61,262 nt of DNA, filler included, from Candidatus Woesearchaeota archaeon (GCA_047603125.1; 6 parts of 6 records of this genome joined end to end with filler, not necessarily neighbours in it); one strand, 5' to 3'. Counted from the first letter of the whole stretch, positions 1-61,262 are shown. Notes: a model not told the origin generated them from the letters alone. Translations and numbers: made by a program.

Positions 1-118
1 TTAGATATATATTAATCTTTCGGTTTTTACCAAAATTTATCAAAAATTAAGAAAAAGTAGACTTTTTACGTACTTTTCACAACAAAGTATATAAAGGGGT
101 TTTTACAGAAAAGCTTGT

Positions 119-562
119 ATGAAGATGCAAAATTACTTTTTCATTATACTTTTAGTGCTTGGCTTTCTCGTTTTGAGTGGTTGTGATTTTTCCATGAGTT
201 CTGTGAGTGTGTCAACTGATGAGGAAAAATATATTTGCCAAGTTGATGAGGACTGTGTTCTAACTGATTTGAACTTACAGCGCACTTGTTCAGCTTGTGA
301 TCCTTGTACATTAATCGATTATGCGGATGAAAATTTTATTTCGGTTAATAAAGAGTGGCTATCTGAGTACAAAAGAAGCTGGATATACAATAATTGTCCT
401 CAAGATTTTTATCGGTGTTCTTATGAAATTGATATGGGCGATGATGATTATACGGATTGTTTGATGCGATTTTTTACCTGCCAAGAATGCGTGAGTTCTT
501 TTGAAAACACTCACTATCGAGCAGTCTGTGTTGATAATGTTTGTCAAAAATATGCTTCATAA
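119..562 (+). CDS. Cys-rich secreted or lipoprotein-like hypothetical protein
   Basis: Hydrophobic N-terminus ending LSGC (lipobox-like); CxxDxDC...CVDNVC motifs; TATA-like TATATAAA at 88-95. Confidence 0.75.
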   Translation: MKMQNYFFIILLVLGFLVLSGCDFSMSSVSVSTDEEKYICQVDEDCVLTDLNLQRTCSACDPCTLIDYADENFISVNKEWLSEYKRSWIYNNCPQDFYRCSYEIDMGDDDYTDCLMRFFTCQECVSSFENTHYRAVCVDNVCQKYAS

Positions 563-578
563 TTTATCAATAAAGGTT

Positions 579-750
579 TTTTTCATCAAATAAATGAGTT
601 GTTCTGTGAAAATAAAAAATAAGATCCGTTCTCATTATTGAGAGTTTCACGAGTATAATACTCCGCTCCTTTAATGCAGAGATACTTGGAAAACTACTTA
701 TTTTTCAATTAGGTTCGAGCAGCTAACTTTTGTCGTTTTTTAATGAAGCT
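579..750 (-). mobile_element. Degenerate MITE (GGCTTCATCC shell) carrying hairpin module B
   Basis: 635-733 is the reverse complement of the module at 12858-13047; decayed terminal repeats tttcatcaaataaat (581) and ttttttaatgaagct (to 750). Confidence 0.6.
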
Positions 751-794
751 AAATAGAAATATACCTTTATAAAGTGTGTATTCTCAAAAAAAGT

Positions 795-1934
795 ATGCAT
801 TTTCGTTTAGAGGCAGGAAATCAAATTGTTATAGTCAGAATTATTATTGCGCTATCGTTAGCAATGCTGGGGACAGTCTGGTCTGTATTCTTACTTCATT
901 TGGGTCTAAGTGAGGCACAAATAGGATTATATTCGTCATTTGTGATGTTTTTGGCTGTGAGCGCGTCTTTTATTGTTCCATTTTTATTACAACGATTTCG
1001 AAAGGGAATTTTGGTATTATGGTGTGTATTTATTCCTGCATTATTGTACTTTTTAGTTGGAGCATATCAGAGTTTTTTGATTTTTGCAATTGCAACATCA
1101 CTTGCAGCAGTTTTGCAAGTTATTCGTGTCAATGCTTTTGATATTTTAATGCATGATGCAACATCCAAACAGACGTATTCTCAATTACAGGGACTTCATT
1201 ATTCGCTTTTGAATGTTATGTGGTTAACAGGTCCACTTTTAACAGGTTTCTTTTTAGCACATTATTCCTATGACGTCGTTTTTTATGTCATTGGAGGTTT
1301 GTTTTTACTTGCAGCATTTATTTTTATATTTTTTCACATAAAAGAACATTTGCACCAATTTACAAATATTCGGTTCCCAGTCATATCATATCTCAAGGAT
1401 ACGCGACAACGATTACCCTATCTCTTATCATTTGGAACGCATTCTTGGTGGAGCTTAGGTGAGATTTATTTTCCTATTTTTCTTATTACAAGTGGCGCAG
1501 GTGTTCAATATGTCGCTATATTTATGGCGTTGTGGTGTGTGCCTCCAATAATTATGGAGTATCCTATTGGTCGATTAGCAAAAAAAATTCCTCTCAAACA
1601 CTTTTTTCGCATAGGTTTTTTTGGGTTATTTGTAATCGCAGTTTCGTGTTTTTTTATAGATAATATTTGGATTATTTTTTGGTTACTCATACTTTCAGGA
1701 GCGTTTGCTTCTCTTATTGAACCACTAAATGAGCCGTTCTTTTTTGCACGAACAAAGTCAAAAGATGAAGCAAACTTTTTGCCATTTTTTATTACATCAA
1801 AATTTTTAGGCCCTGCTATTTCTCGCGGTGTGACTGGCCTTGTGTTACTTGTTCTTGTAAATCAATATGCATACTTAGTTTTTGCACTTATTTGTTTGCT
1901 TTGTTTTATTGGTGCGTTGTTTGTGAAGCGGTGA
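795..1934 (+). CDS. MFS transporter
   Basis: About 12 hydrophobic segments; MFS-like motifs (LLQRFRKG, PIGRLAKK); ATG 795 preferred to GTG 774. Confidence 0.85.
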   Translation: MHFRLEAGNQIVIVRIIIALSLAMLGTVWSVFLLHLGLSEAQIGLYSSFVMFLAVSASFIVPFLLQRFRKGILVLWCVFIPALLYFLVGAYQSFLIFAIATSLAAVLQVIRVNAFDILMHDATSKQTYSQLQGLHYSLLNVMWLTGPLLTGFFLAHYSYDVVFYVIGGLFLLAAFIFIFFHIKEHLHQFTNIRFPVISYLKDTRQRLPYLLSFGTHSWWSLGEIYFPIFLITSGAGVQYVAIFMALWCVPPIIMEYPIGRLAKKIPLKHFFRIGFFGLFVIAVSCFFIDNIWIIFWLLILSGAFASLIEPLNEPFFFARTKSKDEANFLPFFITSKFLGPAISRGVTGLVLLVLVNQYAYLVFALICLLCFIGALFVKR

Positions 1935-2160
1935 TGGGTTCACCAGAATTCTTTTCCTCGAGGCTTGTCTTGGAGAAATAGTAGCTCTTTTTTGGCAGAG
2001 ATGAGTGTTTTTATTATTATGTATATTATTGTTGATTCTTTGAGTCGTTTTCAAAACACACACTTGAAGATGCACAAACGCAATTAATATTGCAAAAAGA
2101 ACTCGTTGAAAAAGCATTGTCTGTCCACAATTATGAGTGCGGATTCTATTGTGGTGTTTC

Positions 2161-2175
2161 CACTGGACAAGTGCG
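2161..2175 (+). repeat. 15-bp direct repeat CACTGGACAAGTGCG, copy 1
   Basis: Identical to 3347-3361; the pair brackets the MITE and the MNT-HEPN genes. Confidence 0.8.
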
Positions 2176-2227
2176 CAAGAATAGTTTAGAAAATATATTC
2201 ATTTACCTCAATTAATGGTCGACCTTA

Positions 2228-2380
2228 GGCTTCATCCAAAAAATTAGAAAAAAGAGCACCTTGCAGCAAAGTCAGAAAATTTAGCGATTCATACAGCTAA
2301 ATTTTCGCATGATACTCAAAGCGGGACTCTTGAGCCAAATCTGCGTGCTCTTCTTTGAAAAACAATTATTGGATGAAGCC
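2228..2380 (+). mobile_element. MITE, 153 bp, TIR GGCTTCATCCAA/TTGGATGAAGCC, 9-bp TSD
   Basis: Perfect 12-bp TIR; TCGACCTTA duplicated at 2219-2227 and 2381-2389; structured core at 2252-2352. Confidence 0.92.
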
Positions 2381-2426
2381 TCGACCTTAGAAAAATATAT
2401 AAATAGTTGTTTAATATAATGAACAT

Positions 2427-2942
2427 ATGTTTAAAGAATTAAACAATTTACGAGTATTTTTAGAAGACCCCGAACGAAAGATTCATGTTCGTGAATATGC
2501 GAAGCTTTTTTCCATAACTCCTGCGACAGCAAGTAAACTATTGAATATTTTTGCTCAAAAGGGATTTTTGCAAAAAGAGATTGTACAGAATATTCATTTT
2601 TATTCACTTCGAAAAACACAAGTAACAAAAGATTTGAAGGTTTTTTATACCATTCAAAAAATACGAGAAATAATTCCACAACTGGATGTATGTTTTGGAA
2701 AGCCGACTATTGTTTTATTTGGCTCAACATCAAAAGGAGAAGACGTTCCAACAAGTGACATTGATTTGTATATTGAATCAGAGGTAAAAAAAGTGTTTGA
2801 TGTTAAAAAAGTAGAAAAGCAACTTGGAAAATCCGTACAATTATTTGTTTATCAAAACATTGCGCAAGTCCCTAATAAACATTTGCGTCAGAGTATTGTA
2901 AATGGAATTGTGTTACAAGGTGAAATACGTGGAATTAAGTGA
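2427..2942 (+). CDS. HTH + minimal nucleotidyltransferase (MNT) antitoxin
   Basis: N-terminal wHTH-like segment; FGSTSKGEDVPTSDIDL fits GSx10DxD. Confidence 0.88.
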   Translation: MFKELNNLRVFLEDPERKIHVREYAKLFSITPATASKLLNIFAQKGFLQKEIVQNIHFYSLRKTQVTKDLKVFYTIQKIREIIPQLDVCFGKPTIVLFGSTSKGEDVPTSDIDLYIESEVKKVFDVKKVEKQLGKSVQLFVYQNIAQVPNKHLRQSIVNGIVLQGEIRGIK

Positions 2943-3339
2943 ATGCGAGCAACAGGGGCTAATACGATCTGTGACTCCCAATATGGCGGTCATTGAGTCT
3001 TTAAAAGAAATGGCTCTCATAAAACAAGAAGAAGTATTTTCTACGCAATTAACAAAGCGTAATGTTTCAGTATATTTTTCTTTATATTATGATGCAATCC
3101 GTGAACTTTTAGAGGCGTTTTGTCTAAAGAAGGGATATAAAGTTTTAAATCACGTTTGTTTAGGTGAAAAAGTCAAAGAAATTTCTCAGGATTTTGATTA
3201 TAGCACTTTTGATCGCATACGATATTTACGAAACGGGATTAATTATTATGGGAATCAAATTGCTTACGAGCCGGCCGTTCTTTTACTAAAAAAAATAAAA
3301 AAGCTGTTTTTGTGGATATTACAAGAATTGAATAAGTAA
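2902..3339 (+). CDS. HEPN-domain protein, putative toxin (true start may be GTG 2920 or 2929)
   Basis: Overlaps the MNT gene; YYDAIRELLEA helix and RYLRNGINYYG HEPN-like motif. Confidence 0.75.
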   Translation: MELCYKVKYVELSECEQQGLIRSVTPNMAVIESLKEMALIKQEEVFSTQLTKRNVSVYFSLYYDAIRELLEAFCLKKGYKVLNHVCLGEKVKEISQDFDYSTFDRIRYLRNGINYYGNQIAYEPAVLLLKKIKKLFLWILQELNK

Positions 3340-3346
3340 TCAGTCT

Positions 3347-3361
3347 CACTGGACAAGTGCG
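3347..3361 (+). repeat. 15-bp direct repeat CACTGGACAAGTGCG, copy 2
   Basis: Identical to 2161-2175. Confidence 0.8.
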
Positions 3362-3377
3362 ACCTGAGTATTTATAA

Positions 3378-5567
3378 ATGAAGTCGTCATATCTGTACGT
3401 TATGTCCCAACCACTCAAACCTCGATTGTATCAAGAGATTATAACGGCAAAAGCGTCAGTTGCAAATACCTTAGTTGTTTTACCAACGGGTCTGGGAAAA
3501 ACAATGATTTCAGCAATGCTTGCTAAACATCGATTACACAAATTTCCTGATATGAAAATTCTTATTCTTGCGCCAACTCGTCCCTTGGTGAATCAGCATA
3601 AAGTTTCATTTGAATCATTTCTTGATGAGCCCATGTGTGTATTTACTGGTCAAACAAAACCAGAGAAGCGAAAAGAACAGTTTGCTAACAATACGATTAT
3701 TTTTAGTACACCCCAAGGTTTAGAAAACGATGTGTTGAGTTCTCGAATTCATATGGAAGAAATTTCCTTGCTCATAGTGGATGAAGCACATCGTGCAGTT
3801 GGAGAGTACAGCTATGTTTGGCTTGCAAAGCAATACCAAAAACAATCAAAAAACCCGCTTGTGCTTGGCTTAACTGCTTCTCCCGGTTCAGATAAAGAAA
3901 CTATTCAAGAAGTCATCGATAATTTACATATAGAACAGATTGAGTATCGAACAAAGGATTCTCCCGACGTTGCTCCCTATGTCCAAGAAACAGATGTATC
4001 CTATATTGATGTGGAACTTCCTGATTCTTTTCGCGATATCTTGCGTGCACTTGAGCGCGCATATACTCGTCGAATACAACAAATTCAACAAATGGGGTAT
4101 CTTAAGTCAAAGCGACCAATGTCAATAATAAAAACGGAGTTACTCAAATTTACCGGTTCATTACAAATGCATGTGAAAAAAAATCCTTCTGATGTTTCTT
4201 TGTATTCGCTATTATCATTAACTGCGCAAGCGCTTAAATTGTCACACGCACTTGATCTTGTTCAAACACAGGGTTTACTTGGTGCGAGAATTTATTTTGA
4301 GACGATGTTTTCCCAATCAAAAAAAACAAAGGCAATAGAATCTCTTATGCAAGATGCTGACGTTCGGTTTGCATATATGAAAATAGATGAGTTGGTACAA
4401 AAAGATGTCACACACCCAAAATTGACTCGTTTATTTGATCTTGTTCAAGAAACGCTCAAAAAAGATGGGGCAAAAGTGATCGTTTTTAGCCAATATCGAG
4501 AAACACTTAAAATGATGCAAGAATTGTTTTCCTCTATTCCTGCCATACGCGCGGCTGTTTTTGTTGGTCAAGCCAAAAAAAATGGCTCGGGCTTATCCCA
4601 AAAAGAACAAATACGGTTGCTTGAGCAGTTTCGCGATGGGGAATTTAATGTTTTATGTATGTCCAGTGTCGGTGAAGAGGGGTTGGATATTCCAACTGTT
4701 GACCGCGTTATTTTTTACGAACCAATTCCGAGTGCCATTCGAACAATACAGCGTCGCGGAAGAACTGGTCGTCATGCAAAGGGAGAAGTAATTGTACTCT
4801 GTGCGAAAAATACGCGAGATGTTGCTTCCCGATTTATTGCACAAAGAAAAGAGAAAAATATGTATGCTATCCTGGATGATTTTAAAGTAAAAAAACCATC
4901 TCAAGAAGTAACCTTGGATTCGTTTGATCAAGAACAACCGGAGTTTCGATTATTAGTTGATTCACGTGAAAAACAAAGTGGTGTTTTGCGGGATTTACAT
5001 GGCAAAGTCCAGCTTGATTTTGCTCAATTACAAATTGGTGACTATCAAGTTTCTCCTGAAGTTGTTATTGAATATAAAAAAGTGGATGATTTTGTTGGCT
5101 CATTATTGGATGGACGGATGCTTGAGCAAGTAAAGCAGCTCAAAAGTCATGTGCGTCGTCCGTTAATTATAGTTGAGGGTGAATCGGTTTTTTCTGCACG
5201 AAATGTTCATCCAAACGCTATCTATGGTTTACTGACAACAATTATGGTTTCGTTTGGTGTGCCTATTTTGTTCACCAAAGACGGGCAAGAAACAGCGCAA
5301 GTCTTATACTTATTAGCAAAGCGTGAAGGCTCAACAAAAAAGCAGCAAGGGCTTATAAAAAAAGCACAAACGGTACAAGAACAACAACTCTTTGTGTTAG
5401 TTTCATGTCCTGGTGTAGGGATGGGTAGTGCAAAAAAACTTCTTGAATATTTCGGTTCGCTTCATGCAATTGTTACTGCTGATGCTGCAGAGTTGCAAAA
5501 TGTTGAAGGGATTGGTGCACAAACTGCAACACAACTCTTTTTGTTTTTTCGAGAGAAGTTTCGGTGA
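3378..5567 (+). CDS. hef: Hef (FANCM-like) helicase-ERCC4 nuclease fusion
   Basis: LPTGLGKT, DEAH, QRRGRTGR; C-terminal VDSRE/GDY/EYKKVDD nuclease and HhH motifs; start may be ATG 3402. Confidence 0.93.
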   Translation: MKSSYLYVMSQPLKPRLYQEIITAKASVANTLVVLPTGLGKTMISAMLAKHRLHKFPDMKILILAPTRPLVNQHKVSFESFLDEPMCVFTGQTKPEKRKEQFANNTIIFSTPQGLENDVLSSRIHMEEISLLIVDEAHRAVGEYSYVWLAKQYQKQSKNPLVLGLTASPGSDKETIQEVIDNLHIEQIEYRTKDSPDVAPYVQETDVSYIDVELPDSFRDILRALERAYTRRIQQIQQMGYLKSKRPMSIIKTELLKFTGSLQMHVKKNPSDVSLYSLLSLTAQALKLSHALDLVQTQGLLGARIYFETMFSQSKKTKAIESLMQDADVRFAYMKIDELVQKDVTHPKLTRLFDLVQETLKKDGAKVIVFSQYRETLKMMQELFSSIPAIRAAVFVGQAKKNGSGLSQKEQIRLLEQFRDGEFNVLCMSSVGEEGLDIPTVDRVIFYEPIPSAIRTIQRRGRTGRHAKGEVIVLCAKNTRDVASRFIAQRKEKNMYAILDDFKVKKPSQEVTLDSFDQEQPEFRLLVDSREKQSGVLRDLHGKVQLDFAQLQIGDYQVSPEVVIEYKKVDDFVGSLLDGRMLEQVKQLKSHVRRPLIIVEGESVFSARNVHPNAIYGLLTTIMVSFGVPILFTKDGQETAQVLYLLAKREGSTKKQQGLIKKAQTVQEQQLFVLVSCPGVGMGSAKKLLEYFGSLHAIVTADAAELQNVEGIGAQTATQLFLFFREKFR

Positions 5568-5615
5568 GTTTGAAAATAAAAAACGTTTAAATATTTGATT
5601 TGTTTTCGAGAGTAT

Positions 5616-5759
5616 ATGGGTAAAAAAATGAAATCTGCAAAAAAGCAATTTATTGGTAGTTGGTCAGATTTGACGACTGAAGAGGTTGTTCGATTACATG
5701 ATGCTATTTCAAAGGTTAAGGGTAAATCTACAAAATGTGTTAAATTAAAAATAAATTGA
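5616..5759 (+). CDS. 47-aa protein resembling the C-terminal half of archaeal VapB-type antitoxins
   Basis: MGKKMKSAKKQFIGSWSDLTTEEVVRLHDAISKVK; own TATA-like tttaaata upstream; below the ORF-track cutoff. Confidence 0.4.
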   Translation: MGKKMKSAKKQFIGSWSDLTTEEVVRLHDAISKVKGKSTKCVKLKIN

Positions 5760-5764
5760 TATAT

Positions 5765-7132
5765 TCACAATCTCACAACCTTTTGTCCATCAGCTGAATC
5801 AATAACTTTGTATCCGAGTTGGGCGAGTTTATCTCTGATGAGGTCACTTTTTTCAAAATCTTTTTGTTCTCGTGCACGTTTTCTTTTCTGAACAAGTTCT
5901 TGAATTTCTTTTGGAAGAAAAGAGACACTAATTAAATTCAGACCAAGTACAGTATCAAATAGTTGTATTGTTTGTTTTTTTGTCTGCCCGCCTAGAGTTG
6001 CGTCTGCAAGTAAATTCTGCACAACGGCAAGTGCTTTTGGGATATTTAAGTCGTCACTAATGGCCTTTTCAAAACTCTGTATGTGCGTTGTTGGTTCGCC
6101 CGTAGTTGTGTCATCTAAGAGTGCGATTTTTTCTCGTAAATTTTTCAAGCCTGCTTGCGCACTATCTAATGCTTCAAAACTAAATTGTATTTGCTTTCGA
6201 TAATGTGTTTGCGCACACAAATATCTATATGCGAGCGGGTCATACCCTTTTTGAATAAGTGTTTGAACAGTGAGAAAGTCTCCTTTGGATTTTGCCATTT
6301 TTCCGGTTTGGTCGATAAGAAATTCATTATGCATCCAATATCGTGCAAACTCACTGTCGTGTGCACATTTACTTTGTGCGATTTCGTTTGTGTGATGAAC
6401 GGGAATATGATCTGCTCCGCCACAATGAATGTCGAATGTTTCTCCAAGATATTTTGTTGACATCGCAGAACATTCTATATGCCATCCGGGATACCCAGTA
6501 CCCCAGGGAGAGTCCCACTTCATTGCTTGATCGTCAAATTTTGATTTTGTAAACCATAGCACAAAATCCCGCGGGTGTTTTTTGAATGTGTCTTTTTCTA
6601 CTCGTGATTTTCCGGTATCGTCCATGTTGAGATTTGCAAATTTTGCATACTCTGGGAATTTTTGTGTATCAAAATAGACATTTCCATTTGCAACATAGGT
6701 GAAGCCTTTTTTTTCAAGCGTTTGGATGAGTTCAATCATCTCTGGTATGTGATCCGTTGCTTTACAGACAATCGTTGGTTTTTGTATATTGAGAAAACCG
6801 CAATCGCTAAAAAACGCTAGTGTGTATTGGTGTGCAATATCCCAGACGGTTTTTTTCTCACGCTTTGCGCCTTTGAGCATTTTATCTTCGCCATCGTCTC
6901 CGTCATCCGTTAAATGGCCAACATCGGTTATATTCATGACATGTTTTACCCTATAGTCAAAATGGGCGAACACTCGCACCAGCGTGTCTTCAAACAAGAA
7001 TGCGCGCATATTTCCTAAATGTGCGAAGTTATAGACGGTAGGGCCACAGCAATAAATACCAACTTCTTTTTGTACAAGTGGTACAAAGTTTTCTTTTTTC
7101 TTTGTGGCGGTGTTATAAATGCGAATATCCAT
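5765..7132 (-). CDS. cysS: Cysteine-tRNA ligase
   Basis: CGPTVY, HLGN (HIGH), PGWHIECSAM, KMAKS (KMSKS). Confidence 0.97.
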   Translation of the reverse strand: MDIRIYNTATKKKENFVPLVQKEVGIYCCGPTVYNFAHLGNMRAFLFEDTLVRVFAHFDYRVKHVMNITDVGHLTDDGDDGEDKMLKGAKREKKTVWDIAHQYTLAFFSDCGFLNIQKPTIVCKATDHIPEMIELIQTLEKKGFTYVANGNVYFDTQKFPEYAKFANLNMDDTGKSRVEKDTFKKHPRDFVLWFTKSKFDDQAMKWDSPWGTGYPGWHIECSAMSTKYLGETFDIHCGGADHIPVHHTNEIAQSKCAHDSEFARYWMHNEFLIDQTGKMAKSKGDFLTVQTLIQKGYDPLAYRYLCAQTHYRKQIQFSFEALDSAQAGLKNLREKIALLDDTTTGEPTTHIQSFEKAISDDLNIPKALAVVQNLLADATLGGQTKKQTIQLFDTVLGLNLISVSFLPKEIQELVQKRKRAREQKDFEKSDLIRDKLAQLGYKVIDSADGQKVVRL

Positions 7133-7136
7133 TGTC

Positions 7137-7283
7137 TTAAAAAAAGAGTAAGTAAAGCGCTGCGCCAAAGATAATTAGCGCGCTAATTGTTGAGTTGTCA
7201 ATGAGTGGAACATTGATAAATTGCATGACTAAGGCAATGAGCAGTGCGACAGCAAGAATTTTGTGAATGTTTTTTCTGTTCAT
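7137..7283 (-). CDS. 48-aa two-TM membrane protein
   Basis: MNRKNIHKILAVALLIALVMQFINVPLIDNSTISALIIFGAALYLLFF*; ends 4 bp before the cysS start. Confidence 0.6.
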   Translation of the reverse strand: MNRKNIHKILAVALLIALVMQFINVPLIDNSTISALIIFGAALYLLFF

Positions 7284-7329
7284 AGTTATGTGGGTGTGGT
7301 GATTTATTTAAGAGTTTTGTGTTTGAGGG

Positions 7330-7525
7330 GGCTTCATCTAATAATTCTTTTTCAAAGAAGAGTACGCAGATTTTACTTAAGAGTCTTGTTTTGAGATTCG
7401 GGCGAAAATTCAGCGGCACTTTTTTGGATTCTCATCCTCAAGTTTGAAAGAAACTTTCGAACAATTGCAAAATTTTCTGATTGTCCTCCAATTGCTTTTT
7501 ATTGTAACTTTCTTTTTTTTGGATG
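7330..7525 (-). mobile_element. Degenerate MITE (GGCTTCATCC shell, core plus loop insert)
   Basis: Colinear with 29435-29628 with many substitutions; right TIR eroded (ggatg). Confidence 0.8.
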
Positions 7526-7574
7526 GTGTTGAGAAAAACGCATCTTTTTTAAAGGCCTCTTACTCGCCAGCTGT

Positions 7575-8312
7575 ATGGATCCTTTGGTTGAGTTTCAAAA
7601 TATCACGAAGCGTTTTAAAGATGAAGTTGTTTTAAATAATGTCCAATTACAAATTTTTCCTGATGAAATTTTTGGAATAATAGGTCGATCAGGGTCTGGA
7701 AAAACCACATTGACAAGGATTTTATTAGGATTTTATCCCCCCGATGAAGGTAAACTCATTTATAGAGGAGAAGATATAACGACGCATACAAATAAAATTC
7801 GTCGCATAGTTGGATTAACAACACAAGAAAATTCTTTTTATCCCAGACTCACGGCTAAAGAAAATCTCATGTATTATGGAAGAATTTATGATTTGAAAAA
7901 AGAAACGTTGGAAACTCGAGTCCCATTATTATTACGTTTAATGAATTTAGTTGGTCATGAAAATGTTTTGGCAGAGGATTTGTCAGGGGGTATGAAGCGA
8001 AGACTGGATTTTGCTATTTCGCTTATTCATGATCCTGATTTGTTGATATTAGATGAACCTACAACGGGTTTGGATCCAGTATTAACTGAAGATATTTGGG
8101 ATATAATCTGGAAAATACATTCGACAGGAAAGACAGTCATAATAATTTCTCATTTATTTGATGAAATTGAACAAAATTGTGGCAGGGTTGGAATTTTAAA
8201 CAAAGGAAGGTTTTTAGCGGTGCAATCTCCAGGGGATCTTCGTCGTCAAAATCCCGCAGAAAAAAATCTGGCGCAAATTTTTAAAAAATATGTGGAATAC
8301 TATGATAGATAA
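7575..8312 (+). CDS. ABC transporter ATP-binding protein (ABC-2/DrrA-like)
   Basis: GRSGSGKT, LSGGMKRR, LILDEPTTGLD. Confidence 0.95.
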   Translation: MDPLVEFQNITKRFKDEVVLNNVQLQIFPDEIFGIIGRSGSGKTTLTRILLGFYPPDEGKLIYRGEDITTHTNKIRRIVGLTTQENSFYPRLTAKENLMYYGRIYDLKKETLETRVPLLLRLMNLVGHENVLAEDLSGGMKRRLDFAISLIHDPDLLILDEPTTGLDPVLTEDIWDIIWKIHSTGKTVIIISHLFDEIEQNCGRVGILNKGRFLAVQSPGDLRRQNPAEKNLAQIFKKYVEYYDR

Positions 8313-10137
8313 AGTGTATTATATGGTGATGAAAAATTTTTTACTAATTTTTCGAAATTGGACGAGTTTTACACTTTTAATTCTGGGTCCGTTTTTTTTA
8401 GTCATAATTGTCGGTTTGATTCTTGGAACAGCCACATATCAAGATGTGCCAATTGGTCTTGTTGGTGATTTCTCACAAGTTCAAGAAGTTGTGGAAGCGA
8501 GGTTTGAATTACAAGAATTCTCAACGTCTGCAAGCTGTCTGGCAAGCATTGCTCAATCTAAAACGGTGGTGTGCGTGGATTTAAGTGATTCAGGTTCTAT
8601 TTCAATTCAGTACGATAATTCCAAATTGAGTGTTTCTCAAACAGTAGTGGGTTTTTTAACTCAACACATTGATGCAGCGTCCAGAACATTAGCTGTGGAT
8701 TCCGCGCAGGATGTTTTTTCTCAAATTGGAACGTTGGAAGATTTTTTAAAATCTGCAAATACATCAATAGCTTCATTTGTGCAACAAGGTGAGAGTGTCT
8801 CACAAAATCTAGAAGTATTTCAAAGCGAACTTAATAAGACAAAGCAAAATTTCGAACCTATATATACTGATCTATTGCGTTTGCAAGAAAACGCTACAAA
8901 TCAAACAATTTTAACAGTTATTGATACTTTTCGGTCTGACATTATTCGTTTACAAGGTGAGGTAAATGAAACAAAACAACAAGTAATGCAAATGCGTGAA
9001 GTGGTGGTAAGCCAAAATGAATCATTTTCTCAAATTCGCGAAATCCAAGAAGAAAAAATCGTGGAGTTATTGAATTTTTATAATGAGAATAAAGATAAAA
9101 TGCCTAGTAGTATTCGGGCTGAGTTTGAAGCATTGCAACTAGAACAAATGCTTGAGTTTTTTGATCAGGCTGATTTTGATCAGGTTTCTGATGCTTTGGT
9201 TGATTCTCTAAATAGATTAGAACAGGTCGAAGAGTTATTGGAGCAATATGATCGGGTTCTTTTATCGGCAAGGCTACAAATTCCGGGTTCTATAACTCAA
9301 TTTGATTCGGTTATAGATCAGGCATCTCAAATTTTTGATTTTATAGAGTTTTCTCAGGAGCAGACGAATCAAACAATTTACACTCTTGAAGAAAATGCAC
9401 AGGCGATCGTTTTGGTGCAAGCACAACTACAAGATATTTTCCTTTCATTTGATGAGGTTTCAAACGTAGATGTAGAACAGTTACTCAATCCACTTACTGC
9501 GGGAGCATCTCCTGCTATTGAAGATGCTTCGCCTGTTCAATTGTATTTTCCACTAATTATATCTTTAATTATTCTTTTCTTATCAATTCTATTTTCCAAT
9601 ATTATCATGTTAAATGAAATTTATTCGAGTGCTCAGCTAAGGAATTTTATTTTGCCTTTACAAGATTTTTTTATATTGCTAAGTTTTTTTCTCACAAATC
9701 TAATCATTATACTTTTTCAGATTGCAATATTAGTAATTTTCATGCAAATTCGATTAGATGTGCAATTATTACATCAAATTCCAACTATTTTTTTTGTTAG
9801 TTTCTTTTTGAGTGCTTTTTTCATATTATTGGGGATGGTAATTGCGTATGTAACACATTCAAAAGAAAATTCAATTTTACTGACAACATTTGTTTCTCTC
9901 GGTTTCTTTTTATTTTCTAGTTTTCTTGTAAGTTTAGAAATGCAGACACGTTTTGTTTCTTTTTTTGTTTCATTAAACCCGATTGTTATCTCTAAAGAGA
10001 TTTTACGAAAGGCAGTTCTCTTTGATTTGGGATTTTTCACACATCTTGCCTCTTTTTTTCAGTTGTTGTTTTATGTGTTTATTCTTGCCGTTTTATTGTA
10101 TTTTGTAGTGGCAAGGCACAGATTTCGTTTTAATTAG
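8302..10137 (+). CDS. ABC-2 permease with long extracellular helical insert (YhgE/Pip-like architecture)
   Basis: One N-terminal TM, a long Q/E/L-rich helical region, five to six C-terminal TMs; overlaps the ATPase gene. Confidence 0.75.
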   Translation: MIDKVYYMVMKNFLLIFRNWTSFTLLILGPFFLVIIVGLILGTATYQDVPIGLVGDFSQVQEVVEARFELQEFSTSASCLASIAQSKTVVCVDLSDSGSISIQYDNSKLSVSQTVVGFLTQHIDAASRTLAVDSAQDVFSQIGTLEDFLKSANTSIASFVQQGESVSQNLEVFQSELNKTKQNFEPIYTDLLRLQENATNQTILTVIDTFRSDIIRLQGEVNETKQQVMQMREVVVSQNESFSQIREIQEEKIVELLNFYNENKDKMPSSIRAEFEALQLEQMLEFFDQADFDQVSDALVDSLNRLEQVEELLEQYDRVLLSARLQIPGSITQFDSVIDQASQIFDFIEFSQEQTNQTIYTLEENAQAIVLVQAQLQDIFLSFDEVSNVDVEQLLNPLTAGASPAIEDASPVQLYFPLIISLIILFLSILFSNIIMLNEIYSSAQLRNFILPLQDFFILLSFFLTNLIIILFQIAILVIFMQIRLDVQLLHQIPTIFFVSFFLSAFFILLGMVIAYVTHSKENSILLTTFVSLGFFLFSSFLVSLEMQTRFVSFFVSLNPIVISKEILRKAVLFDLGFFTHLASFFQLLFYVFILAVLLYFVVARHRFRFN

Positions 10138-10146
10138 CTGAATCAT

Positions 10147-10307
10147 TTATTGAGAGTTTCGCGGGTGTAATGCCCCGTCCCTTTAGGGTTGGATACTTAG
10201 AAAATGTCCTAGTTTTCTGGGTTTGAAAAACTTGTGTTTTCCAATTAGCTTTGAGCAGCAAACTTTTGTTATTGTTCGTTGCAGAAATTTGTTTTTTTAA
10301 TGATGCT
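10147..10307 (-). mobile_element. Hairpin module B copy with a decayed terminal repeat
   Basis: 10147-10273 is the reverse complement of 12858-13047 minus an internal segment; ttttttaatgatgct resembles ttggatgaagcc. Confidence 0.75.
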
Positions 10308-10324
10308 TGTTCTGAGTATGTTTT

Positions 10325-10501
10325 TAGTTAGTGGTAAAAGAAAAGCATAACCCCTTGGCGTAAAATCAAAAATCAGAGTGATTGTTTGAAAGCTTCTTTC
10401 AAACTTGAGGGTGGAAAATTCAAAAATATACAGCTCTGATTTTGCAAACTTGACAACTGTTACGAAATTGCCGAGTTCTGCGAAATTAATGCCATCGACT
10501 A
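10325..10501 (+). mobile_element. MITE, TAGT...ACTA shell, core plus 45-nt loop insert
   Basis: Homologous to 42011-42144 and 17106-17239; TTT on both flanks. Confidence 0.85.
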
Positions 10502-10512
10502 TTTTGTCGTAC

Positions 10513-10583
10513 GTAAAAAGTCAGGTCTTTACCATTCTTAGATTTTGAAAGATATTTTTCCCTTGTAATTTCCAAGTATGTAT
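10513..10583 (-). mobile_element. Right end of an IS66-family (ISBst12-like) element, cut by the contig end
   Basis: Minus strand reads IHTWKLQGKNIFQNLRMVKT* (TxKLQGxNxF, like IS66 transposase C-termini) and ends CCTGACTTTTTAC. Confidence 0.55.
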
Positions 10584-10683
10584 NNNNNNNNNNNNNNNNN
10601 NNNNNNNNNNNNNNNNNNNNNNNNNNNTTAATTAATTAANNNNNNNNNNNNNNNNNNNNNNNNNNNNNNNNNNNNNNNNNNNN
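10584..10683. other. Artificial contig linker
   Basis: N-run, TTAATTAATTAA, N-run. Confidence 0.99.
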
Positions 10684-10823
10684 TCCTTGTCATTTTTTAT
10701 CACCAATTATAGTTTTTTAAACTATAATAAAAAATGCGGGGTTTAACATACAATCATAGACAATTTTTTTAAAAGAGCTTTTAAAAAATTTTCTTTTCAA
10801 AAAATTATTTGTGAACAACAAAC

Positions 10824-11357
10824 TCATTCTTTTTCTTTGCAGCTATACAAATGTTCATCTAAACGAATAACAAAGCCAGAATCTTTTTGATAATCAATTG
10901 TACAACCTGAGAGTTTTTGATATGTTTGCGAATCTGTTACTATTTTTGCACCATCGCTCAAGATGAGTTGATCGGTTGCTGTTGCACCGTCTTGAACAGA
11001 ATAGAAAAAATCACTTGTTTCAAGTAAGAATTCTAATCGAAAAACACCAAAAGGTTTTTGTTTTTTAATGAGTTCATTTTTTATTTGTGTTGTTGCACTT
11101 ACACTCACGCGCACATGCTCTGTCTGTTCTTGCTCGTCTTGTTCTTGTACGGCAAGTTCATTTGCATCAGCTAACATCATATCAATAGTTTGCTCATCCA
11201 TTCCATGTCCACGAGCCCCTTCTTCAATAGTCTCCCAACTAGAAACATGACAACCCACGCACGCAAGACCGTATTCACCAAAAATTTCTGCAGCTTTTGG
11301 ATAGGTTTGTACAATTTCTAAAATGAGCATGTCCCGTGTTATAAGCTCCTTTGTCAT
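10824..11357 (-). CDS. DUF1858 domain fused to a degenerate HesB/IscA-like domain
   Basis: ITRDMLILEIVQTYP...GLACVGC...ETIEEGARGHG; C-terminal GCTIDY...SGF. Confidence 0.8.
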   Translation of the reverse strand: MTKELITRDMLILEIVQTYPKAAEIFGEYGLACVGCHVSSWETIEEGARGHGMDEQTIDMMLADANELAVQEQDEQEQTEHVRVSVSATTQIKNELIKKQKPFGVFRLEFLLETSDFFYSVQDGATATDQLILSDGAKIVTDSQTYQKLSGCTIDYQKDSGFVIRLDEHLYSCKEKE

Positions 11358-11429
11358 GGAGAAAAGAAAAAAGTAAGGATTTTTAAAACTATCCTTACAA
11401 AAGTTTGAGAACAAATCTTAATGCAATCT

Positions 11430-11534
11430 TAATGCGACGATTCTTAACAGCGGTTCATCTCGCGAATTTCTCCGGCGCGCAGGTTTGCGAAATTCTGATT
11501 CTGCGCCAAGGCATTATACGTTTTTATGTAGCTA
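11430..11534 (-). mobile_element. Structured repeat, variant D
   Basis: Reverse complement of 37874-37985 and 41692-41802. Confidence 0.8.
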
Positions 11535-12197
11535 TCTTTGTAAAAAGTACCTTGAAAATTGTCTGGCAATGGCTGGAGAAAATACACCTGCCAATCGTTC
11601 TCGACTGACTGTTACAGAAGGAGTTTGAGATAAGTCATAGATTTTTCCTAAGTCACCTGGTTTAGCCGTTTCATTATTCATTTCATGGGCTCTTTGTAAT
11701 GATTGTGGGATAATCTGAACTGATTTTTTCCGTCCCCATTTCACATCCTGTGCAATCGCTTTACAAATTGAATCCCAGTGTAAGGCCATTCGCTGTGGTG
11801 AAATACCTTTTCCATTCAAGTCATTGTTATATTCAAACACACTGTACTTATGTGCTGGCGGAGAAAAAATTAAGCGAGGTCTATGCAACCCTTCATAATC
11901 TGATCGTATATGCCCAAGCATTCTCCAGGACTTATCAGGTTCTAGAAAATAATCAAAGCGTGTTAATAAGTCTACATTTGGACGATCACGAATAATGTCT
12001 ACGGTAATACAATGATTATTATTGAGTCTGTGCTCTAAAAACAAGGGATCATAAATATCCACGGGCGTATGATTACGAACGATTGGTTTTAAAAAGACTG
12101 AAATATTCGAGGGTGAATCATTTAAAACTGCCAAATTATAATCATATTCTTGAGATTTACCATTGAATTCATAGCCAATATGTACTTTTTTCTTCAT
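11532..12197 (-). CDS. Hypothetical protein
   Basis: 221-aa ORF; TATA-like tttataaa upstream; no recognised motif. Confidence 0.6.
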   Translation of the reverse strand: MKKKVHIGYEFNGKSQEYDYNLAVLNDSPSNISVFLKPIVRNHTPVDIYDPLFLEHRLNNNHCITVDIIRDRPNVDLLTRFDYFLEPDKSWRMLGHIRSDYEGLHRPRLIFSPPAHKYSVFEYNNDLNGKGISPQRMALHWDSICKAIAQDVKWGRKKSVQIIPQSLQRAHEMNNETAKPGDLGKIYDLSQTPSVTVSRERLAGVFSPAIARQFSRYFLQR

Positions 12198-12254
12198 AAA
12201 CGTGCAAGAAAAATGTGCTATTTATAAATATTTCGTCACAGAAAAGTAGAAACG

Positions 12255-12731
12255 TCACATAATCAGTAAATGAATCCCATATCCAATATAATGTGTTGCT
12301 ACAACAACGACTATTGCAGCCAAAATATGCAAACTCACTGTTTTATAGGGATTTGTATGTTGCTTTTTTGCTAAATAGAGTGTGAATAACCCAATAAGAG
12401 AAAAACCCCAAATTATTGATAATGAAACAGCAATAGGCGTGTCAAAAACAAGAAAAAAAAGAAGAAAAGAAATTGCAAAAATGAATTTTGCCAAAAATGT
12501 TGTAATAGATGTCGTCCACAATGTTGAGTTTTTTGAGCCCTGTGATTCTTCTGATAAATGAATGCCCATCGCATCTGAGAGCCCATCTGCAAGTGCAATA
12601 ACAGCTATTGCTGCCATGATTGTCTCTTTTGAGGCTGTACTTGCATTAATACCAATAATTAACCCTAGTGTTGTAATGATACCGGATGTCAGGCCAAAAC
12701 TAATACCTTTGAGGAGAGAACGATTGTTCAT
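12255..12731 (-). CDS. VIT1/CCC1-family membrane protein
   Basis: FGLTSGIITTLGLI; ADGLSDAMGIHLSEES. Confidence 0.85.
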   Translation of the reverse strand: MNNRSLLKGISFGLTSGIITTLGLIIGINASTASKETIMAAIAVIALADGLSDAMGIHLSEESQGSKNSTLWTTSITTFLAKFIFAISFLLFFLVFDTPIAVSLSIIWGFSLIGLFTLYLAKKQHTNPYKTVSLHILAAIVVVVATHYIGYGIHLLIM

Positions 12732-12805
12732 ACCTTCTTTTTAAAAACTTGAATTTATATGTGTTTTGGCTGGTTTTTCTTTATCCATACTTATCGACAA
12801 AGCAA

Positions 12806-12838
12806 CAAGGCATTATAATTTTTTATTGTCGCGAACTA
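12806..12838 (-). repeat. Solo left end of the TAGT-shell variant D element
   Basis: Reverse complement TAGTTCGCGACAATAAAAAATTATAATGCCTTG matches the start of the 37874 element. Confidence 0.7.
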
Positions 12839-12843
12839 CACCC

Positions 12844-13224
12844 GGCTTCATCCAAAAAATAACAAAAGTTCGCTGCTCGAAGCTAATTGAAAAACACAAG
12901 TTTTTCAAACCCAGAAAACTAGGAAATTTTCTAGGTATCCCCGCCCTGAAGGGACGGGGTATTACGCTTCTCACCTAATCGCGAACTTTTGAATTGAGAG
13001 TTTGCGGACTAAAGTCCGGGGTATTATACCCGCGAAACTCTCAATAAGAAAAAAGAGCACCTTGCAGCAAAGTCAGAACATTTGGTGATTGTTTGAAAGC
13101 TTCTTTCAAACTTGAGGATGGGAATCCGAAAAGTTGCAGCCAAAATTTCGCATGATACTCAAAGCGGGACTCTTGAGCAAAATCTGCGTGCTCTTTTTTT
13201 GAAAAACAATTATTGGATGAAGCC
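12844..13224 (+). mobile_element. Composite MITE, 381 bp (GGCTTCATCC shell; module B, core and loop insert)
   Basis: TIR GGCTTCATCCAA/TTGGATGAAGCC; imperfect flanking duplication ACTACACCC/ACTCACCC; core at 13055-13193. Confidence 0.9.
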
Positions 13225-13270
13225 ACTCACCCAGAAAGTATTTAAATACTCCACATACTCAAATTTTGTT

Positions 13271-15187
13271 ATGAAATACAGAGAATTTACACTGGATCCA
13301 TTCCAGGAACAAGCAATCCAATCAATTGATAAAAATCATTCAGTCGTTGTCAGTGCCGCAACAGGAACAGGAAAGACACTGATTGCAGACTATGTTATTA
13401 ACAAAGCTATCCAAGAAGAGAAACGTGCAGTATACACCGCACCAATTAAGGCTCTTTCAAATCAGAAGTTTCGTGAATTTACCACACTCTATGGCAAACA
13501 AGCCATTGGACTTCTTACAGGGGATATTGTCATTAATCCACAAGCACAAATTTTGATTATGACAACAGAAATTTATAGAAATATGCTCCTAGAAAAAAGT
13601 CCGGATATTCAAACAATTTCCTATGTCATTTTTGATGAAATTCACTACATCAATGATCGCGAACGTGGAACTGTCTGGGAAGAATCGATTATTTTCTCAC
13701 CGGAAAATGTTCGATTTTTATGTTTGAGTGCAACTATTCCTAACTATAAACAATTTGCACAATGGATTGAATTTATTAAACACCACACTGTTGATACAGT
13801 TAATTATATGAAACGAGCAGTTCCTCTTGAACATTCTTGTTATGATTTTAAATTTGGAATTACCTCCATTGATAAGATTATAAAAGATACAAAACAAGAG
13901 CGATTTGTTCGACGAAATAAAAAAAACAAGCGTCAAGCACTCCCAGTTCCTAATCACATTCACTTGATTAAAGAATTACATGAAGAACAAAAACTTCCTG
14001 CAATCTTTTTCTCATTTTCTCGTGCGCAATGTGAAAAGCGTGCGGTTGAGCTTGCAAAAAAGCATGACTTTACAAATCCTGCACAAAAAAAAGAAATTAT
14101 TCAAATTACACGAGAAATGATTAGTGACACTATTCGTGATTTACATAGTACGCATCAACTCAAAGCAGTATTACAAAAGGGAATTGGAATTCATCATGCA
14201 GGAATGCTTGCAAAACAAAAAGAGATTGTTGAGCATTTATTTGATAAAGGACTCTTAAAAGTCTTATATGCAACAGAAACATTTGCCGTTGGAATTAACA
14301 TGCCTGCAAAATCAGTTTGCTTCTCTTCTTTACAAAAATATGATGGATTGAGTTTTCGACTCTTAGATGCAAAAGAATATTTTCAATTAGCAGGTCGAGC
14401 AGGAAGACGAGGAATTGACACGGTTGGGTATGCGATTGCACTCATTGATAGAAATCAACATGAAGATTTTGAGCAGATAAAACAACTTACAACAAAAGAT
14501 GAGGATGGAATTATTAGCCGATATCAACTCTCCTATAATACGGTTTTAAATTTAATTAAACAGTTTGATGAACAGCAAATTCAACAAATCCTCAAACAAA
14601 ATTTTGGCTACTTTGTCAAACAACAATCAAAGCAACAGTTTCAAATCACACAGAGTTTTGCAAATTATAAGACAAACTTGGAAAAGCTTGGTTTTTTAGA
14701 AAATGGACAGCTTACATGGAAGGGTGAATTTGCAACTCGAATTTACACGAGTGAACTCGAAATCGCAGAACTTGTCTTTGGCGGATACTTAGAAAACTTA
14801 AGTGACCCACAAATTGCAACACTTTTGGGTTCTATTATTTACGAGCCTCGACGAATGGATCATTTTAATATTAAAGGAGTGCAAATTGATGATATTTTAC
14901 ACGTTATTAGCGACAATAAATTACTAAATAGAAAAATCAAAAAGCTCCATCTCAAGCGTGTTCGAAAAACAATCGAGAGCTGGGTTCGTCAAAAAGATTT
15001 CGAGTATATTCTGGACTTATCAAATTTGGCAGAAGGAGATATTATACGAATTTTTCGCCAACTCGTCGATATCTTACGCCAAATAAAAGGCTCACTACTT
15101 GCAACAGAACCGCACAACCCACTTGTTGAACGAATAAACACACTCCTAGAAAAAATTGATAGGGACATTGTTTCGGTGGAATTATAA
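13271..15187 (+). CDS. Ski2/HelY-like DEAD/DEAH-box RNA helicase
   Basis: AATGTGKT, TAPIKALSNQK, DEIH, QLAGRAGRRG, DSHCT-like C-terminus; start set at ATG 13271, outside the MITE. Confidence 0.92.
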   Translation: MKYREFTLDPFQEQAIQSIDKNHSVVVSAATGTGKTLIADYVINKAIQEEKRAVYTAPIKALSNQKFREFTTLYGKQAIGLLTGDIVINPQAQILIMTTEIYRNMLLEKSPDIQTISYVIFDEIHYINDRERGTVWEESIIFSPENVRFLCLSATIPNYKQFAQWIEFIKHHTVDTVNYMKRAVPLEHSCYDFKFGITSIDKIIKDTKQERFVRRNKKNKRQALPVPNHIHLIKELHEEQKLPAIFFSFSRAQCEKRAVELAKKHDFTNPAQKKEIIQITREMISDTIRDLHSTHQLKAVLQKGIGIHHAGMLAKQKEIVEHLFDKGLLKVLYATETFAVGINMPAKSVCFSSLQKYDGLSFRLLDAKEYFQLAGRAGRRGIDTVGYAIALIDRNQHEDFEQIKQLTTKDEDGIISRYQLSYNTVLNLIKQFDEQQIQQILKQNFGYFVKQQSKQQFQITQSFANYKTNLEKLGFLENGQLTWKGEFATRIYTSELEIAELVFGGYLENLSDPQIATLLGSIIYEPRRMDHFNIKGVQIDDILHVISDNKLLNRKIKKLHLKRVRKTIESWVRQKDFEYILDLSNLAEGDIIRIFRQLVDILRQIKGSLLATEPHNPLVERINTLLEKIDRDIVSVEL

Positions 15188-15753
15188 TGCAAGGTGCAGA
15201 AGCAATCATTACTATAGAAAACGGCATTGTCACAAAATATCGGCCAAGTAAACACTATCGCATTGCAGAGCTTGACAGACAATTTACTGTGCTTCGAACG
15301 CGAAAGGAAGCAAAGATTCTTCAAAAAGCATACGACCTTGGTATTGCTGTTCCAAAAATACTCAGCGTTAATGAATCTACACACACTATTACAATGGAGC
15401 ACATACCGGGCGAGAAAGTTCGGGACTGCTTAACTGCAAAAAATCAAAAAGAAATTGCACACCAAATTGGACAAACACTCAAACAATTACATGATGCAAA
15501 TATTATTCACGGCGACTTAACAACATCAAATATGATTCTTAAAGATAAGGCTGTTTACTTTATTGATTTTGGTCTGAGTTATATCTCAAAAAAGATTGAA
15601 GATAAAGCAGTGGACTTGCATTTACTCAAGAGCGCTCTTGATTCGTATCATGTTAATACGACAATATTTTCGCTTATTCTAGAATCGTATAATGATGCCT
15701 CTGTTGTGAAACGCTTTGAAATTGTTCAAAAAAGAGGAAAAAACAAACATTAA
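15187..15753 (+). CDS. bud32: KEOPS kinase Bud32
   Basis: QGAEA, RTRKEAK, HGDLTTSN, IDFGL, EDKAVDL. Confidence 0.93.
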   Translation: MQGAEAIITIENGIVTKYRPSKHYRIAELDRQFTVLRTRKEAKILQKAYDLGIAVPKILSVNESTHTITMEHIPGEKVRDCLTAKNQKEIAHQIGQTLKQLHDANIIHGDLTTSNMILKDKAVYFIDFGLSYISKKIEDKAVDLHLLKSALDSYHVNTTIFSLILESYNDASVVKRFEIVQKRGKNKH

Positions 15754-15771
15754 AAAAAAGAAAAGAAAAAA

Positions 15772-16215
15772 TTATTCCAGATCTATTTTTGTTTTTGTTA
15801 CTTGACCCATTGCTTCAACTTCAACCCAGACAGTTCTTTGGTCTTCTGATAGAAAATAGTTTGTGGTTGTAACAATTTCACCAACATATTCCACATCCAT
15901 TCGCTGTTCTTGGAACATATGACAAACGACAACTCCTTCATATTGCGACTCACCAATAATCTCCGACTCAATTGTGATTTGCTCATCATCAAAAGAGTAA
16001 ATGGAACCTGCAATACACCATTGTGATAGAGGAACAGAACCGACTAAATCTTGAACTTCTTCAATGACTTGTGTTGTCACTTCTACCGTATCATTAACAA
16101 CTTGCACAACGGAATCACTTTGGTTATACACCAATCGATCTTCGCCGAGTTGATTTTGTTCAACAATGTCTTCGAGAGGTTGATCAGCTGCACAACCAAC
16201 AAGAAGTAAACCCAA
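15772..16215 (-). CDS. Lipoprotein-like hypothetical protein (start uncertain)
   Basis: LLLVGC lipobox-like motif; acidic, beta-rich body with WC...C. Confidence 0.65.
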   Translation of the reverse strand: MGLLLVGCAADQPLEDIVEQNQLGEDRLVYNQSDSVVQVVNDTVEVTTQVIEEVQDLVGSVPLSQWCIAGSIYSFDDEQITIESEIIGESQYEGVVVCHMFQEQRMDVEYVGEIVTTTNYFLSEDQRTVWVEVEAMGQVTKTKIDLE

Positions 16216-16298
16216 TAATCCTATGAAATAAAATATCTTATTTATTCGGTATATTATAACAGATATATTTAAAAATATTTGTAAAAAAAAGAAAAAAA

Positions 16299-16472
16299 TT
16301 AATCTTCTAATCGTTCGTCTTCATCGAGATTGAGATCATCTTCCTCTTGTGAATCTTGCTCAAAACCTTCGATAAAACCAGCTTCAGCACCAGAAATACC
16401 TTCACTTTCTACTTGGCTCTCTCGACCAGATTCTTCGTACGGATTTTCTTCATCAATAAATTCTTCGTCCAT
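16299..16472 (-). CDS. 57-aa highly acidic protein
   Basis: MDEEFIDEENPYEESGRESQVESEGISGAEAGFIEGFEQD...; GGAGG upstream; follows the 16475 gene. Confidence 0.65.
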   Translation of the reverse strand: MDEEFIDEENPYEESGRESQVESEGISGAEAGFIEGFEQDSQEEDDLNLDEDERLED

Positions 16473-16474
16473 AG

Positions 16475-17062
16475 TTATCCTCCCACAGGTTGTGGATACC
16501 CGCCTTCAGGATGAAAGAGCGGTGCGCGATCGCTGAGTGTCATTAATCCTAAATATTGTTTCACTCGTTCAAATAAATCATTAACGATATCAAACAAATC
16601 ATCCTCATTATTATCAATTTGGCTTCTGTAGTGATATCGGTAAATATAATCCCATAATAGTTGACTTATTGCACCTTTTTGCCATTTTTCTTTTCGATCA
16701 AAAATGACTCTTGCATTAATTGAGAGCAGTATCTCCCCATCATGTGTTTTTATTTTTTGATTATTATGCATAATCTCTTTTTTTTTATGCACGAGTAATT
16801 GGCAATCAACGTCTATTTCTAAGTCAAAAAGCTCTGAATGTTTTTTAACTGTTCGCCACCAAAACCAAACATTCTTTGCTCCGCCTCCGGGCAAAATGAC
16901 TTCATTATAATATTCTTCAATATTTTCATCCCCTTCAGGATGCACGAATCCGCGCGATGTTAAAAACTCAAACATCATCTTGTACAGGTTTTCAAAATTA
17001 TGCACACCCTTAAAATTGAGCATCCACTTTCCTGCAAGCGGTTTTTCTGTGACAGTTGCCAT
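16475..17062 (-). CDS. Hypothetical protein
   Basis: 195-aa ORF with globular composition. Confidence 0.7.
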   Translation of the reverse strand: MATVTEKPLAGKWMLNFKGVHNFENLYKMMFEFLTSRGFVHPEGDENIEEYYNEVILPGGGAKNVWFWWRTVKKHSELFDLEIDVDCQLLVHKKKEIMHNNQKIKTHDGEILLSINARVIFDRKEKWQKGAISQLLWDYIYRYHYRSQIDNNEDDLFDIVNDLFERVKQYLGLMTLSDRAPLFHPEGGYPQPVGG

Positions 17063-17105
17063 AAGAGTATTTATCACGGGCTGGTTTATAAAACTTATGT
17101 GGATA

Positions 17106-17239
17106 TAGTCGACGACATTAATTTCGCATAACTCGGCGATTTCACGACAGCTGTCAAGTTTGCAAAATCAGAGCTGCATGAATCGCTCTGATTTTTGATT
17201 TTACGCCAAGGAGTTATGCTTTTCTTTTGCCGCTAACTA
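17106..17239 (-). mobile_element. MITE, TAGT...ACTA shell, 134 bp
   Basis: Reverse complement of 42011-42144, one difference seen; ATA on both flanks. Confidence 0.9.
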
Positions 17240-17260
17240 ATAAAAGACTTATTTTCAGAA

Positions 17261-18871
17261 CTACCTTCGCTTACCACTATAAACTTTTAATTGTCCTATA
17301 TCTTCTGAAACCCATTCTCTACAACTCACTGGTAGATGAATTAAAGCAGTATATGGTCTGTCAATTAACTCTTTTATTGCCCAAGACATCCCATTATATC
17401 CTGGACTACAATCTGGAGAATCGATTTGGCGAACATCACCACAAATGACTGTTTTTGTTCCAAAAGCTGGACGTGTTAATAGAGCATGCATCACATATGG
17501 TGGATAATTTTGAGCTTCATCTATCAAATAATAACTTTGCCCAATCGAATCTCCACGCATAATTCCCGCATACGTTAAATCAAAGAGCTGATGCCTTTCA
17601 GGTAATTTTACCGAACCCCCAACACCTGTATTAATTTCTTTAATTTGCCGTCTCCTTGGCAAAGATTTCATTTGGCGGAGAGGATGATAAAACCCTTGCT
17701 CAAAACCAAAATGTGAGTCAAAAATCGTTTCCCCGTGTGCTTTTAAGAAAGGTTTTAAATGTGGCTCTAATTTATCGAGTAAATCTCCGGGTAGAGCACC
17801 TAAATCATATCCACCTAATGTTTGTGTGCTTTTCAACAATACGAGCTGTCTGTATAAACTCTCAGCATTTTCTAAAATTGGACTTGAACCAAGTCGACTC
17901 TCAGCCGTTTTAGGATCATGAATGAGTGTCTGATCTAAACCTGCCACATACGAAAGAAGTGTTTTTCCAGAACCTGCGACTCCTGAAAGAATGACAACAC
18001 GAACATCCGGGTCTAAAAGAGCATACTGCATAGCTAAATATTGTTCTGCATATCGACACTCAATTCCAAAAATTTCTCTGCGAACATGATTACCTACACG
18101 AAGCTTTCGTTGATTTAATTCTTGTTGTGGTATCATTTGAACGCGCAGATTATCCAATTTGAATTTTTCATTAACAGGCGTTTTATCACCGTGAACACGA
18201 GCAAAAGAAACATTTTTTCCCGAACCAAATCGTATAAATTGATTTGAAAATAGTTGAGTTCCATTAAGCATATCACTTGCTTGATTAGCAGGTATGGAAA
18301 AGTGTGGATTAGTACTATTTTCCATCAGCAGTTGGTACATAGCATCATCACCATCAATAATACCCAATAAATAATTATCAGGATCTGCACGCAAAAAGCC
18401 TGGCTCTTGAACAGGTAATCCATGCATTTTTGCAAGTGTACTAGAAAAAGAATCTCTTGTCATAATTGCTTCTAAATTTTTACGAATAGATTGCAATTTT
18501 CCACTTGAAAAACCTGTAAAAAACTGTTCTAATGGAAACTGAAACCTCCGCGATTGAAAATTTAGAGGTAATTCATCATCAATAAGTATAACATCTAAAC
18601 CCGGGTTTGCAGTCATAAACCATGCAGAATCTTTTTGACTAGCTTCATTCATAAGAGCAGAAACAGTTTCAGTTGAATCATGAAAACCATCGCCACCACC
18701 TTCTTCTTTTAAGTGATACATAGCTGTAAAAAATGATTTTGGAAGAATAAGCCCATTTTTTTCTTCTGAAGACTTATTTGCTAATTCATGAAATACATTC
18801 AAACCACCAAAACGGTAAACATCAAGTAATGGGACGTATAGTTTTTCATAGTTATTAATAGCATCTCTCAT
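17261..18871 (-). CDS. PhoH-family ATPase with N-terminal extension (possible degenerate PIN domain)
   Basis: GVAGSGKT, LGALPGDL, RG, IDEAQN, GDVRQID. Confidence 0.85.
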   Translation of the reverse strand: MRDAINNYEKLYVPLLDVYRFGGLNVFHELANKSSEEKNGLILPKSFFTAMYHLKEEGGGDGFHDSTETVSALMNEASQKDSAWFMTANPGLDVILIDDELPLNFQSRRFQFPLEQFFTGFSSGKLQSIRKNLEAIMTRDSFSSTLAKMHGLPVQEPGFLRADPDNYLLGIIDGDDAMYQLLMENSTNPHFSIPANQASDMLNGTQLFSNQFIRFGSGKNVSFARVHGDKTPVNEKFKLDNLRVQMIPQQELNQRKLRVGNHVRREIFGIECRYAEQYLAMQYALLDPDVRVVILSGVAGSGKTLLSYVAGLDQTLIHDPKTAESRLGSSPILENAESLYRQLVLLKSTQTLGGYDLGALPGDLLDKLEPHLKPFLKAHGETIFDSHFGFEQGFYHPLRQMKSLPRRRQIKEINTGVGGSVKLPERHQLFDLTYAGIMRGDSIGQSYYLIDEAQNYPPYVMHALLTRPAFGTKTVICGDVRQIDSPDCSPGYNGMSWAIKELIDRPYTALIHLPVSCREWVSEDIGQLKVYSGKRR

Positions 18872-18886
18872 ACTTTACACTCCAAT

Positions 18887-19345
18887 TCATCTTACTTTAA
18901 ACGCATATTCAATTGCTTGATAATCAGCTAAACGACGACCAGATACACGAGCAATTTCTCCGTTTTCTCGTACTCTACGTTCTAAAGAAATTCCAGCTTT
19001 TCGCACAAAACTCTTTGGCGTTTGACCAGGAACAAATAACCTCGATTGAATTCTTGGAAGTAATCTCCAAATTTTAGTATCTTGAGAAAAATCAGCCACA
19101 TCTTTTAAAACTTGCGAAACAACTTCACTTGTAAAACTATTCGCATCATAAGAACGAAATGCCTCATATACACCATCTAATTCATTTGGCTTTACATCCT
19201 GCAAACTTCCTTTTTTTGACGTTGCATTCAATAATCCCTTTAGAACCAAATATCCAGTTACTAAACCTCTTTCAACTTCATCCGTGTGATACAAACTTAA
19301 ATCATCAGAAACATACCTGAGCAATTGTTCATTAACCTGCGCCAT
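18887..19345 (-). CDS. Hypothetical protein upstream of the PhoH-like gene
   Basis: 152-aa ORF; 15 bp to the next start; TATA-like tttataaa upstream. Confidence 0.65.
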   Translation of the reverse strand: MAQVNEQLLRYVSDDLSLYHTDEVERGLVTGYLVLKGLLNATSKKGSLQDVKPNELDGVYEAFRSYDANSFTSEVVSQVLKDVADFSQDTKIWRLLPRIQSRLFVPGQTPKSFVRKAGISLERRVRENGEIARVSGRRLADYQAIEYAFKVR

Positions 19346-19469
19346 GTTATCATTTGGAAATAGTATAATCTTTATAAACATTTTCTTTTGTAAACTCTAT
19401 GCAGTAATACCCGCAGTTCAGAAATTACCACAAGAAACTTTAAAAACCCCTCCGCTTTTTCTTTTCTTC

Positions 19470-20654
19470 ATGCTCGTCGGACTCGTTGGAAAACCAAATG
19501 TAGGAAAAAGCACCTTTTTTCGTGCTGCAACACTTGCACAAGTAGCTACAGGAAATTATCCCTTTGTGACTATTAAGCCAAATCATGGAACAGCATATGT
19601 CAAAACAGATTGTGCCAGCACTTTTTTTAACGTAACACCAACGCCAAGAGAAGGATATGTTATTGATGGGAAACGATTCGTCCCAATTGAGCTTATGGAT
19701 GTTGCTGGTCTTGTTCCTGGCGCACATAGTGGTCAAGGTATGGGAAATGCATTTTTAGATGATCTACGTCAAGCAGATGTTTTAATTCACATTATTGACA
19801 TCTCAGGCTCAACAAATGAAAAGGGCGAACCAGTCCCTGTTGGAAGTTACGACCCAGCAAATGACATTCGATTTTTAGAAACAGAACTGGATATGTGGTA
19901 TTTAGGAATTATTCAAAAAGGATGGGATAAATTTGCTCGAACAGTACAACAAACAAAGGGCGATATTGCAAAAGCAATCGCAAAGCAACTAAGCGGACTC
20001 AAAGTGACAGAAGAAGATGTGGAGCAAGCCATAAGCACATTTTCAAAACAAGATCCTACAGCCTGGGAGCAAAGTGATTTACAAATTCTTGCAAAAAAAC
20101 TTCGAGAAAAAACAAAACCCATTATTATTGGAGCAAATAGAATTGATATTGCCATTGCAAAAGAAAATTTAGAAAAAATTCAAAAAGAATTTCCTCACTA
20201 CACCATTTTTGGTTGCTCTGCTGAGTCAGAAGTCGCTCTTCGTGAAGCATCCCGTCAACAACTCATTGAATACACACCCGGAGAGAGTACATTTACAATA
20301 AAAACACAAGTGACTGAAAAGCAAAAACACGCTCTTAATTTTATTGAAAAGTTACTCAGTGACTGGAAAACAACAGGCGTTCAACAAATCCTTGATAAAG
20401 CCGTCTTTGATGTTCTTGATTATATGCCAATTTTTCCAGGCGGTGCAAAAAAACTCGAAGATAGCCAAGGACGAGTATTACCAGACTGCTTTTTACTCAA
20501 GCGCGGTTCAACAGCTCTTGATTTTGCATACAAAATTCATACGGATTTAGGAAAACGGTTTATTCGCGCAATTGATGTGAAAAAAAAGCTCACTATTGGA
20601 AAAGATCATATTCTTCAAGATGGCGATGTCATTGAAATAATTAGTGATGCTTAG
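19470..20654 (+). CDS. ychF: YchF/Obg-family translation-associated GTPase/ATPase with TGS domain
   Basis: GKPNVGKSTFF, YPFVTIKPN, DVAGLVPGA, C-terminal TGS (IHTDL). Confidence 0.93.
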   Translation: MLVGLVGKPNVGKSTFFRAATLAQVATGNYPFVTIKPNHGTAYVKTDCASTFFNVTPTPREGYVIDGKRFVPIELMDVAGLVPGAHSGQGMGNAFLDDLRQADVLIHIIDISGSTNEKGEPVPVGSYDPANDIRFLETELDMWYLGIIQKGWDKFARTVQQTKGDIAKAIAKQLSGLKVTEEDVEQAISTFSKQDPTAWEQSDLQILAKKLREKTKPIIIGANRIDIAIAKENLEKIQKEFPHYTIFGCSAESEVALREASRQQLIEYTPGESTFTIKTQVTEKQKHALNFIEKLLSDWKTTGVQQILDKAVFDVLDYMPIFPGGAKKLEDSQGRVLPDCFLLKRGSTALDFAYKIHTDLGKRFIRAIDVKKKLTIGKDHILQDGDVIEIISDA

Positions 20655-20657
20655 AAA

Positions 20658-21077
20658 TTAACAATCAGGAATTGATTCTACCGCAATTTGTTTATCATGG
20701 CAAAATACATCGCCACCAATGATAGGAATAACAGTCATAATATCAACAGAACCAACATTTTGTGTAGGAACTCGTTGCACATGTTGTGTTAACTGCTTAA
20801 CTGGTTCTTGAAAATCCTGCGTAAAAGACGCATCCCCCACTAAACTCACACGAAAACCAGCAATATCATATCCTTTATTACTGAGTGTCATTTGCACTTG
20901 TTCAGATGTTTGACAAACGCGTGGTCCATCGGCCGTTTCTAAAAACTCAATTTTTACGTCTTGACATGCACTTGAAGCCAAATTTACTCCCAAATTCATA
21001 ATAACCGCGCCAAGGGAAACGGCAAATGCAATAAGTAAAACTGTAGCTACCAATGGTGAGACTGCGCGCTTATTCAT
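20658..21077 (-). CDS. Archaeal type IV pilin (class III signal peptide)
   Basis: MNKRA|VSPLVATVLLIAFAV. Confidence 0.88.
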   Translation of the reverse strand: MNKRAVSPLVATVLLIAFAVSLGAVIMNLGVNLASSACQDVKIEFLETADGPRVCQTSEQVQMTLSNKGYDIAGFRVSLVGDASFTQDFQEPVKQLTQHVQRVPTQNVGSVDIMTVIPIIGGDVFCHDKQIAVESIPDC

Positions 21078-21177
21078 NNNNNNNNNNNNNNNNNNNNNNN
21101 NNNNNNNNNNNNNNNNNNNNNTTAATTAATTAANNNNNNNNNNNNNNNNNNNNNNNNNNNNNNNNNNNNNNNNNNNN
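21078..21177. other. Artificial contig linker
   Basis: N-run, TTAATTAATTAA, N-run. Confidence 0.99.
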
Positions 21178-23040
21178 ATGAATGCAGATCAACTCATTGA
21201 GAACTTTTTAGCATTTTTTGAATCCAAAAATCATAGCATTATCCCAAGCGCATCAGTTATCCCCGATAATGATCCAACAGTCTTATTTACTACGGCCGGT
21301 ATGCAACCCCTCATTCCTTTTTTAACAGGACGCCAACATCCACTCGGGCAACGTCTTGCAAATGTGCAACGCTGTATACGAACAAATGATATTGACCAAG
21401 TTGGGGATGCAACGCACCTAACCTTTTTTGAGATGCTTGGAAACTGGTCTCTTGGAGATTACTTTAAAGAAGAGGCAATTTCTTGGAGTTTTGAATTTCT
21501 CACGCAAAAACTCAATATTCCTCTTACACATCTTGCAGTTACTTGCTTTGCTGGCGATGCTCACGCACCAAAAGATGAGCAGGCTGCACAAATTTGGAAG
21601 AAACTTGGCGTTAGTGAAAAACGAATCGCATTTTTACCAAAAGAAGATAATTGGTGGGGACCTGCAGGACAGACAGGACCTTGTGGACCAGATACGGAAA
21701 TGTTTTATTGGAAAGCAAAAACACCACCACCTGAGACATTTGACCCCGAGAATGAGAATTGGGTGGAAATTTGGAACGATGTATTCATGCAATATAACAA
21801 GCAAACAGATGGAACATACAGTCCACTTTCGCAAAAAAATGTTGACACGGGAATGGGTGTTGAGCGAGTAAGCATGCTTTTACAACAAAAAACAAATGTG
21901 TATCAAACTGAACTATTCACACCAATATTAGAAAAAATAGCGCAAATTTCACAAAAAACATATGACAGTAATCAACAATCATTTCGTATTATTGCAGATC
22001 ATATCAAAGCTGCAACAATGATGCTTGGGGACGAAAAATCAATCACCCCGTCCAATGTCGATCAAGGCTATGTCCTTCGAAAACTTATTCGACGAGCCAT
22101 TCGTCACGGTCATAAATTAGACATGCAACAATTCTGTGCGCCACTTGCCCAAATTGTTATCGACATGTATAAGGACAGATACCCTGTACTCTTACAAAAC
22201 AAACAGCACATACTTGATCAAATACAACGTGAGGAAGAAAAATTTTTACATACAATTGAAAAAGGTCTCAGGCTCATTACAAAAAAACTTGTCGGGCTTG
22301 CCATCAAACAAAAAGGAATAGACTATATCAAACAAGAGCAATTACTTGGAAAAGAAGAGCAGATTTGCAAAAAACTCAGCGTTTGGAATATTGACACCAT
22401 TGACTTTCCACCATCATGGTATTTTGACTTATACCAAAGCCATGGTTTACCACTTGAGCTCACAATTGAAGAAATAGAGTCTTTTGGACTTGTTATTGAG
22501 AAAAAAGAAGCACTCATTCAAGATGTTTCCAACTTGTTTAAAGAACATCAAGAAAAATCACGACTTGGCGCACAACAAAAATTCAAAGGTGGGCTTGCTG
22601 ATGATAGTGAACAAACAACAAAATTGCATACTGCAACACATCTGCTCAATGAAGCACTCCGTCGTGTTATTGACCCAGCCATCACACAAAAAGGATCAAA
22701 TATAACAGCAAAACGACTTCGTTTTGACTTTAACTATGACAAAAAACTCACTCCTGAACAACTACAAGCAGTTGAAGATGAGGTTAATTCGCTCATAAAA
22801 CAAGCACTTCCAATAACTCAAACAGAAATGACACCCGAAAAAGCAAAAGAACAAGGAGCACAGGCAGAGTTTGGTGCACGCTATCCTCCCAAAGTTTCCG
22901 TATATGATATTGGCGAGTATTCAAAAGAAATTTGCATGGGGCCGCATGTACAAAACACCAAAGATATTGGAACATTTAAAATCATTAAAGAAGAATCCAG
23001 TGCAGCAGGAATACGAAGAATTAAAGCAATTGTTGAGTAA
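21178..23040 (+). CDS. alaS: Alanine-tRNA ligase, short form without C-Ala domain
   Basis: LFTTAGMQP, FFEMLGNWS, DTGMGVER; editing HTATH...CMGPH; ends GIRRIKA. Confidence 0.96.
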   Translation: MNADQLIENFLAFFESKNHSIIPSASVIPDNDPTVLFTTAGMQPLIPFLTGRQHPLGQRLANVQRCIRTNDIDQVGDATHLTFFEMLGNWSLGDYFKEEAISWSFEFLTQKLNIPLTHLAVTCFAGDAHAPKDEQAAQIWKKLGVSEKRIAFLPKEDNWWGPAGQTGPCGPDTEMFYWKAKTPPPETFDPENENWVEIWNDVFMQYNKQTDGTYSPLSQKNVDTGMGVERVSMLLQQKTNVYQTELFTPILEKIAQISQKTYDSNQQSFRIIADHIKAATMMLGDEKSITPSNVDQGYVLRKLIRRAIRHGHKLDMQQFCAPLAQIVIDMYKDRYPVLLQNKQHILDQIQREEEKFLHTIEKGLRLITKKLVGLAIKQKGIDYIKQEQLLGKEEQICKKLSVWNIDTIDFPPSWYFDLYQSHGLPLELTIEEIESFGLVIEKKEALIQDVSNLFKEHQEKSRLGAQQKFKGGLADDSEQTTKLHTATHLLNEALRRVIDPAITQKGSNITAKRLRFDFNYDKKLTPEQLQAVEDEVNSLIKQALPITQTEMTPEKAKEQGAQAEFGARYPPKVSVYDIGEYSKEICMGPHVQNTKDIGTFKIIKEESSAAGIRRIKAIVE

Positions 23041-23041
23041 G

Positions 23042-23440
23042 TTATTCTTGTAGAACAAATTCTTTGTAATGCGCAATCTCTTTTGCAATTGCTGCCGGAA
23101 GTGATTTTGAGTCTATATTCATCCATTTATACGCCTGAATTTCTTCATTTGTCCGTATTTCAAATGTCGTCGGATGACAGACATAGGTTAATATAATAAC
23201 ATGTGCACCATCCTTACCCCGAAAAGAACGTGCCATATTTACTTGCTTTACAGTCACATCTAAATTTGTCTCTTCTTTTACCTCTCGACAAATTGCATCT
23301 TCAAAAGATTCTCCAAACTCAACATGTCCGCCCGGTGTCGTCCAGCGATTGGCTCCAAATTCCTTATCTGCGGCTCTTTGAATGCATAAAACTTGATTTT
23401 TATCAAGTATCAGGGCTTTGACAACGAGAACTGTTTTCAT
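23042..23440 (-). CDS. NUDIX hydrolase
   Basis: PGGHVEFGESFEDAICREVKEETNL Nudix box. Confidence 0.92.
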   Translation of the reverse strand: MKTVLVVKALILDKNQVLCIQRAADKEFGANRWTTPGGHVEFGESFEDAICREVKEETNLDVTVKQVNMARSFRGKDGAHVIILTYVCHPTTFEIRTNEEIQAYKWMNIDSKSLPAAIAKEIAHYKEFVLQE

Positions 23441-23541
23441 CACAGCTATAAGCACCCTATCCTATATAAAGACTCTGAATTTTTACTAGTGTCACTGTAA
23501 AGGAACAAAAGATTTATAAACGAGTTATCCATTGCCACTTT

Positions 23542-24021
23542 ATGGTGATAAAATTAGTACTCCCCACAATTTTGAGCATTCTTTTTCTTATCACTATTCT
23601 CTCACTCTCACAACCCATCTTATCTGCACAGCCTTTTGCCTCTGAGCCGCCAGTAAACCAGCCTTCACCTCAAAATCATATCGCACAAAATCAAATTTCT
23701 GTCTATAATGATCGCTTTATTATTGAGACAAGTGATGAGATTTTCTGGACTAAAATAACCGATACAAAGTCCATGGATCCCACATTTGACAGTACTGCTC
23801 ATGTGGTGCTCAAAAAAGTCAGCAATCCCGCACAAGTTCAAGTAGGAGACATTATTACCTTCACCACGCCCAAAGGCCTCATTATTCACAGAATTATCGC
23901 TATAGGATATGACCAAGATGGCTGGTTTGCAACAACACAGGGTGATAATCTGGCACATCCCGATCCATACCCCGTGCGAAGCGACCAAATCACCGGTGTT
24001 GTCATTGCAATTCTCTATTGA
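23542..24021 (+). CDS. Signal peptidase I (S26, SEC11/SipW-like)
   Basis: KSMDP, GDII, IIHRI, TQGDN. Confidence 0.85.
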   Translation: MVIKLVLPTILSILFLITILSLSQPILSAQPFASEPPVNQPSPQNHIAQNQISVYNDRFIIETSDEIFWTKITDTKSMDPTFDSTAHVVLKKVSNPAQVQVGDIITFTTPKGLIIHRIIAIGYDQDGWFATTQGDNLAHPDPYPVRSDQITGVVIAILY

Positions 24022-24104
24022 ATCGTCACCACTTGCAAATTTAAAAAAGTTTATTTATAAATAAATCCGATAGATATATAAATCTGCGTATACTAAAGGG
24101 TACT

Positions 24105-24302
24105 ATGGGACAACAAGAAGTATATGATTTTTTGAAGGCCAATAAGAATACTTGGTACACTTCACGCGAGATTAGCGAGAAGCTCAATATCTCCATCGGC
24201 TCAGTTACTATGAGTCTCAAAAAACTGCGCAAATCAAAATTACTTGATTATGAAAACACTGGTAAGCGAAATATGTTTCGATATCGCTTTAAAGACTCGT
24301 AA
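24105..24302 (+). CDS. Small winged-helix DNA-binding protein
   Basis: TSREISEKLNISIGSVTMSLKKL. Confidence 0.8.
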   Translation: MGQQEVYDFLKANKNTWYTSREISEKLNISIGSVTMSLKKLRKSKLLDYENTGKRNMFRYRFKDS

Positions 24303-24335
24303 ATTCTTTAAATACCACCTTTTTTTCTTATTTTC

Positions 24336-25460
24336 ATGGAACAGCCAAAATCTGCTCGAAATCAACTGCAAGAAGAGATTAGCCAATTAGAAAAGCAAAT
24401 TTCGAAAACAAAGTACAATAAAAAAACACAGGGCGCAATCGGGCAAATGAAAGCAAAGCTGGCGCTATTGCGTCAAAAGCTTGAAACTCGAAATTCCTCA
24501 AAAACGGGAAAATCATCCGAAGGTTACGCTGTCAAAAAAACAGGTGATGGTACCGTTGTTTTGCTCGGTTTTCCCTCCGCAGGGAAATCCACATTACTCA
24601 ATGGTCTCACCAACGCACAATCGCAAGTGGGCGCATATGCCTTTACCACACTCACCGTTGTTCCGGGGTTACTTGAGCACAAACACGCAAAGATACAAAT
24701 TCTTGATGTTCCCGGTATTATTGAGGGTGCTGCCAGTGGTTCAGGACGAGGAAAGGAAGTTTTGCAAGTTATACGAACAGCTGACTTTATTATTATTGTT
24801 GTGGACGTCTTTAACCCATTTCAATTAGAAAAAATAAAAAAAGAAGTACGCGATTCAGGTGTGCGCTTAAACAAAAAAAAGCCATTTGTAAAAATTCGAA
24901 AAACGATCAAAGATGGGCTTCGTATTGGAACAACGGTTCCTCTCACAAAAACTGATATTGCGACACTTGAAGGAATTTGTAAGGCATTTCGAATCATTAA
25001 TGCAGAAATACTTATACGAAGCGATATTGATGCAGATGAATTTATTGACATGCTTGAAGCAAATAAAGTCTATGTGCCTGCAATTACGGTCTTAAACAAA
25101 GTAGATATAGCTGACAAAAAAACACTCGAATATGCACGTAAAATTGCTCAACCCGACCTTGAAATTTCTGCTCAAAAACGACTCCATCTTGATGAATTAA
25201 AAGAGCTTATTTTTCGTCAAATGAATTTTACTCGAATCTTTCTTAAAGAAGTCTCAAAACCTGCTGATTTCAAAGAACCTCTTATTATGCGAGAGGGACA
25301 GACTATCGAGGATGTCTGTAATAAGCTTCATAGAGATTTTGTCAAACGATTTACGTTTGCTCGTATTTGGGGACCAAGTGCTAAATTTGATGGTCAAAAA
25401 ATTCAAAAACTCTCACACGAGCTTAAAGATGAAGATATTCTTGAACTGCATTTGCGATAA
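24336..25460 (+). CDS. DRG-family GTP-binding protein
   Basis: GFPSAGKST, YAFTTL, DVPGIIEGA, NKVD, TGS domain. Confidence 0.94.
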   Translation: MEQPKSARNQLQEEISQLEKQISKTKYNKKTQGAIGQMKAKLALLRQKLETRNSSKTGKSSEGYAVKKTGDGTVVLLGFPSAGKSTLLNGLTNAQSQVGAYAFTTLTVVPGLLEHKHAKIQILDVPGIIEGAASGSGRGKEVLQVIRTADFIIIVVDVFNPFQLEKIKKEVRDSGVRLNKKKPFVKIRKTIKDGLRIGTTVPLTKTDIATLEGICKAFRIINAEILIRSDIDADEFIDMLEANKVYVPAITVLNKVDIADKKTLEYARKIAQPDLEISAQKRLHLDELKELIFRQMNFTRIFLKEVSKPADFKEPLIMREGQTIEDVCNKLHRDFVKRFTFARIWGPSAKFDGQKIQKLSHELKDEDILELHLR

Positions 25461-25465
25461 ACGCC

Positions 25466-26485
25466 TTAGTTACGTAAGAATTCAATGAGACGTTTACATA
25501 AATCCTTTGTTTCCATAAATATTTGGCGAACAGGATCGTTATGATTATTTGCTAAAATTTCAACCATGGAGTCATTGCCATCTTGATCGCGAACAAGTGT
25601 TGTTCTTCGAAGGGAAAAGAGTGCTTTTTCAGGTAATTCTAATAAGAGTAGTTTTTCATAAATACCTTCAAGTGCAGGCAAAGAACCTTCATGCGTGAGC
25701 GCGTTATAAAAGTCACGAGGTATATTTAATCTTGAGCGAATTTTCTCACTTCCCCCGTTTTTATCTTGAAACACATAACCAATAATTGCATTAAGGGATT
25801 TACATTTCTCCTCGACAGTGTGAAGGTGTTTAGGAACATCTTCAACAGTAACTTGCTCTTTTTGCACTAATTCTTGCTCAAGAGATTCAATTTGTCGTTT
25901 ATATTGTTCACTCTCATGCTTATACTGATCAATCATTTGTTGATATCGAGTTGAAATTTGTGCTTGAAGCTGTTCAAGCTTTTGCATTTGCTCTTCACTT
26001 TGTTGCTGATATTGCTGTGCGAGCTGTTGATAATGTGCTTTTTCTGCCTCGGACTGTGCAAACGCTTTTGCGTATTGCTGCTGTTGTTCGTATTGACGTT
26101 GGTCTTGTCCGGTATAATGTGCCTGAACAACCGGCTCACGCGTACAAATACCATAAATAAACCCGTAAATAAGATAAATTCCAATTAGATGAATTGCAAA
26201 CAAAATTGGCCCATCCATGAGCGATATCGTCGTATAGACACCTGATTGCCAGATAAGTAAAAATGTTAATGGAAAGATACTTGGAATGAGCCAATAAACG
26301 ACTGGATGAATTTGTGATTTGTTCACTATGGAAAACAAGAAGATAATTGCAAATAAGATGGGAAGTGTTCCTATAAACACCAAATCAAAGCGTGGTTCTC
26401 CCATACTAAATAAGACGAGCAAAACAACATAAAATATGATGCCCATAAAGGTTGCAAGTTTTCCTTTTAGCATGATATGACTCAT
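25466..26485 (-). CDS. Membrane protein (4 TM) with Q-rich coiled coil
   Basis: Hydrophobic N-terminus, then QQQQ/EQ heptads. Confidence 0.7.
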   Translation of the reverse strand: MSHIMLKGKLATFMGIIFYVVLLVLFSMGEPRFDLVFIGTLPILFAIIFLFSIVNKSQIHPVVYWLIPSIFPLTFLLIWQSGVYTTISLMDGPILFAIHLIGIYLIYGFIYGICTREPVVQAHYTGQDQRQYEQQQQYAKAFAQSEAEKAHYQQLAQQYQQQSEEQMQKLEQLQAQISTRYQQMIDQYKHESEQYKRQIESLEQELVQKEQVTVEDVPKHLHTVEEKCKSLNAIIGYVFQDKNGGSEKIRSRLNIPRDFYNALTHEGSLPALEGIYEKLLLLELPEKALFSLRRTTLVRDQDGNDSMVEILANNHNDPVRQIFMETKDLCKRLIEFLRN

Positions 26486-26563
26486 ATTTGTAGATTAGGG
26501 GTTATTCTATTTATAAATATAACCAAAATTCAGCCCTCGATTTGACATTTACTCATTTGCAGA

Positions 26564-27340
26564 TTATCTTTTGAGCAAACTCACCAGAAAAATACAAAAC
26601 AAACTCATCACAATCACCCCACTTGGAGGAAGATCAAGGTAGTAGGAAAGGATAATACCAAAGAGATTTGCAAAAATACTCAAACCCACCGCAAAAATTA
26701 CCGTTTGAAAAAACGATGAGGCAAAACGCAAGGCAATCAGTGTAGGCAGCACTATTAAAGCTGTCACAAGTAAAATACCAACCGCGCGAATTGCAATAAC
26801 AACCACAAGCGCACTCATTATTGTAAAGGCATACTCATGCCAATGACGATTTAGCGCCATATCTTGATGAAAGGTTTGTAAGAGTAAATATCGATACGAT
26901 GTCAATAAAAAAACAGATAATACAACGCTAATAAGAGCAATAACAATGACATCAAATTGTGAAAGTGTGGAGAGACTTCCAATAAAATAACTAAAAATAT
27001 CAACTCCAAAACCCCGCGTTGCACCGATTACTAGAATACCCAGCCCCACACCAAAAGACAGGACAAGTGCAATTGAAGCCTCACCATAAATATTTTTTTT
27101 CATTAATTCTTTTACAACCAACCCACCAATAACGGCAAAAATAAATGAGCTGATGATGGGAGAAATCCCAAATAAAAATCCAAATGCAATACCACCAAAT
27201 GCTAAATGTGCAAGACCGTCTCCAAGCAAAGAAAGTCTTCGCAAAACTAAAAACGGACCTATCAGACCACAGCACATACCAATAAGAATTGCACCAATAA
27301 TGGCTCGCTGCATAAATTCATAGGCAAATAACTCAAACAT
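26564..27340 (-). CDS. znuB: Zn/Mn ABC transporter permease
   Basis: LVLRRLSLLGDGLAH, VGILLVTAL. Confidence 0.92.
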   Translation of the reverse strand: MFELFAYEFMQRAIIGAILIGMCCGLIGPFLVLRRLSLLGDGLAHLAFGGIAFGFLFGISPIISSFIFAVIGGLVVKELMKKNIYGEASIALVLSFGVGLGILVIGATRGFGVDIFSYFIGSLSTLSQFDVIVIALISVVLSVFLLTSYRYLLLQTFHQDMALNRHWHEYAFTIMSALVVVIAIRAVGILLVTALIVLPTLIALRFASSFFQTVIFAVGLSIFANLFGIILSYYLDLPPSGVIVMSLFCIFLVSLLKR

Positions 27341-27929
27341 GGTGCACCAGACAATCTTTTTTTGGAATCTGACAATGATTTCCTAAGCAAAGCGCACGAT
27401 TTGCAAGCTTTGGAATGGTGTGCATTTCATGAGTAACAAGTAATATGGTTAATTTATGAGCGGTATTTAGGTGGGACAATAACGTGTAGAGCGCTTGTTG
27501 ATTCTTTACATCTAAGCCAATTGTTGGCTCATCAAGTATCAAAATGTCAGGATTTTTTTCTAAAGCAAGTGCAATAAGTGCACGCTGCTGCTCTCCACCT
27601 GACAATTTACTAAACTGTTTATCAAGTAATGACTCAACTCCTAAATGTGTGCACGTACCCCTCGTTGTCACACAACGCAGTAGTTCTCGAACTGTTCCTG
27701 GAAATAGCGGATCAATTGCTGCACGTTGCGGGACATAACTTACTGACCCTGTTACACGAATTGTTCCCTTTTTTGGTTTTAAAAACCCACTAATCAGTTT
27801 TACCAGAGATGTTTTTCCCGAGCCATTTGGTCCGACAATGCAAACAAAATCACCTTTTTTGATGGTGAAACTCACATCGTCTAAAAATGTTTTTTGATAC
27901 CCAAATTGAACATGCTTAAATTGAATCAT
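27333..27929 (-). CDS. znuC: Zn/Mn ABC transporter ATPase
   Basis: GPNGSGKT, YVPQR, LSGGEQQR, LDEPT. Confidence 0.92.
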   Translation of the reverse strand: MIQFKHVQFGYQKTFLDDVSFTIKKGDFVCIVGPNGSGKTSLVKLISGFLKPKKGTIRVTGSVSYVPQRAAIDPLFPGTVRELLRCVTTRGTCTHLGVESLLDKQFSKLSGGEQQRALIALALEKNPDILILDEPTIGLDVKNQQALYTLLSHLNTAHKLTILLVTHEMHTIPKLANRALCLGNHCQIPKKDCLVHHV

Positions 27930-28924
27930 TCACATTCAAGGGCAATTGCCAGTTTATTAAGATTCTCATACATGATTTCAATGTATGTGCGATCATCAAA
28001 AACAACTTCAAGGGGATTAAGCGATTCAACTTGTGCACCCACCTCTCGTGCAATTGTTTGTGCAACTTGGCTGCTCACATGCTCCTCAAAAAAGACATAA
28101 GTTACATTGTGCTCGCGCGCAACGTCAATAAGCTGAGCAATTTGGCGAAGTGATGGTTCACTTTCATGGGATAATCCTGAAATAGAAGCCGTGTGAAATC
28201 CATAATCCCTTGCTAAATACGAATACGCATTGTGTGCAACAATGATAGTATCTTTTTGACAAGTTTCTAGTGATTGTGCATACGCTTGCTCAAGTTCTTG
28301 GAGCTGTTGACCAAATTGTGCTGCGTTCTCTTGAATTGTTTGAGCGTGTTCTGGTAAAATTATCTCTAATTGACTTTGAATTTCTTGCATAATTACAAGT
28401 GCATTTTTTGGTGAAAGCCAGACATGAGGATCATATGTGTGATCGTGGTGGTGATCCGAGGAATGCTCATCATCATGACTATGTGAATCAGAATGGCTCT
28501 CGTTATGAGAATGATCTGAAGAATGCTCATCATCGTGACTGTGTGAGTGGCCATGCGAGCCAGTATATTCTAAAAGGGAGAGTGAAGCTCCTGCATCTAT
28601 AATAGGAATCTGTGACGGAAGGGACTCAATAATCTGCTCTTCAAATGGTTCAAATTCAACACCTGTTTTTACATATGCGCTCAATGTTTGTAAACGTGCA
28701 AGCTCTCGAATTCTCGGTTCAAAATCATGAGGATCCATTGTTTTTGGAACAACACTTATTACTTGCCCAACATCTGCAAGGAGCGGTCGCGTCAATTCAT
28801 AATAGGGAAAAAACGTCGTCCCAACAACAATTTCTTGTTCAGCTTCTAAAGACTGCTCGGATTGTACAGATGCGCAAGCGCTCACTAATAATGTGATAAT
28901 TGCAAGGTATATGAGGCGTTTCAT
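27926..28924 (-). CDS. znuA: Zn/Mn ABC transporter substrate-binding lipoprotein with His-rich loop
   Basis: LVSAC lipobox, DPHDFEP, DPHVWLSP, His-rich loop. Confidence 0.93.
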   Translation of the reverse strand: MKRLIYLAIITLLVSACASVQSEQSLEAEQEIVVGTTFFPYYELTRPLLADVGQVISVVPKTMDPHDFEPRIRELARLQTLSAYVKTGVEFEPFEEQIIESLPSQIPIIDAGASLSLLEYTGSHGHSHSHDDEHSSDHSHNESHSDSHSHDDEHSSDHHHDHTYDPHVWLSPKNALVIMQEIQSQLEIILPEHAQTIQENAAQFGQQLQELEQAYAQSLETCQKDTIIVAHNAYSYLARDYGFHTASISGLSHESEPSLRQIAQLIDVAREHNVTYVFFEEHVSSQVAQTIAREVGAQVESLNPLEVVFDDRTYIEIMYENLNKLAIALECE

Positions 28925-28981
28925 TATAGGAAGAAAAAAAAGAGAGTTTAAATATATTATTGATGTTGATTCTCAATAAGC

Positions 28982-29389
28982 TTATGCGAATGCTCTTCGT
29001 GCTTGCTTGCTAAAAAATAGGTAATACGCTATTGCACCCGTAATAATTGCACCTAAAAAAGCCTGCCAACTGAGAGTCATAATGCCACCAAATAATATTA
29101 ATAAAAATGCAACTGCGTTCAAGGATGCCACAATATATCGTGCCCAAAGCTGCTTTTTCCATAAATACCATCCCAGCACAATGTGAAAAGCGCCCCAGAT
29201 AATTCCAGCTGAGCTAATCGCCCCAAGTACAACTCCCGAAACGACGCCAAACACTCGATCTAATTGATTGACAAGCGTCTCAACTTCTCCAAGCGGCAAT
29301 AACCATGCTAAACTTGTAATAATTGCAATGATTCCTGAGATTACGCTAAAAATAGCAATTACTTTAATGCCCAACGGCGTGTACTTCAT
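28982..29389 (-). CDS. Four-TM membrane protein
   Basis: PLGIKVIAI...GWYLWKKQLWAR...YYLFFSKQARRAF. Confidence 0.7.
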   Translation of the reverse strand: MKYTPLGIKVIAIFSVISGIIAIITSLAWLLPLGEVETLVNQLDRVFGVVSGVVLGAISSAGIIWGAFHIVLGWYLWKKQLWARYIVASLNAVAFLLILFGGIMTLSWQAFLGAIITGAIAYYLFFSKQARRAFA

Positions 29390-29434
29390 GTGTTTTTTTG
29401 CAAGATTTCTCTTTATAAATGCTTTGTTTTTTTG

Positions 29435-29628
29435 GGCTTCATCCTATAATTGTTTTCAAAAAAGAGCACGCAGATTTTGCTCAAGAGTCCCGCTTTGAGA
29501 ATCGTGCGAAAATTTGCCTGCAACTTTTCGGATTCTCATCCTCAAGTTTGAAAGAAGCTTTCAAACAATCACCAAATTTTCTAATCTAGCTGCAAGGTGC
29601 TCTTTTTTTTTATTTTTTGGATGGAGCC
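29435..29628 (-). mobile_element. MITE (GGCTTCATCC shell, core plus loop insert), 9-bp TSD
   Basis: Ends GGCTTCATCC and GGATGGAGCC; GTTTTTTTG duplicated at 29426-29434 and 29629-29637. Confidence 0.92.
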
Positions 29629-29682
29629 GTTTTTTTGTCAAAATTCATAAACTTTTTAAAACACTTTTTCATCAATACCTAC

Positions 29683-30093
29683 ATGGGGGGATTACCGTAT
29701 TCGACATTTACACACTATGCACCAACTACTGTGCGAATCGGTATGAGCCTTGTTTTTTTTCTTTTTGCATTTAAACAATTACAAGATCCGACAAATTTTA
29801 TTGGCTATCTTCCAGAATTTATTTATATGGCATTTTTAGATAATATGCAATTTTTAGAAACACTCATTATCATAAACGCAATCAGCGAAATTATTTTAGG
29901 GGCATTCTTGCTTGCAGGATTATACACACGTATCGCTGCATTTTTACTTGCCGTTCATTTAGCAGCAATTACACTCTCACTCGGATTTACCCTCGATGGC
30001 ATTCGAGACTTTGGTCTTACTTGTGCGACAATTTCGATTTGGTTGCACGGACCCGACTCATTAAGTCTTGATAAAAAATGGAGAAAACTATGA
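29683..30093 (+). CDS. DoxX-family membrane protein
   Basis: RIGMSLVF, EIILGAFLLAGLYTR, RDFGL, GPDSLSLD. Confidence 0.85.
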   Translation: MGGLPYSTFTHYAPTTVRIGMSLVFFLFAFKQLQDPTNFIGYLPEFIYMAFLDNMQFLETLIIINAISEIILGAFLLAGLYTRIAAFLLAVHLAAITLSLGFTLDGIRDFGLTCATISIWLHGPDSLSLDKKWRKL

Positions 30094-30536
30094 AAATATA
30101 TACGTTATTACTCGTGTTGGCAATCTTTATTGTTGCCTGTTCACCGCAAAATGGAATGGGCGAGACACCCACTACAGAACAACCAATGGAAATTCGAGAT
30201 ACACGAACACAAGAAGAAATTACAGAAGAAATTCTCGAACAACTCCTTGAAGATGGACAATACACCGACTCAGTCACCTACCTCTATCATTCAGGTGAAG
30301 AAACGGTTGATATTTCAATTACTGTTGAATCCGATGTTGTAACGCAAGTTTCCATTACTGAGTCTGATGACGCACACCCAACATCATCACGACTGATTCG
30401 TGGAGTGGATACGTCACTTCAAGATTTAGCGGTTGGAAAAAATATTCGCGAACTTACTGACTTGCCAGATCAGATTGCAGGAAGTTCACTCACTGTCGCA
30501 GCGTTTAAACAATATGTTAACGAACTTATTGAATAA
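30090..30536 (+). CDS. Lipoprotein with FMN-binding (flavinylation target) domain
   Basis: IVAC lipobox; DQIAGSSLT resembles the DxxSGA[S/T] flavinylation motif; adjacent to apbE. Confidence 0.75.
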   Translation: MKIYTLLLVLAIFIVACSPQNGMGETPTTEQPMEIRDTRTQEEITEEILEQLLEDGQYTDSVTYLYHSGEETVDISITVESDVVTQVSITESDDAHPTSSRLIRGVDTSLQDLAVGKNIRELTDLPDQIAGSSLTVAAFKQYVNELIE

Positions 30537-31388
30537 ATGCTCACGCGCAAACAAACACACCTCGCAACAGTTTTTGTTATAAAACTCCCTGAGCAACATG
30601 AGAATTTATTTGCTCAGTGTTTTTTATTATTAGAAGAATTTGAAAAGACATATAGTCGCTTCCTGCCAACGTCTCTTCTCTCAAAAGTAAATAAACAACT
30701 CAACACTTGGCAGACGGTTGATGAACAAACCTTCTCCTTATTTGAAAAAGGGGTCGACTATTATACAAAAACAGAAGGAGAATTCACACTCACGCTAAAA
30801 ACGCAATTAGAGCAACTTGGTTATGACCCTGAATACTCATTTACAAAAAAGAACACAGTGCCATTTTCGCAGCATGATGAGCCTATTCTCCTTAATAAAC
30901 AAACCTTACAAGTCTATCTTAAACAAGAAGTCGAATTTGGCGGATTTGGAAAGGGTTTTGCAGTTGATATGCTTGCCAAATTTTTAGATCAACATCATGT
31001 CGAGTCTTACTTTATTAGTGGTGGAGGAGATATACGCGTTAAAGGTCAATGGCCAATACTTCTGGAACATCCCTTGGATGCAACAAAAGCTCTCGGGAAA
31101 GTTACTCTTGATAATGGCGCAATTGCAAGCTCTTCCTCAAATAGAAGAAAGTGGTCAAAAGCACATCATTTACTTAATGCGAAAACAGGCTTACCACAAA
31201 ATGAACTCCTCGCTATTTTTGTTCTTGCAAATACTGCAAGCGATGCAGATGCCTATGCAACTGCTTTGTTTGGAGCAGGGTTACATAAAGCAATAGAATT
31301 ATCGAAAAAACTGTCACTTGCAGTGTATATTATAACATCAGACAAAAAAGTGTACAAAAGTGATACTTTTATTGGCAAATTTTTTTAG
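30537..31388 (+). CDS. apbE: FAD:protein FMN transferase
   Basis: SRFLPTSLLS, FGGFGKGFAVD, GGGDIR, ASSS, HLLNAKTG, ADAYATA. Confidence 0.92.
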   Translation: MLTRKQTHLATVFVIKLPEQHENLFAQCFLLLEEFEKTYSRFLPTSLLSKVNKQLNTWQTVDEQTFSLFEKGVDYYTKTEGEFTLTLKTQLEQLGYDPEYSFTKKNTVPFSQHDEPILLNKQTLQVYLKQEVEFGGFGKGFAVDMLAKFLDQHHVESYFISGGGDIRVKGQWPILLEHPLDATKALGKVTLDNGAIASSSSNRRKWSKAHHLLNAKTGLPQNELLAIFVLANTASDADAYATALFGAGLHKAIELSKKLSLAVYIITSDKKVYKSDTFIGKFF

Positions 31389-31392
31389 AATG

Positions 31393-31556
31393 CAAGTCAC
31401 AAGCGACCAGAAAAATGGGAGCGCCGGGACTCTTTTTTGTTTCTCAAAAAAGTCGAGCAACCAAAGTTGCGAAGATGTTCAAGTCACAAGCGACCAGAAA
31501 AATGGGAGCGCCGGGACTCTTTTTTGTTTCTCAAAAAAGTCGAGCAACCAAAGTTG
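31393..31556. repeat. 87-bp tandem repeat (about 1.9 copies, cut by the contig end)
   Basis: CAAGTCACAAGCGACC... at 31393 and 31480, identical over the visible overlap. Confidence 0.85.
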
Positions 31557-31656
31557 NNNNNNNNNNNNNNNNNNNNNNNNNNNNNNNNNNNNNNNNNNNN
31601 TTAATTAATTAANNNNNNNNNNNNNNNNNNNNNNNNNNNNNNNNNNNNNNNNNNNN
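31557..31656. other. Artificial contig linker
   Basis: N-run, TTAATTAATTAA, N-run. Confidence 0.99.
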
Positions 31657-31693
31657 TCATAATTGGTGTGAATGGGGTGTAGTTTAAAAAGGT

Positions 31694-31843
31694 TTAGGAG
31701 CGAATGAGTGTTTTTTTCAACTCCGCTTGACGTATTGACTGCTGGAAAAAAAAGAGGTTTCGTGTGTTCATTTGCTCTTGGTATGTCTGCCAATCTAAAT
31801 ATTCTTTTTTCTTAGAGAAAAAAGAGAGAAGAAAAGACATCAT
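31694..31843 (-). CDS. Micro-ORF c (49 aa)
   Basis: GGAGGT RBS; ATGA overlap with the upstream ORF; MMSFLLSFFSKKKEYLDWQTYQEQ... Confidence 0.5.
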   Translation of the reverse strand: MMSFLLSFFSKKKEYLDWQTYQEQMNTRNLFFFQQSIRQAELKKTLIRS

Positions 31844-31953
31844 TTTGTACCTCCTGCATATTCAAGAACATAATTTGTTATTCTTGTCACATCCGCCTTC
31901 TTTGTTAATTCTAAAAATCGTGTAACGCAATCTTTGTTATGGGAAAAGTACAT
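31840..31953 (-). CDS. Micro-ORF b (37 aa)
   Basis: GGAGGT RBS; MYFSHNKDCVTRFLELTKKADVTRITNYVLEYAGGTK*. Confidence 0.5.
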   Translation of the reverse strand: MYFSHNKDCVTRFLELTKKADVTRITNYVLEYAGGTK

Positions 31954-31956
31954 TTT

Positions 31957-32043
31957 TTACCTCCGTTTACATGCCTGAACCGTCAGGCTTCGTATCTGTG
32001 TGTACAATAAGTTTTGGATATGTGGTTGGTCTAGTCGAATCAT
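31957..32043 (-). CDS. Micro-ORF a (28 aa)
   Basis: GAGGTGA RBS; TATATAAA upstream; MIRLDQPHIQNLLYTQIRSLTVQACKRR*. Confidence 0.45.
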   Translation of the reverse strand: MIRLDQPHIQNLLYTQIRSLTVQACKRR

Positions 32044-32189
32044 TGTTTCACCTCATCATGTACGAAGTCTTGCAGGTTTATATACTCATTTCGGGCGTTT
32101 GTCCAGTGCTTGTGAACTCAAATATAGAGTTTGGAATTGATTTTTTGGCGTAATATTTATAAACTGTGTATTTGTTTGTTTTTCTACTA

Positions 32190-32313
32190 GGGTGCATAGT
32201 ATAAGCTGGCTAGTATAGGGGCCTCCAGTGTAATGGAGCGATGAGCACATTTGTGCGATGATTAACCAAAACGAAGAAAGCCTCGGATCTGGGTTCAAAT
32301 CCCAGTGCGCCCA
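32190..32313 (+). tRNA. trnW: tRNA-Trp(CCA) with a ~50-nt intron at 37/38 (about 32229-32278)
   Basis: Acceptor GGGTGCA/TGCGCCC; anticodon stem GGGGC/GCCTC with CCA at 32225-32227; T-arm CTGGG-TTCAAAT-CCCAG. Confidence 0.92.
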
Positions 32314-32461
32314 TGTTTTTTAACATTTTGTAGTAACTGTTTTCTTTTCAGAAATAGAGCAACTCCTATACCATCAAAAGTTTTTTATAAGAGAAAAAAA
32401 GTCTGTTAAGCAAAGCCAATTGCAATATTTAGTGCAATATGGTTATAGAAAAGTGATAGAA

Positions 32462-32917
32462 ATGAAAAAAATACTATTTCTGATGATACTTGCTACAGGT
32501 TTATTAGTAGCTGCTTGTCAGTCAGACGATTTTGTAGAACAGCCAATGCCGGAGCCTGAACCAATACCTCCAGAACCAGAAGATATCTATGAGGACATAG
32601 TTGAACCTCCTGAAGATATACTTGATGAAATCCAAGAAGAACAGGTCAGAGTGATTGAAGTTGAAGGGTATGGAAGAACATTTGAACCCGATGTTATCAC
32701 AGTTGAAGTTGGTGAGACGGTTGAATTTGTTTTTACGAATACTGGTGGAACACATGACTTTGTCATACCAAGCTTAGGTGTTGGAACTGACGTTATCAAT
32801 GAGGGTGAAACGGATAGTTTTACATACACATTTGATGAAGAAGGTATTTATGACTTTGAGTGTAGCGTTGACAATCATGCGGGGGAAGGTATGGTTGGAG
32901 AAATTGTTGTAATTTGA
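32462..32917 (+). CDS. Cupredoxin (plastocyanin/halocyanin-like) lipoprotein
   Basis: LVAAC lipobox, Pro/Glu linker, type-1 Cu ligands H...C-x4-H-x4-M (FECSVDNHAGEGM). Confidence 0.88.
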   Translation: MKKILFLMILATGLLVAACQSDDFVEQPMPEPEPIPPEPEDIYEDIVEPPEDILDEIQEEQVRVIEVEGYGRTFEPDVITVEVGETVEFVFTNTGGTHDFVIPSLGVGTDVINEGETDSFTYTFDEEGIYDFECSVDNHAGEGMVGEIVVI

Positions 32918-32944
32918 GCAGATGATTTCTGCTTTTTTTCTTCT

Positions 32945-34753
32945 TTAACGAAAAACGAGTGGTGGTCGTTCTTTAATTGGTGTGAGAAGGTTTTCAAGAA
33001 ATGTATCGTTTGAAAAATCAATTACTCTGTCAAGACCCATAGGATCAAAGGATCGATCTAGATAAAAGTAATCGTTATCACTAAATTTTGTTAACACTGC
33101 CCACCGAACAAGATCATTTAGATCATCGATTTGAAAGTGTCGTCTGCGTTTTTCATCCATGTAGTGATGGAGGTTTGCAGGAGTGAGAGAGTCAAAGCCA
33201 AGTGTTTCACTGAGTTCAAGCGCATATGTGAGAACAAATCGCTTGCGGACTTCTCGAAGTTCATCTTCAAATACTTGATCAAATGGCTTTCCAAGATTTT
33301 CTTTCACTTGTTTTTTCACTTCAGGTAACACGTGATAATACATGCGTGATTGAAGTGATTGAGAATCTAAGTCTATTTTTCCTAATAATTGAGTCGCATT
33401 TGTTCGTCCATTAAGAAGGTCGCGTGTAAAACTCTGATAAGCTGACTCAAGGCTTGTATCAAATTCTGTTTGCATGCGAATTGCTGAGCGAGAAATGGTG
33501 AGATGTTCGGGATTAAATTCATAAGATTTGGAGACAATGTTATCAATTGAGCTTGCTGGTTTTGGTACTTTTGCTTGTTTTGTTTCTTGTACTTGCTTTG
33601 CAACTCGTGCCTCTTGTTGTTGTGCAAGATATCCTTGTATATGTGGGGCGGTATAGTTTGCACCCAATGCTGCTAGACTAAGACCTGCCGCTGCTCCAAG
33701 AGCAAGCTTTGTTCTTTTTCCTATTGTGATTTTTGGAAGTGTTCTTTTTGGTTTGGGCGGTTTTGTTTTTTTCGGTCGTAAGGTTTTAAGCTCGTGTGAT
33801 AAACCAAGTGCCCGACGAAATTTTTGCCATTTTTTCCATCGCCAATATGCACTACTCGCATAATTTGCGGCTTGTCTACTATTGCCTTCATGATATGAAT
33901 TGAAATACTCAACCCACTTTGGGTGTTTACCTGCAGTTACATCAAGAACAAAACCTTCTCCTTGATCGCGATCGGCAACAATACGTTTTTTTCCATCAGC
34001 TTTGCAAACAATTTTTTCGAGTGGTTTGAATGGTTCTTGAAGGTTATTACGAGTCGTATATGGGCAACTTTGTTCGGGTTCAATTCGATGTTCTGCTCTT
34101 TTTTGAGGATATAAGTCTTGGTGTCTAGCAAAAGGAACTCTTGAACTTTGAAATCGATTTGTTCTTGGCGTAGGAGAGTACTTTTCTCGTGGTGTTTCGC
34201 CAGGTTTTGTAGGAGTGTCGGTTACAGATAATAGTTCTGTTCTTTTTGGTACTTCTTTATGAACAAATGGTATTACTGAAGGGCTTTCTTTTTGCACAGC
34301 TGGTTGTTTTTGCTGCTTTGCCGTTGCTTTCTCTCCACTTGCTTGTGTATATGTTTTTTCACGATATGAAGGTGAATACGAGCGTCGAGAAGCATGGCCT
34401 GGTTCTGTTGGATTTGGTGTGTATTTATCAAAAAATGTCTGCATGCGCGGTTCTAATGTTGAAAAGAGTGGCTCAAAGAGTTCATCCCTTCCAATGTGCT
34501 TCTTTGCAACAGTAAGCAGTTGAGAAATATCTCTGTAAATACGAAATTCATCTTTATGATTTTTTACTTTTTTTAGTTGTGTTTGTAAATACGTATGTAC
34601 ATTGCTGAGTCTGTTTTTATATGAAGCTCTACTTTTTAATGTATTAGTAATTGCTTGCAAAGTCTGTGTCCTCAGATGTCTAGACTGCCCTCTATCAAAA
34701 GAATATATGCCTGCGTCACACAGGTAAGTATCAAGTTTTTTTGCTAGAGACAT
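32945..34753 (-). CDS. Hypothetical single-pass membrane protein
   Basis: 602 aa; basic, low-complexity N-terminal half; TM at LALGAAAGLSLAALGA. Confidence 0.65.
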   Translation of the reverse strand: MSLAKKLDTYLCDAGIYSFDRGQSRHLRTQTLQAITNTLKSRASYKNRLSNVHTYLQTQLKKVKNHKDEFRIYRDISQLLTVAKKHIGRDELFEPLFSTLEPRMQTFFDKYTPNPTEPGHASRRSYSPSYREKTYTQASGEKATAKQQKQPAVQKESPSVIPFVHKEVPKRTELLSVTDTPTKPGETPREKYSPTPRTNRFQSSRVPFARHQDLYPQKRAEHRIEPEQSCPYTTRNNLQEPFKPLEKIVCKADGKKRIVADRDQGEGFVLDVTAGKHPKWVEYFNSYHEGNSRQAANYASSAYWRWKKWQKFRRALGLSHELKTLRPKKTKPPKPKRTLPKITIGKRTKLALGAAAGLSLAALGANYTAPHIQGYLAQQQEARVAKQVQETKQAKVPKPASSIDNIVSKSYEFNPEHLTISRSAIRMQTEFDTSLESAYQSFTRDLLNGRTNATQLLGKIDLDSQSLQSRMYYHVLPEVKKQVKENLGKPFDQVFEDELREVRKRFVLTYALELSETLGFDSLTPANLHHYMDEKRRRHFQIDDLNDLVRWAVLTKFSDNDYFYLDRSFDPMGLDRVIDFSNDTFLENLLTPIKERPPLVFR

Positions 34754-34853
34754 TCCAAAAAAGAAAACTCATAACAATTTATAAAATTTATTACTTTAAA
34801 ATGCTCTTCATTTAACCACCACCTTTTTAAATAAAAACGACTCAGATTCTTGT

Positions 34854-35507
34854 ATGAAACTCGAGCAAGCATTGCTTTCACGCCGGTCTATACGAAGATA
34901 TTTACAAATTCCTGTAGAGCGAGAAAAATGGGTGAAAATGCTCCATGCTGCGCAATGTGCGCCAAGTAGTGGAAATTTACAAAATTGGAAATTTATTATT
35001 GTCACCGATCAAAAAAAACGTCTTGCGCTTGCTCATGACTGTCATGACCAAATGTGGATGAGTCAAGCACCACTTCATATCGTTGTTCTTGCAGACACGC
35101 AAATTGCGCACCAATACTATCATGTTCGTGGTGAGCGCTTGTACACGGTACAAAATTGTGCTGCAGCAATTCAAAATATGCTTTTACAAGCAACGCAACT
35201 CAAACTTGCAACATGTTGGGTGAGCTCATTTGAAGAGCATCATGTTCGTGAACATTTGAGCATTCCTGATCATCTCAGACCCCAAGCAATAATCACAGTT
35301 GGATATCCTGACGAGATTGTTCCTGCACCTGCAAAAAAAAAGCTCAAAGATATTACTTTTTTTGAGGAGTATGGTGTACGAAGAACAAAAGAACAAGAAG
35401 CACTTGAGCGAATGAATTATGCTGATTTTTTTGATGCAAAAATATCAAAAGTAGGAGAAGTCTGGCAAGGTTTTTTAACACGGCTCAAAGAGCTTTTTTC
35501 TCGTTAA
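34854..35507 (+). CDS. Nitroreductase family protein
   Basis: RRSIRRY, APSSGNLQNW, AAIQNMLL, TVGYP. Confidence 0.93.
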   Translation: MKLEQALLSRRSIRRYLQIPVEREKWVKMLHAAQCAPSSGNLQNWKFIIVTDQKKRLALAHDCHDQMWMSQAPLHIVVLADTQIAHQYYHVRGERLYTVQNCAAAIQNMLLQATQLKLATCWVSSFEEHHVREHLSIPDHLRPQAIITVGYPDEIVPAPAKKKLKDITFFEEYGVRRTKEQEALERMNYADFFDAKISKVGEVWQGFLTRLKELFSR

Positions 35508-37249
35508 CGTGTTGGATGTTCATGTCCAAAGCTTTTTCTTGAATGAAGTTCACGAATATGTTTAATGCGCTCTTGTATAAATCTATCTGGATTTTGGTCC
35601 ATTTCCTCAACTAGTGTACTTACATAGTGTCCACCAATAAAATGAGGGAGGATGACATAATCTGCTCCTGATTTATATAAATCGAGTGCATCTTCAACTT
35701 GCGTTGCGGTAAGAATAACAGTAGCTTGTGAATTATGACTTCGCAGATGGTGTAAAAGCATTGCATTGATTTCAAACTCTGGAATCGTGGATATAAGAAT
35801 TTTTACATGCTTCAAATCAAATTCACTAATAAATTCTGCATTACCTGCATCGCCGTAAAGACAGTGTATATGTTGTTTTTTGAGACTTGTAATAATATCA
35901 GGATTATGATCAACGATAAGATAATTTTGTGTTTTTAATGTTCGTATAAAATTGTGACCAATTCTATCCATTCCAAAAATAAGAATTTCGTGTTTTTTTC
36001 CTTGTATTCCTTTTACACTGTCCCGTATTTGCTTTCGCTCAAATAAACGCAAAAATGGTGCGAGCTTTTCATATAGTTGATCTCCATAACTAATCATGTA
36101 TGTAGAAATTGTCATGGTGAGTATGGCAACAAATGTGATGAGTGAAACTTCAAGCCCTCCGACAATACCTGCGGTTTGTGCAAGAAGTACAACAATGATT
36201 GAAAATTCACTGATCTGACTAACCGCAAGGCCTGCAAGAAAGCTTGTTCGACTCGAGTAGCCCATAAAACTCATAAGAGAAAAGACAATGAGTGGATTTC
36301 CTATAAGAACAAGTGTAGAAAATAATACTGTTGGCAGCAACATTGGTTGCAATACAGACCAGATAGAACCAACTCGTTCTAATATTGCCATTTCTGAGAG
36401 TCCTGGCGTAAGTGGAATGAATTGTGAACCTAAAAATATGAAAAACATAATTAAGAAAAAATCTCGAAGTGGGCGGATGCGCAGACTTATGTCGTGTTGA
36501 AACGGTGAGCTGGCAAGTGCAACTCCTGCAAGTAATGCCCCAATTTCTAATGGAAGACCTGCAATCCAAAACAGAGCAGAAACGCCAAAACACCATGCGA
36601 TAATAAAAACAAACATAATTTCGTGAGATTTTGCAAGATTTCTCAGCAAACGCTCAAGTGCAAATTTTGCCAAGATAAAGATGGCGACGGGAGCTAAAAA
36701 TAATGTTAAAAGAGATGTTGAAATCATTTGCGGATCACGTGTTAAAAAAGACCCGATAACGACAAGTGCAATAACAGCAACAAAGTCTTGGACAAGTAAA
36801 AAACCAAGAGAAATTTTTCCATATAATTTATCAAGACCGTTTTTATCACTGAGTAACTTGACAATAATAATGGTCGAACTAAACGAAAGACCGATACTAA
36901 TAATCAGTGATGCAGTCCAAGAATAACCAAGAACAAATGTAAGTAATAAACCTAACAAGAGTGTAAAGAGAATCTGGCCAAGACCGGTGACTAGAGAAAC
37001 AATTCCAACTTCGCGAATGAGTTTGATATTAAGATGAAGCCCGACAATAAAAAGCAAGAATGCAACGCCAATATGAGCAAACACTTCGTAACCATCAGTA
37101 GAAACTAAAAGGTTAAAAAAATATGGTCCTGCAATAACGCCGCTAATGATGTATCCAACAATGAGCGGTTGATTAACACGACTTAAAATAAAAGCGATAA
37201 AAAAGGCAAGTAGAGTAATGATGCTTAATTCTATGAAAAAATCTGCCAT
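35504..37249 (-). CDS. CPA2 cation:proton antiporter with TrkA-N domain (KefC-like)
   Basis: QPLIVGYI, SSTIII, QDFVA, SQISEFS; GMDRIG and YGDA RCK domain. Confidence 0.92.
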   Translation of the reverse strand: MADFFIELSIITLLAFFIAFILSRVNQPLIVGYIISGVIAGPYFFNLLVSTDGYEVFAHIGVAFLLFIVGLHLNIKLIREVGIVSLVTGLGQILFTLLLGLLLTFVLGYSWTASLIISIGLSFSSTIIIVKLLSDKNGLDKLYGKISLGFLLVQDFVAVIALVVIGSFLTRDPQMISTSLLTLFLAPVAIFILAKFALERLLRNLAKSHEIMFVFIIAWCFGVSALFWIAGLPLEIGALLAGVALASSPFQHDISLRIRPLRDFFLIMFFIFLGSQFIPLTPGLSEMAILERVGSIWSVLQPMLLPTVLFSTLVLIGNPLIVFSLMSFMGYSSRTSFLAGLAVSQISEFSIIVVLLAQTAGIVGGLEVSLITFVAILTMTISTYMISYGDQLYEKLAPFLRLFERKQIRDSVKGIQGKKHEILIFGMDRIGHNFIRTLKTQNYLIVDHNPDIITSLKKQHIHCLYGDAGNAEFISEFDLKHVKILISTIPEFEINAMLLHHLRSHNSQATVILTATQVEDALDLYKSGADYVILPHFIGGHYVSTLVEEMDQNPDRFIQERIKHIRELHSRKSFGHEHPTR

Positions 37250-37830
37250 TATTCTCGAATATATACTCGCTCCATAATCAATGGTTCGATGGGTCTGTCT
37301 GCCATGTCTGTTGGAAGTTGTGAAATCGCATCAACGACATCCATTCCTTCAACAACCACACCGAAAACAGGATGCTTGATTTGCATTGGTGATCGATCCC
37401 AATCAAGGTTTGTATTGTCTGCAACATTGATGAAAAACTGACTTCCACCGGAGTTTGGCCTGCCCGTGTTTGCCATTGAAATAGTTCCACGTACATTGCT
37501 AGTGCGCTCGTTTTCTATGAATTCATCTTCAATAGTATACCCTGGTCCACCAGTACCTGTACCTGTTGGATCGCCACCCTGAATCATAAATCCATCAATA
37601 ACTCGATGAAAGACAACATCGTCATAAAACCCCTGTCTTGTTAAATTGTAAAAATTTCCTGCGGTGATTGGCATAATATCCATATATAATTCAATTACAA
37701 TATCTCCATGATTTGTTTGAAGTACAACAATGGGATTTTGTTCAGTTTGAGGTTCTTCTGGTGGTGTCGTGCTACAACCTGCGAGTAAAAAAAGAGCAAT
37801 ACACACACTGCCTATATGAATCCATTTCAT
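37249..37830 (-). CDS. Cyclophilin-type peptidyl-prolyl isomerase, lipoprotein
   Basis: LLAGC; FHRVIDGFMIQGGDP, SMANTG, GGSQFFIN. Confidence 0.95.
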   Translation of the reverse strand: MKWIHIGSVCIALFLLAGCSTTPPEEPQTEQNPIVVLQTNHGDIVIELYMDIMPITAGNFYNLTRQGFYDDVVFHRVIDGFMIQGGDPTGTGTGGPGYTIEDEFIENERTSNVRGTISMANTGRPNSGGSQFFINVADNTNLDWDRSPMQIKHPVFGVVVEGMDVVDAISQLPTDMADRPIEPLIMERVYIRE

Positions 37831-37873
37831 AGGTATTTTGAGCAAAGATGTGTTTAAAAAGGTTTTTGAAAAA

Positions 37874-37985
37874 TAGTTAGTGGCAATAAAAAATTATAAT
37901 GCCTTGGCGTAGAATCAGAATTTCGCGAAGCTCTGCGCCTGAGAAATTCGCAAGATGAACCGCTGTTCCAAAATCGCCGCATTAT
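37874..37985 (+). mobile_element. Structured repeat, variant D (TAGT left end)
   Basis: Homologous to 41692-41802 and 11430-11534. Confidence 0.85.
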
Positions 37986-38098
37986 GTGAAAATTATCCTG
38001 ATTTTCACATTTAGAAATCGCTTTTTTAGAAAGGTCTGAATAGACTCCAATTAAGCAGCGAATTCTAAGTATAATTTACTTCTGTCTAAAATTAAAAA

Positions 38099-38110
38099 GG
38101 CTTCATCTAA
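38099..38110 (+). repeat. Solo GGCTTCATC terminal repeat
   Basis: GGCTTCATCTAA followed by an A-tract, as at the other MITE ends. Confidence 0.5.
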
Positions 38111-38133
38111 AAAAAGATTAAAATACAGTACTA

Positions 38134-39666
38134 TCAAGTATCAAAAGAAAATAATGTTCCTTGAGTGTGGTCGCTTACTTCTTGTCCGACTTGTTTTTTT
38201 AGTGATATGGCCATCTGTTTTCCAACCATAACAACCAGTTTTTCTATCGCCACCTCTCGCAAATCAGCTAATGTACAAACGCCATTAGAAAATAATGTTC
38301 GTGCACGAACGCGTCCTATACTTTTTAATTGCAAAAGCGGGAGCAATTCTTCTTTTGCACCATATTTTATTCTGGTCCGAAGCATTGTTAATTGTTTTAT
38401 GCAATTTGTTTGATGTAGTACCTGGGCGAGTTGCGTTGCACAATACAGCAACCAATCAATGATTTCGTTTTTGGCATGAATTTCTCCGGGGCGAATGTCA
38501 TACTTTTTTAATAATTGATCTTCGGAGAGTTCACTTATCCAATCTTCAAAATAGCAGGATGTTTTTATTGCTTCTAAATAGTCGCTATATTGTGGGTCGT
38601 AAAGAGTCGGGACATCAATGAGCAACGTACTTTCTCGCTCAAGAACAACTCCATGAACAGATTCGAGTTCAGATTGTTTCACACGCAAGCGTGGTTGCAT
38701 TTCATTTGTCATACAAAATAAATGTATGAGACCAAAGGTATGAAGTGGCTTTTGCAACCCTTCGACAATCATATGTGCGCTGAGTGGGTCAAGATAGAGT
38801 TGACTTACTCGCCGTCCTAAAGGCGTTACTTGTAATGATTGTTGATCTAATTGATCTGCATCTAAAAAATCAGCGTCTTTTTTTTCAAGAAATCCGTATT
38901 GCGTTAATAATCCAATCACACGGAAAATAATTTGTTCTAGTTTTGCCATGTCTTTGTATTGGTACGCCCAGAAAGTTTGCGAGAAAAAATCAGATAATTG
39001 TTTTTGTGTTTTACAAAGTCCTGTAGCAAGTAAAGACAGAACATAGGTTCGCAATACTGGTTCAACTGCAAGTTTGGAATAAATCGGTTCGACTTCTCCA
39101 CAAATAAATGTCTCGTATAATTTTATTGCGTCATTTTGATTTTTTGCAATCATGATTGCCTCTCCAAAAGATTCTTTGCCTGGACGACCTGCTCTGCCAG
39201 CCATTTGTAAATACTCTAAGACGGCAATATATTGCATTCCCCATGAGCCCGTGTAGCGCTTCATATCGCGCAATATTGTTCGAAAGGCAGGCAAATCAAG
39301 TCCTGCTGCAAGTGTAGGTGTGCAGACAATTAATGGAAGCAATCCTTTGGAAAATGCGGACTCGATGAGTTGCTTTTGCTCACCAGCTAGACCTGCATGA
39401 TGAAAAGCAACGCCTCTTTCAACTGAATAGGCTAATTTTTTACATTGGTCTGTAGGGGAAGAAAGAACGCCAAGTACTTGTTTACTTAATTCTTTTAGGG
39501 CTTGCTTTTGAATATGTTCTTCTTTGAGAACTTTACTAATATCAAGTGCGACTTTTTGTGCAGATCGCTTTGAGCTGACAAATACCAGTGCTTGTTTTTT
39601 TTTAACAACGGTATCATATGATACATTAATCGTTGCATCCTTACTCACACTTTGAATCAGACTCAT
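38134..39666 (-). CDS. Hel308/Hjm helicase lacking the N-terminal RecA1 (Walker A/B) domain
   Basis: FHHAGL, TPTLAAGLDLPA, QMAGRAGRP, winged helix, IGRVRAR HhH; no GKT or DExH. Confidence 0.85.
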   Translation of the reverse strand: MSLIQSVSKDATINVSYDTVVKKKQALVFVSSKRSAQKVALDISKVLKEEHIQKQALKELSKQVLGVLSSPTDQCKKLAYSVERGVAFHHAGLAGEQKQLIESAFSKGLLPLIVCTPTLAAGLDLPAFRTILRDMKRYTGSWGMQYIAVLEYLQMAGRAGRPGKESFGEAIMIAKNQNDAIKLYETFICGEVEPIYSKLAVEPVLRTYVLSLLATGLCKTQKQLSDFFSQTFWAYQYKDMAKLEQIIFRVIGLLTQYGFLEKKDADFLDADQLDQQSLQVTPLGRRVSQLYLDPLSAHMIVEGLQKPLHTFGLIHLFCMTNEMQPRLRVKQSELESVHGVVLERESTLLIDVPTLYDPQYSDYLEAIKTSCYFEDWISELSEDQLLKKYDIRPGEIHAKNEIIDWLLYCATQLAQVLHQTNCIKQLTMLRTRIKYGAKEELLPLLQLKSIGRVRARTLFSNGVCTLADLREVAIEKLVVMVGKQMAISLKKQVGQEVSDHTQGTLFSFDT

Positions 39667-39728
39667 ACTTGGTTGAAAGAATATATGGTTTAAAAGTCTT
39701 TACCATTCTTTTTTGAAATTTTAAGTCC

Positions 39729-39826
39729 AGCTACTGCACGGCGATTTTTCGACGGGTGTCTATTTTGCGTCAAAGCACCTGCATGATTCGGTGCTTCTCC
39801 TGATTTTGCGCCAAGGTGCGGTAGCT
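39729..39826 (-). repeat. Structured repeat, variant E (core only, no recognisable shell)
   Basis: CCTTGGCGCAAAATCA...GAATCATGCA loop...AAATCGCCG with different but complementary stems. Confidence 0.75.
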
Positions 39827-39894
39827 TCCTTTTCATTTTTGAAAATATTTGTCAAACCATCACCTTTATATGTCTGAGAGTTTTCGCAGGTAAC

Positions 39895-40491
39895 ATGCGT
39901 ATATTTATCCTTCGATTAAAACAAGGTGTGACAACCCCTGATTTTTCCCGTTCTGATCCGGTTAATGCAGGGCACTTAGAAATTGCATGCCATTGTATTA
40001 TGAATTCGCTTTGGGTGGGTGGTTCCATTCGCCAAGATAGTATTATACATATTGTTTTAGAAGGTCCACCAACACCACCAGTTGTATTGACTGTTCAAGG
40101 AAAAGAATTGGACTCGCTTCATTATGCAGAAGTTTTTCTCCTAAAAGCAATTCAAGAGAGTCTAAAGGCAGTAAAAAAATTGAAATGGCTTGAAGTAAAC
40201 CAAGGTCCGATCACTTGTCAAAAACAAAGCTTTGAAGGGCTGATTAAAGAATATCATGCAAATGAAGCAAGCATTTATTATTTACATCCAAAAGGGGAGC
40301 TTCTTGAAGAGCAGACAATTGATTTGAATCAACAGATTGTGTGCGTTCTTGGTGATCATAAAGGAATGCCAAATAAAAGTGAAAAATTTCTCAAATCAAA
40401 AGCGACAAGAATAACGCTTGGATCAACTATGCTTTTTGCATCACAATGTGTGACCATCGTTCACAATATTTTGGACAAGAAATACTATTAG
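39895..40491 (+). CDS. trmY: tRNA (pseudouridine54-N1)-methyltransferase, SPOUT family
   Basis: GHLEIACHCI, YYLHPKG, VLGDHKGM, TLGSTMLFASQC. Confidence 0.88.
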   Translation: MRIFILRLKQGVTTPDFSRSDPVNAGHLEIACHCIMNSLWVGGSIRQDSIIHIVLEGPPTPPVVLTVQGKELDSLHYAEVFLLKAIQESLKAVKKLKWLEVNQGPITCQKQSFEGLIKEYHANEASIYYLHPKGELLEEQTIDLNQQIVCVLGDHKGMPNKSEKFLKSKATRITLGSTMLFASQCVTIVHNILDKKYY

Positions 40492-41648
40492 CGTTTTTTT
40501 CCAAGTAAAAAGTCATTGAGGAGTCGAAATGGTGTTTGCAAAACTTCTTCAATAGTGTGGACAAAAAACCCGAAATAGCGAAATGCAGGAATAAAATGAG
40601 GATTAGTTAGTCCTGGCATTTTTTTTACCATGGATACATGTTCAACACCTATCTTTCCATAGTATAAATCGGAAATATTTCCGCCAGATTGTAAAAATTC
40701 TTTAATTAAATAATAGCCATGTAAATACAAATAATCCTTTGTGTACGCTCCCGATTTAGCCGTATCTGAGAGTCCGCGCTTTACACGCATGCACAAACGC
40801 CATGCATCTTGTTTGGAAAAACCAAGTTCTGTTAGATACGCAAATGTTTGTGAGAAACTATGTGTGAGCGCATAATCGATTGCAAGAACCCTTCCCGCGT
40901 ATTGTTTCATGAGTTTTTCATTGGAACAATTATTAATTTCTTGATTGTAGAGTGCAAGTCCTTCTTCTGTTGCTAAATACCCGGGAAATCCGGATTCAAA
41001 AATTCTATATGGTTGTAATGTTCCATTTTCAACGCGAAGTATATGCGTTCCAATTTCATGGACAATGAGTTGACGAATAAATTTTTTTGAAAAACGCATA
41101 TCTTTTCGTAAAAAGAGTGTGCGCTTTGATGGAATGACGGCTGCTGATGCAACCATTGATTTTGGGGCTATTTTCCAACGAATTCCGTATTTAATAAATG
41201 CTTGACGAAATTTTGGCATGACTTTATCAAGCGAATATTCTACTTGCACTTGCTCAGGTTCAAGTTTTTTAATAAGAAGTTTTGCACGCGAGATAAGTTT
41301 TTGATCAGGCTTTCCATAAACCCGAATACTCTGTTCTGTAAACGAATCACTTGCACGAGCTTGGACAAGGCGAAGATGTTCGAGAACATCTGCTCGCTTT
41401 TTTTCAAGTAATTGATAAATAATGTGGTTTTTTGGAATTTTTAATTTCTGTAGACGAAAAATAATTCTTGACGGCTGTGTTTTAAAAGGACGATACGTGA
41501 ATTGAGGATTATATGTGGGGTCTGCAAAAAATTTCTTTTTTTCTGAGAGTAAATTCACAGGTGTAATCGAAAATATAACAGGAACAAGTGAGCGAAGTTC
41601 TGAAAATTTTTTATCAATTGCGTTTGCTCGATCAGATATGGATTTCAT
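40488..41648 (-). CDS. DUF1704 / QEGLA-motif metallopeptidase (MATCAP-like)
   Basis: HEIGTH...TEEGLA, RVKRG, KDYLYLHG. Confidence 0.85.
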   Translation of the reverse strand: MKSISDRANAIDKKFSELRSLVPVIFSITPVNLLSEKKKFFADPTYNPQFTYRPFKTQPSRIIFRLQKLKIPKNHIIYQLLEKKRADVLEHLRLVQARASDSFTEQSIRVYGKPDQKLISRAKLLIKKLEPEQVQVEYSLDKVMPKFRQAFIKYGIRWKIAPKSMVASAAVIPSKRTLFLRKDMRFSKKFIRQLIVHEIGTHILRVENGTLQPYRIFESGFPGYLATEEGLALYNQEINNCSNEKLMKQYAGRVLAIDYALTHSFSQTFAYLTELGFSKQDAWRLCMRVKRGLSDTAKSGAYTKDYLYLHGYYLIKEFLQSGGNISDLYYGKIGVEHVSMVKKMPGLTNPHFIPAFRYFGFFVHTIEEVLQTPFRLLNDFLLGKKR

Positions 41649-41691
41649 TCCATGTTGTTTGTGTGTGCACTTTATAAGTATTTAGTTTGAT

Positions 41692-41802
41692 TAGTTAGCA
41701 ACAATAAAAAATGATAATGCCTTGGTGCACAATCAGAATTTCGCGAAGCTCTGCGCCGGAGAAATTCGCAAGATGAACCACTGTTCAGAATCGTCGCATT
41801 AT
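41692..41802 (+). mobile_element. Structured repeat, variant D
   Basis: Homologous to 37874-37985. Confidence 0.85.
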
Positions 41803-41903
41803 AATTAATCGTTGTTTAAAACGAAAGTAGTTGGCGTCAAAAGTAAGAGATAAATTTTTGCGTAAAAATATGCTCACACCAAAAATCTTCCAAAGCATCT
41901 CTC

Positions 41904-42003
41904 NNNNNNNNNNNNNNNNNNNNNNNNNNNNNNNNNNNNNNNNNNNNTTAATTAATTAANNNNNNNNNNNNNNNNNNNNNNNNNNNNNNNNNNNNNNNNN
42001 NNN
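41904..42003. other. Artificial contig linker
   Basis: N-run, TTAATTAATTAA, N-run. Confidence 0.99.
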
Positions 42004-42010
42004 CTTTTTT

Positions 42011-42144
42011 TAGTTAGCGGCAAAAGAAAAGCATAACTCCTTGGCGTAAAATCAAAAATCAGAGCGATTCATGCAGCTCTGATTTTGCAAACTTGACAAC
42101 TGTCGTGAAATCGCCGAGTTATGCGAAATTAATGTCGTCGACTA
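42011..42144 (+). mobile_element. MITE, TAGT...ACTA shell, 134 bp
   Basis: Near-identical to the reverse complement of 17106-17239; TTT on both flanks. Confidence 0.9.
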
Positions 42145-42176
42145 TTTAGTCGATGAAAACAAAAAATCCAGCAATA

Positions 42177-45100
42177 TTAATCTTCTAGCTCCACAGGCGT
42201 TTCTTCTTCCTCAATTATGACAGCACCTACATCAAGTACTTGCCACGGGGGCTTTATAAATAAACTTCCCACAACAGTAATATTTGCAATTTGGTGCGTA
42301 TTTACACTCGAAGACTGTGTAAGTGAATAGAAATTTATGTACGTTGGGCTACTTCGAAGATATTGAAATTCTCCCTCTCGCCTTGGGCGATCCCTATAGT
42401 TTACGGAATAAGATGATAATTCAGGAGTAATGCCGCGCATTGTTGCTTCAAAAGTCTGCCAATTATTGTTTGAAATAACTCCTCTTGAAAAAGTATCAAT
42501 TGTTTGAAAATCTGGATACGTTACTATACGAGAATTTTGGCCTGATAGATTTGACTCTTGGAAAGAAAATGTAAGGCCGCCAAATGAAGGTTGAACCGGG
42601 ATAACGAGTGGCGAGCCATCTTGAATTACAGTTATATTGGCAAATCTGCCAGCGACTGGCTGAGAATCATGCTGCGAAGCAATTGCCAGTCCCACTAATA
42701 AATTCTCATTCAGACTTGAATAAGTATAATTTCTTAAAGATTTCCAATCCGATAAATCACGAGAATAATACGAGCGCAAAGTGTTTGCCTGACGTTCTAT
42801 TTTTAAATAGACAGAGTCGTGGAATTGAGACAGATTGTGCTCACTCGTCGAAGCACCTGGCGAGTGACGGACTTGCGTAAAGATAAAGCCATTCCCTCTA
42901 TGTACATGAAACATATTTCGACTATTTTGATTTAAATTTTCTCGAACCATTAAACCCATTTTTCTTGCGTCCAGAGTACCTTCAAAAAAACCAAAGGATT
43001 CGACTATTATTTCAAAATTACCTTCCAGTTCAGTATATAAATATCGAAAGTTATCTCTATTTCCCCAAACATCCCCTCCACGTGTTCTCATAGTAATTTT
43101 ATTTGTTTGTGAATCATATTCTGTTTTTCCAATAATATCTTCAGAACCCACTATCGCATGTTGAAAAAACGCAGTCGGATCGACTTGACCAAGATGTTCT
43201 TGCGAAGCATTTATTTGCTGAAATACCCCTATGTTAAGAGAGTCACCATTTTCAGGATCAGTGCCAAATTTTGTCTGAGCGCGAATTGTTAGTTCCTCAA
43301 ATGGGAGTGCTGGAAGTAATGTTATTCCCACGTTTTGATCAAGCGTACTATTTGCCAATGTCACAGTACCATTTTGTTCAATTTGCGGGTGCGTCAAAAA
43401 ATAAGGAGTCTGATTCGTTCCTTGGAAAAAATATTTTGCAGATTCATTAATTTTCATAGTTTTATTTGTTTTTACAATTGTAAGATTTACTCCTTCAACA
43501 GGGAAAGTATTTACTTTAACAAAAACAGTTCGAGCAGATGGCGCATCTTTCCAATGAGACGTAAAAAGCGTCAAATTATTCATCTGGTCATCATAAATTT
43601 TTATCGCCTCGTTTTCAAAATCAAAGGGTGTGAGTAAAATTTCAATTAAACCCAACTCTATTGGAAAATTTTCAAATTCCACACCATATGGATTTTGTAC
43701 ATAAATTGTTTTATTTTGCCAATCAATTCTTCCAAGTCTTGCCAACACTTGCTGTTCGTCAATGTCCTCTAACTCTAAATCCTTTATTTTGGATGCCGAG
43801 TAAATTTCAAGAGTAAATGTTGCCAAACGTCCGTCCGAGAGTGGAATTGTCCTCTCAATCACCGATGTGGGTACATCACTTTGCTGCTCACCCGCAGAAT
43901 AAAAAACTTCAGAAATTACAGACAAGACAGACTCTTGAGCTTCGCTCACTAGTTCGTTAACGTTTCTTAATTGCACAGTCGTCCCACTCGTTTGTTGACT
44001 TAGTGATTCCATTTGGTCTAAAACAAATTTTTCACACTCTGGCTGGCGACAAATCAAAGCAGTTGGAGATTGGTCTTCATCCTCTTTTAGTTTACATCCT
44101 GGACACTCATCTTCCGCACATAAGTTTTGCGTAACATTGCCAAAAACTTCCTTAAAATCACGATTAAACAAATAATATAATTCTCCATCCCCACCATGAG
44201 TCGCTGGAAGCTGGTAATCACACTCATATGTTAAAATCGGAATTACGGTATGATCATTTTCCATTATAACAAACTGAGCACGATCTATAAGATATTGAGA
44301 ACGAACAATCTCAGGAGTGAATAAACCACCCTCACCACAAGCAGGCTGACACAAATCACATACATTTCGTTGAGATGACGAGTCACCCATTCTTAAACAT
44401 GAATGCTCAAATGAAGAACCTGCCAATTTATCACTTACAGGAATTAAAATAGTGATACCTGATGAATCACGAAATTGGTTCGAAGCATACGCCAAACCCG
44501 AAGCCCAATCTGAACTTACATATATGTTTGAACGACTCTCACGAAAATCCAACCCTAATTTTTCTGAACTGGGACTATGAAGTTGATAAACATATTTATA
44601 ATCCGTTTGAGCAGTGTTTTCATCTAAATAAAGATCGCTTTCATCTAAAATTGTACAATCAATACGAACATCCGTTGTTGGAAATACATCACAACCACTG
44701 ACACCCGGAAACTCTCCAAGTATATATACTTGGATATTTATCTCCTCATCCCCTTCGATTCTAATAGCAGCTTCTAAATCATTTGCTAAATCTACTAATT
44801 TCTCAGCAAGTGAATTTCTTCTCTGCTCAAAAGAACGCGTCCCTTCGATTACAAATGCTACTTGTAACTCAGGAATGCGCGGTGCGAGCGTAAAATAATA
44901 TCTTCCCGAACCTACTAACTCATCCAATATTTTTTCAAATTCATGTCCAACATCAAAAACTTGATCCCTTACCGCAAATGTTGTTTGCTGCTTAGAAATC
45001 GCCGTCCCGAGCAACTCACGCAAAGGGATGTTGGTGACATTATGTGTTAAAGAAAGCGTGGCATCAATGGCTGAAGAGTACATATCATATTGCATTTCTT

Positions 45101-45221
45101 GCTGACGAAATTCAAACTCAGTCATCCCTTGCTCAATAGTAGATTGATAAATAATAAACCCACCCGTAATAAAGAGTGCTATTAAAATAACCGAACCAAC
45201 TACATGTTCAACTAGTGCCAT
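42177..45221 (-). CDS. Large pilus-associated adhesin-like protein (pilin-like N-terminus, vWA-like and lectin/ConA-like regions)
   Basis: N-terminal TM; AFVIEGTRSF (vWA-like strand 1); Cys-rich inserts; GGDVWG...KMGLMVRE...YYSRDLSDW...VGLA beta-sandwich. Confidence 0.65.
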   Translation of the reverse strand: MALVEHVVGSVILIALFITGGFIIYQSTIEQGMTEFEFRQQEMQYDMYSSAIDATLSLTHNVTNIPLRELLGTAISKQQTTFAVRDQVFDVGHEFEKILDELVGSGRYYFTLAPRIPELQVAFVIEGTRSFEQRRNSLAEKLVDLANDLEAAIRIEGDEEINIQVYILGEFPGVSGCDVFPTTDVRIDCTILDESDLYLDENTAQTDYKYVYQLHSPSSEKLGLDFRESRSNIYVSSDWASGLAYASNQFRDSSGITILIPVSDKLAGSSFEHSCLRMGDSSSQRNVCDLCQPACGEGGLFTPEIVRSQYLIDRAQFVIMENDHTVIPILTYECDYQLPATHGGDGELYYLFNRDFKEVFGNVTQNLCAEDECPGCKLKEDEDQSPTALICRQPECEKFVLDQMESLSQQTSGTTVQLRNVNELVSEAQESVLSVISEVFYSAGEQQSDVPTSVIERTIPLSDGRLATFTLEIYSASKIKDLELEDIDEQQVLARLGRIDWQNKTIYVQNPYGVEFENFPIELGLIEILLTPFDFENEAIKIYDDQMNNLTLFTSHWKDAPSARTVFVKVNTFPVEGVNLTIVKTNKTMKINESAKYFFQGTNQTPYFLTHPQIEQNGTVTLANSTLDQNVGITLLPALPFEELTIRAQTKFGTDPENGDSLNIGVFQQINASQEHLGQVDPTAFFQHAIVGSEDIIGKTEYDSQTNKITMRTRGGDVWGNRDNFRYLYTELEGNFEIIVESFGFFEGTLDARKMGLMVRENLNQNSRNMFHVHRGNGFIFTQVRHSPGASTSEHNLSQFHDSVYLKIERQANTLRSYYSRDLSDWKSLRNYTYSSLNENLLVGLAIASQHDSQPVAGRFANITVIQDGSPLVIPVQPSFGGLTFSFQESNLSGQNSRIVTYPDFQTIDTFSRGVISNNNWQTFEATMRGITPELSSYSVNYRDRPRREGEFQYLRSSPTYINFYSLTQSSSVNTHQIANITVVGSLFIKPPWQVLDVGAVIIEEEETPVELED

Positions 45222-45633
45222 AAATTTCTAACCTCCCCACACAATTTTGCGTTCCGTTTTTTATAGCAACTGGATACACTGCTTGACGAGTAAAGCGTAT
45301 ATTCTCACTACTCGACCAATTTCTCTCTTGACAATTATAAATTTGAAACTGGGAAACAAGAAACGAAAATGAAATTTCACAATCTTCAATATAACCCTCC
45401 AATTCTCCTAGCCGAGTTACATCAATAGGACTTCCAAAACAATACAAAAAATCATTTCGCTTATCAATAAATTCTCCAAGCGCAAGCTCTTCTTGAACAA
45501 TTTTGCCCCGAACCGCAGTTGCTAATGTATCTAAGTACAAGAGCCCTATAACAACTACGACTAACACGATGATGAGAAAAAAACCAGTTAAAATATCAGC
45601 TTGCCCTTTCAATATACACCTCCTCATCTCCAC
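45208..45633 (-). CDS. Pilin-like protein (class III signal; start may be TTG near 45612)
   Basis: KG|QADILTGFFLIIVLVVVV. Confidence 0.75.
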   Translation of the reverse strand: MEMRRCILKGQADILTGFFLIIVLVVVVIGLLYLDTLATAVRGKIVQEELALGEFIDKRNDFLYCFGSPIDVTRLGELEGYIEDCEISFSFLVSQFQIYNCQERNWSSSENIRFTRQAVYPVAIKNGTQNCVGRLEIYGTS

Positions 45634-45985
45634 CTGACTTATATATATTCAATCGCGGAGACTCACTCAATGAAATATTTGTAAGATTGACATTGCACAC
45701 AACTCTTTGGCAATGATTAATTGCCGGTATTTCAATACAGAGCGTTCTATTTTCAGCCTGAAAATATCCTTGACGTGTATTTAAAACAACTTGGGAAGAA
45801 AACGCTGAACTTCGACAGGCCACATTCACATGACTCACCATTAGATCAACGTCGGAGGCAGCAGCGCTAAAAGATTGACCCGTATTTGAGAGCTGGGGCA
45901 AAATCCACGAAAATAAAATGCCTGCGGCTATTGCGATTACTAACCAAATGATATACGTAGATTCTGTTTGACCTATCCTTGACAT
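45596..45985 (-). CDS. Pilin-like protein (class III signal)
   Basis: MSRIG|QTESTYIIWLVIAIA. Confidence 0.75.
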   Translation of the reverse strand: MSRIGQTESTYIIWLVIAIAAGILFSWILPQLSNTGQSFSAAASDVDLMVSHVNVACRSSAFSSQVVLNTRQGYFQAENRTLCIEIPAINHCQRVVCNVNLTNISLSESPRLNIYKSGGDEEVYIERAS

Positions 45986-46377
45986 GTTAATCGTACTTGG
46001 TCACGCTCACGCAAAAATGCGCAGGAGTAATCCAGTGAGACTGCTGCGATTGCAACAGATGTGTTTGCAACAATGGGTGTTTGCATCGATACTTCACAGC
46101 CGCATCGGCCGCAATACCGGTTCTCCGGCGTTGTGACACAAATTACCTGTTGCGTAGTATTCAGGACAAAAGGGGTTGGAATGGTTACATCAATTGAAGA
46201 GCGCTGACCAACAAGGCCACCACACACAAAATTACACTGTGCTTCTAATAAACGGACTGCTTTTTGATAATTTCGACTCTGTGTATCTGCTTGCGTGGCA
46301 TCAAAGATAACCATAATCGTGGCTACGGAAATTCCTATTGCCATTACTGCAAATACCATCCAGACAGCTTGTTCCAT
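45973..46377 (-). CDS. Pilin-like protein with no leader
   Basis: MEQAVWMVFAVMAIGI; Cys-rich C-terminus. Confidence 0.7.
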   Translation of the reverse strand: MEQAVWMVFAVMAIGISVATIMVIFDATQADTQSRNYQKAVRLLEAQCNFVCGGLVGQRSSIDVTIPTPFVLNTTQQVICVTTPENRYCGRCGCEVSMQTPIVANTSVAIAAVSLDYSCAFLRERDQVRLTCQG

Positions 46378-46386
46378 TTACGTAAT

Positions 46387-46962
46387 TTAATCACACCATG
46401 CAGATGAATTTGTGTTTGAATTTGAATCTAACACCGTCCACCAGTGGTCTCTGAGTTCATCGCCTGAAAGCTCCTCATAACATGAACCCGGGTCTAGACG
46501 ACTATTGACACGAGCATGTGCATCAGTGGGAGTTAAACCCAAACTATCCGTAAAATAATCACACATGTGTTTTACACAATCAGCCGTTGTAACTCGCGGA
46601 CAATCATACACAACATGACAATAAATGGCATCTTCGCAAACTCCTAATATTGATAGTGATGCTGAATATCCATCGGTACGACGATTATTATTTAAATCAA
46701 TTGGTCGTAACCGCTCCTCACAATATCGTGCATTTCCAACAGGTGTTCCTGCTTCTCGACAAAGTGTTCGACAACGCGAGTCAATCATACTTTGCGCACG
46801 TTCTAGTGCTTGTTCATCTGCAATGACTTGCAAATTTTCCGACTGTTCTTCAAAATTATCCCCGACAATTCTTAGTACTACCATCGCAACTGCTAAAATT
46901 ACAAAAAGTACAACGAATACTGAGATTGCCTGCTCCATTCCTTTTCTATTTATTTTTATCAT
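46387..46962 (-). CDS. Pilin-like protein (class III signal), Cys-rich
   Basis: MIKINRKG|MEQAISVFVVLFVIL. Confidence 0.8.
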   Translation of the reverse strand: MIKINRKGMEQAISVFVVLFVILAVAMVVLRIVGDNFEEQSENLQVIADEQALERAQSMIDSRCRTLCREAGTPVGNARYCEERLRPIDLNNNRRTDGYSASLSILGVCEDAIYCHVVYDCPRVTTADCVKHMCDYFTDSLGLTPTDAHARVNSRLDPGSCYEELSGDELRDHWWTVLDSNSNTNSSAWCD

Positions 46963-46963
46963 T

Positions 46964-47371
46964 TCAACCCTCTTTTACTTGCATTTTTCCTGCTTGTACA
47001 TTATATTCTATAACTAAAACATTTTCTAAACCATCTACTTCACTCAAATCAAAATCACCGGCTAGCGAATCTAAAGAATTTGCAATCGTCACATTCTGTA
47101 AATTAGAAACATTTCCTATTACAACATAACATAATTCATCAGTCAGACTATCAAAATATCGTTGGTGACACTCTTCTAATAATGCAACAAGTTTAGAATC
47201 TGTCAAACTTGAAACACGAAGAACTTTGTTTGCTTCTTCTCTGCCATCAGCAAAAGTATAATCGAGCTGATCACGCGTATCATCAAGTGTATTTTGCACA
47301 AAAATAACCACAACTGCAGCTACGATGACGCCGATAACCAATACAATCATGACATTTATAGGAAGTTCCAT
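46964..47371 (-). CDS. Pilin-like protein with no leader
   Basis: MELPINVMIVLVIGVIVAAVVVIF. Confidence 0.75.
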   Translation of the reverse strand: MELPINVMIVLVIGVIVAAVVVIFVQNTLDDTRDQLDYTFADGREEANKVLRVSSLTDSKLVALLEECHQRYFDSLTDELCYVVIGNVSNLQNVTIANSLDSLAGDFDLSEVDGLENVLVIEYNVQAGKMQVKEG

Positions 47372-47803
47372 TTATGATATCTCCAATTTTCCATCTACGC
47401 ACGAGAGCTGTATTAAGTCAGGTATTGGAATCGGATCATCAAAGACCATATCTTCCTCACCTGAACCCAAATCTGAACCACACTCATTATCACTGCTTCT
47501 CAAGTTCGCGCATAGGTTTAATTTCTCTAATTCTTCGTATATAAAACTTTTGTTCAAAACCCCACTATCAGTAATATAATAGACTGTTGTGTCATTAAAC
47601 ACCCCAAAACCACATGAACGCCAAAAATTATACGTTTTTATAACAAATTCTTCTTTGGTCACATGCGTACTTTCACTTCCAGTCAGAATTGAACTCACCG
47701 AACCGTACGCCCTTTCACCGTCAAATCCTTGAACAAAGGTAAGTATAAGAGCCCCGATGACGACTGAAACTGTTAAAAATACCACCCATTCTATTACTTC
47801 CAT
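47372..47803 (-). CDS. Pilin-like protein with no leader
   Basis: MEVIEWVVFLTVSVVIGALIL. Confidence 0.72.
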   Translation of the reverse strand: MEVIEWVVFLTVSVVIGALILTFVQGFDGERAYGSVSSILTGSESTHVTKEEFVIKTYNFWRSCGFGVFNDTTVYYITDSGVLNKSFIYEELEKLNLCANLRSSDNECGSDLGSGEEDMVFDDPIPIPDLIQLSCVDGKLEIS

Positions 47804-47812
47804 TTTTTCTCC

Positions 47813-47902
47813 TTAACTTATCATTTGCAAAACAAAACGAATCATAACTGCTCCTGCAAGCAGTGAAACAACGATAAATACTAATCGTACTAGTGTTGAC
47901 AT
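47813..47902 (-). CDS. 29-aa single-TM micro-protein in the pilus operon
   Basis: MSTLVRLVFIVVSLLAGAVMIRFVLQMIS*; fills the gap between its neighbours. Confidence 0.55.
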   Translation of the reverse strand: MSTLVRLVFIVVSLLAGAVMIRFVLQMIS

Positions 47903-47903
47903 G

Positions 47904-49772
47904 TTACACCCCCAGCGCTCCCGCAAAGACAATTTCGACAAAGCCGATAAATCCTGCGACTAACATTATAGTGAAAAGAACAAAACCTATTAATATGTTT
48001 TGATATACTGTTTTCATCATCGTATAATGGTCCGTCCCCACCTTTATATTTGCTAAAAAGACTGATAAGATTAAAACAATTTCGATTAAAAATATAGAAA
48101 CAATCACCAGAGTAATTGTTGGAGGAATAACAGCTGAAACATCCACAAATTCTATTGGATCTCCCGCACTTCCAAGAGCAGACGTAATAACTTCTAATTG
48201 ATTGGTAATGTATGAGAGCGACATGACAATGGCAAGCGACATAATAACTGCAGTAGCTGATAAAAGTGGAGCAAGAAACATAGCAACAACACCGATGAGC
48301 GAGACTGTTTCAGCAAGTAAACTGCGAATATAATCATCCAAATCATAGATGGAGAGATTTTGTTTTCGAATCATTTTTGCCGCACGCGCAGAACCTTTTT
48401 GAGAAATATACGTATAACCAATTATTTGGAGTAAAGTATCCGTTACTCGCCGAGAAGGACAGAGTTTTGGGACAATGTTTTTAGCTAAATCTGCCACTGT
48501 ACTTTTTGTGACACGCATTTTTTTAAGAAGTTGGCGAAAAATTCGTGCAACGGGATGATTTTTGGATTTATGAACCTCATACTCATCCACCACTTCAGGA
48601 ATTATGCTTTCTATAGAACGGTTTAAACGCAAATATGTTGCAAATATCTGAAGTAAGTGCGGAAAACTATTTTCCACTTCGTAGACATCCTCCCAAATTG
48701 GTTTGTATTTTTTTACATATGTGCTTGTCAAATACCAGATTGCTAAAACAAGACCAAGGGGGAGTAAGACAACACTGACAATACTCATGACTGCATATTC
48801 GCGAGCAGCAGTTTCAATAGTATTCATATTAATGCTGGAAAGGTGCAGTAATGCAGGAATTGCTAGTATTGTAATCATACCAAAAGCAATCGCATAATGA
48901 ATTCCAGGGATGGGTTTGTACTGCGGACTTTCTTCAATGTGAATGGTGTTTACTTGCACACGACTGGATGAAAAATTTAAAGCTGCAAGCAATAATCCGG
49001 CAGGAAATACAATATTGTACAAAAATACCAGCATACTAATTGTAACTAAATCTGGCAAGAATACAGAAATCAGAGGCAAAATCATAAGTGAAATAACCGG
49101 AAGTAAAACTCCGCCACCAATAAGTAATTTTGCCCGACCAGCAAGTTGCTCTGCAAATCGTTTTCCCGATAAATGATAACTGCGAATAATTGTTTCTAAA
49201 ACTTCTTTTATAATTTCGTTTTTTTCTTCTTCCTCTGAAGCAGACGCTGTTGTGAGAAGATTCAATCCTTTGACAAACTCGGGATTAATTTCATTCCACA
49301 CACCCATGTAGCGACCCATCGCTTCTTCCAGACTTGATGCTTGTCGGGTATGAAGCATGAGAAAGATATCTTCAATTTGTAATTTTAAAATACCATGCAA
49401 CTCATCTTTTGCACTGTAGAGCGCATATTCCATGCTTGTGTTCAAAGAAACCATGGTGCTTAATTTCATAATACACTGAAGCATCTCTTCTCTATAGCGC
49501 ATGATGGAGTGCGTATAATAAATTCCCGAAGGATAAATGTACAGTGCAGAACCTAAAATACCTCCAAAAAATAAACCTGTGTAAAAAAAGAAGGGCAAGA
49601 TTGGAGCAAGCAACGCCCCACTAACAGTAAATGCAAGAAAAACAATGGCTGAAGTCCATAAAACAGAAGAGCCATCGTATTGAAAGAGAACAAATTTGAG
49701 TTTATCATCTAATGATTTATAGTTAAATTTTGGTAATCTTGCCCCTATTTTGTAAACATCTAATACATCCAT
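47904..49772 (-). CDS. Pilus assembly platform membrane protein (ArlJ/TadBC-like, T2SS-F)
   Basis: Two helical cytoplasmic repeats, each followed by TM bundles; directly downstream of the ATPase. Confidence 0.8.
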   Translation of the reverse strand: MDVLDVYKIGARLPKFNYKSLDDKLKFVLFQYDGSSVLWTSAIVFLAFTVSGALLAPILPFFFYTGLFFGGILGSALYIYPSGIYYTHSIMRYREEMLQCIMKLSTMVSLNTSMEYALYSAKDELHGILKLQIEDIFLMLHTRQASSLEEAMGRYMGVWNEINPEFVKGLNLLTTASASEEEEKNEIIKEVLETIIRSYHLSGKRFAEQLAGRAKLLIGGGVLLPVISLMILPLISVFLPDLVTISMLVFLYNIVFPAGLLLAALNFSSSRVQVNTIHIEESPQYKPIPGIHYAIAFGMITILAIPALLHLSSINMNTIETAAREYAVMSIVSVVLLPLGLVLAIWYLTSTYVKKYKPIWEDVYEVENSFPHLLQIFATYLRLNRSIESIIPEVVDEYEVHKSKNHPVARIFRQLLKKMRVTKSTVADLAKNIVPKLCPSRRVTDTLLQIIGYTYISQKGSARAAKMIRKQNLSIYDLDDYIRSLLAETVSLIGVVAMFLAPLLSATAVIMSLAIVMSLSYITNQLEVITSALGSAGDPIEFVDVSAVIPPTITLVIVSIFLIEIVLILSVFLANIKVGTDHYTMMKTVYQNILIGFVLFTIMLVAGFIGFVEIVFAGALGV

Positions 49773-49796
49773 TTGATTGTAACATCCTTACCCTTA

Positions 49797-51548
49797 CTAT
49801 TGTGTGTTTTGCTCATCTGTTTGCTGTTCGCTAACAGGTTCTTCTTGGTCATAATATCCATATAATTGTTTTAATCCTTCAATATATTCTTGTGAAAATT
49901 TTGCAAATCCTTCTTGGGATTTATATGGACTATATTCTTGAAATAAATCCACAAATAGTTTATTTGCTTTACTTACATAAGAGGCTTCAAGCTGTGCATC
50001 CTTTGCTAAAGAACATTGTGCTTGTTTTGCCCACGCACGAACTTTAATATCTTGGAGTACATCGTTATATGAACTATAGCCCTGACTACGCTCTAATACT
50101 TGTTGAATAACAACTGATTTTCCATTTAAAAGCGCGTCCGTTGGTACCAGCTCATCTTTTTGCGGGTCATAGACAAGTAAGTCTTGGAATTTTGGCGTAT
50201 CTTCCCAGTCTTTGAGTACTTCCGTAACTGAAATTACACGGCGCACACGCGATTCACCCGAGGCATCTGTTATCTGGTTAACTATAATAATTAAATCAGT
50301 GACTTTAAACGAACCCTTTGGAACACCTAAATCATTAACGACACGATCGTACACACCAAATGGACTGTCCCCGTGAATTGTTCCTGCAACAACATTACTC
50401 ATCGCACCAACACGCATGGCTTCATACAAAACTTTTGCTTCCATCCCTCGAATTTCTCCAATAATTAAACAGGAATCTCCAAGACGCAAACTCGTTCGAA
50501 GTCCCGTGTCAAAGGGCATTTCCATACCCTCATTTAAGAGTGCTGAACGAACTTTGAGCGGCACTATATCATAACCCAAGTCCTTATAAGAAAAAATGGG
50601 TAACTCTTGTGTATCTTCAATAGTAATAACCCTGTATTTTGGGAGTATTTCAAGCATAAGTGAACCAAGAATCGAGGTTTTACCGCTTCCTCTCGGGCCA
50701 ACTGTTAAAAATGTTCGACCATGCGCAATTGCAAAACTCATAAGCCCAGCAAACCACGAATTGACTGTTTTATTTTTTAAAAAGAGAACTTGCGTCCACG
50801 GATCCTCACGGTGCTTACGAATGGAGTACGCCGTTCCAAAAACAGAAAAAGGATTAATGATGGCAGCAACCCTTGCTTTTACTCCATTTGCTTCTAACTC
50901 ACCGTCTAGTTGTGGCTGTGCACGATTAAATGGTCTTCCTGTTGCCAAGCGAAGTCGCGTGGAAATATAATTGAGAAAATCATCACTTGGATAAATATTT
51001 GAATGACACTCACTATAATCTGCGTGAACAATGCGCATGGATGTTTTGTGCGCAGGTGGGTTCACATTAATCTCAAGAATTTTTTTATCTGAAAATAAGT
51101 GCTCCAATATTCCAAAGCCAAGATACCATCGCTTAATTAATTCATTATCGCTCTCACCCGACTCTTCAAAAACCTCTACTTCTTTTTTTATTTCCAGTAA
51201 TTTATCATACGTAGTATTTGTTTCAGGAATGACAATGTTGTATAAATAGCCAACATCATCTTTGAAAATTTGCACAATAGCGCCAGTAGGTAGCGTATAC
51301 TGCTCCACCGGTTCACTTCCACCCAAATATGGACGAAGGCGAACATCTAAAAAGAAAGGAAGTACAGCCACAAGCTGTTTTTTATTTGTATATTCTTTTA
51401 CAGCAAGCTCTGTTTTGAGTCGAATTGTATCAAAGTTTGCAATATTATGTCCTTGGTCTTTTAGATAATCGTCTAACTTGTCTGAAAACTGTAATGAACC
51501 GAGATTCTCTACACTACTATCAATTGTTAATATTCGTTCCTGTACCAT
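49797..51548 (-). CDS. Type II/IV secretion ATPase (VirB11/CpaF/ArlI-like)
   Basis: GPRGSGKTS, TIEDTQE, LRLGD, IIGEIRG, GTIHG. Confidence 0.93.
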   Translation of the reverse strand: MVQERILTIDSSVENLGSLQFSDKLDDYLKDQGHNIANFDTIRLKTELAVKEYTNKKQLVAVLPFFLDVRLRPYLGGSEPVEQYTLPTGAIVQIFKDDVGYLYNIVIPETNTTYDKLLEIKKEVEVFEESGESDNELIKRWYLGFGILEHLFSDKKILEINVNPPAHKTSMRIVHADYSECHSNIYPSDDFLNYISTRLRLATGRPFNRAQPQLDGELEANGVKARVAAIINPFSVFGTAYSIRKHREDPWTQVLFLKNKTVNSWFAGLMSFAIAHGRTFLTVGPRGSGKTSILGSLMLEILPKYRVITIEDTQELPIFSYKDLGYDIVPLKVRSALLNEGMEMPFDTGLRTSLRLGDSCLIIGEIRGMEAKVLYEAMRVGAMSNVVAGTIHGDSPFGVYDRVVNDLGVPKGSFKVTDLIIIVNQITDASGESRVRRVISVTEVLKDWEDTPKFQDLLVYDPQKDELVPTDALLNGKSVVIQQVLERSQGYSSYNDVLQDIKVRAWAKQAQCSLAKDAQLEASYVSKANKLFVDLFQEYSPYKSQEGFAKFSQEYIEGLKQLYGYYDQEEPVSEQQTDEQNTQ

Positions 51549-51564
51549 GATACTGTGAAAGTGC

Positions 51565-52092
51565 TTATAATTTTACAAGCATTAAGACAATTGCAACAAA
51601 AACCAGCACAATATTGACGAATGTTCCAAGTGTAAAAATGGTCATATAAATAATTGTCTTGTTTGAATATAATTTAATTTTCTCTGAGAGTGCTTTATAC
51701 ATATCTTGTGCTTGTTGATCCAAACGCATTGTTATTTTCTGATCAATCTCGGAAATTGTCTTCTCAAGTGTATCTGCACTTTGAGCCATGCTTGCAAGCT
51801 TTTGCTCAAATGCAGGGAGGGATTGATTTTCAAAATCCGTAAGTCGGTTTATGACATTTGCTAAATGCGCCAAATCATTTTCCAGTTCTTGTTTTTCCTT
51901 TTCCAAAAACTCTAAATTCATATTCGCATCAACGCTTTGCTGTAAAGCCTGTAATCGCTGATCCAGTGATTTTACCGCAACAAGAACTGCGTCGTTTTCC
52001 GGAGTAAGTGAACTTTGATTAATTTTTTGATTAAGAATTTCAAGATTTGTTGCAAGGACTTGAATTTCCCGTTTCATATCATCAGCTGCCAT
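51565..52092 (-). CDS. Coiled-coil protein with C-terminal TM anchor
   Basis: Heptad-rich over about 145 aa, then a hydrophobic tail; first gene of the operon. Confidence 0.7.
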   Translation of the reverse strand: MAADDMKREIQVLATNLEILNQKINQSSLTPENDAVLVAVKSLDQRLQALQQSVDANMNLEFLEKEKQELENDLAHLANVINRLTDFENQSLPAFEQKLASMAQSADTLEKTISEIDQKITMRLDQQAQDMYKALSEKIKLYSNKTIIYMTIFTLGTFVNIVLVFVAIVLMLVKL

Positions 52093-52206
52093 AAACGCTT
52101 TTTAGCAGTTTTTATTTAAAACACTTTGTAACCCAAGTTTGACAGTTAAATAAATAAGTGCCCTTAGATTTGTTTGGTTTATCATGACACAAACAAAAAT
52201 AAGGAC

Positions 52207-52306
52207 NNNNNNNNNNNNNNNNNNNNNNNNNNNNNNNNNNNNNNNNNNNNTTAATTAATTAANNNNNNNNNNNNNNNNNNNNNNNNNNNNNNNNNNNNNN
52301 NNNNNN
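52207..52306. other. Artificial contig linker
   Basis: N-run, TTAATTAATTAA, N-run. Confidence 0.99.
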
Positions 52307-52452
52307 TATTTTGACCAGTGTCTCACAGCACACGCACTTCCGACCTCCTTATTTAATTTAAGAAAACCACTCCTTCTTTGAAAACTAATTTGAGGAACTG
52401 TACTATGAGAAACATCGAACTAGAGAGAACTCCCGTTTTAGAAAGTGGTAAA

Positions 52453-52534
52453 CGCCGCCGGCCGGATTTGAACCGACAATTCCTAAGGAACTCGCTTTCG
52501 AGGCGAGCGCAATACCGGGTTATGCGACGACGGC
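52453..52534 (-). tRNA. trnS: tRNA-Ser(CGA)
   Basis: GCCGTCG/CGGCGGC acceptor, CTCGC-CTCGAAA-GCGAG anticodon arm, long variable arm TTCCTTAGGAA, GGTTCAAATCC, discriminator G. Confidence 0.93.
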
Positions 52535-52583
52535 ATAAGTTTACATGACGGCGGCGCGACCGAAGATGTGTAACATCTGCGCG

Positions 52584-52601
52584 TATGCGACGACGGCATA
52601 A
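52584..52601 (-). repeat. Duplicate of the tRNA-Ser 5' end (18 bp)
   Basis: TATGCGACGACGGCATAA also at 52521-52538. Confidence 0.85.
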
Positions 52602-52636
52602 AACACAAGAAAACCATTTCCCTTTTTAAAAGTTGC

Positions 52637-53056
52637 TCACAAAGCAACAGTCAAAAACACAACCGTCCACCAACTAACAAAGGAAATGAGCATGCTCACA
52701 ACGATAAGTCGTTGCAGACGAGCAGGTAAAGTAGCATACAAGTATTGGCGCTCAATTAAGCGAGGACTAATATAAAACGATAAGAATGCGCCATTTATCA
52801 CAAGAAGCAAAAGCAATAGTGATTTCAAACCAAACAAACCATCCCACTGCTCCATCGCAAGCATGAACAGCCACATCACAACAACAATAATTGTCCCTAA
52901 CCAAATCAGTGGCTTTGTAACAAAGTGCGCCTGAATTGTCGTTTGTGTCCATTTGGCAGAATTTCTCCCAAGAAAACCAAGTGTGTCAATAACAGTTACC
53001 GCACCTAGGGCTATTATAATGCCAACGATGTGAAAAAAATATAGCCAGTCTATCAT
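52637..53056 (-). CDS. Four-TM membrane protein
   Basis: FFHIVGIIIALGAVTVID...K...NG...SWW. Confidence 0.7.
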   Translation of the reverse strand: MIDWLYFFHIVGIIIALGAVTVIDTLGFLGRNSAKWTQTTIQAHFVTKPLIWLGTIIVVVMWLFMLAMEQWDGLFGLKSLLLLLLVINGAFLSFYISPRLIERQYLYATLPARLQRLIVVSMLISFVSWWTVVFLTVAL

Positions 53057-53164
53057 GAATAGCACTAGGTCGTTTCTCTTTATAAAAAGAGAGGGTACTA
53101 AAAAATAGCATATCACTGACATTCAAATACATTTATAAATTAAAATCGCAAACACATACATAAA

Positions 53165-53713
53165 ATGATGACTTGGATACTTATAGGGGCACTAATTATC
53201 TTTGTGCTATTTGTATGGATGCTTTACAACGGGCTCATTCGACTCAAAAATCAAGTTGATAATGCCTGGGCACAAATTGATGTGCAACTCAAACGCCGAT
53301 ATGACTTAATTCCAAACTTAATTGAAGCAGTCAAAGGCTACATGAAACATGAAAAAGGCGTGTTAGAAAGTGTAACAAAAGCCAGAACATCACTCATGCA
53401 AGCTGACACTGTTGGAAAAAAGGCACAGGCTGATAATATGCTTGCAGGAACATTAAAATCACTGTTTGCCGTTGCTGAAAATTATCCACAGCTCAAAGCA
53501 AATGAAAACTTTTTGCAATTGCAAGAAGAACTTGCAGGAACAGAAAATAAAATTGCTTATGCGCGACAACACTATAATGATATGGTGATGTCTTTTAATA
53601 CAAGAATCGAACTTTTTCCAAATAACTTGTTTGCTCGATTTTTGAGTTTTACAAAACGCGAGTCCTTTAAAACAGAAGGAGCTCAACGAGAAAATATCAA
53701 AGTCTCGTTTTAG
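53165..53713 (+). CDS. lemA: LemA family protein
   Basis: YNGLI...AWAQIDVQLKRRYDLIPNL, AVAENYPQLKA. Confidence 0.95.
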   Translation: MMTWILIGALIIFVLFVWMLYNGLIRLKNQVDNAWAQIDVQLKRRYDLIPNLIEAVKGYMKHEKGVLESVTKARTSLMQADTVGKKAQADNMLAGTLKSLFAVAENYPQLKANENFLQLQEELAGTENKIAYARQHYNDMVMSFNTRIELFPNNLFARFLSFTKRESFKTEGAQRENIKVSF

Positions 53714-53719
53714 AAAACT

Positions 53720-54616
53720 ATGAGCGAGCGATTAAATTTTCACGAAGAAGTTCGAAAAAATAAATTTATGTCCATCGTCTTGATGGTACTCTTTTTTTTC
53801 ATTCTCATTGGTCTTGGATGGATTATTGGTTTTATTTACAGTGATATGATTGTTATTCCATCTATCTTTGGAATTCTCGCACTTATTTATAGTCTTATTA
53901 TGTACAAAGCAGGTACATCCGTTGTTATTAAATTATCGGGTGCAAGGCCTGTGACAAAACAAGAATACCCGCATTATTTTCATACGATTGAAGGTTTAGC
54001 ACTTGCTGCCGGTATTCCACAACCAAAAGCATATGTTATTGATGATCCGTCCCTAAATGCGTTTGCCGCAGGGACTGATCCAAAAAAAGCTATTGTTGCA
54101 GTAACAACTGGTCTATTAAAAAAAGCAAATAGAGAACAATTAGAAGGTGTTTTGGCACATGAAGTTGCCCATATTCGAAATTATGATGTTCGACTCATGC
54201 TTGTTGCAACAATTTTTGTTGGAATTATTACACTCATCTCAGAAGTAGCAATTCGTATGCTTATTTTTGGTGGTGGTCGAAATCGTGGCGGCGGGAAAGG
54301 TGGTCATCCGATTATGATTATTATTGGTGTTATTTTTATCATTCTTGCACCTATTTTTGCATACTTAGTAAAACTTGCTGTCAGTCGAAAACGAGAATTT
54401 GTTGCAGATGCAGATGGTGCTCGTCTGACTCGATATCCTGAGGGACTTGCAAGTGCGCTTGAGTTAATTAAACAAGATGCAGAAAAACCTACAAAATTCA
54501 ATAAAGGGATGGAGCACATGTATTTTTCCAATCCTGTAAAAAAAGGTTTTTGGAAGAATTTGTTTTCTACACACCCAGATACGGACGAGCGGATTAAGCG
54601 ATTACGGAGTATGTGA
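53720..54616 (+). CDS. htpX: Zinc metalloprotease HtpX
   Basis: NAFAAG, HEVAH, SRKREFVADA, FSTHP; lemA-htpX pair. Confidence 0.95.
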   Translation: MSERLNFHEEVRKNKFMSIVLMVLFFFILIGLGWIIGFIYSDMIVIPSIFGILALIYSLIMYKAGTSVVIKLSGARPVTKQEYPHYFHTIEGLALAAGIPQPKAYVIDDPSLNAFAAGTDPKKAIVAVTTGLLKKANREQLEGVLAHEVAHIRNYDVRLMLVATIFVGIITLISEVAIRMLIFGGGRNRGGGKGGHPIMIIIGVIFIILAPIFAYLVKLAVSRKREFVADADGARLTRYPEGLASALELIKQDAEKPTKFNKGMEHMYFSNPVKKGFWKNLFSTHPDTDERIKRLRSM

Positions 54617-54674
54617 TTTTTTTTCGGTTTTTTTGAGCGAAGGTATTTAAAGTACCTACGCCACTTCTATTTTC

Positions 54675-55553
54675 ATGAATAAGGCCATGAAAACAAATGG
54701 AGATAAAAATACTACCAAAAATGGCTCAGCGAACAGACTTAAAATTCTCAATTATTTGTTTGCTTATACAACTTTTTTTATAGGTTTGATATTTGGATTC
54801 ATTCACTTTCTTAACGATAGGATCGCAACACCTAATATTGAAAATGTCATAATAACTACATCATTAATCATAGTAATTTTCATCCTGATTGCATACTGGC
54901 TCTTTATCATATTTGCACTAATGATTGAATTTATGAATATCTTTTATAATAGCGAAAACAGTAAATTGGGTTCTCAGTCTATCTTCGAACTAATTCTATA
55001 TTTAATCCCAAGCTTTGCAGCGATTGCATGCATCATAATACTTTCTGGCATTTTTTATATCTTAGGCAATCTAATAATAGCCATCATTATAGTAATGCTC
55101 TTCTTATTTCTTATTATTTTGAATTCCATTCTCTTGCCAAAAATCTTAAGATTTGTTAAAAAAGAAATGCCAATAATTTTGGTAGCATTCTCAATAATAA
55201 TAATAATAATGCTTATACTATTTCTCATATTTTTACAAGCACCTTCACTTCTGTCAACATCCGAAATAATCACAGAACAGAATTTCTACTATGAAAGTGA
55301 AACTATACGAGGAGTTATCGAATCCAGAGGATTTTTTGGCATTCTTCCGACTTCTTATAACATAACTTTCAACAACGGAGAGTCTATTGAAACTAATCAT
55401 CTTGGAAATATAATAACGTTTATGATACCTCTACCCAAGTATAATATCACTAATGCAACCATAAAAGTGGAATATTACGTAGAATATGGCCAGTTTTTTC
55501 TAAGCAAACAAACAATCACCAAACCCATCGCAATCTTTCCAACAGACAGCTAG
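54675..55553 (+). CDS. Hypothetical membrane protein
   Basis: About five Ile-rich TMs and a C-terminal beta-rich domain. Confidence 0.6.
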   Translation: MNKAMKTNGDKNTTKNGSANRLKILNYLFAYTTFFIGLIFGFIHFLNDRIATPNIENVIITTSLIIVIFILIAYWLFIIFALMIEFMNIFYNSENSKLGSQSIFELILYLIPSFAAIACIIILSGIFYILGNLIIAIIIVMLFLFLIILNSILLPKILRFVKKEMPIILVAFSIIIIIMLILFLIFLQAPSLLSTSEIITEQNFYYESETIRGVIESRGFFGILPTSYNITFNNGESIETNHLGNIITFMIPLPKYNITNATIKVEYYVEYGQFFLSKQTITKPIAIFPTDS

Positions 55554-55631
55554 TTTCCAACCCAAAACCCCCATCCCTGACAAAAACATTTATAAATCGT
55601 TCGCGTTTCTCGTAGTAAAGAGGGAATTTCA

Positions 55632-56156
55632 ATGGCAAAAGTACGAAAATTTGTTGCATATAGACGGTTAGAACGACCATACACACGAAAATCACGATAC
55701 AGAGAAAAATCATTTATCAGAGGAAACCCCCAAACACGAATTATTCGACATAATATGGGAAATCCACAAGGATCATTTGATTATGTGCTCAAGCTTCGAG
55801 TAAACGACACATTACAAATTCGTGACCGAGCATTAGAAGCATGTCGTCTTATTTTAAACAGACACCTTGAGAAAAAAATCGGAAAAGAACTCTTTTATTT
55901 ACGATTAAAAGTATACCCACATCATCACTTACGTGAAAATCCACTTGCATCCGGTGCAGGAGCGGATCGATTGAGTACGGGTATGAAAAACTCTTTTGGA
56001 AAGGTTATTGATATTGCAGCCCAAGTACATGCAGGAAAAGACTTGTTTGAACTCCATATCGGAAAAGAAAAACTCTTACAAGCAAAGACTATTCTAGCAC
56101 TTGCAAAATCAAAAGTACCTTGCGGGATCCACATTACTGTAGAACCTCGCGCTTAA
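55632..56156 (+). CDS. rpl10e: 50S ribosomal protein uL16 (L10e)
   Basis: RPYTR, ALEACR, YPHHHLREN, GAGADRLSTGM. Confidence 0.96.
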   Translation: MAKVRKFVAYRRLERPYTRKSRYREKSFIRGNPQTRIIRHNMGNPQGSFDYVLKLRVNDTLQIRDRALEACRLILNRHLEKKIGKELFYLRLKVYPHHHLRENPLASGAGADRLSTGMKNSFGKVIDIAAQVHAGKDLFELHIGKEKLLQAKTILALAKSKVPCGIHITVEPRA

Positions 56157-56174
56157 TTTTTTTCTTCTTTAACC

Positions 56175-57278
56175 ATGGACCAGCCTCTTACATCTAAGCA
56201 AAAGCACGAACTCAAACGTTTTGTTAGACAATTGGCTGATCAAAAAGGTAACCATACTGAGCTTGTAAGTGTTTATGTTCCGCAAGGATATGATTTAACC
56301 AAAGTTATCTCACACCTCCAGCAAGAACAAGGAACCGCGACAAATATCAAATCAACGGCAACACGAAAAAATGTTATAGATGCGCTGGAAAAAATGATTC
56401 AGCACCTCAAACTCATTGAAAAAACACCTGAGAACGGACTTGCCGTCTTTTCCGGAGATATTTCAGATAGGGAAGGACAGAGTAATGTCAAAGTCTTTTC
56501 TGTTGAACCACCAGTTGCGCTTAATATTCGAATTTATCGCTGTGATAAACAGTTTGTAACAGAACCCTTAGAAGAGATGCTTGCCTTTGACAATGTCTAT
56601 GGACTTGTCGTTATTGACAGACGGGATGGCTGTATTGCAACGCTCAAAGGGACAAGAATACAAGTGCTTTTGAAAACACATTCCGAAGTTCCTGGAAAAA
56701 CACGTGCGGGTGGACAATCAGCACCACGATTCGCCAGACTTCGAGAAGGCGCAACAAAGGATCATTATAAAAAAGTTGCACAATACATGACAGACACACT
56801 CCTTCCTATTAAAGAACTCAAAGGTATTCTTGTTGGAGGTCCAGGAGTAACAGTCAATGACTTTGTTAATAAAGAATACATCACCGGCGACTTGCAAAGA
56901 AAAATCATTGCAATTAAAGATCTCAGTTATACTGATGAATTTGGATTAAAAGAATTAGTGGATAAAAGCCAAGATGTCTTAGCAAGCGAAGCACTTGCAA
57001 TTGAAAAAAAAGCCATGGGCGATTTTTTTAAGTTTTTAGCAACTGATGATACTAAAGTAACATATGGATTAGAGCAAGTAAAAAAAGCACTCTCCATGGG
57101 CGCAGTTGATAAGCTCCTTGTCTCAGAAAGTCTGGGCGAGCATGCAATTGATGAGCTAGAAGAAGAATGCGAACAATATAAAGCTGAATGTATCATTGTC
57201 TCCACACAAACACAGGAAGGAGAACAATTACGCGATATTGGAAAGATTGCAGCCATACTTCGATTTCAAGTTTCATGA
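56175..57278 (+). CDS. prf1: Peptide chain release factor aRF1
   Basis: TELVSVY, NIKS, YRCD, GGQS. Confidence 0.96.
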   Translation: MDQPLTSKQKHELKRFVRQLADQKGNHTELVSVYVPQGYDLTKVISHLQQEQGTATNIKSTATRKNVIDALEKMIQHLKLIEKTPENGLAVFSGDISDREGQSNVKVFSVEPPVALNIRIYRCDKQFVTEPLEEMLAFDNVYGLVVIDRRDGCIATLKGTRIQVLLKTHSEVPGKTRAGGQSAPRFARLREGATKDHYKKVAQYMTDTLLPIKELKGILVGGPGVTVNDFVNKEYITGDLQRKIIAIKDLSYTDEFGLKELVDKSQDVLASEALAIEKKAMGDFFKFLATDDTKVTYGLEQVKKALSMGAVDKLLVSESLGEHAIDELEEECEQYKAECIIVSTQTQEGEQLRDIGKIAAILRFQVS

Positions 57279-57973
57279 AACTCACCAGTCAACTGATTTT
57301 GCAGGCGCTTGTCGCCATAGATCCAAAGGCCAGTAGGCTCACATGCCAAATTACATACTCAGGCAAGTTTAAAGGATGCAATGCAAATGTCAAACTCTTG
57401 CAACACCCACTTTTTCCAAAAATCACTTTTCACCTTTCTAAGCAGTTTTTAGAAGTAAGCGAAACTATTCAAATTGGTCTTGTGCAACATTTATACGCAC
57501 GACTCAAAAAAATTCAAACGACGACATTACAGATGCAAATGTATGAAACCTTTACAAAAAAACTGGGGGAATTTGCACCCCTCGTCCATAACGAACCTGA
57601 ACTTGTCGCGTCTTTTACAAAAATGAATCAACTCTATTTTCAAGGACTGCTTGAGCAGCCAAACCTCAAATTTGGCCAGATAACAAAACGACGGGCTGGA
57701 AGCTATGAGTATGAAACAGACACAATTACCATCTCATCAACACTCAAAGATCGGCCCGATTTAATCGACTTTGTTATGTATCATGAAATGCTTCATAAAA
57801 AGCATAAGTATTATACAAAAAATAATCGAAACTACCATCATCATCGTGCCTTTCGGGAGGAAGAGCGCAAATATCCACAATTTGAGCAATTGGACAAGGA
57901 ACTTGCACGACACATGCATAGGAGAAAAAAATGTACACAATCAAACATTTGGCACAAGATTTTCAGGTTATAG
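57275..57973 (+). CDS. SprT/DUF45-like zinc metalloprotease domain protein
   Basis: FTKMNQLYF, GSY, VMYHEMLH, HHRAF; ATG overlaps the aRF1 stop. Confidence 0.75.
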   Translation: MKLTSQLILQALVAIDPKASRLTCQITYSGKFKGCNANVKLLQHPLFPKITFHLSKQFLEVSETIQIGLVQHLYARLKKIQTTTLQMQMYETFTKKLGEFAPLVHNEPELVASFTKMNQLYFQGLLEQPNLKFGQITKRRAGSYEYETDTITISSTLKDRPDLIDFVMYHEMLHKKHKYYTKNNRNYHHHRAFREEERKYPQFEQLDKELARHMHRRKKCTQSNIWHKIFRL

Positions 57974-58872
57974 AACATATTCGTCCACTTAAAGAAGGTT
58001 CGACGTATCAACTCTGTAAACTCACCAAAACAGATATGCCTACAATTGATGCGATTTTACGCATTGCAAAGCAGCTTAATATTAAAGAGTCAGACATTCA
58101 ATTTGGCGGGATTAAAGATAGAAAAGCAGTGACGACACAATACATTACACTCCCGCACTTTGTCACACCAAAACGATTCTCTCATGAAAAAATACAACTC
58201 GAGCATATCGGCAATACACAAGAGCGCATGCACAGTAAATGCATCATCGAGAATGAATTTATTATACGCATTCGAAATGTACAAAAAGACCAAATCACTA
58301 AGAAAAAAACGATTATAAACACTTTTGGCACACAGCGATTCTCTAAAAATAATGTTGAAGTTGCCATTGCTCTGCTGCAAAGAAACTTTCGCCAAGCAAC
58401 ACACCTTATTTTTTCAAATCAAAACCAAAATCGCTTTGAAAAGAAAGCTCGAGAACGCTTAGAGAAAGAACCAACAAATTATATTCAAGCACTCAAAGAA
58501 TTACCACAAACACAACTCAAACTCTACATCAGCGCATATCAGAGTTTTATCTGGAATCATATTGTACAAACACTTGTCAAAGAAAAAAAACCACTTCCTG
58601 ATTTTCTCCCACTCATCGGGTTTGACATTGAACAAGACTCCATATTTGAAACATATATACAACCTATTTTAGAAAGGGACCGTATTGATACCCGACAATT
58701 TATCTTTCGCGAAATACCCTACTTAACAGCAGAAACAATTTTACGAAAAACACAAGTCCCACTCAATGATTTTGCAATACTTCAAGAACATGATGATGGC
58801 ATTACGGTGACTTTCAAACTCCCACGCGGATCATATGCAACGGAGGCAATTGACCAATTACTAAAAAAATAA
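57931..58872 (+). CDS. truD: tRNA pseudouridine(13) synthase
   Basis: DFQVIE, GGIKDRKAVTTQ, FGTQRF, SAYQS, FKLPRGSYAT. Confidence 0.93.
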   Translation: MYTIKHLAQDFQVIEHIRPLKEGSTYQLCKLTKTDMPTIDAILRIAKQLNIKESDIQFGGIKDRKAVTTQYITLPHFVTPKRFSHEKIQLEHIGNTQERMHSKCIIENEFIIRIRNVQKDQITKKKTIINTFGTQRFSKNNVEVAIALLQRNFRQATHLIFSNQNQNRFEKKARERLEKEPTNYIQALKELPQTQLKLYISAYQSFIWNHIVQTLVKEKKPLPDFLPLIGFDIEQDSIFETYIQPILERDRIDTRQFIFREIPYLTAETILRKTQVPLNDFAILQEHDDGITVTFKLPRGSYATEAIDQLLKK

Positions 58873-58899
58873 AGAAAAGAAAAAAAACAAATCAGACAT

Positions 58900-59160
58900 C
58901 TATAATGCGAGTGTCTTACTTGCTTTAAACTTCAAAGCTTTTTTCGAAGGAATCTTGATTTTTGCTCCAGTTTGTGGGTTTACACCATTTCGTGCTTTTG
59001 TTTTTACAACTCGAAATGTTCCAAAGCCTACCAATGAAACTCCGTCTTTTTTTGCTCCCTTTACTACATTTGCTACTACAGCATTTAATGCAGCTTCGGA
59101 ATCTGTCTTTGTTAAGCCTGTATCTTTTGCGATTGCTTCTACAAGTTCTGCTTTATTCAT
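58900..59160 (-). CDS. hup: Bacterial-type histone-like protein HU
   Basis: MNKAELVEAIA, GFGTF, ARNGVNPQTG, KFKASK. Confidence 0.93.
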   Translation of the reverse strand: MNKAELVEAIAKDTGLTKTDSEAALNAVVANVVKGAKKDGVSLVGFGTFRVVKTKARNGVNPQTGAKIKIPSKKALKFKASKTLAL

Positions 59161-59251
59161 AATATATCACCTCTGTGGTTATACTGTTTTTTTGGTAAAA
59201 CCTGTTTATAAAACTTTGTATTTTTACCAGTATTTATGCGCGAATCAGCCC

Positions 59252-61162
<1,911 letters not shown>

Positions 61163-61199
61163 CTATTGGTATATATAAACCTTTTGGTCTTTTAGATAT

Positions 61200-61262
61200 T
61201 GCTTCATCCAATAAATGTTTTTCAAAGAAGAGCACGCAGATTTGGCTCAAGAGTCCCGCTTT
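61200..61262 (-). mobile_element. MITE (GGCTTCATCC shell), cut by the window end
   Basis: Near-identical to the reverse complement of the right part of 2228-2380. Confidence 0.85.

Follow-up and report, generated by a model that had tools for sequence, protein, structure and literature searches.

The element and its setting

The non-coding element at 2228..2380 contains a folded core that recurs throughout the surrounding sequence with different stems. This raises two questions: what kind of element carries such a core, and does the fold matter as RNA or as DNA? The window, that is, the whole stretch of DNA that was analysed, is 61,262 bases long and consists of six contigs (C20, C21, C22, C23, C24 and C26) with N linkers between them. 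They belong to the 1.12-Mb genome, in 70 contigs, of a DPANN/Woesearchaeota archaeon (G000 in our analysis). The GC content of the window is about 36%, and its genes are archaeal; they include a Hef-type ERCC4 helicase, a Hel308-type helicase, a Ski2-like helicase and a RIO kinase. The genome is 90% coding.

Core architecture and copies in the window

The core is about 95 nt long and Y-shaped. A closing stem (P1) and a second stem (P2) lead to a three-way junction which bears the hairpins P3 and P4; the order is P1 - CTT bulge - P2 - YAAARTCA - P3 - GCA - P4 - AAAT - P2' - P1', with the P3 loop GATTCATGCA. In the written structure P1 has 9 bp, P2 has 4 bp, P3 has 11 bp and P4 has 4 bp. This architecture can be read directly at 2252-2352 and in the remaining listed copies, so the view that a single layout is shared by copies with different stems holds. 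The stems are free in sequence yet paired, and the sequences of junctions and loop are conserved. P2, for example, occurs as GCAG, GGCG, GGTG, GTAG, GAAG, GAAA or GGAG, each paired with its own complement. In an alignment of 41 copies no variation is seen at the last P1 pair (C-G), in the CTT bulge, at the first P2 pair (G-C), in the TCA which closes the first junction or at the G directly after P3; all 41 keep the 3-nt bulge, the 4-bp length of P2 and the closing C-G and G-C pairs.

All twelve copies listed in the preliminary description exist, and each of the six contigs holds at least one (signs give the orientation in the window). Five belong to family A. The short-form element at 2228..2380 (+) has TIRs at 2228-2239 and 2369-2380, a core at 2251-2353 and a 9-bp target duplication, TCGACCTTA, at 2219-2227 and 2381-2389. 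A decayed long form lies at 7330..7491 (-), with one TIR (7330-7341) and a degenerate 5' half of the core. The long-form element at 12844..13224 (+) has its core at 13052-13196 and TIRs at 12844-12855 and 13213-13224; a repeat of a second family, R, is nested in its left arm at about 12856-13047. Another long form is found at 29435..29628 (-; C22 8258-8451), with a 9-bp target duplication and a core at 29461-29605. The copy at 61200..61262 (-) is truncated by the contig end and keeps only the right arm and the 3' part of the core.

Family C is represented by a long form with a two-hairpin insert in the P3 loop at 10325..10501 (+; core 10345-10481) and by two short forms. One is at 17106..17239 (-; core 17126-17219) with a 3-bp target duplication, TAT; the other is at a contig start, 42011..42144 (+; core 42031-42124). 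Family D contributes a core at 11427..11519 (-), which matches the covariance model described below, and two elements at 37874..37990 (+; left TIR 37874-37885, core 37894-37987) and 41692..41810 (+; left TIR 41692-41703, core 41712-41804). A family E core at 39731..39824 (-) has tandem G.A/A.G pairs at the base of P3.

The preliminary description had called for a covariance model. The model (R1) was built from an alignment (A1) of 41 distinct short-form copies and gives 121 matches in the 1.12-Mb genome; at E <= 0.01 it recovers 10/12 of the listed copies. The decayed copy at 7330 is below its threshold and is found by nhmmer only (E 4.6e-4), and the truncated copy at 61200 was detected by repeat search and blastn. 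A motif scan together with an nhmmer profile yields about 113 genomic copies, of which 89 are full length. The core had not been recognised as a known ribozyme or riboswitch, and indeed no Rfam family reaches threshold over the elements. With Rfam 15 at the gathering threshold, the whole window returns only a tRNA. Permissive scans of 2150-2450 and 37800-42250 return only Dicty_Class_I_RNA (E 9) and ctRNA_p42d (E 6) over the elements.

Covariation and conservation

Covariation of the multi-stem core, as originally claimed, is far above both shuffled and slid controls. In the 41 distinct short-form copies, 88.5% of cells are paired compared with 63.1% in shuffles, and both sides change in 25 of the 28 pairs; the observed values are reached by 0/500 shuffles. 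If the 3' partner is slid by 1-3 columns, pairing falls to 33-48%. The same is seen in 32 distinct copies from other MAGs (92.2% paired, 61.7% when shuffled). A pseudoknot between loop and junction (GATT with AATC) was considered and rejected, as the junction variants lack compensation in the loop.

In intact family A copies the core is not specially preserved. For the 26 copies of this family with both TIRs, mismatch to the consensus is uniform along the element, with rates of 8-10% (TIRs), 9-10% (spacers) and 8-9% (core). About half of the family A copies have lost their ends or had them replaced. Extra conservation of the core in situ is seen in a pooled alignment; it is gone when only copies with both TIRs are used. 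Individual copies thus seem to drift once inserted, while the fold seems to be retained in the lineages that multiply.

MITE families that carry the core

The core carriers are DNA transposons of 120-200 bp. Stem changes are compensatory rather than codon-wise, which argues that the elements are non-coding. The preliminary description had seen in them a candidate mobile structured RNA or single-stranded DNA. As worded this does not stand, since they are not self-standing mobile RNA or single-stranded DNA: they are MITEs with TIRs and with target duplications whose length is fixed (9 bp in family A, 3 bp in families C and D), which implies that they move as DNA by the action in trans of DDE-type transposases. 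Neither the TIRs and target-site duplications, nor families F-J and X, nor an optional two-hairpin domain in the P3 loop had been noted in that description.

Family A has 12-bp TIRs, GGCTTCATCCAA / TTGGATGAAGCC, which form 27 pairs genome-wide. The 9-bp target duplication is perfect in 8 of these 27, and several others are one base off. In family C a 3-bp duplication flanks 16/18 copies (the chance of a match is 1 in 64), and in family D it flanks 4/5. The ends of families C and D are of the TAGTTAGCGGCA type, and those of F, X and I are different again. The same core is also present in families E, F, G, H, I, J and X, which have other arms and ends, so that it is common to at least nine MITE families whose ends differ and whose duplications are of two lengths (9 and 3 bp). 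Sequence identity among family C copies is about 99%, and many of them lie at contig ends, as after a recent burst.

The optional domain is found in the long forms, in which two extra hairpins follow the GATT of an opened P3 loop (GATT-CAT-GCA). One version of the insert, about 45 nt, is nearly unchanged across families A, C, E, G and X. In family F the insert has a different sequence and the same two-hairpin shape. A third version, in genome G007, is closed by a short stem of its own. The two hairpins at the P3 tip are thus kept with three unrelated sequences. In family A, certain 'short' loops (GATTGTTTGCAG) seem to be what deletions have left of the long form.

The second repeat family, R, is unrelated to the core and about 130-190 bp long; it occurs in the window at 635-760, 10147-10276 and 12856-13047. 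One of its ends is TTATTGAGAGTTTCGCGGGT, and its hairpins are GC-rich. Some A, D and E elements have it nested in their A-rich left arm, at a constant relative place (the ...CAATAA junction).

Contigs from four DNA runs, compared with 1-10583 of the window, are joined only to other copies, and a clean empty site was not seen. Other kinds of mobile element were considered and rejected. An IS200/IS605-type PATE or a TnpB omega-RNA does not fit: no TnpB domain was found in the genome, and the elements have TIRs and target duplications. Mobilisation of the Y1/RAYT type is unlikely, as the only Y1_Tnp in the genome is a 56-aa fragment. A retroelement origin (SINE-like or retron-like) is opposed by the fixed length of the duplications, and there is no RVT_1 match in the genome. 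The Y1 (HUH) remnant, at C25:38117-38290 (L141 1483-1653), still has its HVHLF motif. Apart from it, no transposase-like sequence was found in the genome; searches for DDE_Tnp_1 and DDE_Tnp_4 gave no match.

Strand asymmetry

The two strands differ in the pairs that they tolerate: on one of them G.U is accepted and A.C is not. In family A the ratio of G.U to A.C on the plus strand, that is, in the orientation in which the core is written here, is 49:15 (binomial p 2e-5). The three variable P3 pairs of this family have the Watson-Crick states T-A 20 / C-G 15, G-C 28 / A-T 10 and C-G 15 / T-A 14; the intermediates are T.G 7, G.T 6 and T.G 15, against C.A 1, 0 and 0. The ratio is 16:2 in family C. 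In family D it is about 18:5 after removal of five P3-tip pairs which do not fit the model structure and are the source of 27 spurious A.C cells. The ratio for copies outside this genome is 32:18. What is counted here are cells of related sequences and not independent events; three families nonetheless agree. Pooled over all families and uncleaned, the ratio is 92:69 (model alignment) or 79:61. The earlier statement that stem substitutions mostly give G-U pairs in the written orientation is therefore weak on pooled data and holds family by family. As the elements lie in both contig orientations, a mutational strand bias is an unlikely cause of the excess.

In the E-type families tandem G.A/A.G pairs take the place of A-U at the base of P3, as its second and third pairs; the same is seen in 11/32 copies from other MAGs. 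Tandem G.A/A.G is stable on the plus strand, and the opposite strand has C.U/U.C. The junctions are A-rich on the plus strand. Unconstrained fold energies differ little, with means of -30.8 kcal/mol for the plus strand and -30.3 kcal/mol for the other; the plus strand is lower in 54/89 copies.

An excess of G.U over A.C in the written orientation implies that one strand folds under selection. Together with the tandem G.A/A.G pairs and the A-rich junctions it bears out the proposal of selection on a folded single strand. From these substitution patterns we conclude that the strand as first written is the one selected for folding. The folded strand is probably RNA.

An insertion sequence with a subterminal core

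Genome G007 contains a 1.27-kb element between 15-nt TIRs, with a 390-aa ORF that has a DDE_Tnp_1 domain. A core starts 22 nt inside one TIR, on the strand opposite to the ORF. The ORF passes through the core and has its stop just before the TIR; the plus strand of the core is thus antisense to the last ~100 nt of the ORF. Genome G005 has an element of the same layout with 54% protein identity, and compensatory core changes in P1, P2 and P3. The G005 frame has two stops, which argues that the overlap of core and ORF is not a coding constraint. Complementarity of the core loop to the transposase start region is only partial in G007 and G005 (CAUGAA).

The best NCBIfam match of the transposase is ISH3 (NF033541) at 107.9 bits, below the 225-bit cutoff; judged by this match, the predicted protein is a distant ISH3 relative. 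The core-carrying ISH3-like IS is undescribed. By its position in the two elements, the core is a subterminal module of at least one IS lineage. The preliminary description would have been refuted by a match either to a described Rfam family or to the inside of a known IS. The second of these is half borne out: the core does prove to be IS-internal sequence, subterminal in the G007 and G005 elements; there is no Rfam match, and the IS is not a described one.

Remoter homologues of the transposase, which occur in five of the order's other families, stop near residue 315; none of their 10 loci, scanned with filters off, has a core match at E <= 0.1 (best E 0.12). That these distant relatives lack the core suggests that it was acquired by the one lineage or swapped between elements. 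A full IS with core was found for family I only (G007 and G005); the genomes searched yielded no parent element for family A, C or D.

Distribution among Woesearchaeota

A search of other genomes, also called for at the outset, places the core in related Woesearchaeota with a patchy distribution. R1 has matches in 6/9 other genomes of the archaeon's own family, with 2 to at least 28 copies each, and in 2/91 genomes from the order's other families. In a wider sample, 6/150 other genomes match, and 5 of the 6 belong to one family. An exact-pattern scan of one genome per species (185,579 species) gives 40 loci. All of the re-tested loci with true spacing (30/30) match the model; they lie in MAGs titled Woesearchaeota or in bins titled Methanosarcinales, a label that is doubted. 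Eight bacterial pattern hits have other spacings and all fail the model, and the one pattern hit in viral contigs is unmatched by the model. As far as these genomes go, the core does not occur outside a few families of Woesearchaeota.

Several MAGs titled 'uncultured Methanosarcinales archaeon' contain many Woesearchaeota-type cores. One of them shares loci with G008, so the Methanosarcinales label is probably wrong.

In other Woesearchaeota the core is present at low copy number beside housekeeping genes, and transposases account for 0/61 flanking ORFs. Contig C8 of G087 has two inverted cores 3.2 kb apart (L123 1237-1289 and 4503-4555), which flank Kae1/TsaD and a 494-aa ORF. The two have an identical 53-nt 5' half and different P1 and P4; this pair points to exchange between copies.

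Insertion sites and promoters

Of the 113 copies in the genome, 32 are between divergent genes, 45 between tandem genes and 3 between convergent genes; 19 are at contig edges and 14 overlap an ORF call. Copies between tandem genes lie along the gene direction in 24 cases and against it in 21. Start codons cluster 36-44 nt past the element ends. A TATA-like box is found at most 32 nt from an end in 64/89 copies (families A, C and D), mostly 13-16 nt off; these boxes are mostly palindromic (TTTATAAA, TTTTAAAA). Examples of the promoter spacing in the window are seen at 2381-2426 and 17077-17105. The box is at the 5' end only or the 3' end only in the ratios 19:6 (A), 5:9 (C) and 8:5 (D), which is a bias in family A and none in C or D; a bias of orientation toward genes or TATA boxes was rejected as inconsistent across families. 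The TATA spacing suggests either that insertion is directed to promoters or that insertion sites are very strongly filtered. It can stem from target choice, or mark the sole site that is tolerated in so densely coding a genome.

Possible functions of the core

The reading that we prefer, and to which we give about an even chance, is that the core is a transposon-borne cis element which works through its folded plus strand, most simply as RNA. The plus strand would be read inward from the element end, and its intact fold would be required in the lineages that multiply. Most likely it would serve the transposon as a structured RNA, antisense or regulatory, in principle like RNA-OUT of IS10. The MITEs would have inherited the core from IS ends or exchanged it among themselves. 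Several observations count against RNA. No convincing internal promoter was seen on reading the elements; the energies of the two strands are nearly equal; there is no preference for gene orientation (24 vs 21); and the pooled G.U:A.C ratio is only 92:69 or 79:61. In addition, a core-bearing IS was found for one family only, the remoter homologues lack the core, and no parents of families A, C and D were found. A search for sequencing runs with this DNA gave none of RNA. We know of no documented case in which the 3' end of a transposase gene is a control point for antisense RNA. A bolder version, which we regard as unlikely, makes the core a new class of structured RNA on DNA transposons that is needed for their spread. 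In one form it would couple the transposition machinery to archaeal core promoters; such coupling would explain both why three families with different ends and duplication lengths end 13-16 nt from a palindromic TATA box and why a strand-specific fold is retained in the lineages that multiply.

In a first rival reading the fold would matter as DNA only, with a foldback or cruciform of the MITE that joins the TIRs or marks the element for transposase. In every family the whole element, TIRs included, is a long imperfect palindrome, the strands fold about equally without constraints, tandem-gene orientation is even and no internal promoter was recognised. Many copies also lie between divergent promoters (32 divergent vs 3 convergent spacers). 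In the twin-domain model negative supercoiling arises between divergent promoters, and supercoiling would favour extrusion. A cruciform, however, folds both strands, and equal G.T and A.C would be expected; the observed values are 49:15, 16:2 and 18:5. Tandem G.A pairs are favourable on one strand only, and neither conserved junctions and loops nor an optional branched domain would be needed. We place this DNA reading on the unlikely side. The promoter data invite another view, in which the host has taken over the core as a promoter-proximal insulator, terminator or regulatory RNA that works locus by locus, and the MITEs just spread it. The ends 13-16 nt from a TATA-like box (64/89 copies in A, C and D) and the start codons clustered 36-44 nt outside the ends agree with this, as do the low-copy cores beside housekeeping genes in other Woesearchaeota (transposases in 0/61 flanking ORFs), some of which are without recognisable inverted repeats outside P1. 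The A-rich left arm would also give a U-run after a hairpin on the minus strand. Yet intact family A cores are no better conserved than TIRs and spacers, the core is as patchy as mobile DNA (6/9, 2/91 and 6/150 genomes in the three samples), and the orientation toward TATA boxes is inconsistent (19:6, 5:9 and 8:5). Closeness to promoters can moreover reflect target choice or the scarcity of tolerated sites in a 90% coding genome. Host takeover is in our estimate decidedly unlikely.

The invariant bulge recalls processing by the archaeal splicing endonuclease. The BHB motif consists of two 3-nt bulges on opposite strands with a 4-bp helix between them and flanking helices, each bulge lying 3' of the central helix. 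In a relaxed bulge-helix-bulge the endonuclease would cut and circularise the transcript, as a counterpart of RNase III on Correia elements. All 41 aligned copies have the 3-nt bulge, a P2 of 4 bp and the same closing pairs (C-G and G-C), and the genome encodes a splicing endonuclease, an RtcB ligase and four intron-bearing tRNAs. The polarity of the bulge, though, fits a minus-strand transcript only (bulge AAG), while the G.U asymmetry favours the plus strand. The second 3-nt bulge is absent: 3-4 nt face 5-8 nt of junction, with at most one inner bp. A single endonuclease gene was found, with a 173-aa frame, which suggests the strict homomeric type. The core was accordingly rejected as a standard substrate of the BHB endonuclease, with its single 3-nt bulge, no inner helix and wrong-strand polarity; for the same reasons the relaxed version is the weakest rival and highly improbable.

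Comparison with known systems

Prokaryotic MITEs with structured interiors include the Correia elements of Neisseria, RUP, ERIC and the Sulfolobus elements SM1-SM4. Like these, the present elements are short, non-coding, multi-copy and intergenic, have TIRs and fixed target duplications, are mobilised in trans, and fold in their entirety as a long hairpin. Unlike them, they share one covarying three-way-junction core across at least nine families with different TIRs and with 9- and 3-bp duplications; the pairing is strand-specific, the P3 loop has an optional branched domain, and the occurrence is limited to a few Woesearchaeota families. The G007 and G005 IS resemble the ISH3 family of archaeal DDE transposons by their DDE_Tnp_1 protein, with ISH3 as best NCBIfam match; they differ from ISH3 proper, as the core-bearing IS scores 107.9 bits against the cutoff of 225.

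RNA-OUT of IS10/Tn10 is a stable structured RNA inside a transposon end, on the opposite strand, which overlaps the transposase message. The core has a similar position inside the IS end, is antisense to the transposase gene and would work in a comparable way. Unlike RNA-OUT, the core overlaps the 3' end of the ORF and not its start, it forms a three-way junction and not a single hairpin, and the sequences are unrelated. Integron attC sites are sites in mobile DNA in which structure is conserved over stem sequence; one folded strand is active and is marked by conserved bulged bases. The core, likewise conserved in structure and not in stem sequence, is a candidate for action as one folded strand; the comparison serves as a working analogy only. 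It differs from attC in that no integron integrase context is seen here, TIRs and target duplications indicate DDE-type transposition, and the core is branched.

Reviews of prokaryotic MITEs are available (PMC10969869, PMC3184786, PMC11602168). In the portions of articles that a full-text literature search covered, no report of a structured core in DPANN or archaeal MITEs was found. MITEs are already known as a kind of element; what is new is an uncatalogued, strand-specifically folded core that is common to several of their families. MITEs are normally defined by their ends, and their interiors are seen as junk; here the ends vary and a branched interior is kept across genera. If the fold is RNA, it would represent an uncatalogued transposon-borne RNA family in DPANN archaea, with about 120 copies per 1.1-Mb genome. 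Such a family would offer a handle on the control or targeting of transposons in very compact archaeal genomes. The tight TATA spacing is a testable case of promoter-directed insertion in archaea. In practical terms, the copies break assemblies (many are at contig ends) and can be mistaken for RNA genes or replication origins.

Other repeats and tRNA features

A simple k-mer scan found no CRISPR-like array with related repeats. The tRNA introns were examined as relatives of the core and rejected, as their sequences are unrelated to it. A tRNA-Ile call with a '192-nt intron' has the look of a false positive. The tRNA-Trp gene (C23:534-657, window ~32190-32313) has a 50-nt intron with C and D box-like motifs (GATGA ... 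GATGATT); in some Euryarchaeota an intron-encoded guide RNA has C and D box motifs. On contig C25, at about 48255-48500, a 93-nt tRNA-Arg(CCT) call is followed downstream by a 20-mer which occurs three times at 82-nt spacing. These 20-mer repeats could be tandem partial copies of the tRNA or an integration scar. Finally, right at the end of a contig, at 31393-31556 of the window, a 77-nt stretch recurs exactly with a spacing of 87 nt; either tandem duplication or the assembly could account for it.
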